A DNA stretch of 63,578 nt, counting the filler, from Nemertoderma westbladi (Eukaryota > Animalia > Xenacoelomorpha): NCBI GenBank assembly GCA_032718475.1. It is 3 parts of 3 records of this genome, joined end to end, with 100 filler letters (N's around TTAATTAATTAA, not from the genome) between each part and the next. Parts side by side here need not be neighbours in the genome. Positions count along the whole stretch, not along the records: positions 24,854 to 51,059 come from JAUCBJ010000338.1; 2 more parts are not named here. One strand, written 5' to 3'. A program made the translations under genes and the position numbers. Numbering within the stretch: the first letter of the stretch is position 1; every line of letters starts with the position of its first letter. The notes beneath the pieces are model-generated. The model did no database searches. It was not told where the DNA came from and saw only the letters and a program-made list of their open reading frames with translations. Positions 1 to 63,578 of this stretch are shown here, in pieces.

Positions 1-1348
1 GCTTATTCCAAACTTATGCAATTTGTATTGTTCCGAATTTATGAAATTTAGAAAGTTTAGAAGGAACTTATATTTGAAAGATTTATGTTTCATATTTGAG
101 ATGCAAAGGTTTATATTATTCTAAACTTATGCAGTTTATATTTATATTTAAGTAAAGACTTATATTTAGTAAGATTTATATTTAGTAAGAATTTATATTT
201 TATATTTACGTGATTATTTCGAACTTATGCAATTTATATTGTTCCGAATACTATATTTTATAAGCAGTATTTGTATTTACAGTGTAAAAGAGAAAGTTTT
301 ATAGACAGAAAATTTTGTGCTCAGAAAGACTCATATTTGTAATTATTCCAAACTTATGCAATCTACATTTAGGTACGAAAGTATTTGTAATTACTTGAAT
401 TTATGCAGTATTTGAGATACAATAGTAGATGGAAGACTTGCGAGCCTTTCTTATTGTTTTCATTCATTTGTATTTGTAATTGTTTGAATTTATGCAATAT
501 TGAGATGCAATAGATTTATATTGGTGAATTTAATTTAGATTTATATTGTACTTACTTAGTAAAGCCTTAAATACGTAAAGTTTGAATTTGTAATTATTTT
601 TGTATCGAATCATTACGTAGAAAGGAAGTATTGTTTGAAACTTAATTGTAAATATGTAAGTACGCCCTAAGTATTCTATAGTTTGATTGATTATTGGTGA
701 AAACCGTATATTTTATGCACGATAATATCCTGTTTTCATGGAGCGGTATAGAATTATATTCCCTAAATGCCGTGGATTTTCAAAATTTTATTTTATTCGA
801 ATTAACTTTGTAAAGATTGCTTTGAGTTCTCATTAGTATTGGTTCTATCTATTATGTATCTATCGGTCAAGTGGTTCAGTAGCTCAGTTGGTAGAGCGTT
901 GGAAATTATATGTGTAGTAGGTATCGAGTTCGAATCCTAGTAAGTGCGAATTATTTTTTGTGCAGAATTTCAACTCATTTAAATTAACCGCTACAAATTA
1001 ATTGCATTTGTCTGTACCAATAAGGCTGTAGTTATTTGATTGTAACCAATGTCGTGCAAGTTATATATTAGCTGGACCAATAAGCTATCTTTAAAACCTT
1101 GTTAGAACCCATAGAACAATCGAGAATTTTCTCGATTGATTGCAGCACAAATTTAGTATATAAAGGTGCGATTCGTTCATTAGTTATCAATCACAATCAA
1201 TCTCAATCTTATATCTATACTTCTCAGATTTATTCTGTCGTGCTTAGTTTATTCTCAGATTACATTGTATTATAATTGTGTCTTCTGTAATAAAGTCAGA
1301 ATATTCTCTCAGCTTTTCTGTTTTACTATGGTTTCACTACGGTGAACA
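1..1348 (+). mobile_element. Probable LTR (5' part outside the window) with degenerate internal repeats
   Basis: Recurrent TTATTCCAAACTTATGCAAT-like units in 1-600; several CCAAT boxes (~1015-1082); TATATAAAAG ~1157; AATAAA ~1289; ends ...GGTGAACA like the BEL LTRs in this window. Confidence 0.45.
873..945 (+). repeat. tRNA-derived sequence (SINE head or tRNA relic) inside the LTR-like region
   Basis: A box TAGCTCAGTTGGTAGAGCG and B box GAGTTCGAATCC; acceptor and anticodon stems do not pair. Confidence 0.55.
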
Positions 1349-2663
1349 AACTCAGGGACAGGATGGCCGGCTAGAGATCGGGCCGCAGCAATGAACGGGA
1401 ACATCACGGGAATGTAGACGAGAGACAACCCGCAATACCATCTAGTGTTATTCGCCCATCACCTGAAAGGTTAGACAGCGTTCGATCCTTGCTACCTAAG
1501 TATAAGACCAAAAGATCAAAGGTAGACGTAGTGACACGCTGTGAGCCCAAAATTACATCATAGGGACTGTACTGTCTTGATTCAGGGAAAACCGCAGTAG
1601 ACCTTCATATTCCTACGGGAGGGAGAGAGAGCAGATACTAGTACGCAGATAGGACGTAGGCACACCGGTACAAGGCATACACATTGGTTAGGGTGCGGCA
1701 AACTGTACGCTTAACTCTTGCTAAGTACAGGTGTGTGTGCGACTATTTGCAGTACGACAGTGTCCATTACATCAGAACTTGTAGGCTAGGGGGGTTGCTG
1801 TGTTTTCACCTGAATGGGGATTGTACCGTTCAGGCGGTAGGGCAGTTTACGCTAGGCGCAAAATAAATTGAGGCTATCAGGGATATACTAACATCTACCG
1901 TGTCCCCGCCAACGCCCTAATAGGAAGTTACCCGGACTACCTGGGTGACTAAAATTCTAGATAAGAGCCAGGATAGCTATCAGTACCCGTACGCCTACAG
2001 TAGTAAACTAACACACCTCTTCTTAGTATCAGGGACCTGGTACCTAAAATTGCCGAATTCTGGGCGTAGTATTAACCTTATGCCTGAATTTGAGTCCTGG
2101 AAATACGCAAGAGGGGAAGGAACCTTATCATTCGTGAGTATTGGACCTACAAGTTATAAAATTAGAATATTCGTAAAATGCACACCGTACCCAGTAATTA
2201 TATATGTGAAGGAGCAAAACTGCTTTGACCGTTCAGAATTAACACACGCGCGTTAGAAATTATTAACACCTCAAAATATATAAAATTAACTTTCGTCCTT
2301 ACTGCACTTTGCTCGCTAGTTAGCCATCTCCAAATCTGCTCTATACCTAGCTAGCGTCCCTTTGCCCAACCATATAAATCACACCGCGGCAAAGTATACG
2401 AGCCCCTTAGTCCGTCAGTGAGTCAGCCTGATTTTAGGATTCGCTGCGCGGGATTTTGTTTTATCGAAGTTTGTCTGCTCGTAGACTGTTTTCTGCCTCA
2501 CCGGTTAAAAGAGATCGATACTGCAATATATTCGCTTACTTGGGGTTTACTGTTTTGGTGAGAAGGTCGGATTTATGATTTGATTTACAAACTTTACAGT
2601 AGGATATTGCAGGTATTGTTACCGTCTCTTCCGATAGTATGAATAGGCGTATCTCTCCAATTT

Positions 2664-3323
2664 ATAGTATCACCTTGTTTCTTGCGTTATACGGGTTTAT
2701 GAGGGTCCTGAATCCGATAGAATCAATAAAAACAGCACTGGACATCGCAAACTTGTACTTTTTGGTGATGGGTACGAAATTTGGTGCTAGCACCAAAATT
2801 TGCTAAATTACCCCGAAAAATACAAGTAGCAATGATCTGGCATATTAGAAATGTATTCCATTAGAATCAGCGCCCTCGAAAACCTGAAAATGTGAATTTA
2901 GAGCATCGTATAAGTGAATTAAAAATTTTGTGTTCCAACTGAAAAGTGCTGGTTACTTGTTTTTTTCATTTTTTTCCTACGCAGAGAGGACTAAACAGCC
3001 ATTTATAGTAATCATATCATTTTTTAATATTTTCCAATGTATTTTGCACCCCAGAAAACCTGTATTGAAAAATAAATAGCCGAAAATGTAACTTTCAAAT
3101 TTGGTGAAAATTGGGCACTACTTGTAATTTTCGTGCTGCACTATAACCACCCCAGTACATTTTTTCGAAAATGTTTTTTTTCGGTCGGATCCAGACAAGT
3201 GATACCTACGTACAAACAAAAAATCAGACGTTTTCGTAAATATTTGTAGATTTTAGAGGGAGGGGTCAATATGACCCCCCCCCCGGTATTTGTACAACAT
3301 TTTATAGCCCGGTACTAATAGGG
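2664..3323 (-). mobile_element. piggyBac-like TTAA MITE, truncated copy
   Basis: Reverse complement of 3700-~4360; ends CCCGGTACTAATAGGG followed by TTAA (3324-3327). Confidence 0.9.
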
Positions 3324-3327
3324 TTAA

Positions 3328-3695
3328 CTCCGCTCGAGGAACTTTCAACTTGTTGTTTATCAAGGCCTTAGAGGTAACCAAGGCGACCTTGATTCCATCC
3401 GGAGTTTCAACTCTCAGGTATGCTACTATACCTATTCCCATATCGCTGGCGTCTCCAAACACATGGAGTTGATAAGAATACGTAGGTAGAACATGACCAA
3501 AATATGAACGGGAAATTATAAAGTTCTCGATGGCTGGTAGATAATCTTCCCATTTCATCCACTTCTTTAATAGTTCTCCCTTAAGTGGATCGTCCCATGA
3601 GTGGTTTTCAAGCCACATTTGTTGCACTAAACTCCGAGCAATCAATATAACTGGGCTAATAAATCCCAATGGATCGAAATAAGTGCTCAGGATAC
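3328..3695 (-). pseudogene. pol: BEL pol fragment (Peptidase_A17/RNase H region)
   Basis: SILSTYFDPLGFISPV...WDDPL...LHVFGDASDMGIGIVAYLR...KVPRAEL; joins in frame to TKRICL at 5237 once the MITE is removed. Confidence 0.9.
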
Positions 3696-3699
3696 TTAA

Positions 3700-5232
3700 C
3701 CCTATTAGTACCGGGCTATAAAATGTTGTACAAATACCAGGGAGGGGTCATTGACCCCCCCCTCTAAAATCTACAAATGTTTACGAAAACGTCTGATTTT
3801 TTGTTTGTACGTAGGTATCACTTGTCTGGATCCGACCGAAAAAAAAAATTTTCGAAAAAATGTACTGGGGTGGTTATATTGCAGCACCAAAATTACAAGT
3901 AGTGCTCAATTTTCACAAAATTTGAAAGTTACATTTTCGGCTAATTATTTTTCAATACAGGTTTTCTGGGGTGCAAATACATTGGAAAATATTTAAAAAT
4001 GATATGATTACTATAAATGGCTGTTTAATCCCCTCTGCGTAGGAAAAAAATGAAAAAAACAAGTAACCAGCACTTTTCAGTTAGAACACAAAATTTTTAA
4101 TTCACTTATACAATGCTATAAATTCATATTTTTAGGTTTTCGAGGGCGCTGATTCTAATGGAATACATTTCTAATATGCAAGATCATTGCTACTTGTATT
4201 TTTCGGCGTAATTTGGCAAATTTTGGTGCTAGCACCAAATTTCGTACCCATCACCAAAAAGTACAAGTTTGCGATGTCCAGGTGCTGTTTTTATTGTTTC
4301 CATCGGATTCAGGACCCTCATAAACCCATATAATGCAAGAAACAAGGTGATACTATCTACTGATGAATTTGCATATTTTCCAAAATTTGGTGCTAGCACA
4401 ACAATTTTCACCCACCGGCGAAAAATACAAGTTTGAGAACTCTTATGAAATTTTTACTGATTCCATTGAATTCAGAACCATCACAAACCCGTATAGCGCA
4501 AGAAACAAGGTGACACAATCAATTGATATATTTGATGGTTTTCAAAATTTGGTGCTAGCACCACATTTTGCACCCACCTCCGAAAAATACAAGTTTGAGA
4601 TGTCTAGTTCGATAATTATATTTTCCATTGAATTCAGAACAGCCGTAAATCTCTAAAACGCAAGAAATAAATTGTTACAAGCAATTTTATCTATTAAATG
4701 GATTTTCAAAATTTCGTGCTAGCACCAAAATTTGCACACAGTCTCACCGAAAAATACAAGTTTGATACGCTTGGTGCAACTCGTATATATTTCATCGAAT
4801 CCAGAACCCCAAAAAACCCCAATTGCGTAAAAAACAAGTTTCAAACAATCAATTTACAAAATTGACATATTTCAAAATTTGGTGCTGGCACCAAAATTTA
4901 GCACCCACCGAAAAAAACAAGTTTGAAATTTCTAAATCAATTTATATGAATTCCATCCAATTTCTAACACCAAAAAACCGGTGTAAATCAAAAATAGAGA
5001 TGTTACAATTCATATTTAATGAAATGTAATTTTCAAAAAACGACTCAAAAATAGTGCCAAAAGTAGGGTTAAAAAATGGTGCTATAACTCGAAAAGTACC
5101 CAATATTTTTAAAAACGGTTTTCACTACTAGGAAGACAATAGATTTTTAGGAAAAGACATGTTTGTTTCAGAATTATAATAAAAAAACCACGGGAGGGGT
5201 CATATTGACCCCCCCCCCCGGGTTTAATAGGG
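3700..5232 (+). mobile_element. piggyBac-like non-autonomous element (MITE) with both ends
   Basis: TTAA on both sides (3696-3699, 5233-5236); imperfect TIR CCCTATTAGTACCGGG / CCCGGGTTTAATAGGG; subterminal GGGGTCA(TA)TTGACCCC palindromes; no transposase ORF. Confidence 0.93.
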
Positions 5233-5236
5233 TTAA

Positions 5237-7027
5237 ACAAATCCGTTTAGTCCGAACTGGATTATCTCGCCCTTTTAGCTGGAAAAACAGGATATCTCTC
5301 TCTGTGTCCCATTTCAAACCAAGTGTCTTGGTTTCTGGAAGATCGTCTTTGATTAGGTCTAGGTCTTTCGCTCCTCGATCTTCTACCGGGATCGATTCTA
5401 GAAACTCACGGGAGTTGCTGGTGAATTTGGTTAATCGAAATCCACCTCTTTTTAAGCACTCTACCGTTCCTTTGGCGACATCAATGGCTTCTTCAACTGA
5501 TGGAAGGGACTTTAAATTGTCGTCCATGTATATATCCCGTTTGATGTTGTCGATCACCTCTTTAGAGAAGGCATCCCGGTTGTCATCAGCAGTGGTGCGC
5601 ACCACTGAGCAGGCGTTTGAAGGGCTTGAGATGATCCCAAAAGCCTGGATGGTCATCCAATACTCCACCGGTTTCTGGCTGAGGTCAGGCCACCACAGAA
5701 ATCGTAGGCTGTCTCGATCCCTGTCCAGCGCCTTGACTTGTAAGAACAAGCCTTCTATATCGGAGGCGAAAGCGATTGAATATTGTCGTAATCTTAAGAG
5801 TATTCCCAACAAGGATTGGAGTAAGTTGGGTCCTGGTAACAACTCTGAATTAAGGGATTGGCCCATGTAGAGGGCGGAGCCATCAAATACTACTCGTACC
5901 TCATAGGGTTTCCCGGGTTTGGGAACGTAATGATGTGTTAAATAGTACGTTCTCTCAGTTAGGGGTGTTCCTTCCGGTACTCGCTCCGCATATCCCTTGT
6001 TAATAAATTTCTTCAACTGAGTCTGATACATTTCTTTAGCTGAAGCATTTGCCGTAAGGCGTCGATGTAGTTGAGCAATTCTTTTCTCCGCCAAGGGTCG
6101 TTTGTTTATGAACTTTGGTTCTCGCTTTCGGAATGGGAGACCGATTTCATATCTACCTTGATCTTTAAGAAAACGTGTAGTTGTCTCCTGGATCTGCTTG
6201 GCTCTTTCTTCTTCTACCGATAGGGCCTTATCGTAGGAATTGGTCTCTACAGCCTCTTGAGTAAAGAATTGTACGGCATGTTCATCTCGAGTTTTCGCGT
6301 TATATCTCTTGATTACGTCATTCAGTTCGTCGTTATAGTCGACTTGTCCTGATGGACGAATGACTTGACATAGGTTCACTTGGTTTTGCCAAGTCTCGTT
6401 CTCCGTAAGGATATCGATGGTATTCTCCTCGTCGAAGAGCTGGTGGATATCGTCATTATCTGAGGAGTATGGTGTTCCCTCAGTTGGGTCGTCAACTTCA
6501 CTGCTCTCCACTTCCCATTCACTTAATTGATATACCTGTTCTTTTGGTAATCTTTCCATGAGAGTTCTACGGGAAGGGCCAGTAAAGTACCAACCTACTC
6601 TAGTTCTTCCCGCATAGACTTGTAATTGTTGCGGTTGAGCAGGCCGTTTCTCCAATGTCTCAAGCGCTTCATGCGCATTTTGGCCGATGAGTATTTGCAC
6701 TCCAGGGTAATCTGTGTTGAATCTAGGTATATTAATCTGCTGGGTGGAATCGTCCTCATCCCAGTTATAAGGTTCTACTTGGCTGGTAGCGAAGTTCTTT
6801 ATCGCCACCATTTTTACTGACCTTATACTATGTTCTCCTAGTTCATCCTGGGGGGTGGACAACGCACCTACATAATAATCCGCTATTACTGTAGATTTCC
6901 AAACCTGCATAATTCCTGACATGTTTAACTTAGTTCGGAACTTGGGTTGTCCAGCAAAGATGTCTTCGGCTAGTTCTTTGTCGATGAATGTTCCTGTGCT
7001 ACCGGAGTCAAGGAGGGCGTTCACTAT
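5237..7027 (-). pseudogene. pol: BEL pol: aspartic protease and reverse transcriptase
   Basis: IVNALLDSGSTGTFI, ILIGQN, YYLTHHYV, VRVVFDGSA, SLNSELLPGPNL, DIEGLFLQV, FGIISSP, YMDD, KTLGLKWD. Confidence 0.93.
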
Positions 7028-8328
7028 ATCGCTTGCGTCCTTCTGGGCTCCTCCCCGAGGCGCACCCACGAGGCGAACGCTGTCCCACCACCCTTGGGGC
7101 CAGTCTGACTCCGTTTTTATCAGACCGGGCCGGAGGGTAGCCCGATGCTTCCCGGGTTCAATTTTCAATCCCCCGATCACACCGGCACAGCTCGTCGGTG
7201 TAGCCAGATGGTCAGCTACTGTCAACTTACTGTGGCCTGACTGTACATTGAGCCAACTCAGCGAGTCAACCAGCGGGTGGACCAGTCGATAGCGATCGAG
7301 CATCAAGGTCGCCCTTGAGCCAAACCGACGGTCTTGTCCCAAGTGGGCTTGCGCTACCCACATGGAATATTGATACGTTTTCACCCGCCTCGCCGGCAGT
7401 ATTGAGGGGAAGTCGGTTCCACAATAATACTGACTAGCTCGAAAGCTAAGAACAAGTCACCACTTACTAGTCACTGTACACGTGTACTCAATAGATGCTC
7501 ACGAAATCAAGTACACAACGGTAAACACAAAATCGGACACATACCATGCACACACAGAGGACATAATCGGAAAAGACAAATCGGTGACAAAATCAGAGGG
7601 GACAAAATTGTATCGACTGTTAAAAGTGTCGAGAGTACCTTATTTTGCCGTCAGGGCAAAATAACTTTGTGTGCACAAAGTATGCTGGGGCGTAGTAAAG
7701 ATATGGTCCTACTAATACCAGCGGTGTCTAGACCAACCGGCAAGGGTTCCCATACTCACTCGCAGTGGCCATACATACACTCACGTATACCACATACCCA
7801 CAGCAACAGAAAGCTCAAGCAAACTGCCTCTGATCGTCCACACGCAAACCACAGATTCCAGAGTATCATTCACTTGGACCACACTACAACACCAACCCCT
7901 CCTTGCAGCTGATATTCCGGGTGCCACCTCCATTCCAATAGTAGTACCAACAGAATCATCAGAAACCTGCCCATTCCGATGCAACACCTCCATTCCAATA
8001 GTGCTACCCTGGGAAAAGACACGTTTTGGCAACCGATCGGAGACAGTAAAGAGTCTGGTCAACTCATACATACCAAACATAGACCTATCACATAGACCAC
8101 ATAGACCACAGATCACACTAAGCCACCACCCCTACTGTGTACAGGACTGGCAGTACGGCAACAGGCCGACTAGACGGTACCACGGCACCATGTTAATTCA
8201 TGGTTCGCTAGACACGAGGGCCTTCAGTAACTCCCTTGCACTATACCTAAGATTTAACGTGCCCCCAGACCCTCACGAGCCCGCCGCCGCCTGTTGGAGT
8301 CACCCCTATAGAGACCTCACCTCTTTGG
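7028..8328. other. ~1.3-kb foreign insert splitting gag from protease
   Basis: The paralog at 19385-20314 reads continuously VRLHCNNRSF-IVNALMDTG; here LRVHGPKRSY and IVNALLDSG are 1.3 kb apart; no TSD seen; short repeat with 60-bp period at ~7925-8007. Confidence 0.65.
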
Positions 8329-11300
8329 GTAACTCCTTTTAGGTCCGTGGACCCTCAACTGTACTACGGGAAATTCTCGGATTCCTACATTGGAAGTTGG
8401 TGCTTTCCAAGATGGTTGTCGGTCAGAAGTAGTTAGGGGGAGCTCGCTGTCTGTGTCTTTTTCATACGTAAGTGCTCGATACACTGCGGTATTTATCAGG
8501 TAACAGGATTCGTTTTCATCGGAGAATTCGTCCGTATAGAATCCTTCCATCTCAGAACTTTGGTCTGTGTCGTTCACATCACTGAATTGGACATGTAGTT
8601 CGGAATCACTTACCTGACTCGGGCTGTTTCGTTCGAATTCAGTGTGCAACAAGAGATGATGTTTTGCGCCGCACTTCATACACCTTGCTTCTGAGTAACA
8701 GGTTCGCCGTTGGTGTCCTTGTCTGAGGCAATTATAACACAACCGCTTATCCCACATGACTTCCCGTCTATCCTTTAATGATTTCTTTAGGAATTCATCA
8801 AACACATTCAAACGGTGGGTCCCGTCACATAGCGCACATTTCGGTTTGATATTACTTACCTTATTTTGAGTAACGTTGTGCACACTCGTTCTTTCTTCGG
8901 GCTTTCTTACCTGAATTCTCTTAGGAGACGTAGGAGGAGTTTTTCTTACCTGTTCTCTCCTGTCATTGGTTCGAGACTTGGATTTACTTACATCTTTAGG
9001 CGTTTTATTGACATAATAAGATCTTTCAGTGTCTTTCCCGCTGTCTTCTTCTTGAGAAGCCTGGCTTTCGCCGTAGTCGGTATAACACACTGGGGTTACC
9101 TTTCTCCTAGAAACGGGTTTCTCACTTACCTTGTTTTCTGGTGTCTTCTCTCTGGACTGCTTTAGGAGCTGTAATTTTACTTCTCCATCTAAGAATGACA
9201 TGAGATCAGCCATGGTAGGGTCTCGTCGTTGTTGTTCCATCATATATAACACTTTCTTATCCCAGCGTGTACCTACTCCTCCCTTCGGTAAAGTAGAGGC
9301 CACGGCTCCAATAACCATAGAACTCTGATATTCATGAGACTTACCTAGCCAATCTAATTGTCTACAGATCTCCTGAATCTCATCAGAAAACTCTATAATC
9401 CCGCTGCTAATGAACTTTCGGGGGGCTACCAATTTTGCATACAAATACCTAGCTATGTTATTCCTATTACCATACCTGATGTTTAGTGTATCCCAAACTT
9501 GTCTTAATCCATCTGGATGTCCAATAAACTTTAACGCCATTAACTTGGGAGATCCTTCCAAGCATTCGATGAGGAATCTAAGTTTCTCTCCGTTAGATAG
9601 TACAGAGTTCTGTATGTTATCTTTGTAATATTCATTAAAAGGTAACCATTTCATCTCATCTCCATTGAACTTGACGATCTCTCCCACCTTTACCGCTTGA
9701 CGGGCTTCGGTTCTAGCCATTTGACGCGTAAAACTTTCTTGGGCCATCGTGTTATTTAATATCGAGTTATCGGTATATAAATTTCTCGGATTATTATCAG
9801 GTCTATATGGAATATCATTGTCAACAGGTTTATAATTACCCTTAATAGGGTTTACTATAGGAGTTTCTACTTCACTAGCAGTATAGATGTGTGTAGGCTC
9901 CACACCTTGCGCATGAAATACTTCAGACCTAACAGGTTGACACATTGTTACCGGGGTTGGTGGTATACCCTTTTTTATATTTACTAATTTATCGCGTTCT
10001 AACGCGATACTTTGCTGCACTTCTTGCAACTACTTTCCCTTACTGTTCCCTTAAACTGATGAACAGTTCCTTCCATCTCCCGGACCTGCTGAGAGGAGCA
10101 CTTGCGGTGTTCCCTCAACTGCTCAAGCAGGAGACCCATCTCCCGTCGTCCCTCAGCTACCCACTCGACCGCCGAAGCGGGAGTCACCAACGTAGTAGCG
10201 GGCGAGCGAGAGACGATGGGCGATAAGTTCTTGATATCTCGCTCGGCGTCCAGGACGGGTTCGGACTCGGGAACAGTCCTACTGGGCACAGGTAGTTTAG
10301 TACTGTGCAAAGGGAATTTAGAGGTAGGTTCTGGGAGTACAGGTGTCTCTATCACCGAAGGGGTAGCTTCGAGAACAGGCCTAATTATTTCAGGCTCATC
10401 TACTATAGTAGGGAGTCTTTCTATTTTAATTATTTGGTCTGTGGGTTCTGTACTACCTAAGTCTGTGTTAGTTAGTTGCCTTCTAACAGCTGGGGGCAAA
10501 TCAGGCAATTTCTGACGGTGGGACATTCTTCTACGTCTGCTTAGACGAGATCTATTTCCTCCGCCTTCAGGATCGGTGGTATCGCCTTCATCAGATGATG
10601 TATATCCCTGTCTTTTGGGAGTAGATCGACTCATCATCTGCATTTGACTAGCTGTTAACTGTTTATTTATGCAGTCTTGATTCTCTTGAATATTTTCCAA
10701 CTCTAGTTGGGTGGTCTCTTCAGATGCTCTTCGTTCTGCTTCTGCCACTGCTCGCTTTCTTTCCGCTTCTGCCGCTGCCACTGCCGCTTTTCTTTCCACT
10801 TCTGCCACTGCCTCTGCCGCTTTTCTTTCCACTTCTACCGCTGTCTCTGCCGCTTTTCTTTCCGCTTCTGCCGCTGCCTCTGCCGCTTTTCTTTCCGCTT
10901 CTGCCTCTGCTGCTGCCGCTGCTGCTATCTTTCTGTCTTCTATACGTTTTTTCTTTACTTGTTCTTCTTGGACTCTAGCGATGCGGAGGCTTTCATCAAA
11001 TTTAGCTTGGTTCACAGCTATCATATCCACATCGATTGCGTCCAACACAAGCTTGGCTCCTTCACTATTAGGGCGAAGTCCAGACAGCCGTCTCCTCAAC
11101 TCTTCGTCACCTACAAATCATTGATAGTCTGACAGATAGATGTCAATAGCGTCCCTCTTATGCGGTTTTTCTGCTGTCACTTCACTTTCCACTTGGGAAA
11201 AGGTAGCGTCTGTTGATTCTCCATGGGTTGAGCGCTCAGCCAGCCGAGCTGTCCACTGGGCCGTTCCTTGAACCTGGAGACTCACCCGCTGGAACCAAGT

Positions 11301-12104
11301 TTTTACAGCAACTTGCAACGACGTGTCTTGTCTTCTTTTCGAAGCTTCCTCAAAGGCCGATAGGATTAGTCTGATTCTTAGAATTCTTTCTCGAACTTGA
11401 TAAAGCAGCTCTCCCTGCTCTTGAGGTCCTTGGGGTTGTCGAAACAGTTGTTCCTCTAATCTCTCCAAAGAGCTGAAGAATCCCTGTACGTATCCTGCTG
11501 CCGACCTCTTCCATACAGCTGGATCGCTGGTGTCTTTTGTCACTCCCATCCTGTGTATGTCTTCCCAGGCAGCTTCCGATAAGTCAAACGGGAGTCCGGG
11601 TCCGGGGAAGTTCCATTGCGACTCGACAATAGACTTCAGTTCTTCCCTTGTGTATCCCGCATAACTATCCTTGGTCGATTGCTTACTTCTCGCCCAATCA
11701 ATCTGGTGTTCCTCCACCGCAATCAATACCCGAGTGAGTACGGCTGCAGGAAGGATGAGAAGGGGATCCGAATAAACCGCATCTGCCATCTTTGCTCCGC
11801 GCTCGGGTGTTAGCTCTACAGTATCCGCACTACTGGAGCTGTCGGGCCGCTGAGAAATAAGTTCTCGGCTCGAGTATTGCTGCTGTTCCTCTGCTTCTTG
11901 GTCTCGCTTGACTTGAGCTCGAGTGCCTATGATAGACCTACGGTGTTGGACTAGCCTAGGGTCGGATATTACTACTGGAGGGATGATCTTTCTTACAGTA
12001 GGAGGTGAGTTGAACTTCGGTCTCACACGTTCCACACTCCTATCTGGGTCACAGATGGTTGTATCTAGGAGACTGTCTGACAGGTTTTGCTTCGTGTCAG
12101 ACAT
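8329..12104 (-). pseudogene. gag: BEL gag with long N-terminal extension; one in-frame TGA (11118-11120) and one frameshift (~10030)
   Basis: ORFs 11118-12104 and 9999-11099 share a frame; KFNGDEMKWLPF...EKLRFLIECLEG...RYGN (DUF1759-like); CALC..H, CYNCLRQGHQRRTC, CMKCGAKHHLLLH knuckles. Confidence 0.88.
10735..10925 (-). repeat. 33-bp coding tandem repeat (AEAERKAAEAA units) in gag
   Basis: About five 11-aa Ala/Glu-rich units visible in DNA and protein. Confidence 0.85.
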
Positions 12105-13449
12105 GTTTGTTTGTACAGTTGAATGCCTACTGCTATATTACAGTTAAAGCAAGTCTAGTAATTCAGTATCACCGTTAGCCTAGTAATTAATTACCGATAT
12201 CGTTACTCTATATAACGTGATATATATACAATATATTAGAATACCGGTATACACTTATAGTATATATATAAGTATTATTACAGACTAGGTTTGTCACAGA
12301 ATACAGGTATATAATTTCAGCACAAATATATATAAATATATAATAGGCCTATCGTGAATACCGGTATACAGCTTACACTTATAGTATATATAAGTATAAT
12401 TATGTACTAGAATTAATTACAGAATACCGGTATAATTTCAGCCTAAATTTATAGAAATAAATATAATAAGCCTATTGTAAATACCGGTATGTCAATTATT
12501 TTAGAATAATTGAATTTCTGACTTTTAGGGGTTACTTGGTTACTTTACTTTACTTGATTACCGTTATTTAAGCAGTAGTCCAACTGACATTAAGACCTAA
12601 TTGTTGTAAGACAGGCCTACTATTTTATAAATCGGTTTGAGTTGATTTATAATATATATATATACCCGTTTAAGGGGTTTTGTCCATATTTGAAATAAAT
12701 GTTATTATTTCTGGGAAGGAGTCACTGCACAGAAGCTGTACGCTCTCAGTGAAGTACTACTTGTTGGACACTAAAACAAATAATTCTAATTTACCTAAGT
12801 TACTTAATACTACAAATTACGTACAATTCGGGGTGAGATTACAATCTCTAATTAAACACAAAAAATCCCACGTACGAATTTTTAGGGTAATTTTACAAGA
12901 AGTCTACAAACCAGCCTAACAAAGGGTTAGAATATCTGGTTATTACAAACAGACAGGATACTACGGTATTTGAAAATAACAAAGCAGTAGTAAATATACT
13001 GCATTGTCCAGATAGGAAAAATACCACCGTCTGACGACTTATAGCCGTATCGCTATAAGTACTACGTTACGTATCACGAAGTGTTCCTACCTAGAAGTTA
13101 ATTACCGCGGTCTACCAGAACCAACGTGCCTATTAACCACTTTACAACACAAATATACTGCCTACACACTAATTACCTTCGGAAAGCACTGTACACTAAA
13201 CCCTAAATTAGGTACAAGTACTTATACAACAAATAATCAGCAGTTAGAAATACTTGTACAGCTAAAAGAACCACGGTATCTGCTGGAGTGACCGGGGCAC
13301 AAAATCACCAGTCTTTACCTACGCCAAGCAGCCCTGATGTAGTACCGGGGTTAATTTAACTATAACGGTATGTATAACAAGCACAATTACTGTAGGAATA
13401 AACTAGGGGTTGTGAATGTTGCGAATAATCGCATAAACTCTGAATAATA

Positions 13450-14020
13450 AATATTACGCTACGCGAACAGACTACTCAAACAAAATACAGACCAAACGCT
13501 GACAGACTACTATCAAGCCCAAACAAACTACAGTATATGCAGACTCCGAAATGGTTAGTTAGTATGCGTTCTAACCGAGTAGTACGACTTATTCTTTCAG
13601 GGGGATTGACCTAACAACACTGGAAGCCCCTATGTTCCTAACTAGTACTTTATCGGACATACACTCTACACACACCGCAATCTCTTCAGACCTAACAACA
13701 GCCAGACAACAATCCAGCCTACAAATTATCTAAATAAGAAATATTACGCTACCTGTACAGACTATACATACAAAATACAGACCAAACGCAGGCAGACTAC
13801 TATCAAGCCTAAACAAACTACAGTATATGCAGACTCCGAAATGGTTAGTTAGTATGCGTTCTAACCGAGTAGTACGACTTATTCTTTCGTGGGGATTTAC
13901 CTCACAACACTGGAAGCCCCTACGTTCCTAACTAGTACTTTATCGGACATACACTCTACACACACTACAATCTATTCAGACTTAACAACAGTCAGACAAC
14001 AGTCCAGCCTATAAATTATC
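13450..14020. repeat. ~290-bp tandem duplication in the BEL-A leader
   Basis: ATATTACGCT...GACTCCGAAATGG unit starts at 13451 and 13741; the homologous leader at ~26170-26450 has a single unit. Confidence 0.88.
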
Positions 14021-14300
14021 TGTACAATCTGAGCAGGCTTACACGTCTTCTGCTCAATATTAGCCTACAAATAAATAAAACTGACAGAAATAAGTAAACC
14101 ATACAAAGGAATAAGGGGTGATCAATCCCTAATCCCCTAACAGCCTACAATATACAATATATCACAATCGAAATAATACTGGTACCTGTACTGCTGTAAG
14201 TACCGGTTCGGGTGGTTAGGTAGTTAGGCCTACTGTGTACCGGTTGACCGGTACTTCAGCTTTATTGCCTACGTTGCAATACAGAAGCAATAACAATTAT

Positions 14301-15466
14301 TGTTCGCGCTTTTAGACCTTTAGCAGTTTAACCTGCCAAATTTGGGTGTCTTCTAGATTGTAAATCGACTTTAGCCTATGACGAGTATTTGATACACTAC
14401 ATTAGCCAAAGCCAGTCTATGCGCGACCATTCACCCGCTGGATATACCCGGGAGACTGGATTCGGAAGCTTTGACCTTATTGCGGTGTAGGCCTACTGTA
14501 TTATTCGACTGATCATTAATATATAATCTCTGACAAATATTATTCACGTTCAGGAAATATTAACAGTTCCTTTAGGACGTGGCGCTCTAAATATGTAAAC
14601 AGAGTTATGACTTACACTAGACACAACGGGATGGCTATGGATTCACGTATAAAGCGCATTCTTTAGGAGATGCTTTGTTATCAGTCACAATCATGCACAC
14701 TACCGCACAATACTGCACACCGATCTGCCGACGTTCACTAATTTTGGTCAAATATAAAGAGAACAACAACCGACACATGTAGTGCCTATGAAATAGCATT
14801 AGATTCACTCCAAAACCACTTTAATGTAAGTCGCAATTGTTATATGTAAGCGGTCTCTTACCTTCAGTATATCAAGAAGATTGGGGGTTTTATGATTATT
14901 TATCGTTATTATCCAAATATAATAATATAATAATAATTAATGACCGACAGTAAATAGCAGTAAAAATGCGGTGTGGTATGTGAACACACTGACTTGCGTG
15001 AGTTGATATGATTAGGTGAGATAACTGTTATACGTTTCTATGATCAAGCCTACTAATGTTTGGCTAAAGCCTGAAAACACAGAAATTCCAAAGCCGGTCT
15101 TCTGGCATCAGGAAAAAAGGTAAACATTGACCCATAATGCATTGCGCGATTTCCCGGAGGTTTCTGTACAAATAACAGGAGAATCGCTCTGATTGGTTAA
15201 CCGAACAAAGAAACAAAGGAAAAGCTACACGTGTACATATCAGCTGTTAGCTGTCGTCATAGTAACTACACTGTGTCAAGAGGATTTTAGCGTATTGCGA
15301 CATAAAATTGCCAGTTATGTCCGCTAAAGTACACATACAGAAGAAATGGCTTTTTATGTCCACTAAAACACCGGTACAGTAAGGAAACGGTTTTTTATGT
15401 CAGTTAAACCAACTACAGAGTACTTTGCGGGGAAAATAACCAGCTAATTCCGCAAAAGCTTTTACA
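14301..15466 (-). mobile_element. 5' LTR of BEL copy A
   Basis: Sense strand TGTAAAAGCTTTT...AAAAGCGCGAACA; homology to the other LTR copies stops at these ends. Confidence 0.92.
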
Positions 15467-15471
15467 TACCT

Positions 15472-15926
15472 TGGGGGGGGGGGGGTCTTACGTTTGTACC
15501 TGGGGGTCTTACTTTTGTACCTGGGCCACATGGGTCTTACGTTTGTACCTTGGTGGCCTTACGTTTGTACCAGGGGGTCTTACTTTTGTACCAGGGGAAT
15601 TTACTTTTGTACCATGGAGTCTTACTTTTGTACATTGGGGGGGGGGGGGGGGGGTGGGTCTTACGTTTGTACCTGGGGGCCTTACATTTGTACCAGGGTG
15701 TCTTACTTTTGTACCAGGGGGTTTTACTTTTGTACCTGGGCCACGTGGGTCTTACGTTTGTACCTGGGGGCCTTACGTTTGTACCTGGGGGTCTTACTTT
15801 TGTACCTGGGGTTGGTCTTACGTTTGTACCTGGGGGCCTTACGTTTGTACCAGGGGGGTCTTACTTTTGTACCAGGGGGATTTACTTTTGTACCAGGGCG
15901 GGAAAGGGGGGGGGTCTTACTTTTGT
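15472..15926. repeat. ~22-bp minisatellite (GGGGGTCTTACGTTTGTACCT/A-type)
   Basis: About 18-20 tandem copies; generates the repetitive GLTFVPG ORFs. Confidence 0.92.
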
Positions 15927-15929
15927 AGT

Positions 15930-16131
15930 GTCTTGGGTCTTAGGTCTTTATTTTGTACTCCCATAATATAACTACTGTAACTGCAGGTCTGGGGCTCTTT
16001 CTTTTGTAGGGTCTTTGGTCTTAAGGTGTTGGGTCTTGGGTCTTAGGACATTATTTTGTACTCCCATAATATAACTACTATAACTGCAGGTCTTTATTTT
16101 GTACTCCCATAATATAACTACTGTAACTGCA
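15930..16131. repeat. Three copies of TTATTTTGTACTCCCATAATATAACTACTGTAACTGCA
   Basis: Copies at ~15948, ~16051 and ~16094. Confidence 0.8.
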
Positions 16132-16494
16132 ATATTAATTAGTTTACATGTTCTTCAATATATTATTGTTGTTATATTTTATACTGTAGTTTTGTTTATT
16201 TCTCATATTTTTGTTTATTGAAGTTTATTTAGTCAATACTGTATATAGTACAGTACGTTATGCCGATTTATATTACCGATATACCGTAAATTTAGCTTTG
16301 AATTATTTTTTATTCCGGGTAAAATTTGTTAAATAAGTTCATTTTCGACTGCCAATTATTTATATAAAAACGGCACTACGTTTATTCAGTGTGAGTGGCT
16401 AAATAAAATAAACTCCATTCGTTACCATCGTTAAATGATTGGTGAGGTTTGATATACAGTGTAGTTAATACAAACAATAAATTGGTTTCATTCT

Positions 16495-17263
16495 ACCCCC
16501 AGCGTCTGCAAAAAACGCAAGTCTAACGTTTTAAATGACGTCAGACTCTAAATAGATATTAATTTCCTATAATTTAATTTTAAATTATCAATTAAATTGT
16601 TTGATAACTAATAAATTTAAATAATTTAATCAAATGATTTATCTAACGTAGAGGCCAAATAGGTATGTGATAGTATTTTATATAAATCTAAACAAATTTC
16701 TTAGCAATTGATCAAAAGTCATCATAATTCTTCTCAGAAATAATCCGATATTTATTTTGCCTAAATGCAATGAATGTTCCACTCTTAAGGTGTAGTAGGT
16801 GCGTAGGGGCGTAGGCGTAGGCTGTGTATGTTAGGGTTAGGTCCCCCCCCCCCCCCCAGTCCCTTGCAGGTCCACCAAGTAACTGTCGCTGTGGTCCATG
16901 AATTAAATCTCAAACTTGATCTTTTTTATGCTTTTGAATAAAAAATAACGTATTGGTGACGTATTTTTTTAACGTATTATTGAGGTATTTTTTTAACGTA
17001 TTTATTTAACGTAGTAACCCCGGCCAATAATACGTTAATTTAACATAATGGTACGTTCATAAATAACGTTCATAATATACGGCAGTTAACGTTATTTTCA
17101 GACATGAGTTAATTAGTATGATTTGAATAAAATTTATGTCTAACGTAGTAACCCCGGCCAATAATACGTTAATTTAACGTAAGGGCATGTTAAAAAATAA
17201 CGTTGGAATGGTAGAATATTAACGTAAATTAACGTTAAATTAACTTCAAAATGTTTGCAGGGT
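16495..17263. mobile_element. Degenerate MITE-like element rich in AACGT subterminal motifs
   Basis: Right end TGTTTGCAGGG; many TAACGT/AACGTT motifs; duplicated TAACGTAGTAACCCCGGCCAATAATACGTTAATTTAAC (~17007, ~17140); left end eroded. Confidence 0.4.
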
Positions 17264-17669
17264 GTGAGTTTACAACATGGGAGCATTCACAAATAAATTG
17301 GGGTTAGAGATGTCGGTGTATCGGTGGGTTTGACTGTAAGCGACACCGAAAACGTTTTACAGACCCAGACGTGGGAATACGTGCTTTACTTTGGAACCCT
17401 TTCATTGTGAGCGGATTCAATTCCGCTCCATTACCCCCATAGAGTTGAGAAGTGGCGCCCTTTTTCAGCAATATTGGAGATACGAGGTTGATAACAACCA
17501 ATCTCGTATCACACCCAATAATGGGATAACATAATCCCCAAAAGCCACACAAAGGGAGGTTAGAGGTCAAACCAACTCGAGAGAGCAAGTAACCAACAGC
17601 AGGGGGGGAAGCACTCCCACAGAGGTGAGAGGCGTGAAGTAGGTTATCAACCAATAAGAATCGGGGAAA

Positions 17670-17935
17670 AGTATCCACTGGACAAAGGGCAAAGTAATGT
17701 AGGAATGAATAGATATATTATCCTATTACCAGTCAGTTAATCAGTTTACTCAGTCATTCAGTTCAGTGCAGACCGGTGATGTTTTTCACCCTTGCCGTCA
17801 CCATCACTACATATTACATTATCACTACCGGTATACTGCTAATATATTGTCAATTCAACTGTGCTATTATCTATTACGAATATCAGAGCGATAACAACAA
17901 ACTGCTATTATTTTATCCCAAACGGTGACGCGTAG
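17670..17935 (+). repeat. Dispersed LTR-like repeat related to 40928-41198
   Basis: Shared blocks ATCCACT.G..AAAGG, CAGTTTA.TCAGT...CAGTGCAGACCGG and TATCC...GTGACGC in the same order. Confidence 0.4.
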
Positions 17936-19384
17936 TCTACTTACCCGGTCGGGATCCCACTGATCATCCATCCATTAAAGTCTGGACCGCGGGTTGGACC
18001 AAAGAAGTTGATTCGCGTTCGTCGTTCAATCGTCCATGCTACATCCGCTCTTCGTCCACATGTCCATACGGCGCGATATACTCTGAGAGTGAGTTCGGTA
18101 GATTCACTAGTGAGATCAGCCATCATCGTATCCATCATCTCCGCATGCTGTTCCCGAGAATCTCATTTATCGGAAGAGGGTGTTTCAACATATCGAGGTG
18201 CTTATTTGAATATATGACTACAACGAGGGTAGGCGAACGTCATCTCCCTACTCAAACAGCTACTACACACCGCGACAAAGTCCCTGAAATATGGTTCAAA
18301 AGACTTATTTAATATTTACCAGAATGTCACTGTTTTGTGTATTCATGATAACAGGATGAGTTTCTGTAATGCAAACTGTACCTAAGGTTGCATTCACAGT
18401 TATACAGACACCATTTGTATTTTCAGTGAAACACCTTGTTTTGGTTTTAATTAATCCAAATTGTTCGGCGACATGCTGGTTGCTGGTAAATGTAGGAATT
18501 AGAACGCTCAGCTCTCACACTTATTTTACACTAGTAAGTACTGTAATATTGATGTAATATTTATGGCGATATTTAATATTTGTATTCAATACAAACATTT
18601 TTGAAAATTTTTCGCATATTTCTATGCTGGTAACGTCACACAAATCAGCTTCCACGATTGAGTTATGTCGTTAGTAATTAGTCACTTATTTTGAATTATT
18701 TAAGTTTTAAGTCAAATAATTTACTGTTAAATTAAATTGTTGCACATGTGGCCATCATATACAACGTACGATTAACATAAGTAGGTTTTGTTGCTACCTG
18801 CAGTGTAGTCTAATACTAATACCTATGCTATATTTAATAGCTAACAAATAATTACGTTACTCAATCGTAACCTTCTATAAGACGTTACTCAAGTTTGTAG
18901 GTTAGACTACTTGGCCTAACTCGTCGTTGCCCGTAGTTACCAGAACGTTCCCTTGCCAGTTCTAATAAACAAGGACGGCCGGTTGGTCGATTGAAATAGT
19001 GTTATAGTTTGAACGGTGGATGATAGTAGTCAATTCTTTTCTTTGGATGTGGAGTAGTTATAGCCCTACATAATTATCCCATGAGCTATAATGGTTCATG
19101 GCACGGGCTATCAGTGGGGATAGACCTTCTTTAGTATTAGGTAAGTCTGTTTGAGTTTGAAATATTTGGGGGAAATAAGTGGGTCTGAGTTTGGGCTGTC
19201 CAATTTGTTTACATAGTTATTGGTTACTGCGTTAATGGGTTCTCCATATTCGTCCGTATTAAGTCGTGATGGCGGTTGATTGTTGTTACTGGGTTTACTG
19301 GATTCACCACAAATTTTTGAAAACTTTGTCCCAAAATCGGGTCCTCCCACCGCGAATTCATCCGCTTCCACAACATAACCGGGT

Positions 19385-21022
19385 TTAGGAGAATGGATGT
19401 AATTGGTCGATATGTTTTCTGAATGAATGTAATTGTTTGATAATATTGTCACTAGACATTCTTTCATATAAAGTCTTTATCGATGGGCCAGTGCAGAACC
19501 AACCGATCCTGGTTCTACCAGCATATGTGGTTAAAGGCAGAGGCGAACTAGGGAGTTTTTGTAAAATTTCCAGGGCCTCTGGCACGTTCTGGCCGATTAA
19601 TAATCGAACTCCAGGTCGATCGAGTTTATATCGCGGGATGTTATTACGTTTCACAAAGTCATCGTTGTCCCAGTTATACACAGGTGCTTGACTATCGGTA
19701 AAGTTCTTAATCGCAACCACCTTGATGTTGTTTAATTTACATATTTCATTTATATCACCAGGGTCAGATAAAGAAATTTTGTAATAACGAGTTTGTATAA
19801 CTGATTGCCAGGTTTGCATTACGCCGGATAGATTTAATTTCATTGGATGTCCGTCTGCCTTGCTAAATAACTCCTCTGCAAGGTCTTGATCAATGAAGGA
19901 TCCAGAACTTCCTGTATCCATCAGGGCGTTTACGATGAAGCTACGGTTGTTACAGTGTAGTCGAACTTGCCAAACGGGGAATTCTCTAACACCGAGCGAT
20001 TTTGGGTCAGAGGTCTTTAATGATATGTCACTGTTAATCGGCTGTTCTGGGCATAATGGTGGCTCATACGTGATGGCTGTACAGACCACTACATTATTGC
20101 AACTTTCCTCGTCCATAGAGAACTCGTCCGTATAGAACTCCTGTTCGGTACTTCCCCTCATGTCATAAGGGGCATAATCGGTGAATTTAATCTTTATTTC
20201 CACACGAGGGTCTATATCCTTATGATGCAATAGGTAGTGATGTTTTCCATTACACTTAACACATTTGTACGTGTCCCGTAAATAACACTTGCTTCTATTG
20301 TGTCCGGCGCACAAGCACAGGAAACATACATTTAAAGCGGTTACAGTTTCTCTCCGTTTCTCCGAAGACTTTCGAATAATAGTCTGGACAGTGCGGGAGC
20401 CTATGGGAGTCTTTACTACATAATAAACAGCCGGCGTTATAGGTCGTAAATTTAACTAGCGGATTTAATTGTTTCAGGCCCATACGCTGTTGGTCGCTGC
20501 GTTTCTGGTTATCCGAGATATTATAGCAGCTTTCACTTCCTTCGGATTCCTCCTCACAAGTTGACAGATCAGTTTGATAAACCTGCTCCCGACACCTAGT
20601 TGGGGTTGTTTTGTCGGATTTCGGATCTAAGTAACGCTCGCGCCGCTGGGTAATCATCAGCAATGAGGATTCATAATCGAGGTATTCCAAGAATTCCTTC
20701 ATACCTAAAGCTGGTTTATTACGGAGCTGTGCATTCAATACAGTTGCGGTCCCATCGTATGGATATACTACCCTTAGGTAGGGCTGCGGAAATCATACCA
20801 ACTACAACGGGGGTGTCATAATATTCGTGTTTATCCAACCAATCTAGTTGTCTACAGATTTCTTTAATCTCGTCAACGAATTCAATCATTTCTGTAGTTA
20901 TCACACGTTTACGATTAACCAACTTTCGATATAGATATTGAGCTATAGACACTTCATCTCCATATCTAGCGTGTAACAGTTTCCATAATTCTTCCAATCC
21001 TTGTGGGTGTCCGATATATCTT
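19385..21022 (-). pseudogene. gag: Second BEL/Pao element: frameshifted gag C-terminal half and protease
   Basis: RYIGHPQGLEELW...EICRQLDWL, CLLCSKDSHRLPHC, CVKCNGKHHYLLH, IVNALMDTGSSGSFI, LLIGQN; clear paralog of copy A; 5' part replaced by the LTR at 21023. Confidence 0.9.
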
Positions 21023-22190
21023 TGTTTGCTCTTTTAAGACCTTTGACAGTTTAACCTGCCAAATTAGGATGTCTTTTGGATGATATATATTCTTTAGCTT
21101 ATGACGAGTATTTGATACACTACATTAGCCGAAGCCAGTCTATGCGCAATCATTCACCCGTTGGATATACCCGGGAGACTGAGTTCGGAGCTTAATGATT
21201 GATGGTGTAAGCCTACCGTATTATTCGACTGATCGTAATATATAATCTCTGACAAATATTATTCACTTTCGGGAAATATTAACAGTTCCTTTAGGACACG
21301 TGGCGCTCTAAATATGTAAACAGAGTTATGACTTAAACCAGACACAACGAAAAGGCTATAGATTAACGTATATGGCGCATTATTTAGGAGATGCTTTGTT
21401 ATCAGTTACACTCATACACAATGCTGCACAATACTGCACACTAATCTGCCGACCTTCACTAAATTTGGTCACGTATAAAGAGAGCAACAGACAATACATG
21501 TAGGGCCTATAAAATAGCATGAGATTCACTTCAAACCACTTAACATAGGTCGCAATCGTTTATCTGTAACCGGTCTCTCTAACCTTTAGTATATCAAGAA
21601 GGTGGGGTATCTGACTATTGATCAGTATTCCGATATAATATTTCATCAACCAATATAATGAATAACCGACAGTAAAAGCAGTAATATTAAGGTATAAATG
21701 ATTATTAAGTGAATGAGTTAACTAGTTTGTTGAGTTATGTAACTCGGTAACAGATATACGTTCTATAATTAAGCCTACTAATGTAAAGCTAAAGAATGCT
21801 GATATACGGAGGTGCTAAAAGCCGATGTTCTTAGGCTCTGGGCAAAACATAACACTGAACTACTGAGTTTCTGTATCCAACTCCAACACAGAGTCAAAAA
21901 ACGCTCTGATTGGTCAACCGAACAACGAGAGAACAAAGAAACAAAGAAATGTCGACGTGGCAATATCAGCTGTTAGCCGTCGTCATGGTAGCGACACTGT
22001 TTTCAAGAGTATCTAGCTTATCGCGTCACGAGATTGCGGATTATGTCCTCTAAAGTACAAATACAGAAGAAATGACTTTTATGTCCTCTAAAACACCATT
22101 CAGTAAGGACGCGGCCCTTTTATGCCTGGTAAACCAACTACAGAGTACTTTAAGGGAAAATAACCGGTTAATGACGCAAAAGCTTTTACA
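21023..22190 (-). mobile_element. 3' LTR of BEL copy B, inserted into the gag of the second element
   Basis: Homologous to 14301-15466 end to end (TGTAAAAGC...GAGCAAACA); preceded in sense by a PPT-like tract. Confidence 0.9.
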
Positions 22191-22200
22191 CCGCTCCCAG
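22191..22200 (-). promoter_or_regulatory. Polypurine-tract-like sequence
   Basis: Sense CTGGGAGCGG directly before the TG of the 3' LTR. Confidence 0.55.
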
Positions 22201-22513
22201 AAAATGGGATTTAAGTCTATAAAATATAACAAATCACAGTTTCTAAAATATAAAAATACTCTAAACAGTTAGTCTTTCTTACGCGGACGGCGTTTACGCA
22301 GTTTTTTGAGGCTAGCAAGAGTCCATTTCTCTTTGGGGCGAGCCACTTTACTAGGAGGGCTGTAACTCCTGGGTGAAGGGTGCAATACAATTGCATCAGA
22401 AGGTTTCGGATTGCGATCGGTGTATCCGCCGGTCGAGGTACCTGGTTGATCGATATCAATTTCCGTGGAGCGAGGTCTAACAGCCTTTAGGGCGCGCCTC
22501 AGGACAGCAGCTC

Positions 22514-24753
22514 CTACAGGTCCTTGAAGGGTTGTCTGGGCAATGGCGGTAGGCGGACCGTGAGTGGTGAGAAACTTCCTTGGTTTAATAGTTCTTCCAG
22601 CTCGCGTTCTCGGGCTCGATATTCGTAGGGGCGTCGAGATACTTCCTGTAACTCAGGGTGCGAGTTGATAAATAAATCGCCATACTCAGGGTCTTGACGG
22701 ATATAATTGATCAAATGGTATGAAGTAATATCGTTAGGATTGACGTTCCTAAGGTATCTTCTAACAAATTTAGTGGAAATACACTCACCAACACGCTTCA
22801 TTAGCTCGTAACTCGGTATGCGTGTTTTTTGTTCCACAGACGCTAATAAATAAGGATGGAACGCGTAAACTCCCTCGTAAGAGCGTCCAGGGTAGTATCG
22901 ATGACGGGACTCACAGTGTAAATCCGCGTTAGCTTCCCAAGCTCGGATGTAGCGAAGGGTAATCATTTCATCTACGCTCTCTAAATCGTGATTAAAGGGG
23001 CAATTATAACTTTTCTTTCTTTGGTTCCAATCTTTGACGTAAGCTTTGATTTCATTGTTGGCGCCAATGAAGTTTGTTCCTTTATCGGATCTCATCGTGT
23101 TACTAGTGCCAAAGCGAGCGATCTGTCGTCGTAAGCTTAACCCTATTAGTACCGGGCTATAAAATGCTGTACAAATACCGGGAGGGGGTCATATTGACCC
23201 CCCCCTCTAAAATCTACAAATATTTACGAAAACGTCTGATTTTTTGTTTGTACGTAGGTATCACTTGTCTGGATCCGATCGAAAAAAAAAAATTTGAAAA
23301 AATGTACTGGGGTGGTTATATTGCAGCACCAAAATTACAAGTAGTGCACAATTTTCACAAAATTTGAAAGTTACATTTTCGGCTAATTATTTTTCAATAC
23401 AGGTTTTCTGGGGTGCAAAAAACATTGTAAAATATTTAAAAATGATATGATTACTATAAATGGCCGTTTAGTCCTCTCTGCGTAGGAAAAAAATGAAAAA
23501 AACAAGTAACCAGCACTTTTCAGTTAGAACACAAAATTTTTAATTCACTTATACGATGCTATAAATTCGCATTTTCAGGTTTTCTAGGGCGCTGATTCTA
23601 ATGGAATACATTTCTAAAATGCCCCAACATTGCTACTTGTATTTTTCGGCGTAATTTGACAAATTTTGGTGCTAGGACCAAATTTCGTACCCATCACCAA
23701 AAAGTACAAGTTTGCGATGTCCAGTGCTGTTTTTATTGATTCCATCGGATTCAGGACCCTCATAAACCCGTATAACGCAATAAACAAGATGATACTATCT
23801 ACTGATCAATTTGCTTATTTTCCAAAATTTGGTGCTGGCACAACAATTTTCACCCACCGGCGAAAAATACAAGTTTGAAAACTCTTATGAAATTTTTACC
23901 GATTCCATTGAATTCAGAACCCTCACAAACCCGTATAACGCAAGAAACAAGGTGACACAATCAATTTATATATTTGATGGTTTTCAAAATTTGGTGCTAG
24001 CACCACATTTTGCACCCACTTCCGAAAAATACAAGTTTGAGATGCCTAGTTCGAAAATTATATATTCCATTCAATTCAGAATAGCCATAAACCTCTAAAA
24101 CGCAAGAAATAAATTGTCACAAACAATTTTATCAATTGAATGGATTTTCAAAATTTCGTGCTAGCACCAAAATTTGCACCCACCACCGAAAAATACAAGT
24201 TTGATACGCTTGGTGCAACTCGTATATATTTCATCGAAACCAGAACCCCAAAAAACCCCAAATGCGTAAAAAATTAGTTTCAAACAATCAATTTACAAAA
24301 TTGACATAATTCAAAATTTGGTGCTGGCACCAAAATTTGGCACCCACCGAAAAAAACGAGTTTGAAATTTCTAAATCAATTTATATGAGTTCCATCAAAT
24401 TTCTAACACCAAAAAACCGGTGTAAATCAAAAATAGAGATGTTACAATTCATATTTAATGAAATGTAATTTTCAAAAAACGTCTCAAAAAAAGTGCCAAA
24501 AGTAGGGTTAAAAAATGGTGCTATAACTCGAAAAGTACCCAATATTTTTGAAAACGGTTTTCACTACTAGGAAGACAATAGATTTTTAGGAAAAGTCATA
24601 AAATTTCAGATTCCCAACTGCGTTTGTTTCAGAATTATAATAAAAAAACCACGGGGGGGGTCATATTGACCCCCCCCCGGGTTTAATAGGGTTAATAGAA
24701 AGCTGTTGGTAGATAAATCGTTCACCATATCGAGATGGATGGCTCTACAAGTC
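22514..24753 (-). pseudogene. pol: BEL integrase core fragment (split by a MITE) running into an unrecognised C-terminal coding region
   Basis: After removing 23141-24691 plus one TTAA: TCRAIHLDMVNDLSTNSFLLSLRRQIARFGTSNTMRSDKGTNFIGA. Confidence 0.88.
23141..24691 (+). mobile_element. piggyBac-like TTAA MITE with both ends
   Basis: TTAA at 23137-23140 and 24692-24695; same TIRs and body as 3700-5232. Confidence 0.93.
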
Positions 24754-24853
24754 NNNNNNNNNNNNNNNNNNNNNNNNNNNNNNNNNNNNNNNNNNNNTTA
24801 ATTAATTAANNNNNNNNNNNNNNNNNNNNNNNNNNNNNNNNNNNNNNNNNNNN
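24754..24853. other. Assembly gap with TTAATTAATTAA spacer
   Basis: N run with a central six-frame-stop pad; same structure at 51060-51159. Confidence 0.97.
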
Positions 24854-26782
24854 TGTACAGTTGAATGCCTACTGCTATATTACAGTCTAAGCAAGTCTAG
24901 TAACTCAGTATGAACTGCTAGCCTAGTAATTAATTACCGTTACTGCTACTCAGTGTAGCGTGATATATATATAATATATTAGAATACCGGTATACTTATA
25001 GTATATATAACTATATAAGTATTATTACAGACTAGGTTTATCACAGAATACCGGTATAATTTTAGCACAAATATATATAAATATATAATAGGCCTATCGG
25101 AATACCGGTATACAGCTTACAGTTTGTAGGATATATAATTCTGAAATAGAATTAATTACAAGTACCGGTATAATTTCAGCCTAGATTTATAGAAATAAAG
25201 ATAATAGGCCTATCGTAAATACCGGTATATCAATTATTTCAAATAATTGAATTTCTGTTACTTTAGGGTTACTTTGTTACTTTACTTACTTTATTACCGT
25301 TATTTGAGCAGTAATCCAACTGATATTGAGACCTAATTGTTATATGGTAGGCCTACTATTTATAAATCGTTAGATTTGATTTATAATATATATATACCCG
25401 TTTTAATGGGTTTTGTCAATTTTTGAAACAAATGTTATTATTTCTGGAGAGTAATCACTACACAAAGCGGTGCGCTTTCAGTGAAGTGTTACTGATAGGA
25501 CACTAAAACAAATAATACTAATTTACCTAAGTTACTTAATACTACAGATTACGTACAATTCGGGTGAGATTACAATCTCTAAATAAACACAAAAATTTAC
25601 AAAAAACACAAAATACGAATTTTCAGGGTAATTTTACAAGAAGTCTACAAACCAGCCTAACAAAGGGTTAGAATACCGGTTATTACAACGGACAGGGTAC
25701 TACGGTATTTGAAATAATAAGTAGTAGTAAATACACTGTGTTGTCTAGATAGGAAAATACCACCGCCTGACGACCTATAGCCGTATCGCTATAGGTTCTA
25801 CGTTATGTATCACGGAGTGTTCCTACCTAGAAGTTAATAGAGCTAATCGAATGTGCCTATCAACCACTTTACAACACAGATATAATGTCTACAATAATTA
25901 CTTCGGAAAGTACTGTACACTAAACCCTAAATTAGGTACGAGTACTTGTACAACAGATAATCAGTAGTTAAATATACTTGAACAGCTAAAAGAACCACGG
26001 CATCTGCTGGAGTGACCGATGCACAAAATCACCAGTCTTTACCTACGCCGAGCAGCCCGTGTAGTACCGGGGTTAATTTAACTATAGCGGTATGTATAAC
26101 AAACACAATTACTGTAGGAACAAACTTGGGGAATGAATGTTGCGGATAATCGCATAAACTCTGAATAATAAATATTACGCTACGCGTACAAACTACTCAA
26201 ACAAAATACAGACCGAACACTGACAGACTACTATCAAGCCTAAACAAACTACGGTATATGCAGACTCCGAAATGATTAGGGAGTATGCGCTCTAACCCAG
26301 TAGTGCGACTTATTCTTTAGTTGGGGGTTTACCTCACTGCGTTCGCTGCCCCTACTTCCTAATCGTACTTAATCGGACAGGTGATCTACACACACTGCAA
26401 TCCGTTCGGACTTAACAGCAATCAGACAACAGCTCAGCCTACAAATCGTCTGTACAATCTGATCAGGTTTACACGCCTTCTGTTCAATACTGGCCTACAA
26501 ACAAATAAAACTGACAGAAATAAGTAAGCTCCAAAAGAAACAAGGGGTGTACAGTCCCTAATCTCTTAAACAGCCTACCGGTATATAATAATCAAAATCG
26601 AATAATACTGCTGTACCTGTACTGCTGTAGGTACCGGTCCGGGTGGTTAGGTAGTCAGGCCTACTGGTACCGGTTCTGGCAGTTGGGCCTACTGACCTAC
26701 AGATGTACCTTTCAGGTTTACCGGTTGACCGGTACTTTCAACTTTATTGCTTACTGCAATAAAGAAGCTATATATCCTTTAA
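24854..26782 (-). mobile_element. 5' leader of BEL copy C
   Basis: Colinear with 12112-14300 (starts TGTACAGTTGAATGCCTACTGCTATATTACAG). Confidence 0.88.
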
Positions 26783-27998
26783 TGTTCTCGCTTTCAGACC
26801 TTTGGCAGTTTAACCCACCAAATTAAGATGTCTGCTAGATATTAAATCGGTTTTTAGTCTATGACAAGTATTTGATTCACTACACTAGTCGAAACCAATC
26901 TGTGCGCGATCATTCACCCGCTGGATATTCCCGGGAGATTGGGTTCGACGGTTTAATTTTATTGCTATGTAAGCCTAATGTATTATTCGACTGACAGTAT
27001 TATATAATCTCTGACAATATTATTCACCTTCGGGAATATTAACAGTTCCTTTAGGACGTGGCGCTTTATCTATATAAACAGAGTTATGACTTAAACTACT
27101 CACAACGATATGGCTTAATTATAATTCACATATATGGCGCATTCTTTAGGAATTGCTTCTTTAACAGACTCACTCATACACAATGCTGCACAATACTGCA
27201 CACTAATTTGCCAATCTTCACTGATTTTAGTCACATATAAAAGGAACACAGACTGACTCATGTAGGGTCTATCAAATAACATTAGATTCACTTCAAACCA
27301 CTTTAACATAAGTCACAATCGTTTATCTGTAACCCTTCTCTCTTACCTTCGGTATATCAAGAATATTGGGTTTCGGGGTTATTTATCGTTATTCCAAATA
27401 TAATAATTCATCAACCATGTTATGAAGAACTGACAGTAAATAGCAGTATAAAACAACAATGAAAACACTGATTGTTATGAGTTTGCAATGTTTCAGCAGT
27501 CAGCATGTATGATCAGTCAGCAGTGATTCCATGAGTCAGGTAGTTAAAGGATATATGCCCTTTATAATTAAACCTACTAGTGTAAGACTAAAAACTGAAA
27601 ACACGGAGGTGCCAAAGCCGGTTCTTAGGCTCTGGGCAAAAAACATAACACTGAACTACTGAGTTTCTGTATATACCTCCAACACAAAGACAACAAACGC
27701 TCTGATTGGTCAACCTGAACAACGAGAGAACAGAGAAACAAAGAAACGTCGACGTGGCAATATCAGCTGCTAGCTGTCGTCATGGTAGCGACACTGTTTT
27801 CAAGAGTATCGAGCTTTTACGTCACGGAATTACGGATTATGTCCTCTAAAGTACAAATACAGAAGAAATAGCTCTTATGTCCGCTAAAACACCAGTACAG
27901 CAAGGACACGGCCTTTTTATGCCTGGTAAACCAACTACAGAGTACTTTACGGGAAAAATAAGGAAAAATAACCGGACAATTCAGTAAAAGCTTTTACA
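26783..27998 (-). mobile_element. 5' LTR of BEL copy C
   Basis: Sense TGTAAAAGCTTTT...GAAAGCGAGAACA; homologous to the other LTRs. Confidence 0.92.
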
Positions 27999-28300
27999 GA
28001 CCCCTTCTCGTATCCCGTTTTATGGAAAATATAAAAAGTAAACACAAAATAGGATAAACAGATGGTCACATGTTCGACCCCTACTCGTATTCGTTTTATG
28101 GAAAATATAAAAAGTAAACACAAAATAGGATGAACAGATGGTCACGGGTTCAATCCCTAATCGCAACCATTATAAAACCAACACAAAATAAGTTAAACCA
28201 GGGTTCGAGTCCTACTAATGCAATTATAAAAAGTAGGTAACACGGATGGTCATGGATTCGATCCCTACTCGCGATCATTATAAAACCAACACAAAATAAA
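27999..28300 (+). repeat. Tandem array of ~54-76-bp units, each with TATAAAA and a tRNA T-arm/B-box motif
   Basis: TATAAAA at ~28030, 28106, 28171, 28225, 28279; GTTCGACCC ~28072, GGTTCAATCC ~28147, GGTTCGAGTCC 28202, GATTCGATCC ~28255; left end cut mid-unit by LTR C. Confidence 0.85.
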
Positions 28301-28338
28301 TAATATAGTAAACTTTCATGTATACCATAGTAAATAAA

Positions 28339-28854
28339 CTAATTTAATAATAAAGTTTGTAAAATAGAAAATGATTCGGGGAATTCAGCGGCAGGACACA
28401 TGGAAACGATTTTATTACTATGAAATACACTGAAATATGCACGTCCTATATATATTCTAATCGCGCAAAATAATTCGGGGGTATAGCTAATAAATATTAC
28501 TTTATTATTAATTGTATGATGTCCACATTTTTTCATTAATAATTTAAAATTAACACTTGGAAAAATAATAGTTCGTGTTTCGGTATTAAGTTTCAAATTT
28601 TGTAATTGCATACCGATAGTTTGTTTTAAATAAAGCAATTCACTTTCTAAATCATTGCATAGGCCTACAATTGTTACTGCGCCGCTGGGAAATAGCATTA
28701 TAGTTGAATCGTCACCTTTGTAGATAAACATGTTTGGTTTTAAGCAACTCCGACCTGTAATTTGCTGTGAAATTTTCTCTATTTCAAATTTGTCAATGTT
28801 TTTTCCGGTAAACTGTTTATTGGTTAATGCTAATTTGTTGCTCAATTTCTTATT
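28339..28854 (-). CDS. Divergent TATA-binding-protein (TBP)-fold protein, ~170 aa, core only
   Basis: Two TBP-like half repeats: LALTNKQFTG..IMLFPSGAVTIVG (cf. LQNIVST..ALIFSSGKMVCTG) and LKLNTET..SYTPELFCAI..SVFHSNKIV (cf. IQN..SYEPELFPGL..LIFVSGKVV); open frame, no ATG at the start, preceded by acceptor-like TTTTATTTTTCTAG. Confidence 0.72.
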   Translation of the reverse strand, partial: NKKLSNKLALTNKQFTGKNIDKFEIEKISQQITGRSCLKPNMFIYKGDDSTIMLFPSGAVTIVGLCNDLESELLYLKQTIGMQLQNLKLNTETRTIIFPSVNFKLLMKKCGHHTINNKVIFISYTPELFCAIRIYIGRAYFSVFHSNKIVSMCPAAEFPESFSILQTLLLN

Positions 28855-28868
28855 CTAGAAAAATAAAA

Positions 28869-31800
28869 TTAAGTCCTAATAGGGGGGATTACTACTCGTT
28901 TCGCCGGTCTAACAAGCTTAGTGCTATAGTGTCCGTATGGTTTGCTGCTATATTTACTACTCCAATATGATTTCGTATCCCAGAGCGTTAGTGCCTTCTT
29001 ATAGACATGACCAGTAAAAATTTGATGCTTTCTAGAAGTGAAGGTAGAGTTATAGCGGAAGAGCATTGCCTCATTTTCAAAACAGGCTGCATAATCCTCG
29101 TGTGTTAGTTGCTTAGCGACAACCGATCTAGATACACCTTTGGCGGTTTTCTTGATTGGGGCATCGTAGGATTGAAAACTGTAGACCTTTGGTTTAAGGA
29201 AAACCCACTGTTTATACTGCAAACCGCAGCTCTCATCTTTTACAAAGCCGAGAGCCGCTTTGTGTTTAATTGTATAGAGTGGATGTGTTGTACTGTAGTT
29301 GGAAGTATCTAGGAAACCACCCTCAAACATTGCCCGTAGAAAGGTTAGCTGTGGTGTATTAGTTACGCTTAGAATTAGAGAATCGGTGTCACCAGCTAGA
29401 CAGCGAATCTGGCAATCCAGTTTTTGTTCTAGAGGCTTCAGGTTGTTGTAAAATAGGTCGTACATCTGTAGCTTAGATAGATCTAGTATAGTGCAACCGG
29501 TGAACACGCCCTGATTTAGGCAAACAGCCTCTTTTAGTGAAAGTATGACCACTCAATTTGGGGGTAAAGACAACAAACGATTCGTGGTTGGGCTTGGCTA
29601 AGAGCAAATGGCATTGCTCGTCGCTATTGCATAACCTGAAAGAAACGCGGTCTCTAACCTTTTGGAGGCATTTCCCATACAAGGCATTGTTCATCAACTT
29701 ATAAAATAGGACCTCGAATGGGTTATTTGCCGACTGTCTTTTACTCGTATTAAAACTAATGTAGTCCTTGAAAATATATTTTTGTGAGAAAGAGTAGACC
29801 CTGTGAACTTGTGTAAGTTTAAGACCGAGCTTCAAATAGAGCTGAAGTAGCTTAATATGGATACCGTATTCAACCTTATTAAACTGATGTAGTAGTAGCT
29901 TAGTACAGGTGTCGTTGTATGGTTTATAAGTAGCCGTATCGGTGAGATTGTAATGCTCCCAAAGATCTTCCATGTATTCGCTAAGAAAGGATTTAGGGAC
30001 TGACATCTTCTCCGCTCCTAGAGGCAGATCGGCGGTCAAATCATGAATTTCTTCCGGGTAATGTAGATCAACTATGCAATAATAACCAGTGTCCCCACTC
30101 GCGTCTACTGTAGCTAGGTCTATGGGGGTAGTTACGAGTTTAATATTAGCGTAGGGAAGTTTCTGGCTCAGGGCGCAGCCGTAAAGGTTATTCGCATCGA
30201 TGGGAATTAGATATTTCTCGGGGAGACTGGAGTCAAAGTCGGGTTTATCGGGGATATTTGCGTCTACGGAATGTGTATTCAAGAAAACTAGACCACCCCT
30301 AATATTTGTTTCAAAGTCCGAGTAGATGGAAGCGTCTGATAGTAATTGAATTTCTGATTGCGTGAATTTCAGCGCCGCGTCGTAAGTTAATCCTGGGGCA
30401 GTGAAGTACATTACGGGCTCGAGTCCATAATTAGTAAGACAGAGGGATCGGAACTGCTCGAAAGTATCAGCCAATAGGGTAACGTCTAGAACCAAATAGC
30501 CAATCATATAGTCGAAGATTGATGCGCAGTTTAATTCATCCCAAGTAGTAAGCGCGCGCTGATAGTTTTCTACGCTGCATTGCTCCAATTTGAGATCATT
30601 ATAGAAGCTTTCTATTGGGGGGAGTGTAGTTTCGTGTAGGTTTGAAATATTTTGAATGTAAGAATATGGGAATACGCCCTTTTTTTTATTGTGTTATCGC
30701 TAATATTGGAATATTGAGCTAGTGTATGGGGTATGGCTGTTGCTAGGTTACTATTATTTTTAGTGAGATAACTACTGAGATTATCTAGGCTGGCAGTCAT
30801 AAATTGATAGGAATCTAGAAAATTAGTGGAGATACTTTCTTTAGCATTGGCTGTTGGTGTACTCGGATCGATTGGAAAGCTAACTTTAAGGTGAATATAG
30901 GTTTCGGTGTTTTTTGGTATTACAGTCATTTTCCAGTGTGTTCTAGAACTATCGGTCATTCCTTCTTTTAATAGTAAATGCATATCGAATTTCCTCAAGT
31001 TATGAAATATAATATAAAAATTATTCCGTTTTAGTGATAGTTTCCTGTTGCAGCTAATGCAAGAACCCCCTCGATACTCCCCGCTATAATGATAGTGATC
31101 GCGGACTTTGGTACTGAGATTGTCAATGAGGTTTAAATTATGAGAATCAGGGGTTAAATTACAGTTGCAGACGTAGCATTGTGTAGCGTTATTAAAGTCA
31201 GTTTGTTGGCTAGTAGTGAGTTGCATAGGGGCGTGCGTGTTTGTACTAGAAATGGACCAATCGTATAACTCCCTACAATGACTTTCCCTAGCGGTTAGAA
31301 AGTCGCGCATTACATGGTTACTGCCATCGTCGCGGAAAATTTGAACATCTGTTTTAGGGGGGTTAATTAATTTCTGATTTGCTACTGTATAAAAGGCTGC
31401 CGTGCTAGCTTTATGTTTCTGTGGGAGTTTAATATTGTTTGTAGGTTCTAGAATAGTTTCAATGTCGGCGTATATACAGAAAGGTTGGGATAGAGTCTCA
31501 TCGTACCGGTCAAATTTAACCAGGAGATTTTCGGGCATATACTCGAGTTGTCGTTTACCCGTATAGCAGCGCTCTCGATGTTCTTCCAGCGAGTTGTCAG
31601 TGTAAAAGGCTCTGAGACAGCGTTCGCAGTGCGTCTTGTTGCCGGTAGAAGTAGCTTTTGTATTTATTAGTCTATCTATGGTAGTAATAGCTACGTAGTG
31701 GGTGGGGTTTTTGGATGTGGCTTCGATAAATAATAAATTTAGTACAGTTTTAATGGAACAGTGCGCGCTATCTGGTTGATTTACAGTAGAATGGAGAGTT

Positions 31801-32587
31801 CTTCCTTATTACTCCAATATAAAAGGTTTATACAGTATAAAGGTTTGCTTTCAGAAACTGGGGAATACCAGTTACTCTGTCCACCGGAAAACTTAAACTG
31901 GAAAATTCAAACATGTTTAAGAAAGGAGTATATGTTGATCTTCTTTCGATATTATTTTTTTTTCTATCAATTTTCTTATAATTCGCGGCGGCCAATACTG
32001 CGTATTTAAAGCATTCCCCCAGCGGGCAGTCTACGCTTACGGTACAATGTTTATTTAATAATAATTTCGAATTATTGAAGCCTTGACCCTTTAAATAGGG
32101 GTTGCGTTGGGAACGCGCAATCTCAATAGTTATTCGCTCGATAGCTATTATGCGCCAACCCGAGCCGAGGCAGAGAAACACACTTAATAGCTGATCGATA
32201 CGATTGACGGCGCCAGAAAACCAGTTATTAAAGTCGCTATTATTTAGAATTTGATTATTGTTACCGCTAGATTTAAAACAGAATGATTCAATTTGAAAAC
32301 CCTTGCTGGTTTCGCGCTCCATTGCGATATTGATAGTTAGCCAGACTCTTAAAAAAGTTCCCAAAGCACTATGTAAATGGCTACTAACGTGTTCTTGGAT
32401 ATGTGGAAAATTTCATTTAAAGTTAGTTCAACATCGAGTCTTGTTTAGGAGAGATCATTGTTATAAGTAAACAGTTGTCCGTGTGCGCTTCCGTTGGAGG
32501 GAGGTTGAAAGGGATTGTTTGGCGAAATAGAGTTATAATCTCGCAAAGTTGATGTTTTGTTATTGGAGCCGCCGCCGCCGACTTGTT
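28869..32587 (-). pseudogene. polB: Protein-primed family B DNA polymerase (Polinton/adintovirus type), several frameshifts and stops
   Basis: GSGW..CFKYAVLA N-terminal region, CERC..H..C finger, IYADIET (ExoI), CYVC..VRDHYHYSGEYRGGSCISCN, FHNLRKFD (ExoII), FLDS, KGVFPY (frameshifted), DVTLLAD, IRGG, DANNLYG, YKLMNNALYGK, GDTDS, KPKVYS, KGV. Confidence 0.92.
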
Positions 32588-32841
32588 CTGGAGTAGAGTA
32601 CAAATGAATAATTAATTTAAAATTAAATACAAATAATTATTTAAAATAAAGTACAAATAAATAAAGTACAATTAAATAAATTAATTAAAAATAAGTATAA
32701 TTGAATAAATACAAATAAATAAATTAAAATTAATTATAAATAAATAGGTAATAATATATCTAAATAAGCCTCAAACATCTTGCCTCATAGATCGCCCCTT
32801 AGAACTCTTAAGCAATATAACTACATAGTTTTGCGGATTGT

Positions 32842-32914
32842 AAATAACAAAGCTAGAGAAGATGTTAATTTTCAAATAATACGCCCTCTAGCGGCAGACA
32901 GGGGAACTTCAGAC
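32842..32914. repeat. ~72-bp direct repeat, copy 1, with CTCF-like motif CGCCCTCTAGCGG
   Basis: Closely similar to 38013-38084; the two copies flank the LINE. Confidence 0.8.
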
Positions 32915-33111
32915 TACTCTATAACTCCGCAAAAGATATGGCCTATTATTATTACTATTATTATTCACGTACACCAGTTACCTGGGAACAAAGTATGCAC
33001 TGTACTTACATAGATACATGGTGTAGTAGATAGAGCACAATTTGTACTAATGGTTGAACATAAACGGCAGTAAATGAAGGAACACCAAACAAAAACACCA
33101 AAACCACAAAA

Positions 33112-36100
33112 TTAGACAGATGAAACGTAATCCAATATAGATTTCAGCTCAATATTTGAAAAATTATCTACAGAAGCAACATTGGAGATCGCATCAATTA
33201 ATTCTCTGCACAAGGTAATTCTTCACTCATCTTCAACTGCACAAATAGAATACTTAAGTTTTCTAGCTACCAAATTAGCAGTTAATTTAGTAATATCTGA
33301 TATACCAATGAGATTTGCAATATACCGTAAATTACACCCACTAGTACTCCTACAGTCGTATAGAAATCGGTAGCCTAGGAACCACAGACACAATCTATCT
33401 GAAGAAATAATCGAATTAGTAAAGTTAATAAAATTTTTACACATTGAGATCCAAGGATGAGGAAAATTAACCAAACCTTCTACTATAAACCTATGCGAGT
33501 TATAAGGTAAACCACAGACAATTCGAACGTTAGTAGTCCAACTATTGAAAAACTTCTTACATTCCATTGATTGAAAATTCCATAAACTACTACCATACAA
33601 ATCTAAAGCATATAAACGTTGAATGTAAGTTATATTTGCCGGGTGACAGTAATAAAATTCTTGTTTAAGATTATTAAGTTTACCTATTAATTTACCCCGT
33701 TTCAACAAAATGTCATCTGAAAAACAGCACTTATAATCTAGCACATTGCCCAAATGGGTTGCCTTTTTAACCCAAGGCAAAACACAGTTACCTATAACAA
33801 TTAACGCAGTTGGTGGGTTCCAACATTTGCTAAAAGGGATACACTTACATTTACTTTTGGATTGGTCACTACTTACACTAAGTCGCAAACCAAATTCTCT
33901 ACAAAACCTTTGGCATATATTAACCATAAACTGCAGACCGGACACTGATGGGCACAAAAGAAGAACATCATCAGCGTACGCCAAAACACCAAAATACTGC
34001 CCTCCTACAAAACACCCCACCCTACAAGATCGCAGTGACTTAATTAATATATGCAATACCACACAAAACAAAATCGGGGAACAAACTGAACCCTGACGCA
34101 CTCCATTCGAAGTATTAAATTGAAAAGAGAGAGCGTTTAACCATTTAACTGAACAAATTTGGTTTTTATAAATAAACAACAGACATCTCAAATATAAGAC
34201 AGAAAATCCCTTTTTAATTAGCTCTAGGAATAATTTTGGCCATTCGACTAAATCAAAGGCCTTCGTGAAATCTAAAAGGCAGCCATACACCGGTGTAGAA
34301 TTACGAGAATAATAATTTATCACTTCAGAGGCGGACCAGGTGCACATGACTGTACTAGACTTTATGCGGAAACCAAATTGCAAATCGTCAAGACGCAACT
34401 TGTCTCCTTGACTGATAAGCATTAACCATTCAAAAACTTTCAACAATAATGCACAGATAGCAATAGCTCTATAATTGTTATCATCAGATAAATCACCAAG
34501 ATTATTTTTAACTATAGGAACAAACGAAATTGACAGTAAACTATTAGACACAAAACCGTGCGATAGAAAAGAATTAAACAACTTTGCTAAATGACTTTCT
34601 AAAACGGGGCCACCATTAATTAATACACCAGAGTCAAAAGAATATGCCACATCAGATTTAGCATTTTTTAATTTCAAAAGGGCCTCGTGAACATCAGAAG
34701 TGGAAATAAATTCACTGTGACCCGCACAATTTTCACTACCTAGCAGGTGAACTTCATCGATTCTACTTTAAATTTCAATTCGAACTAAATTATCTACTTC
34801 AGTCATTTTATGCGTATTGGTACCGGATACAGGTTGGTTGTACAGATCCTGGTAGACCCTTGCAAAATTATTCGCAATTTCTACTGGATCAGTACAGCCA
34901 CCCACCGAACCACTTACAACAGACTGATTACCTCGCAGTTTTTTAATCGCATCAAAAATGCATCTATTCCCAGACAAACAAGCATCCAAAATTTTATCGT
35001 GTTTAACCAAATTCTGAGTCCGCTTTAGCCTACGGACAGCATATTTATACTGTGCTCTAGACTGCCTACGCATGAAATTCAAATAACTATTGGCAACTGG
35101 TCTCCCAGCTGACCTCCAAACATCGAACCAGAACATAGCCTCCGTTTTGAAACCTTTCACATATTGGTTCCATCCTGGAATAGTACGAGATCTACCATTG
35201 GCCTGCTGACTTCCGCCAGTTTGAGGCAAACATGCTGCAGCTGTATCTAAAGCCTTTAAAATATCAAGCGAGTAATTATCCAAACAAAGTCGATGTTCTG
35301 GAGATGTGCACAACAAATCATTGCAATTAAAACAATCGGAATGTAAATTAATATTCTGAAGATTGGTATTTAAACTACTCAAAAATAGCGAGATATCATC
35401 AGTGGAAGCTTTGGAAAACAAACTTCTAGAGGATTTCTCATTTTCAACTACATCAAAATTTAACAAACCTACTTTAAATTTCATATATATTGCACTGTGG
35501 TTAGATAGATTTGAACCAGAATGTATAACATCAGCCTCATAACACGCATCTAGTACATCCCTACTCACAATAAAGTGATCTATAGTAGAACGATGTATGA
35601 CATTATCAAACATAAAAAGGTAAGTATAATCTATAGGGAATACATTCCACATGCGAGAAAGCGCATTGTTTTCTAAAAAATCCTTTAAATATTGCACAGA
35701 AGCTGACGTACGTAAGAAATCAGCATTTAAATCTCCCACCCATATCACACTGGTACTAGACGTTCTTGATATGACATCGTCAATATCATTTAAAATACAC
35801 AGAAAGTCATCAGAAAGTGATTCCATGGTCCGTGAATCTGTCGGAAAATATGTGTTTAAAAGTAAAAGATTTCCACCCGGCAATTTCAACTCTAGTGCTT
35901 GCAAGCGTGGATTATTAGTTTTAACTACACGAATATATTTAGATATTGATTTACACCATAAAATACAGAGGCCACCGCTGGGTCTACCTCTACCTACATT
36001 ATCATCATTGAAATACGCTGGCACTGCATTGAAATTATGGTTGGGGAATAAACCCTTAAATTTAGTGCAATTCGCTGACAACAAAAAATGTTCCTGTAAG

Positions 36101-36264
36101 CATACAATTTTTGAACTGCATAACAATGCATTAATAAATTCAACTTTGTCTAACCCGAGGCCAGTACTGTTATAAGATATAACTGATAGAGACTCCATCG
36201 ATGAATCAGAGTTCGCCCCAATATTGTTACCGCTAAGGTTTTTTGAGTTACAGGCATTCGCCAT
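33112..36264 (-). pseudogene. LINE ORF2 (APE endonuclease and RT) with two in-frame stops (34768, 33223)
   Basis: SYNSTG, CLQEH, GRPSGG, NTYFP, VGDLNAD, IDHF, SNHSAI; NYRAI, QFGF, LDFTKAFD, GVRQGSVCSP, YADD, HLG; frame continues through both stops. Confidence 0.92.
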
Positions 36265-36279
36265 CGCTCCGTTAGTTAA

Positions 36280-37830
36280 TTAAGCAAATGTACCGTTACC
36301 ACCACGATCAGAAGGCCGGTAAGTCCACTCATGTACATGGACACCCCGCGGCCACACATCGGGATTGAAAGCGGCATCGAGTTGACTCGCTCGTAACCCC
36401 ACCCTGAAACTCGCAGCCCGCGCCTCTGGGCGCGATACACGCTTAATGTCACGTGCTTGCACTGACAACCCTTTGTCAGCTAACCAAGTAGACATCTGCG
36501 ACACAGTTACCTCCGGCGCCACCCGATAGACGAATAACTCTGTCGGAGCGGCCCGCAACTGGGGATTCCCAGAGTCACTTACTGTCACGGGGGAACCTGT
36601 AGTACCCACAATCGCACGATTCGGAAGTTGATTTTTTGGGAGGGGAACTTTCTGCTGCTTGCGAGCCAAACGAGTATCCTTCTGCGAATGTTGAACTGTC
36701 CAATCAGTATTCTCTTTGTCTGGAAGAATCTCCATCTCAGAATCAAAAAGTACCTCATTGGTGTCATCACCAGCGTCGCCATCCGTGTCAGACAACGGGC
36801 GCGGTCATTTGACACTGCCTCTTTCCTCAGCAACTTGATTACTCGATGCTCGCGGTGTAGCAAGCGGGTTGAAGTAACCATACCCAAGCCGATTATTCGT
36901 TTGCGGATCAACCTGAACTGTTTCAAGTAATTTCGGGCGCGCTCCAGCCGACTTCCAGACAGCCGACCCAGAATGTGGAGAACGATTCCTACGATCCGCC
37001 ACCACATTCCGGAACGACCTCTCCACAGTCGGAGGTCCATGGAGATTAGCCGCTCCGCCACCACCACCAGGACCACGTAACCCTGCCAGCCTGAGGGGAG
37101 GGGGCGGTTGCGGGAAATTGTTACCAGCCGGTTTGTCGATACCATTAAGTTTATTCATAAGTCTACCCTCAAGAGATCTAAACTCATCTTTCATATTAGA
37201 TTCAAGTTTACAAAATCGTTCAGTTACAAGCGTAAACACCGAAGTATTCTCTGCACTATTCATCCCGTTGTCCCCAGCGCCAGCACTACTGCTAGCTGAG
37301 ACATCAAACGAAGGCAAGGAAAGCGCATCAAGGGCTCCCACCGCAATCACAGGAAGAGAACCAGACCGATCGAGATCCTTGATTTTATCCACGATATCCT
37401 TCATATTTGCCACTGCAGCACTTCTCTCGGAAGTGTCACGCCTGTTACGACACTCACCGCTCGACTGGGCAAATAAAATCACTTTAGCTGCCCACACCTC
37501 CTCAGGCGTAAATCGCGAGAGACAACGCGATACGACTACTTCAGTATCAACAGAGCTAATACCCTGCAGCACAGCAGATAGACACTAGTTAACAATAGTT
37601 GAACTGACGCTTGGAGTGTGTCCTTGAACCACACTACCGAAATCCAAATTACCGCTACCGGTACCCGAACCAGTACCAGTAACCTGCGAATCTATCTCAG
37701 CACCAATACCAACATCAGAGACAGAGACACGTGATCGTGTAGCAACACCAGATAGCACGCCAACCGATCCCGGCAAAGTGCCATCAGGCACCCCATCGCC
37801 GGCCAGCGATTTATTACCAATCTCAGTCAT
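36280..37830 (-). pseudogene. LINE ORF1 with two in-frame stops (37585, 36805)
   Basis: Three track ORFs share one frame; FTPEEVWAAK..DIVDKI region, coiled-coil-like segment, C-terminal RRM-like LFVYRV..SFRV..WPRGVHV; ends just before ORF2. Confidence 0.85.
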
Positions 37831-38012
37831 GTAGATTAGCCAACACGGCTATACGGTCAAGCAGAATGCAGATAGCAGATGCAGATAGCAGATTAATAGT
37901 ACCTAGTACTGCTGTACTATACTATATGCTGTTTTTATACAGCGTGAATTTACTCGGCCCATATGTCCATGCCGTAGTAGATGCCTACCGAGTTTAAACC
38001 TGTTCGGAATGA

Positions 38013-38084
38013 AAATAACAAAGTTAGAGAAGATGTTAATTTTCAGATCATACGCCCTCTAGCGGCAGACTATGGAACTGCAGA
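38013..38084. repeat. ~72-bp direct repeat, copy 2 (CTCF-like motif)
   Basis: Matches 32842-32914. Confidence 0.8.
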
Positions 38085-38420
38085 TGGCTGGATATAGGTA
38101 AAAGTAATTAGTAATCAGAGGTGTCACGAGAGGGGGGCGGGGCGCTTGGATACAACTATTATTAATAAGCTGTTGCTTGGTTAAAGCTAATTGGGGGTCA
38201 AAGGTCAACGATAATGCTGTCTGGATATAGATAAGAGTAATTAGTTACAATGTATTTACAACTCAAGTGTGGATCAGGATAGTTTTCGTTAAGGTTTCAC
38301 CTTGGTGAAGTGGAAGCATTGTATTATATTTCGAGTACCATTTTTATTGAAACTACGGGGCTTTTTATATTAGCCGATTTTTCAAAATTTGAAAGTTTTT
38401 TGAGGGTTTTTATAAAAAAT

Positions 38421-38507
38421 ATAGGGATTGGCTGTTTATTTAGGGATTAACATTCAAATTGATTACGAAGAAGCAATAGGGGTCATTAATGGTATGCTGA
38501 GACTCAG
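38421..38507. repeat. ~86-bp dispersed direct repeat, also at 40515-40599
   Basis: ATAGGGATTGGCTG...ATGCTGAGACTCA nearly identical at both sites. Confidence 0.85.
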
Positions 38508-38545
38508 AAATTTTCAGGAATTTTAAATTTTTGCCTTCGCTTCGC

Positions 38546-38612
38546 GGAAAATATAAAAAGTAAACACAAAATAGGATACACAGATGGTCATGGATTCGAT
38601 CCCTACCCCGAC
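38546..38612 (+). repeat. One more TATA/B-box array unit, same orientation as 27999-28300
   Basis: GGAAAATATAAAAAGTAAACACAAAATAGGATACACAGATGGTCATGGATTCGATCCCTAC matches the units at ~28024 and ~28100. Confidence 0.88.
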
Positions 38613-38613
38613 C

Positions 38614-38674
38614 AGGGTCAATATGACCCTCCCCCGGTATTTGTACAACATTTTATAGTCTGGTACTATTAGGG
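38614..38674 (-). mobile_element. ~60-bp terminal fragment of the piggyBac-like MITE
   Basis: GGGTCAATATGACCC...GGTACTATTAGGG followed by TTAA. Confidence 0.85.
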
Positions 38675-40927
38675 TTAAAGCTACTAAACTAAAACATAAC
38701 AAAGCGCAATTATCGTATCTGTTCCAACTCAGTTTAGGTAATATACTATAATAATAGTGATAGCAGATGCTTTTAATTTCGCGATGAAATAATGTCAGCA
38801 AACGAAATATAGCGTATACATCATAGATAGAGTTTTAATTTAGTATGGTTTTATCTGTAAATTTTTATTTTGATCGCAATAGTAAAAAGGTTATTATGTG
38901 ACTCATGAAAATAAATCTTAAATACAATACAAATGTTCCATCTTGGTGAAGTGGATGCAATGTATTTACAATTCAAGTGTGGATCAGGCTCGTAGGCAGG
39001 ATTTTTTAGTTGGGTAGACCTGGGAATATCAGGTTAGGCAGACGCAAATGTTATTTTTGATAAATTTTACAATAGATTTAACTGTTTAATTGTATACAGT
39101 GGGTAGAAAGCAAACCTACAGTAGGATGTACATGGAGTCCACCATCAGTTCATCATTTGTATACAAAGCATAATATAAACAATGGTAGAAATCGCGTAGG
39201 TCCGCGTCTACAAGTCTACTAACGCATTAACTGACTCCTTGAATGGCTTACTATCAGTATTACTACTAAAAATTCATTGGAGAGTGGGATTGAACTCGAT
39301 GTATAGTTAAATAGTAAATCGAGTAAAATACTATATGTATAATTACAGGTTGGCTGGGTGCAACCTTCGATCACTTACAACCTTCCCTCAGGTGCAATCT
39401 TCGCCCGCAAAATTTCCAGGAATTTTAAATTTTGCAGTCGCATGGAGTGATAAACCCTTAGGTGAAAGCTAAATTTGCTCTACTTTAATCAAATGGGGCA
39501 TTAAAGCTACGAGTTTATTTTCCTTTACATCCTCCCTCGATCTTAAGCAAATCTAGGTAAAAGGAGGTTGAAGGGCTATCATTCCCAACATATGCGGTCC
39601 TCCCTGTAATGTTTCATTGTTCTATTCATAGTCGCCTTTAAGCATTTCTCGGGAAAATAAGGATGAGGGGCTATCACTTTCAACCCCTCCCTTTCATGAT
39701 TTCATTGAACTATCCATAGTACGAACAATTAAACCAAAGCCTTTGAATATCGCAATAATTTTTATTGTCCGTTTTTATCCTTTTTTTGTCATTTTTTTTT
39801 TATTTTTTATGTCATCCAAAAGTCTAATGTTATTCTGTATTTTAGTACCGGTACCGGTACTGTAACCTGCTCCTTTCTCTCAATTGGTAATGTTATCGTT
39901 TATTGTTTTGGTTAGAAAATCCCGTCTCTGTAACCTGCTCCTTTCCCTCAATTAGTTAAAAGTTAAATTAGTTAAATTAGAAATCAGCAGTCTGACAGTT
40001 TGAAGAAATACATACATAAAAAATGACAATAAAAGTCATTAAATGGACAACAAAAGTCATTATGCATAATTCGTAAAAAAAAATGACAAAAAAAGTCAAA
40101 TAAAATGACATAAAAAACCACTGCCTTTGAATATAGGGCTGAATATCCTCGCGTCTTATCAGCGGCGCCATGGCTAACGGCTTAATATTAACAGTGAAGC
40201 ATCTAAAAGACAGAGTGCTGAGTGTCTATGATAGGGCAGAACAGTATACTTACAGCTTAGAGGTGGGCGCGCTGAAAATTTTGTTCGCCATCAATACATA
40301 CAAAGCATCGCTTGATGGATAGAGTAATAGCGTGGATATTTTCATTTTGGTGAATATAATTTATGTGGCCTTGGTTTCGTTATGGAAGTGAGGACTGAGT
40401 TAGTGGTGGGTATCAGGCGGAAGGTAGGATTAATCATGAAAATCGCTAAATAATATATTTTAATTAAATTCAACTCTGACAAACAACTTGCATATCGAGT
40501 TTGTAAAGAATTCATAGGGATTGGCTGTTTATTTAGGGATTAACATTCAAATTGATTACGAAGAAGCAGTAGGGGTCATTAATGGTATGCTGAGACTCAC
40601 TTACTTCATGGCTCGCTCTCATAGTATAGATTAACTAATAGAGAAAAATGAAAAATATCAGATTAAACATCTTATATTTTTTAAACAATAGGGGGAAACA
40701 AGAATAAATAATTTACCGACAACATCAATATTAAATAATATAACAACAACAGATAAATAATTTACCAACAACATTAATAATAAATAATATAAGAACATCA
40801 ACAATAACAAAAGATATAGTCAGAACAGTTTTTAATAAATAGAGACTGTTTATATTAATAGGGTTGCTGCTCTCCGAGACTGGTTCGTTGCTGCTCTCCG
40901 AGACTGGTTCAATAGGGGCGAGGGAGA

Positions 40928-41198
40928 GCATCCACTAGGTGAAAGGCCACAGTAGTATAGAAGTAATTATACATATATTATGCTGTAACCGGTCCAGTTT
41001 ATTCAGTTGTCAGTTACAGTGCAGACCGGCATTATAGTTTTACCGTCATTGCGGTGCTGCCATATACCGATTTATTATTCCCGTACTCTGTTATCCAATT
41101 TGCTATCATCACTTATATATTATACTTAGTTGAACATCAAACTCTAACTTTTCCGTATCCACCCATCGGCCTGCTGTGACGCTGTGCTGTCGTGTCAC
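40928..41198 (+). repeat. LTR-like repeat related to 17670-17935, ending GTGTCACA
   Basis: Shared colinear blocks; CA end; start not defined. Confidence 0.4.
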
Positions 41199-41260
41199 AT
41201 TAAATATAAATAAATAAGTATTAATAAATAAAAGAGCTGCGGTGTCACTTATGACACCCA

Positions 41261-41575
41261 CTTGGGCCTCTAGGTGACACTTGGACCCAACTGATGACCC
41301 ATTGTGTGTCAGGGCGCTAATCAATCTGATTAATTAGGATAATCAATTAAACCTTAATTAGGAGTCATAGGACACCTCTTAGGTTTTAATTGTACTAATT
41401 AATTGATGACACCTGTCAATTAGGGTCTAATTAGCCTAATTAGGAGGTGTCACCCAGACAGTCTGGCGCCAATGACACCCAATGACACCCGGTGGATGAT
41501 AATTGTTTGTCATATGACACCCAATGGGTGTCAGTTGGGTCCACGTGTCACAAACCTATAACCTATAGGCCCAAG
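41261..41575. mobile_element. Small foldback/MITE-like element with TGACACC repeats
   Basis: CTTGGGCCTCTAGG-GTGACACTTGGACCCAACTGA... is inverted relative to ...TCAGTTGGGTCCACGTGTCAC...CCTATAGGCCCAAG. Confidence 0.65.
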
Positions 41576-41582
41576 CCTATAC

Positions 41583-41736
41583 TACTTGTGTCCCTAGGCA
41601 AGACACTTTGTGCCTACGCCAACCCAGCGGTATAATGGGAACCTGGCTTTGCTGGGGTAATGATAATAAAAGCTCTTTGAGTATGCTGAGCGTAGAAAAG
41701 CGCTATATAAATAACCAATATTATTATTATTATTAT
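41583..41736 (+). mobile_element. CORE-type SINE, 3' part
   Basis: TGTGTCCCTAGGCAAGACACTT core-like motif, then AGCGCTATATAAAT and a (TAT)n tail. Confidence 0.6.
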
Positions 41737-41812
41737 AAAATGACTTCAAAGAATTATATAATACGTAATAAATATATTATAATTATACATATTATTACTA
41801 TGTAATTAGCAG

Positions 41813-42065
41813 GTGGTTTTCTTCTCTCTGGTAATTGGTTGTTTCTTGATTGTCTGCGACGCAACCATAAAGGCGGTTGGCACATCGGGATGCAGGGATA
41901 TGAACGCCTACTGTAACCATGGTGCATGTCTTACGGATAAGTTTGAGCCCACAACGCCATTCGTAGGGATGGTCATCTCGAGGCGTCGGAGACAGATTGC
42001 TACCCCGTACTGTCTATGTGGATCTAAACTCGGTGACCAGGAATACGATGGAGGCATTGGATGCG
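41813..42065 (+). CDS. Host exon: signal-peptide tail and EGF-like domain of a secreted Cys-rich protein
   Basis: TAATTAGCAG acceptor, G|GTGAGT phase-1 donor; VVFFSLVIGCFLIVCDA then C-x6-C-x4-C...C-x-C...C. Confidence 0.72.
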
Positions 42066-42599
42066 GTGAGTCCATTTATTATACTGTAGAAATTAAATTA
42101 ACCTGCCTCTAAGTCTACAAATAGGAGGTCACGCGTTCGATCCCAGTCAGTTATACTGTATATAATTCTGCATCTGGTGATATACAGTAGGCCTACCCAT
42201 CGACACATTTAACTGGGGGATTAAAAAAGTTAAGGTTCGGAATATACATACTTGGAAGTACAGGAGGTGTGGCACACAATCGACCTAAAGGTAACTGACA
42301 ATAGAGTAGCAACTTCAGTTTCCCTCCGGTATTTCGTGATCCACATTAATAAACTAACATTTTACTTTACGATAATGATTGCAGATTATGCATAGTAAAC
42401 ACATTCACAGATTGAAGAAGTGAGTTCAAGAATTCAATTACTCATCATGATAACTACAGTATCTCTCTTTCCACAAAATTGATACTTAGCCTATCCCAAC
42501 AATTAATTAATTTGGTGTGTTATTCTATTCAATTGCGAAAGGTAGTCTAAATTTTTTGTTTTTATTTCAATTTAAAGTTATGTAAAGGAGAATCTTTTA

Positions 42600-44010
42600 G
42601 ACTCGATGAGGCCAGAATGCCTGTTCACCACCATGGGCGATCTTCCTTCCACAGTAAACCTCCCACTCTGTTTCCCAAGTACATTGGTTGTGAAAGCTTT
42701 TGCGGCAAAGTTGATATTTTTGTGCAATTCGCTATCTACTCTAAACGCAGCAATCTCTCAAGGTTGTTGAGAACATATAATCTTACTGTATGCCTTACTG
42801 TGTTTGATTTTGGTATACGGCTTTGAGTTGACGCACTGCCTTGAACAGCCCATAAGCAGTACCCTGGTTCCTTTAACAGGCATCCCAGTTATATCAAAAC
42901 GACCAATCAGGGCAATTTTCACTTTCGTACTCCGTAGAGTTCCTTTACACAGGAAACTGGATCCATGGGTTACTGGCAGTTGACAAGGGTTACTGGCTTT
43001 TTATTGGAGTTTTGACCAGAATTCCGAGAAACTCTATGACTCACCTTTTTCGCTTTTTGTGATACTTCAGTGTAGTGCATACCTAAATCCGGCAGTCTGG
43101 TAGTGCTAGCCCGAAATAACTGTGGCATAAATCATAGAGCACTGTAAAAGTTACCTAATCAACTCACTAATTAACTCACTGATTATGAGATCAACTCACT
43201 AACGGCAAAATTCATGTGACTGCTGATTCACTACACTGCATTTCTGCCGCCACCGCTGGTATTTTACTACTTTGTACCGTTGTTTATTGTTTATTTGGTA
43301 ATATTATTGCTCGATGTTTATATTTGGAGAACACGATACGATTTGGAGAACAATATTTATGCCAAAATTATTTCAAAATACCAACGTGAGTGAGCTGAAA
43401 TTCTCCTCATACATGAGCAAAATTAGTCCGAGTCAGCAAATCAATGTATTTCCGTATTATCGTCAGCTGAGTGAGTGCGAGTACATAATACTACATCCCT
43501 AAAGGATGTAAATAACAGTGGCTCTATTAAATCATCCGTTGTAATTATCGTAAGTTATAACTCTGTATAGTATTTAAATAGCAGCATCTGAAAGCAACTG
43601 CTAATACTACCCTGAAAGTGAACATAGTTTGAGAGATTACAGTATATAGTAGAAATCAATCGAATAATACAGTATAAAGTAACCTACTTCTTATGCCGAT
43701 AGAATTCAGTCTCCCACACATACCGCATTATACGCCGCGCAAGACTGACTTTTATCAATAGTTCTACTTTGGTGCAGGCTAGCGAAATAATATAAGACAC
43801 ATAAATTAGCAGGTTAAACTGTTAAAGGTCTAAAAGCGCGAACATTGGTTCTCCCTTATCCACCAGTCAAGGATGAAAAGCGGGTTGTGTTAGGCTGCAC
43901 CATTTAAAGCACTGTGTCTAAATAGTGCTGCCCCATATAGGAATCGATCCAGTACCAGGGCATGCGGATTGGAAGCCCAGGAATGTCACAGACCAAGCTG
44001 CTGCTTGGTC
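42600..44010 (-). mobile_element. Old tRNA-derived SINE split by the solo LTR
   Basis: Reverse strand has B-box-like GGATCGATTCC and CCGCTTTTCATCC...GGATAAGGGAGAACCA, resembling the core of the SINE at 51926; boundaries approximate. Confidence 0.4.
42689..43844 (+). mobile_element. Solo LTR of a diverged member of the BEL LTR family
   Basis: TGTGAAAGCTTTTGCGG...AAAAGCGCGAACA flanked by 5-bp TSD TTGGT (42684-42688, 43845-43849). Confidence 0.88.
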
Positions 44011-44106
44011 TAGTGGTGTTCTTACAATTTAGAGTTATGAAAACAAAATAACGGAGCAGTCTCCTATTAATTTATTTACGCGGTTGAAGTAAAATCCGCG
44101 TAAATA

Positions 44107-44966
44107 CCCTATTAAACCCGGGAAGGGGTGGGGTCTGTGCAAATTTTGGTGCTAGCACGAAATTTAGAAAAATCCATTGAAAAGATAAATTGCTTGTGAC
44201 AATTTATTTCGTATTTTTCGGAAGTGGGTGCAAAATGTTGTGCTAGCACCAAATTTTGAAAACCAAGAAATATATTAATTGATTGTGTCACCTTGTTTCT
44301 TACGTTATACTGGTTTATGGGGGTCCTGAATCCGATGGAATCAATAAAAACAGCACTGGATATCTCAAACTTGTACTTTTTGATGATGGTTACGAAATTT
44401 GGTGCTAGCACCAAAATTTGCCGAATTACGCCGAAAAATACAAGTAGCAATGAGCTGGCATATTAGAAATGTATTCCATTAGAATTACCGCCCTAGAAAA
44501 CCTGAAAATGTGAATTTATAGCGTTGTATAAAATAATTAAACATTTTGTGTTCTAACTGAAAAGTGCTGGTTACTTGTTTTTTTCATTTTTTTCCTAAGC
44601 AGAGAGGACTAAACAGCCATTTATAGTAATCATATCATTTTGAAGTATTTTCCAATGTATTTTGCGCCCCAGAAAACCTGTATTGAAAAACAATTAGCCG
44701 AAAAATGTAACTTTCAAATTTTGTGAAAATTGTGCACTACTTGTAATTTTGGTGCTGCAATATAACCACCCCAGTACATTTTTTCGAACGAATTTTGTTA
44801 CGATTTTTTCGGTCGGATCCAGACTGGTGATACCTACGTACAAACAAAAAATCAGACGTTTTCGTAAAAATTTGTAGATTTCAGAGGGGGGGGGGGGGGG
44901 TCAATACGACCCCCCCCCCCCCCCCCCGGTATTTGTACAACATTTTATAGCCCGGTACTAATAGGG
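44107..44966 (-). mobile_element. piggyBac-like MITE, internally deleted copy
   Basis: Both TIRs present (CCCTATTAAACCCGGG ... CCCGGTACTAATAGGG); TTAA TSD not intact. Confidence 0.9.
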
Positions 44967-45652
44967 TGGTTAATGGTATTCATGAAATTAAAGTTTTTAC
45001 TCCACCGTAATATTTGTGAATGTGGAAGGAAGTAATAATTGGCCAGTAATGGTAATATTGGCCTGTTCTACAGTAGATCAGTTTGATTAGAACAGATTGT
45101 TATAAATATACACACATCACCTTTAGTACTTTATTTTTTTCTGACTATATCTTAGTTAGTTTATATAGCGTCTGCTGTACAATTTCAATATTTATGCATT
45201 GTTTAGAGGATTCATACTGTACCAATAAAAGAGTGTTGGGATTATTAGATATAGGGGGGGGGGGGGGGGGGGGGGGGGGGGGTATATTAATATAAGAAAA
45301 TAAGAAAAATAAGAATTAAATTAATTAGTAGGCCTACTGATTATTTTAAAATTTGTCAGATTAACTGTCTGCTGCTTTTTTTACATTCTCCCAAAAAAGC
45401 TGAACAATTTTTGAATTCTTCATACAATTCGAATATTGTTGTTGGAGTAGATTGAAAGCGAAAATTCCGAACACCAAAATATAACTTCTGATGATTTAAA
45501 ATAATCTACAGTCATTTCATTAAAATTTTCTAAATTTTTCTAAGAAATAAAGACACTGGAGTTAGCAATATAGCACAAATAATTAACAACAACAAATTTC
45601 TTAACATATAATGTAAGACTGATGTTTATAGAAAAATACTATTTACTTTCAG

Positions 45653-45770
45653 TTTCCTGCACTCATGGTCAGCAATGTCATCTCGCAGACACCACCTGCG
45701 AGAACGGTGAATGCCTTTGTACTGGTGGAAAGATCGGATCCCTTGACATGGGTTCCTCAGACAACTCTCA
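45653..45770 (+). CDS. Host exon: second Cys-rich (EB/EGF-like) module
   Basis: TTTACTTTCAG acceptor and GTAAGT donor; phase 1 matches the previous exon; VSCTHGQQCHLADTTCENGECLCTGGKIG. Confidence 0.72.
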
Positions 45771-46179
45771 GTAAGTTTGCCTCTAAGTTTCGATAGGTGT
45801 AACGTAATATTAAGAGAACATGGTGGGTTGTTAAGGATTTAAGTTGTGTTTTTGGCTAACTATCTCACACAAGAAGTTAAGTGTTACAAACTTTCTGACT
45901 CGAAAGAGGTATTCTCCAGGCACTATGCATGATACGATGTTATACGAAAATTAAGTATAGCAGCACCGTAGACAGACAGCGGAGAGACAGCTGTGCAGGC
46001 TTGTCGTTACACCTTGCACTTTCCACTTACACAAAATTTACCCAAATAATTAATTCAAGTTCTAGGAACCGAAAATAATGCAGAATATACGCCAAATATA
46101 AATAACTAAATAATGCGGGCGAAATATCCATGTAATTAATTCAGATTAAATAACTAAATAATATACAAAAATATCTATG

Positions 46180-46300
46180 TACACCATGACCCGTAATATA
46201 TAGTGTCATTTTCTGATGACACGGACCCTCCCCCAAATTTTTCTACAAATCTTTATCATATTGCTTGAAATTTGAATATCTGGACGCAAATCCCATCTCG
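46180..46300. repeat. End of a dispersed DNA-transposon-like repeat, also at ~59512-59620
   Basis: Shared TACACCA..ATATAGTGTC..AATTTTTCTACAAATCTT..TGAAATTTGAA. Confidence 0.45.
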
Positions 46301-47310
46301 GAGAATTAATATTTCGCCTCAATGGTAAATTACCAACTAGTGGAAAGGAGCAGGTTACAGTGGTCAGTGGCACGTTATTCCAACCAAAACAATAAACGAA
46401 AGTCAATAGAACTGATTACAGTTTTATCTTTGAGAGTTATCAGCTGTTATTCTCCTAGAGATTTTGAGTGCGACGAAAGACCCCCCACTATCTGTCATTC
46501 CATGGCGACGATTTTCCATAGCAACTTGGAAACATTTTGTCTAATTTTTCCCAAATTTTGTAAAAACAAACTTGAGTCCAATGGCTATCGATTTACTGAA
46601 CTGTGCACTTCCACATAGTTACCAAAAATTATTCTATCAGTTTTACTATCATTTGGCCGATTTAACACAAATTCTTTAACCCAGTCAATAAATTGTCGAC
46701 CTCGAAAACCCATGTACCCAAAAAATTAACTCGTTGTATTACAAACTATTGTGTTTTTTAAACTAATAATAACAAAAAGAAAAAGATTCACAAAAAGAAA
46801 GAAACATTTTTGTCCGACTTTATAATCCATCCGCATTTTTGAGGACTAGTTAAGCATATTTTTGATATTATAAGGAGGACAACATTTTCTTTTTGTAAAA
46901 GATGTAGTTTTCTTTAAAATATTCACTTTTGAATTAGAAGATTAACGTAACAAAGTTTTCGCAAATTTGAGGTCAATTCTGCACCATTGTGGAATTAAAT
47001 ATAATACTAGCTACTATATAATAATATACTAGCTATACATTGTTAGTGAAGGTGATATTCCAGAACATTAATAAATAATAAATAATCAAACCAAAATTTT
47101 ACTTAATTAGCTACTTGAGCAATAAGATTGCCTTGCTACAACTAGACATTGTAATGCTAAATTTATTAATAATTACACCAAGGCAATTACTGATCTAGAA
47201 TAAATAATGCGAAATTAACAGAATAAACTTCTAGATCATTGATTGGATAAAAATTTTATTATTCGCATTTTTGGAAGTTTGACTGGATAATAACTTTATT
47301 GTAAGTCTTA

Positions 47311-47607
47311 AGGCCTGTTTACACGTGGCAACTTTACCAGCAACTTGGCCGGCAACTTTTAGAGCAACTTGGCTAGTTTGACTGTAAAATAGTGGGTCAT
47401 TTTATCTACTAGCAAGTTTTTGATAATTTAATTTGATTATCCCGCTTTAATTCGCCAACGCAAATACCTTCAAGTTGCCGTAAAAGTTGAGCAACTTTTA
47501 CGGCAACTTTTTTACGTGTTTACACGGAGCAACTTGATCGGCAACCTGGGTTGCTCCACAAGTTGCCGAGAAAGTTGCTCTAAAAGTTGCCACGTGTAAA
47601 CAGGCCT
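47311..47607. mobile_element. PIF/Harbinger-type MITE
   Basis: Perfect TIR AGGCCTGTTTACACGTGGCAACTTT, TTA on both sides, internal GCAACTT/AAGTTGC repeats. Confidence 0.88.
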
Positions 47608-47785
47608 TTAAAGTTTAAAGTCTTTATTGTCCGCACTATTGCGGACAATAAAGGGCAATTTTTTCATTTTAAAGAAAATAAACAAATAAAAAATTACTCC
47701 TTAAATCCATGCTCCTTTATCCCTGCTCCTTTCCCTAAATTGAGAATTTAACATTGAGGCGGGATATTAATTCGTCAAGGCCGGT

Positions 47786-48140
47786 TTTGCGTCCAGTTTC
47801 CCCTCCTGTCTCCTAACTCTACGATTTGCGTCCAGTTTCCCCTCCTGTCTCCTAACTCTACGATTTGCGTCCAGTTTCCCCTCCTGTCTCCTAACTCTAC
47901 GATTTGCGTCCAGTTTCCCCTCCTGTCTCCTAACTCTACGATTTGCGTCCAGTTTCCCCTCCTGTCTCCTAACTCTACGATTTGCGTCCAGTTTCCCCTC
48001 CTGTCTCCTAACTCTACGATTTGCGTCCAGTTTCCCCTCCTGTCTCCTAACTCTACGATTTGCGTCCAGTTTCCCCTCCTGTCTCCTGACTCTACGATTT
48101 GCGTCCAGTTTCCCCTCCTGTCTCCTAACTCTACGATTTG
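47786..48140. repeat. 39-bp minisatellite, 9 copies
   Basis: TTTGCGTCCAGTTTCCCCTCCTGTCTCCTAACTCTACGA repeated with almost no variation. Confidence 0.95.
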
Positions 48141-48834
48141 TTTGGCTGCTATTTTTCCAATTTCTTAGCTAATCTCAAAAAAACTTTACACTTATGTAAT
48201 AATTCTTTCGCTAAGCCATTCCAATATAATAAATAAGCTCAACACATATTTAATGTTTTGTGAAATTTGAAACACAAATTATTTCAAAATGCAGTTCCAA
48301 ACTGTAGTTTATTCTACAATGTTTTAGCATTACTTGACGGTAATACTGGAACTCTTAAGTATTAACAGCGACGTGAAGTGATATCTATATCACATAATAA
48401 CTTTATATAGGACGAGATTTCACATTACAGGTTAAATCACAAGGCACATTTAGTACTCCTGAAAGTTAAAGAAAAAATGAAAAAAGTTTGTTTATACAAC
48501 TCCTACTCCTCCTTTAACGAAGCCCCATTTAACTCCTTTTATAAGACTGTGTACTCTATCAATGCCTCAGTGGGTTGACTCCAGTACTGCAAGGCTCAGC
48601 GCCGGGTAAGTTAACAATCTGTCAATAATAAAAATGAAAGCGAGCCGACATTTAGTCAGATCGACCAAATGGATGGCCAAGGAGACAGACTGTCTGGATT
48701 GAGCTGATTCGAGTTAAATCGCTTCGCCAAAACGACCAAACAGCCCATAGTAATACACTACATTTTTTTTGGTGATTTTGGTCATTTTGGCCGCCAAAAC
48801 GACCAAGTTAATGTTTATTGGGATTGGGACTGTA

Positions 48835-49885
48835 GACCTAGCAGATAGTCTCAGAGAAATTGGCAACGACCTATTGTTAATTTTTTACACAGATGACCTT
48901 GTCATTTACTCTGAGAATCCTGAATTGATTAGAAGAGCACTGGATGTATTATATAATTGGTGTATTAAAAATGGAATGATTGTTAACATGAAGAAATCTA
49001 AGATGGTCAAATTTCGCAAAGCTGGTCGCATAGCCAACACACACAAATTTTATTTTGGTAACTCATTGATAGAAATAGTGAATGAATACGAGTATCTGGG
49101 CTTGACTTTACAGACCTCACTATCCTTTTCTCAACATATTGTGGAGAAGAAACTGAATATTTTCAAGATTATTGGGAGTCTAACTAAATTACACTTAATG
49201 TCAGTCCGGTCTGGCATGATTATATTTCACGGTAAAATACTTCCCATTATGACATACTGTATACAAGAATGACCAACCCTTTCTGAACTTGCGAAATTTA
49301 AAAGAAATCGACAAATGTAAAGCCGCTTTTATCAAACGGCTGCTCAGGATACATACGTCATCATCAGCGACTTTAGCATTAAACTTAGTGGGAGAATCTT
49401 CGTGTACCGACGACATTATCCGGAAATATCCCAACGCTTTTAACCCAGATGTATTTCAACAGTACAGACAATTTCGTGACGAGCGCCAACAGAACTTCAT
49501 CGACGAAGGTTACACCAGGGGCCCAGCTTTTCAGTCATCCACGTGGCGCACAGCTGGACAGCGAAACCGACATGTGGTCACGAGGGCGACAGTCCACGGC
49601 TTCCATCACCGACTGTGTGGGACGGGGATAGGTTTCCACGAACCTGCCGATTCCTGCATCTGCCGGTATTGCAGTCTGCCCTGCGCCGACCGATACCACG
49701 CTTTAGCATGTCAACTCTGCCCTTCACTATCCGAACTGGCCAAGATGTGACATATATTACTGGGATACGCTATTATGCATTACTTTTATTGAGTTATATT
49801 AATTTTTATTTTTATTGATATTTTATCAATTAATTATTAAATAAAACTTTTACCCCGTCACGGGGTGTAGCTATAAAAAAAAAAA
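48835..49885 (+). mobile_element. 5'-truncated non-LTR retrotransposon (RT C-terminal part, Cys/His knuckle, poly-A)
   Basis: FYTDDLVI, NMKKSK, YEYLG, PIMTY, then HRLC..CICRYC..CADRYHALAC; A tail ~49874-49885. Confidence 0.85.
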
Positions 49886-49899
49886 TTGGTATATTTGGG

Positions 49900-50941
49900 A
49901 CTAGACCGAGGTATGGTGTTAGTCGCTCCATAAGCTACTGACTTGAGCGATTCTAGTTCTGAGTTTACAAAGGTTAATAACACCCCCAAATTAAATCGTT
50001 CAGAGGCATCGTTTACGGTTCCAGATAAGAACTAAATCCATTGGGAGTTTCTGTAAAAGTAGAGGGGCTAATAGAAGTGAAGTTAAATCTGGCGATTTAT
50101 CACTCAAAGGAGCTCCACTTGGATAAATTTCCGTAGATAAATGTCGGATTTCCTGCAATGCGCCTTCAAAAGAATCAATAGTTTCATGGAATACTTTAAG
50201 GTTGGTTGTCTGGATCATTGGCAATGAGCATAGGCGGCTCGCACACAATCCTATAAGTAGGTTAGGATTACCATAACGGCGTTTTAGTATAGTAATATCA
50301 TCGTTATAATTACTGGCCGTCAATGATATACCTGAAAGGGCCTCTTTAGCGTCATTAAAGAGAACTACGGAGGTAAACAAACTTCTGAACCTCAGATAAA
50401 CCTAGTTGGTTATGGATCAATGCTTCATATTGATCCCAGAATGGACGCCAAGACATAAATTCGCCATCAAACGTTGGGACAGCAATTTTACTGTAGGTAA
50501 TCCATGGGTACTACTGGCAATGCCATGGTTGGAGGAATGGTGCGACTGGCTGCCGGAATTTGTAGAAGAATTCGAGTTTGTTCTCTCAATCCGGGATAAA
50601 ATTCGATTGGATTTAAATAAAGTTTTATCCAAGTCGCGGTCGTAGTTAGAGGGTTCCGGAAAATATCCAAGGTCAATTAACTCAGAATCTATCGAGTTTA
50701 ATATTTTACATTGTCTGTCCACGAGTTCGATTTGGTACGCCAACTCATCCGAGCGATATCTTCCTCGTTCTTACACCATAAAGTCTCAAGTTCTGTTGAG
50801 TTTACGAGCTGTTGTGCGTTCTATCCCTCGAGTACGTTTTATCGCATTGATTTCAGTGGTTAGGTTGGGAGGGCCACCAGTATCCACACCCCCACGGTTG
50901 CGGGTTGGAGATGTAGGTGGGTTAGTGTCGTCGTCCGACAT
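49900..50941 (-). pseudogene. gag: Degraded gag of another BEL/Pao subfamily
   Basis: AKEALSGISLTASNYNDDITILKRRYGNP (DUF1759-like), LLQKLP; ATG at 50941; several frameshifts. Confidence 0.72.
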
Positions 50942-51059
50942 AACCCTGTAACCGCTGTACCAGTACTGCAGGGTTATCTACCGGTACGTAGGTCAGTAGG
51001 TATTAAATATAACATGGAAATTACAGCTTTCTGGCATTACAGTATTTTCGTGTTAGGAT

Positions 51060-51159
51060 NNNNNNNNNNNNNNNNNNNNNNNNNNNNNNNNNNNNNNNNN
51101 NNNTTAATTAATTAANNNNNNNNNNNNNNNNNNNNNNNNNNNNNNNNNNNNNNNNNNNN
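51060..51159. other. Assembly gap with TTAATTAATTAA spacer
   Basis: N run with artificial pad. Confidence 0.97.
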
Positions 51160-51834
51160 CGATACTGTGTACTGCTATTTGTTGTCGGTTATTCATTATA
51201 TTTGTTGATGAATTATTATATTGGAATAACGAGAAATAACCCCGACACCCAATATTCTTGATATACCGAAGGTAAGAGAGAAAGGTTACCAATAACGATT
51301 GTGACTTATGTTAAAGTGGTTTGAAGTGAATCTAATGTTATTTGATAGACCCTACATGAGTCAGTCTGTGTTCCTTTTATATGTGACTAAAATCAGTGAA
51401 GATTGGCAGATTAGTGTGCAGTATTGTGCAGCATTGTGTGCGAGTGAGTCTGTTAAAGAAGCATTTCCTAAAGAATGCGCCATATATGTGAAATATAATT
51501 AAGCCATATCGTTGTGAGTAGTTTAAGTCATAACTCTGTTTATATAGATAAAGCGCCACGTCCTAAAGGAACTGTTAATATTCCCGAAGGTGAATAATAT
51601 TGTCAGAGATTATATAATACTGTCAGTCGAATAATACATTAGGCTTACATAGCAATAAAATTAAACCGTCGAACCCAATCTCCCGGGAATATCCAGCGGG
51701 TGAATGGTCGCGCACAGATTGGTTTCGACTAGTGTAGTGAATCAAATACTTGTCATAGGCTAAAAAGCGATTTAATAACTAGAAGACATCTTAATTTGGC
51801 GGGTTAAACTGCCAAAGGTCTGAAAGCGCGAACA
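51160..51834 (+). mobile_element. BEL LTR, 3' part, close inverted copy of LTR C
   Basis: Reverse complement of ~26783-27450; ends GAAAGCGCGAACA; no internal sequence follows. Confidence 0.92.
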
Positions 51835-51925
51835 AGCAACTTCATATAAATTTATGGAATAGATTCAGAATAATTCAGAAAATAATTCAGAATGATTGCA
51901 TGATTTTGTATTTAGTGTATGTAAA

Positions 51926-52150
51926 GGGGGCGGGGTAGCTCAGTTGGTTGAGCGCCGGGCCTGCAATCTATTGGTTGTAGGTTCAGCGCCGCCAGGGTCC
52001 ACTCAGCCTTTCATCCACTGGGGTCGATAAAATGAGTACCAGTTAAATAACTGGGAGCAAATCTTGGGATAGGAGTAGCGCCCACCCCTACCCTCGGGTA
52101 GCAGCTATCGAAAGAGGAGCCTTCGGGTCGCCTCCAGCTTCGGCCGATAG
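51926..52150 (+). mobile_element. tRNA-derived SINE with a conserved central core
   Basis: GGGGGCGGGGTAGCTCAGTTGGTTGAGCG head (CTGCAAT loop, Cys-like), then ACTCAGCCTTTCATCC..GGGGTCGATAAAATGAGTACCAG core as seen in widespread metazoan SINEs. Confidence 0.75.
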
Positions 52151-52619
52151 GTTAAAGAGTTTGTTAGCCTACAGTATTAGTATAGCAGACCATCGTAATA
52201 TATTACGATGGCTTGCCTATAGCGTATTTTTGTTTAAATAAATATAATATTTATTAGAAGGACAGTGATAGTGTCCTACATTATTTTATTAATTAATTAT
52301 GCCCAATAGAGAACGGGGAAAACCTGTATTTATCATAGAATAATACTGTATTATCAGGTGCCGACAGTTCGTAAGGAAACAAATTTGGTGCACTGAGAGA
52401 AGATATAATGAAAAAAAATCAACCAAAAAGTAAAACAATCGACAATTTAATAATATAGCAAAGATTACTAGAATAATTGAGTACTTATCTAAATATGTTT
52501 GCAGTTGTGATTTGATAATAAGTCATCCACATGTTCAAGCAATGCAAGCAAAAAGAAAGTGTTCACTGGGGAAGTGCGTATCGGTATGCGCCTATATGGA
52601 TTATGGAAGTGCTCACTAT

Positions 52620-52790
52620 AAGAAGTGTTTACGGGGTGGATGTCCTCATGGGGTGAGTGCTCACGGGGAAGTGTTCACGGGGTGGATGTGCTCATGGGGA
52701 AGTGTTCACGGGGTGGATGTGCTCATGGGGAAGTGTTCACGGGGTGGATGTGCTCATGGCTGAGTGCTCTCGGGCAAGGAAGGGTTCACG
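52620..52790. repeat. 30-bp minisatellite GGGAAGTGTTCACGGGGTGGATGTGCTCAT
   Basis: About 3 good and 2 degenerate copies. Confidence 0.85.
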
Positions 52791-53226
52791 GTAAGACTAC
52801 CTAATAAACAATAATATATTTTAATAATTATAATTAGGATGATTTTAACAATAAAATTACATATTGTACGATAAATAAAGCAGGTTATTTACATGTTCGC
52901 CCCTCGATCCGACATATATCGGGATCAACAGATCTCGGGGCCACAGAAAGTGAAAAAAAAAACGAAACAGAGCTGTCAAAATATATATATTTTTAAAAAG
53001 TGGTAAAAGTACAGTATATATCATTCGATTGCATTTTTTCCACTGATTGCGAATCTGACAATAAAACATAAAGATATTCAAAAGCTAAGAAATTATGGGC
53101 AAAAAACGTAAAATTGCAGTCAAACTCTACTTTTCCTTGTGTAGTGTTTGAAGCCAGAAAATAATTACAAACTCTACAATTCCCTGTGTTCTGACTGGAT
53201 AATATCTTTATTTTGTTGTTAAATAA

Positions 53227-54539
53227 TCACATCAAAGTTGATATATTTATTATATATATATATTTTTTCCTCCTTTCTAGAGGCGCGGTACGAACTGGAT
53301 ATCTCGAACAGTATTTGCCGGTAAGATTAAGACAGTCGCCACAGTAGCTATGTGACGAAGTAGATATGTGACGAATTTCAGATTTCCCACGCTTCACTTC
53401 AATTTGATGAACCTTTCGCGTATCTTTAATGGGAATGGGGTCGATATCTAAATAACTACTTGTCAACTTAATTGTTTCCTGTTCAATATATCCCTCAGAG
53501 TAAAACAAGAAATGACAGTATGTAAGGTCATCAGCATGTTCACAATAACTGAAGAGATCTAAGTTAAAAACTTCCCCTTTCAATGAAGCGCCATCAGCAG
53601 ATCGTTCAACACGACTGCCCAGGCCATCTGGCGCGCCTTTTCCATGTCCCGATTCAAAGAAATGAAAGCGAATTTGTTGAAGGTGAAGTTGATCCGGTAG
53701 ATGCCGTAGTGACTGTAAAGCGAATCTACTCTTATATTGGGCACTCGCCCCATCAGAGAATCGCATCAGTTTAAGTATCTGTTCGCCTTTCGATCGTAAA
53801 AACTCAACTACTTTCTTTGTTACCAATTGAACAAAAACATGACTGTGATTCTTACTATCTGAAATGAAGATTAAGTTCATCGATCCTCCGACCAAATAAA
53901 CTCTAATAGGATGAATAGTGACTTGTTTTTTACCCCAGTGTGCCTGCTGTATTTCATTATCAGGATTTATAGTATAATTTTCGGCAAAGTCCATCCAAAG
54001 TATTACTTCGCCTGGAGTAAGAGTCTGCCTCAACTCTCGTAGAGCCTTGTACTGCGCGTCAGCTCGAAATAAATGCCATGCGAGATTTCCAAAATCTTCC
54101 TTGATTTAAGAAATATCTCCTAGTCTTTCCTTCGATGTTACAATATACCACTTCTTTTCCCCATTCTTAACTCATTGTGTGACAATTATCTTATCCTCTT
54201 CGACAGTTCAACTGCCTTTGCTTACCTGATATTTTTTTTACGGCGTTGAATTGAACGATGAGCAAAAGAAAGTGAACCACCCATTTTGTTAAAAATATTA
54301 TTGAGTTTATTACCTTTTTGTCTCTCAATAGCAATACATTGTTTCTTTGTTTCCTTATCAAGTTTTTTTAAATTTTCGTCGACGTCGTCGGGAGTTACAG
54401 CTACTTTTTGATTTAGAGTACGAAGAAGTACACGGTATCTCAATTTAGGATTTTTTGAGAGCAATCGATCAAGCCTGCTTGCTACAGATCTTACAACATC
54501 TTTTGTTGGGGATCTAATGGTTGTTTCAGTTTGTACCAT
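53227..54539 (-). pseudogene. DNA-transposon transposase remnant (Sola-like DDD/E; superfamily tentative)
   Basis: MDFAENY..EIQQAHW..QVTIHP, FISD..H, FSDGASAQYK, FFESGHGKGAPDGLG; upstream part broken. Confidence 0.72.
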
Positions 54540-55102
54540 ATTAGCATTAGCCGTTCCTAGACATATTTCTAAATGATTTTTTTTCCATTTATTATAAGTT
54601 GAATATTTTCCAATTTAAGCTTATCATTTTCACTAACTATACTTAGTAAGTTTGTGCTCGAATTCTCGCGCTATCCTAAATCCGTACCAGTGATAAACTC
54701 ATCTCTCCTGTCAACATTTTTTATCAGAATGCTCCTAAAATTTTAACAGGCTTTGTTCAACCTATAGCGACCAACTTGGAAAAAAAATTTCAATATATTC
54801 TTAATACCGCTTCGCGCAGCACGTCACAAATTCAAGAGTTTTTATAATGTTTGCAAAAAATCCAAATTTAAAATGAGCGACATTTACTCAATACGTTGCG
54901 TCAAAGTTAGTATACACTTCTTATTTCGGGCAAACTCTACAAAATACAATAAAGCATATTTTATTTACCGTACAATAAATTTTTATTAATCATAGTCAAG
55001 CTTATTCTCGCCCAATTTACCAATCCCTTAATATTTTACCAATAGATTTATACTGTGCATGCTTGAAATAAACAAATTTATGTACGACATATAGGGGCCT
55101 AC

Positions 55103-55200
55103 TAGGGATGCGACAGAGCTCCGGCTCCGGAAATCCGGAGCTCCGGGCCAATTTTCTAGTTCCGGCTCCGGGCAAATTAACCCGGAGCCAATCCGGAGCT
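55103..55200 (+). mobile_element. hAT-like element terminus
   Basis: TAGGGATG end followed by clustered TCCGG/CCGGA subterminal repeats; partner end not found. Confidence 0.5.
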
Positions 55201-56451
55201 TATATTGCTTAAAATCGAATTAAAATAATAAGTTTTTCTGATGTATGAATAATGTAAATATCATAGTAATTAACATAATAACTCATTAAGTAATTTACAG
55301 CTTGTTTTTTTAAGTTTCCTGATAACCTCCCACCCCCTTTGTGAAATTGTTTAAATGTTTGAACAAAAACATTGAAATGAGTCAGTTAATTCAATTAATA
55401 TTATTCCCTAATTAAAAAATCTTAAATACGTCACACTATCGTTTCGTTCCTCAGTCCAGAACCCCCATTCCACTGACCCCCCCCCCCCCCCCCTCCCTCC
55501 CATCCCCAACAGGCTGGTACTGTTAATTTGTATAAAATATTCAGTTTAAATACTTATAATTCTAGAACTATTTTATATTATAGAACTATATGTTTATTAA
55601 ATTTATGTAATAATAATTTTAATAGTTATACAATATTTGTGTGCTGAGATTGTATTTCAGTTCCTGATTCAATAATGTAAATAGAGCCCGAGGACCCTCT
55701 AAACAGTTGTGATATATACAAATTACTAATATTATTTTAGATATCCGGTTTATGCCAGTCTACGTACGTGAGGTAGGTGGTACATGCTTTATCGTTTATC
55801 AATGACAATAATATACTGAAAACTGCACCAACTCCTAGAAATTAATTACACAATATCCCATATAATAGTGTCGATAATAACTTGACAACAAACCTAAGTT
55901 ACTGATTTTCTAGTCGTAAGAAATATAAAAATAACAGAGTTTGTGTAATGAGTGTGAACTGAAAGAAAAGTCTAAAACATTACAGTATATTTTAGCCCAT
56001 TGAACACCAGATAAGGGAGTCTTTGGAGGCAATCAAAATGCATCCCTCTCCAGGAGAAAATCGACGTAAATAACTGCTAATTACTACCAAAAATAAAATT
56101 GTAACCTGTTCTATTGAATATAGTTTATTGTTTTGATTATAATAGAACAGCATGCGACTGCAAACTGCTCATTTCCCTTAATTGATAATTGAGTAAGAAT
56201 TTGCATCAAATCCCCCAAAATTAATCCTCACAAAATTAAAACATTTCATGTATTTATTACGCTCCATCCTTGCAAATACATCAACTAAACTAACTAGATA
56301 ACTATAGATAGCCTATATTATTGCATTTTATACTAAAATAGCATGACATTCATAAGTTTTCAATACTCATACGATACACTTAACAAAATCGATGCAAAGC
56401 TCAATCTACGGTCTTTTCCGTACTTAATAACTCTACTAATACGGTAAGCAT

Positions 56452-58400
56452 TATTTTATTATTTATTCTTTAAATCAGGACAAGGCCCATAAAACTAGAA
56501 AGTAAGATATACATAGAAATACACATAAATATATGAACACTGTAGAGGAGTCTAAGTAATATGGGGTACATGAAAAGCATAAGTAAAAGTAATAACTATT
56601 ACCACAACTATATATTAGAGTAATTAGTGTTATTTTACGTAATTTGGTTCAACATTTCACGTATATACGCGAAACGCCATGTTGGCGACAGATAACAGAC
56701 ACACCCCGTAGGAGATGCTATTGTTAATGTTGTCCTTCTGAACAAACTCTTAATCAATTTATAACGTAAGTGAATGAATAAAGGTATAATAAGTAGACCA
56801 AATGTCAGAGAAATACTAGTGGATTCTCCATCAGTTAGACGGGGTATTTTAAATAGAAATCTAGCGCAATTATTGTATGCTACTCGTAGCTTATTATGTG
56901 CACTGTCAGAATAGCTACGCTTAGCCCAGAGCGAGTTGCAATATATGGGGGTGCAATAGGCTCGGAATAAAGCAAGCTTAACTCGTCGGCTGCAATTGCC
57001 AAACTTGCGTAGCAACATATTACCACGTGCGTTGCGTATAAGCTATTAGTCTGCTTACGGATATCAAAATCGTCATCTAAACGTACAATGTATTAAATGT
57101 CCTTAGTATTTAAATTTATCAACAATATTAAGTTTCACATCATAAAGAAATACTGCGGACTTAGCGCTGCAGCTTATATCTCTTGGTAAAAAATACATAC
57201 ATTTAGATTTCTTCTTATTGAAAGTCGTAGAGTTATTAGAGGCGTAACTAACAGCAACATCTATTAACTTTTGTATCCCGTAAATTGAGTTTGACAACAA
57301 ACAGATATCATCTTCATAACGCAAGAGATTTACCATGATATTGATGATATTTGATATTGATGACCATGATATTTACCATATTATAACATCCAACCACCCG
57401 CTTAATGTTAATTGAATGCTTAAATCATCTAAATAAACATTGAAAAACAGGGGAGACAGAATGCCACCCTGTTTTGTACCATTAGTAACCGTAAATTTCG
57501 GTGAGACTATACCCGCCCAAACAACACAATCAACTGCGACCTATACCAATAAATAATCAGACGCACAATATATACTGTAGGGGAATATTTCGATCAATAA
57601 GTTTGTGAAAAAGTACAAAAGCCCATTGTCAAAAGCTTTGCTGGCGTCTAGCATACACACATAAACCGATAAACGGGTGTGTTCTTACTTAAATAATAAT
57701 TGAGAATTTCTTTTAAGGCATATACGCAAGTTTCAGTGCCAAGCTTCGACTTGAAGCCAAACTGGTTATCGGTAGTGTACAATAGGGATAGACAGCTACG
57801 TAAGATAACATTTTCTAAAATTGTACTGAGCACTGTAGCAATTGAAATACCGCTATAATTATCCTTAGACGTGTGGTCATTATTCTTATCCTTAATTAAC
57901 GGAATTATAATAGATTCCATCATACCAATCGGCATGTAACCGTGGACAAATACACCAGCAAAAATAATAGATAGAATATATAACATAGAAACACAACAGC
58001 CATTTATAAAGTGTTCCGCCAAAAGGTCATCTGGGCCGACGGCCTTGCCGCGGGACAGATTATTAATCGCCATAAATGTTTCAACAGGAGATACAATATT
58101 ATCAGCACTAAAAACGGTTTTCAAACGACTGTAAACAAACTCTCGACTGGATCAGATCATCGATGGCAGATCATCAAAATGTGATTTCCACATATCGGAG
58201 GTTTCCCGTGGCCCATTTACATCACCTACCCTGCTAGGAAGCGGAGCAAAATCGCACGCTTGTTTATGAACCCCGGACCAAAATTCATTACTGCTAGCTA
58301 CTAGTGCCTTTAATAAGGGCATTAGCTAGTTTTTCGTTTTCCTCTCGAAATTTTTGTTCATTACGTTTACATTCCCGAAGAGAACGTTTAAATTGTGCTG
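56452..58400 (-). pseudogene. Decayed LINE ORF2 3' fragment, related to the LINE at 33-38 kb
   Basis: KAVGPD, PLIKDK, NQFGFK, YY..KNTPVY, DASKAFD and GTKQGGILSP remnants, YEDD, LFRAYC..LW; AATAAATAATAAAATAA tail. Confidence 0.85.
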
Positions 58401-58900
58401 CACAGGTATTTCCTATTAATTTCGCCATCCCTTGGATATCCATTATTTTAATTAAAAATAAATGGCAATTGGTTTTTCAAAATCAATCCTGTAATCCCTA
58501 AATCCCTAATAGTAATCCCTAATCAATTATGCTTTGTTTAATAGTATTCACCATATCCATACCATATTCAGTCATCCATATATATATATTGATGGAAATA
58601 TATATTGATTGAATAGAAAAAAATATATGTAAAACAAGGGTAAAAAAAATAACAACTCCCTATACCTACCATATTATAACTAACTACTAAGATTTTAAAT
58701 ATATCTAGTTTCATTCACATTTTATTTATTTTACTGTGCGCTTTAATCTTACTGTAATTTTTTTACTTTGTATTAATAAATACTGTAAATCTTTATTGGT
58801 AATAATATTTAAAACATTTAAACTAATGGAATGCCTAACCCTAAACAACATATATACAGTATAGAGGGTCTATACGATTAAGCAAAAAAACATTTTAATA

Positions 58901-59145
58901 TCAACGACGAAGTGCAGCTCCAGCTGCAGCACCAACACCGGCTGCCGCAGCAACAGCAGCCTTCCCAACACCGGCCACAGCAACACTCTGTGCCACTGAG
59001 AACAGACCCGTAGTTGCACCACCATAGACTGCGGATTGAATGCCTGCAGCCATGCTCCCGGCCGCTACTCCACCAGCCGTGAAGCCTACTGCGGGTAAAA
59101 CAAAAGGCGCCGCTAGTACCGTTGTGACACCGATGACCGCACCAA
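58901..59145 (-). CDS. Last coding exon of an IFI27/IFI6 (ISG12)-family small membrane protein
   Basis: TTTATTTTGCAG acceptor, phase 1: GAVIGVTTVLAAPFVLPAVGFTAGGVAAGSMAAGIQSAVYGGATTGLFSVAQSVAVAGVGKAAVAAAAGVGAAAGAALRR*; this frame is not in the ORF track. Confidence 0.85.
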
Positions 59146-59969
59146 CTGCAAAATAAACCGTAATAATTAGAGTACAGTAACATGTATGTGAATATGTGTC
59201 TGTGTTACTGCAGTATCTGAGTATGTAGCTGCTGACCTGTATCTGGCTGTGTGTGGCCGAGTCACAACACAGGAGTGGTGCTTTGCCATGGTCTCAGACT
59301 ACATCAAACGGTAGCTGTTGTCAGGTAGCTGCCAGTAAAATACTGCAGTTGTAAAAAATTCAGTGCCCCTGAAACCGAAATGAGCCATAGGCCTAGCAGC
59401 CTAGTGCTAATGCTAATTATACACTATATCGCATCCTCTATAATCAAATATGTTCAAATCATATTAATTACAGAATTATGTGATATCTATACAGTCTATA
59501 TACTATCAGACTATACACCACGTCCCAGAATATAGTGTCGTAATTAAGTGACACCCCCCCCCCCCCCTCCCTAATTTTTCTACAAATCTTAATGAGATTG
59601 CATGAAATTTGAAACAGAGATAGTATCACCTCCCGATCAGTGACTGGGTAAGCCAGAATTTTTATTTTTGCTTTAAATCTTTAGATACGAGCGTTTAAAA
59701 AAAGTGCCTCCGTCGATATTACACCAGTTTCACCGCAGTTATTCTTCTACCTTCAGACCTTATAGCTGTTTGTTGGTACCAATGGAAAGCTGGCCCTGCA
59801 AGGATTCCAAATATGTAACACAATTTGAATTTGGTTGAAAAATAGCTGAGATATGAGCGTTCAAATGTTGCATGGTTTTGCACCGGCGCGAGGCTATTCC
59901 ATTCTATTTAATAAATAAACCATATTCTGGAATATTTTTTAAATGTATGAATAGCTACACTAAGCTACG

Positions 59970-60405
59970 CTTCTCGTGGTCACCTGGACACGGAGGGTCG
60001 CGAGGTAGGGGGAGTGCGTGCAGACCTGGTAGCTCGCGGCGTCTGGGCCAATCAGAGAGTTGCGTCGTTCAAAATTGCTGTTATCAACGCTGACGCCACC
60101 TCTTACGCCCAGACCAACCGCTCGACAGATTCGCTGCTTGAGGCGCGTTGCCGCTTCAAGAAGAATCACTAGCGGTCTATCTGCGAGGAACGGAGGATGG
60201 AGTTCACCCCACTGGTCGGTACAACCGATGGTGTTTGGTGCCTCCGCCTCGAGACCCAGATCCTGCTCCGCCATCTCGCCGAGTCCCTAGTGGTAAGGCG
60301 GGACAGAATGCGAAAGAGGGGTCTCGCTTGTGTACTGGGTGGTATTCGCCGGAAGCTTCTGTTTGCGCTCCTTCGATCCAGCTCGCTCTGCCTGCGCGGG
60401 CAGAG
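59970..60405 (+). pseudogene. 3' end of a CRE-like non-LTR retrotransposon (restriction-like endonuclease domain)
   Basis: VRADLVARGVW..RVASFKIAVINADATSY..KKNH*..C..FTPLVGTTDG..LRHLAE..IRRKLLFALLR..LCLRG in one frame. Confidence 0.75.
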
Positions 60406-61434
60406 CTTAAATTTAATTAGAATCAATAGTAATTACCGGTATCATCTACCTTGTCCTTACTCTTACTTCATCAATGTTTGATATTATTATATTATACTTT
60501 TAAATATACTTTTTTAAATGTATGAATACAGGAATAGCTACATAAAAAAAATGAATAGCTACTGAATGATTAGCTGAATAGCTGAATAGAATGATTAAAG
60601 ATGTATGGCCCCTGGTCACTGGTATGAGCTCGTATTTACTTGTCCTTGTCCAGCACCAGCAGCACTGCTGTACACCTACCCACTGGATCTTAATCTGCTT
60701 TCACGGCGAGTGGTTGATATGGGTTGTATTGTTCCCTAAAGCTCGGCGTAATCCAGTAATACGTTGCTTCCGGCAGTCCGGTGTAATCCGGTTGATGTTT
60801 AGGGTTGCCTTACTGTCTTACCGCAGCACTACCGGTAGTAGTCTTGCTGTCTTGTGTAGTAACAATCTGACAATTCGTTGTTCAAATGATTTCGTCAGTG
60901 TTCTGGTCTCCTGGTCTCACCCCCGCCCTCGACCGCTCGACCTGCCGTTCTTGGATACGCACCTGAGGTCATAGTTAATACATCCATTGCCGCATTCGTG
61001 AAGAAATTCGTAGGCGAATAGCAGAATACAAAAAATAGCGGAACAGGCTGACCGGTACAGCGGTATTCTGGTATTACTGTATCCTAATATCAATATCTAT
61101 AAATGTTGAATCGACTAGTACAGTTGTAGGAATTGGAATTGGAATTGCAATTTTTCATTTGACATTAAATCAGTTAAAAACAAGCACTAAAGATAGTATT
61201 AAAATATAACATATGAAGTGTAAGGAAAAGGTAAAGGCAACAAACCAATGTACAGTATGGTATTCAACATGTCCTAGAAAATGTATTTTAACGGAAAACA
61301 GTACTAAAACAAACATAGATAAATAAAACGCAATAATTTTTATTGTCCGTTTAAATCATGCCTAAATAAAATGACCTTCAATAAATTGTAAACACTATTT
61401 ACAACATAATTATGGTAAGACATTTCTATTTCAG

Positions 61435-61475
61435 GATTTAGGACCAACAAACTTAGTGGATACGAGATGAAAGGT
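61435..61475 (+). CDS. Possible 41-bp micro-exon (FRTNKLSGYEMKG)
   Basis: TTTCTATTTCAG acceptor and GTAAGT donor around a short open frame; parent gene unknown. Confidence 0.25.
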
Positions 61476-61504
61476 GTAAGTGCAGCAACTATATTATACT
61501 AATT

Positions 61505-61720
61505 TCCTTACTAATTTCCTTACAAATAGGCAGCAACGAGTAAAATTAGGAAATAGCTATTCATCCTACGTGGCAGTTAAATCTGGTGTACCACAAGGTT
61601 CGTGTATCGGGCCACTTATGTTTATTTTATACATAAATGATTTACCTGATATATTTTCTTCATATACTAATACCCGTTTGTATGCTGAAAGACACTAAAC
61701 TTTTTTCCAGTTTCGATTCA
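61505..61720 (+). pseudogene. Short LINE RT fragment (CR1/L2/Jockey-like)
   Basis: NFLTNRQQRVKL..SGVPQGSCIGPLMFILYINDL..LYAE(D)TKL. Confidence 0.85.
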
Positions 61721-61740
61721 CCTGGTGGTCGATATAGATT

Positions 61741-62140
61741 ACACGTTCGTGGGGACTTCGCGCAGCACGAGGCCTAGTTATTATATACAAATTAAAATGC
61801 AGCGACTGTATCACAAAATCAGGTTTTGAGAAATTTACCCACACCACCAATCAATCAAAGAAAGGTGGACAGTACGTGTTCACCCCTTTTAATCGCCCCC
61901 CCCCCCCCCCCCCACCCTTCCCAACCACCAATACATAACCGCGACATCTACCACCCACGGAAGGGTAGCACGAACTTATTTCCAATCGCACGTTAAATAT
62001 GCAAAGCCAGGTGGTTTATAGGAATATAATAAACGCAGTACTCGTTTTCATTATAAGCCTCTTTGCGTTCGTCCTGTTTTGTATTTAAATATATTTCTTA
62101 AACGCAAGCTAGGACGATCTTTATAATAATAATAACTAGG
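61741..62140. repeat. Direct duplication of 63248-63578 including the Helitron-like 3' end; partial third copy at ~62150-62290
   Basis: Colinear, closely similar sequence; hairpin followed by CTAG-T at 61774-61778. Confidence 0.85.
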
Positions 62141-62989
62141 GATGCGATCAATATGTGAAGCCAGGTGGTTTATATAATAATTTAGTCAACGCAGTACTCG
62201 TCTTCATTATATGCCTCGTTGCGCTCGTCGCTTGTCCTGTTTTGTCATAAAATATTTTTCCTAAACGCAGACTGACGATCTTTATACAGTTATAACTATG
62301 CGAAGTTTCGAAACTGTGCGAGTAACTGTTGATACATCTATGTGGAGATGTGTGATATGTGGAGATGTGTGATACAACGCCAACGCATCTTATGCCGATG
62401 TAGTAATATGGGTATTGAAATAATATTAAATCAATGTACACTCTTAAAGCTGCAGCGAAAAAATGTAGCTAATTTCCTAGGTTACATATAAAATAATAAT
62501 ATTATTTTTAAGAACATTAATTTTACTACTTTGCAAAAATTCAATTAAAAAATAACCAGACATATACATTGTGGAATAAACTATTTCAGAAGCCTACAAC
62601 AGCCATGCCATGGATTGTATTTATGTTATTATATCTGTCATTTAACTGAGATAGCAATAGTAGTAATAGTCGAACGGTTATGCGGCCCGTCCAGCCTATA
62701 ATAAACACAATTCAGTGATTGGGCTGGAATAGCAATACTGGTTGCCTCTATTACAATTCCTCTCAGGTTAGTCTACAGCCACAACTCCCAGCAGCTAGCT
62801 CCACACCAGCAGAGACTTGACCAATAATGGGAAGGATTAAATTTGTACTCAATAATTGTGCGGTTTAATTACGTTTAGATCAATTAAAGACACATTTATT
62901 AAAGCAAATCACTTAAACTAATTAAAAACTATAATAGAATGGCGTATGGGGATTATATCTGTATAATTTTTAAGTATAATTATTTAAAT

Positions 62990-63284
62990 CTTATACTGTA
63001 AAACAATTAATTTCCTTTAAAAGGCAGGTTGAAAATGGCGTTTTCACCGCAATCAACTTAATTAACTAATTAACTGCTATTATCTTAGCTTCTCGAAGGC
63101 CACACGGAAATTCTACTTGGAAAATTTCTAAACTTTTGCCAAACAACATGTGTACCAAGTTTGGATAGATTTCATCAAAGATTGGCCGAGTTATTAACGT
63201 TTAAAATTGAACACGACAGAACGACAGAACGACAGAACGACAGAACGACACGTTCGTGGGGCCTTCGCGCAGCACGAGGCCCAG
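62990..63284 (+). mobile_element. Non-autonomous Helitron/HINE-like element
   Basis: CATGTGTACCAAGTTT motif, (ACAGAACG)n microsatellite, GGCCTTCGCG..CACGAGGCC hairpin, then C(C/T)AG-T; 5' end approximate. Confidence 0.55.
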
Positions 63285-63578
63285 TTATGAGATACAAATT
63301 AAAATTGAGCGACTGTATCACAAAATCAGGTTTTGAGAAATTTACCCACACCACCAATCAATCAAAGAAAGGGGGACAGTACGTGTTCACCCCTTTTAAC
63401 CCCCCCCCCCCCCCCCACCCTTCCCAACCACCAATACATAACCGCGACATCTACCACCCACGAAAGGGTAGCACGAACTTATTTCCAATCGCACGTTCAA
63501 TATGCAAAGCCAGGTGGTTTATAGGAATATAATAAACGCAGTACTCGTATTCATTATAAGCCTCGTTGCGTTCGTCCT

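What the first reader, a model, noticed from the sequence alone, without database searches (positions are those of the whole stretch)
27999..38612. Compact pPolB + TBP-like element bracketed by TATA/B-box direct repeats: candidate new self-replicating element
Seen: a protein-primed PolB pseudogene, a TBP-like frame starting 14 bp after its stop on the same strand, then a TATAAAA/B-box array, with the same array unit again at 38546 in direct orientation. Subtracting the ~5-kb LINE leaves a unit of about 5.5 kb carrying only these two genes. Known: Polintons/Mavericks normally have terminal inverted repeats, an RVE integrase, a packaging ATPase, a protease and capsids; none is visible here. Inference: a minimal plasmid-like or virus-segment-like replicon, with direct terminal repeats or tandem integration, whose TBP-fold protein may bind its own TATA array for transcription or origin recognition.
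Basis: partly seen in the sequence, partly recalled or inferred. Interest (0 to 1): 0.92.

Follow-up and report, generated by a model that had tools for sequence, protein, structure and literature searches.

The report
Maverick polymerase arm with own TBP
A broken protein-primed DNA polymerase gene, a TATA-binding-protein-like gene and a short repeat array sit together in what is likely dozens of copies in an animal genome; they are likely one arm of a virus-like Maverick transposon whose relatives carry the same two genes, and the repeat on the far side is a single unit that likely does not mark an end.

Summary
The parts are real. There is a frameshifted pPolB with an OTU motif and an EndoVII-like domain. 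A TBP-fold frame starts 14 bp after its stop (pLDDT 93; TM about 0.75 to TBP) and has no start codon. Five TATA units follow, and one 61-bp unit recurs at 38546. A 5025-bp LINE is a later insertion.

The 'new replicon with direct terminal repeats' reading is not supported. The polymerase falls in a 100/100 clade with Mavericks that carry the same TBP family plus ATPase, integrase and capsid. 22 of 23 long loci of this TBP family have Maverick hallmark neighbours. The left limit is another transposon next to an assembly gap. The right unit is single, and multi-copy DNA likely continues past it.

Still unusual: PolB abuts TBP directly, TBP is followed by an array rather than a gene, and no other Maverick gene lies in the window. 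Read depth suggests roughly 45-70 copies. Whether the family lost capsid and integrase cannot be settled without an assembly; I put a reduced two-gene derivative at about 0.3. The scan noted TBP-bearing Mavericks before, in other genomes.

The parts
27999..28310 (+). Array of five TATAAAA units (periods 76, 65, 54, 54 bp); four end in a B-box-like word, the first degenerate. The left end abuts another repeat.
   Evidence: no tRNA or Rfam match
28339..28854 (-). TBP-fold open frame, 171 aa, two lobes, no start codon before residue 42. Three of four DNA-intercalating Phe positions are kept (F55, F129, F144; Pro40 at the fourth by repeat spacing).
28855..28868 (-). 14-bp spacer: pyrimidine-rich tract ending in TAG, likely a splice acceptor for the TBP exon (inferred)
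   Evidence: sequence; related loci L045, L053 and L054 also have a T-rich tract just before their TBP ATG
28869..32412 (-). Protein-primed PolB pseudogene (N-terminal region, OTU Cys and His motifs, C2H2, EndoVII/HNH-like insert, exonuclease, polymerase) with three frame breaks; catalytic motifs readable in the pieces
32413..32590 (-). Possible further N-terminal stretch in another frame, preceded by an acceptor-like tract at about 32588 (inferred; no homology hit)
32600..32760 (.). AT-rich low-complexity stretch upstream of PolB
32834..32913 (.). 80-bp repeat, second copy at 38005-38084, each with a CTCF-like word (motif recalled). Far deeper in reads than PolB, so likely a separate repeat family.
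32946..37970 (-). Non-LTR retrotransposon (ORF1, endonuclease, RT; microsatellite tail), a later insertion and not part of the element
   Evidence: empty-site joint 32945-37971
38248..38506 (.). Non-coding segment; 38266-38429 is at about 0.4-0.5 of PolB depth and holds a minus-strand TATAAAAAG at 38361-38369, a possible PolB promoter (untested)
38507..38545 (+). Lead-in to the right-hand unit; high summed depth, and joined to the unit in another, diverged copy
   Evidence: bin 38492-38533; X2 record 10, 38507-38620, 9 differences
38546..38606 (+). Single array unit in direct orientation
38615..38678 (.). Last 64 bp of a piggyBac-like MITE end, finishing in TTAA; a relic
38679..39480 (.). Multi-copy DNA past the right unit: 38675-38829 joined to 39420 in X3, at about one third to 0.6 of PolB depth; its far end was not reached

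Best explanation
This is likely the polymerase arm of a Maverick/Polinton (Alpha adintovirus-type) family that carries its own TBP-fold gene, likely present in dozens of integrated copies, and this copy is frameshifted and bordered by other repeats. Shown: the identity of both genes, the placement of PolB among TBP-bearing Mavericks, the array next to the TBP stop, and the LINE as a later insertion. Inferred mechanism: in an unbroken copy PolB would copy the element by protein priming, with the OTU domain releasing the terminal protein (model of Krupovic 2024). PolB and TBP would be made by alternative splicing from a shared upstream leader, since both are preceded by acceptor-like tracts and the TBP frame lacks a start. 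The TBP would bind the element's TATAAAA words. The array faces the plus strand, so it would not drive PolB or TBP themselves; it more likely serves a convergent unit beyond it or acts as a binding platform. Integrase, ATPase and capsid genes would lie beyond the array in full copies.
For: In the tree of the unbroken PolB core (54 rows), the window falls in a 17-row clade (100/100) with L045, L053 and L054, and with none of the 25 viral-contig rows. None of the 30 viral loci encodes the TBP family. L045 reads PolB, PLA2-like, TBP, ATPase-like, zinc finger, RVE integrase with chromodomain, and a weak capsid hit. 55 of 73 TBP-family loci, and 22 of 23 of at least 3 kb, have PolB, PLA2X, ATPase, integrase or capsid beside TBP; L104 does too. 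TBP occurs in several gene orders. In 10 of 51 loci with at least 400 bp downstream, the next recognised gene is a capsid gene more than 300 bp away, on the opposite strand in the loci inspected. L054 has 1.8 kb before PolB with a 215-bp direct repeat, so repeats upstream of PolB are ordinary. Diverged 85-90% copies exist beside the young ones, as expected for a long-resident mobile family. Two PolBs of the clade lie on contigs of 14.7 and 19.5 kb (P0002, P0009; contents unseen).
Against: No other Maverick gene was found in 63.6 kb: 1388 ORFs from 103 loci gave only PolB, TBP and 8 short hits under 29 bits, none within 24854-44000. In all 4 TBP loci with PolB, a PLA2-like gene lies between the two; here the gap is 14 bp. 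No relative has the TATA/B-box array (0 of 103 loci). No inverted terminal repeat was found. A variant of the right-hand unit is about as deep as PolB (0.9-1.2), and its lead-in has high depth, which fits a closed unit that returns to the array. The window TBP is on a long, unplaced branch. The DNA beyond the array in other copies was never seen.
Confidence: 0.55

Rival explanations
1. A reduced Maverick derivative of about 5-6 kb that kept only PolB and TBP. A deletion would have joined the TBP stop to an array from the element's own upstream region, and the unit would be amplified in tandem, as a circle, or with a helper's integrase.
For: PLA2X and ATPase are missing from their usual places. 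Depth stays high from TBP into the array. One unit variant occurs about once per PolB, its lead-in is deep, and units laid at 38546 run on into further units. Capsid-less offshoots of Polintons have arisen before (PMC11161782 and PMC8097293, passages).
Against: No contig joins the right unit back to the TBP side among the joints shown (15 of 39 in table 5). The segment 38266-38429 is at only 0.4-0.5 of PolB depth. In many copies the right unit seems to be followed by the piggyBac relic and further DNA rather than by TBP (inferred from contig ends). No integration enzyme or termini were found, although protein priming needs termini.
Confidence: 0.3
2. One reading: a new kind of replicon bounded by direct terminal repeats, whose TBP recognises the terminal TATA array as promoter or origin.
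For: The same unit lies in direct orientation on both sides, and only two genes lie between them.
Against: The right copy is one 61-bp unit. Both limits coincide with other repeats. Similarity does not extend outward (27940-28023 against 38460-38545 is at shuffle level). Multi-copy DNA continues past 38612. Both genes belong to a Maverick lineage.
Confidence: 0.08
3. The unit at 38546 is unrelated to this copy's structure: it belongs to a separate repeat family, or to a second insertion, that happens to lie upstream.
For: 38266-38429, 38675-38829 and 39420-39480 have similar depths to one another, lower than PolB. They share short internal repeats with 38932-38988, 39410-39433 and 40500-40599. 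A much deeper repeat separates them from PolB. X4 holds array units but shows no depth at 38240-38365 or 38492-38533 (a hole proves nothing).
Against: A same-orientation unit 5.5 kb away (LINE removed) is unlikely by chance for a family of about 60 copies, and depth ratios are similar in two samples. This reading is also compatible with the best explanation.
Confidence: 0.07

Closest known systems
Mavericks/Polintons with Alpha-class PolB (adintoviruses; Starrett 2021, PMC8502044, passages and section 3.4 read)
   Same: OTU plus PF03175 polymerase; integrated in an animal genome in many mostly degraded copies. A TBP label appears in the legend of their Fig. 5 (MELD viruses, non-animal section; the figure itself not seen).
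   Different: No integrase, ATPase, protease, capsid or TIR is visible here; PolB abuts TBP; a TATA/B-box array follows.
TBP-carrying Maverick-like contigs found here (L045, L053, L054, L065; other orders in L081, L075, L060)
   Same: Same PolB clade (L045, L053, L054), same divergent TBP family, same strand and order (PolB then TBP), T-rich tract before TBP.
   Different: They have a PLA2-like gene between PolB and TBP, an ATG on TBP, an ATPase right after where the contig reaches (L045, L065), and no array. The window TBP is only 19-30% identical to the family.
pPolB2 Polintons with an HNH insert (Jeong 2023, bioRxiv 10.1101/2023.08.22.554363, passages)
   Same: pPolB with an inserted HNH-type nuclease domain (weak Endonuclease_7 hit here).
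   Different: Those were selected for five core genes and TIRs. Identity of the insert with theirs was not tested.
Cytoplasmic linear plasmids (pGKL type; PMC11161782, passages)
   Same: TP-vOTU-exonuclease-palm polymerase; Polinton-derived by loss of the capsid module, the precedent for the rival reading.
   Different: They are free linear DNAs with their own RNA polymerase (recalled), not chromosomal repeats with likely introns and a TBP.
Bidnaviruses / bidnaparvoviruses
   Same: Small genome with Alpha-type PolB.
   Different: Their vOTU is inactivated (PMC11161782, passage), whereas Cys and His motifs are present here. No NS1-like or capsid gene was seen.

Membership tests
Maverick/Polinton | Protein-primed PolB | tested here: met
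   (frameshifted in this copy)
Maverick/Polinton | RVE integrase | tested here: inconclusive
   Absent from the window. The copy is cut by a repeat and a gap, and other copies could not be read (no genome).
Maverick/Polinton | Packaging ATPase, protease, major and minor capsid | tested here: inconclusive
   Absent from the window (queries were all ORFs of 103 loci, protease and minor capsid not separately annotated); not testable for the family.
Maverick/Polinton | Terminal inverted repeats | tested here: inconclusive
   None between array, lead-in and upstream DNA; the true ends were not identified.
Maverick/Polinton | 6-bp target-site duplication and 15-20 kb length | not testable with these tools
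   Ends unknown; contigs of the runs are too short.
Alpha adintovirus PolB class | N-terminal OTU domain plus PF03175 polymerase | tested here: met
   PF03175; Cys and His motifs read in the translations and matched to P0001 by eye; no OTU profile was run.
TBP family | Two-lobed saddle fold | tested here: met
TBP family | Four intercalating Phe | tested here: not met
   Three are invariant in 31 of 31 rows; the first-lobe position is Pro by repeat spacing. Role of these Phe is recalled.
TBP family | Binds TATA DNA | not testable with these tools
   Needs a binding assay.
Element with direct terminal repeats | Repeats mark both ends and similarity to other copies stops there | tested here: not met
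   The right copy is one unit with multi-copy DNA beyond; the left limit is another repeat.
Pol III type 2 (tRNA-like) promoter | A box plus B box, TATA far upstream | tested here: inconclusive
   B-box-like words lie 30-42 bp after TATA, shorter than the usual geometry (recalled); no clear A box by eye; no tRNA or Rfam hit.
Bidnavirus | Inactive vOTU, NS1 and capsid genes | tested here: not met
   vOTU motifs present; no such ORFs between the units.
Cytoplasmic linear plasmid | Free linear DNA with TIRs and own RNA polymerase | tested here: not met
   This copy is chromosomal and nested among transposons, with no such genes; a free form was not testable.

The most novel reading that the evidence does not exclude
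An animal Maverick lineage has shrunk to a 5-6 kb unit holding only a protein-primed polymerase and a private TBP, closed on its own TATA/B-box array and amplified to dozens of copies without capsid or integrase: a nuclear, plasmid-like or tandem replicon, the animal counterpart of the capsid-less plasmids that arose from Polintons in fungi.
Probability: 0.3. Interest if true: 0.8.

Novelty: new variant of a known kind. Interest (0 to 1): 0.45.

Why it matters
The solid result is that a clade of Alpha-type Maverick polymerases travels with a divergent TBP family. In my six literature searches a TBP in such elements appeared only as a figure-legend label (PMC8502044). It suggests these elements bring their own promoter factor, and this family offers a clean test because a TATA array sits next to the gene. 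If the family also proves to lack capsid and integrase, it would show reductive evolution of a Maverick into a two-gene replicon in an animal nucleus. It would also raise the question of how a protein-primed polymerase works without inverted ends.

Tried and rejected
No genome is held for the window, so no copy could be read in full.

Sequence-only searches with the TBP frame were weak or blank: no hit in the word-index search or in PDB sequences, Pfam E 0.009 under cut-off, and only 2 hits at E about 1e-3 among 1.84 billion representatives. The atlas gave TBP clusters at 0.94-0.95 but with low recognition. The single-sequence fold failed (pLDDT 34).

Viral-contig scans found nothing for the window PolB piece, P0122, A3, A4 or the array word. 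The TBP tree could not place the window protein (branch 3.2).

Expression: no RNA holder was listed. X5 (another organism, RNA only a guess) gave short PolB pieces at depth 2-3; I do not use these as evidence.

Retrozyme or tRNA origin of the array: no Rfam or ARAGORN hit. TATAAAAAG alone is not enriched (5 against 2.2 expected), so the minus-strand copy at 38361 is only a lead.

A piggyBac-mobilised composite like Teratorn (seen only as an abstract start) was considered and rejected: the DNA beyond the TTAA appears constant in many copies (X3 depth 1278 at 38701 and a 572-deep contig starting at 38675), so the relic does not behave as a mobile end. This is an inference from contig ends.

Read-through fusion of PolB and TBP was rejected: the frames differ and a stop intervenes. 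Supplements of the papers were not opened; gene tables there may list TBP-like genes.
Full report
Observation. The minus strand carries four overlapping open pieces from 32412 to 28869. They match DNA_pol_B_2 (E 4.7e-14) and, weakly, Endonuclease_7. The best of 1425 longer relatives is 46% identical to the core piece (120 listed). Relatives align across all four pieces, placing three frame breaks near 29533, 30680 and 31790-31840. Exonuclease and polymerase motifs and OTU-type Cys and His motifs can be read in the pieces, which fits the Alpha class of Starrett 2021 (PMC8502044, passages) and the TP-vOTU-EXO-PALM layout of Krupovic 2024 (PMC11161782, passages).

The TBP-like frame (28339-28854) begins 14 bp after the PolB stop. 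Two distant hits led to a family of 33 divergent TBPs. A profile of 30 of them, without the window protein, scores it at 57 bits, while nothing else among 2000 ORFs passes 11 bits. With the 31-row alignment the model reaches pLDDT 92.7 and matches TBP structures at TM about 0.75 and viral TBP-like models. F55, F129 and F144 are invariant; the fourth Phe position is Pro40 by repeat spacing. There is no ATG before residue 42, and the spacer is a pyrimidine tract ending in TAG, so splicing is likely needed. A similar tract lies at about 32588, upstream of PolB.

The array has five TATAAAA units, and the unit at 38546-38606 is 90-92% identical to the first two. It is one unit only. All units face the plus strand: against TBP on the left, away from PolB on the right. 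No tRNA or Rfam family matches. The LINE occupies 32946-37970, with an empty-site joint in X1 and X2 (one sample; sides 24 and 29 letters, under the tool's 31-letter bar).

Boundaries. Left of 27999 is a 3.1-kb repeat with a second copy at 12112-15466, and then an N gap. Right of 38606 are eight bases and the last 64 bp of a piggyBac-like end. No inverted repeat links the two sides, and similarity does not extend outward from the units. So the finding's coordinates mark other repeats, not shown termini.

Other copies. No genome is held. I laid public contigs: X1, X2, X3 and X5 on 27500-39500, and X1-X4 on 38240-39480; these come from four samples of four studies, X1 and X2 being one. Both outputs are cut to the best-supported rows, and no listed piece spans the whole stretch. 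Summed depth over TBP and PolB is about 13,000-31,000 in X1, against 250-600 over the LINE. The tool warns that depth is no copy number. As a rough inference I divided four single-contig PolB depths per run by the depth of three or four diverged, presumably single-copy contigs and got 63, 46 and 69. On the right, 38266-38429 and 39420-39480 are at 0.4-0.6 of PolB depth, a variant of the 38546 unit at 0.9-1.2, and the bin before the unit is deep. One diverged contig bridges lead-in and unit (X2 record 10). Loose ends show some units running on into further units and others apparently into the piggyBac relic. In X3, 38675-38829 is joined to 39420 at depth 572 (side 30). I read this as multi-copy DNA continuing past the right unit in about half the copies. 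What lies beyond the left array in other copies was not seen.

Relatives. A scan of metagenome contigs with the TBP family returned 73 loci. 55 of 73, and 22 of 23 of at least 3 kb, have a Maverick hallmark beside TBP: ATPase 35, integrase 26, PLA2X 22, capsid 12, PolB 4. Several loci are near-duplicates from related samples, so these are not independent counts. L045 is a near-complete element: PolB with EndoVII, PLA2-like, TBP, ATPase-like, zinc finger, RVE-chromodomain integrase, weak capsid hit, RING. Of 51 loci with at least 400 bp after TBP, 25 have ATPase within 300 bp, 10 have a capsid gene farther off and 16 have no reference gene. I listed the ORFs of 22 loci with few or no hallmarks and found further gene orders but no adjacent PolB. 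The tree of the unbroken 382-aa core used 25 of 120 protein hits (the top 20 and 5 named ones), 25 of 30 viral loci and 3 metagenome loci; LG+G4, bootstrap not fully settled, no outgroup. The window is sister to P0001 (98/89) inside a 17-row clade (100/100) that holds L045, L053 and L054 and no viral-contig row. None of the 30 viral loci encodes this TBP. Polymerase and TBP therefore likely came together from one Maverick lineage.

What differs. No relative has PolB directly against TBP, none of 103 loci has the TATA/B-box pattern, and 1388 ORFs from these loci find no other Maverick gene in the window. The window TBP is far from all family members.

Verdict. The parts are those of a TBP-carrying Maverick. 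The most likely reading (0.55) is one arm of a longer family with a new gene order; TBP position is fluid in relatives, and most vertebrate Maverick loci are degraded (96%, PMC8097293 section 6). A reduced two-gene derivative amplified as a unit remains a real rival (0.3), because of the missing neighbours and the depth of the right unit and its lead-in. Direct terminal repeats as stated are unlikely (0.08). The mechanism (protein priming, shared spliced leader, TBP binding the element's TATA words) is inferred and untested. Three earlier AI notes of this scan on TBP-bearing Mavericks in other genomes shifted my reading and prompted the neighbourhood test; they are not counted as evidence. Six paper searches found TBP with such elements only in the Starrett figure legends; 'TBP' and 'TATA' did not occur in the main text of PMC11161782, the Jeong preprint or PMC13215967, nor 'TATA' in PMC8097293. 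Of the other listed papers I saw only titles and abstract starts.

Noticed in passing
window 32882-32894 and 38053-38065: The only two matches in the window to a recalled CTCF consensus lie in the 80-bp repeat that brackets the LINE; this repeat is far deeper in reads than PolB and has several different continuations.
   Followed up: partly
window 33223-37848 (-): The LINE's ORF1 and ORF2 lie in one reading frame, separated only by single stop codons at 37585, 36805, 36280 and 34768; it has about 2-3 close copies by depth.
   Followed up: no
window 41810-42066 (+): An exon-like frame with a hydrophobic start and spaced cysteines, resembling a small secreted EGF-like protein; no Pfam hit.
   Followed up: partly
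window 23137-24694, also 2659-5044 and 44112-44967: piggyBac-like MITE family with TTAA ends and 162-bp internal tandem repeats; one copy interrupts a BEL/Pao element.
   Followed up: partly
window 12112-15466, 21023-22190, 24854-27998, 51170-51834: A 3.3-kb repeat family without long ORFs, with a 290-bp internal duplication and variable 3' neighbours; class not determined.
   Followed up: no
window 878-945 and 42115-42145: tRNA-like A-box/B-box or B-box-only words outside the array; the second resembles the tail of the array unit.
   Followed up: no
window 3253-12137 and 19111-23188 (-): BEL/Pao retrotransposon pieces (DUF1759, protease, Peptidase_A17).
   Followed up: no
L104 (whole 3823 bp): A contig filed in a bacterial MAG carries PLA2X, TBP, ATPase and integrase in Maverick order, so it is likely a eukaryotic-element contaminant.
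   Followed up: partly
L060, L061, L075, L081, L083, L089, L091, L096: TBP is often next to a small gene that looks like an exonuclease-fold protein by eye (acidic motif near the start); at least four gene orders occur in the family.
   Followed up: no
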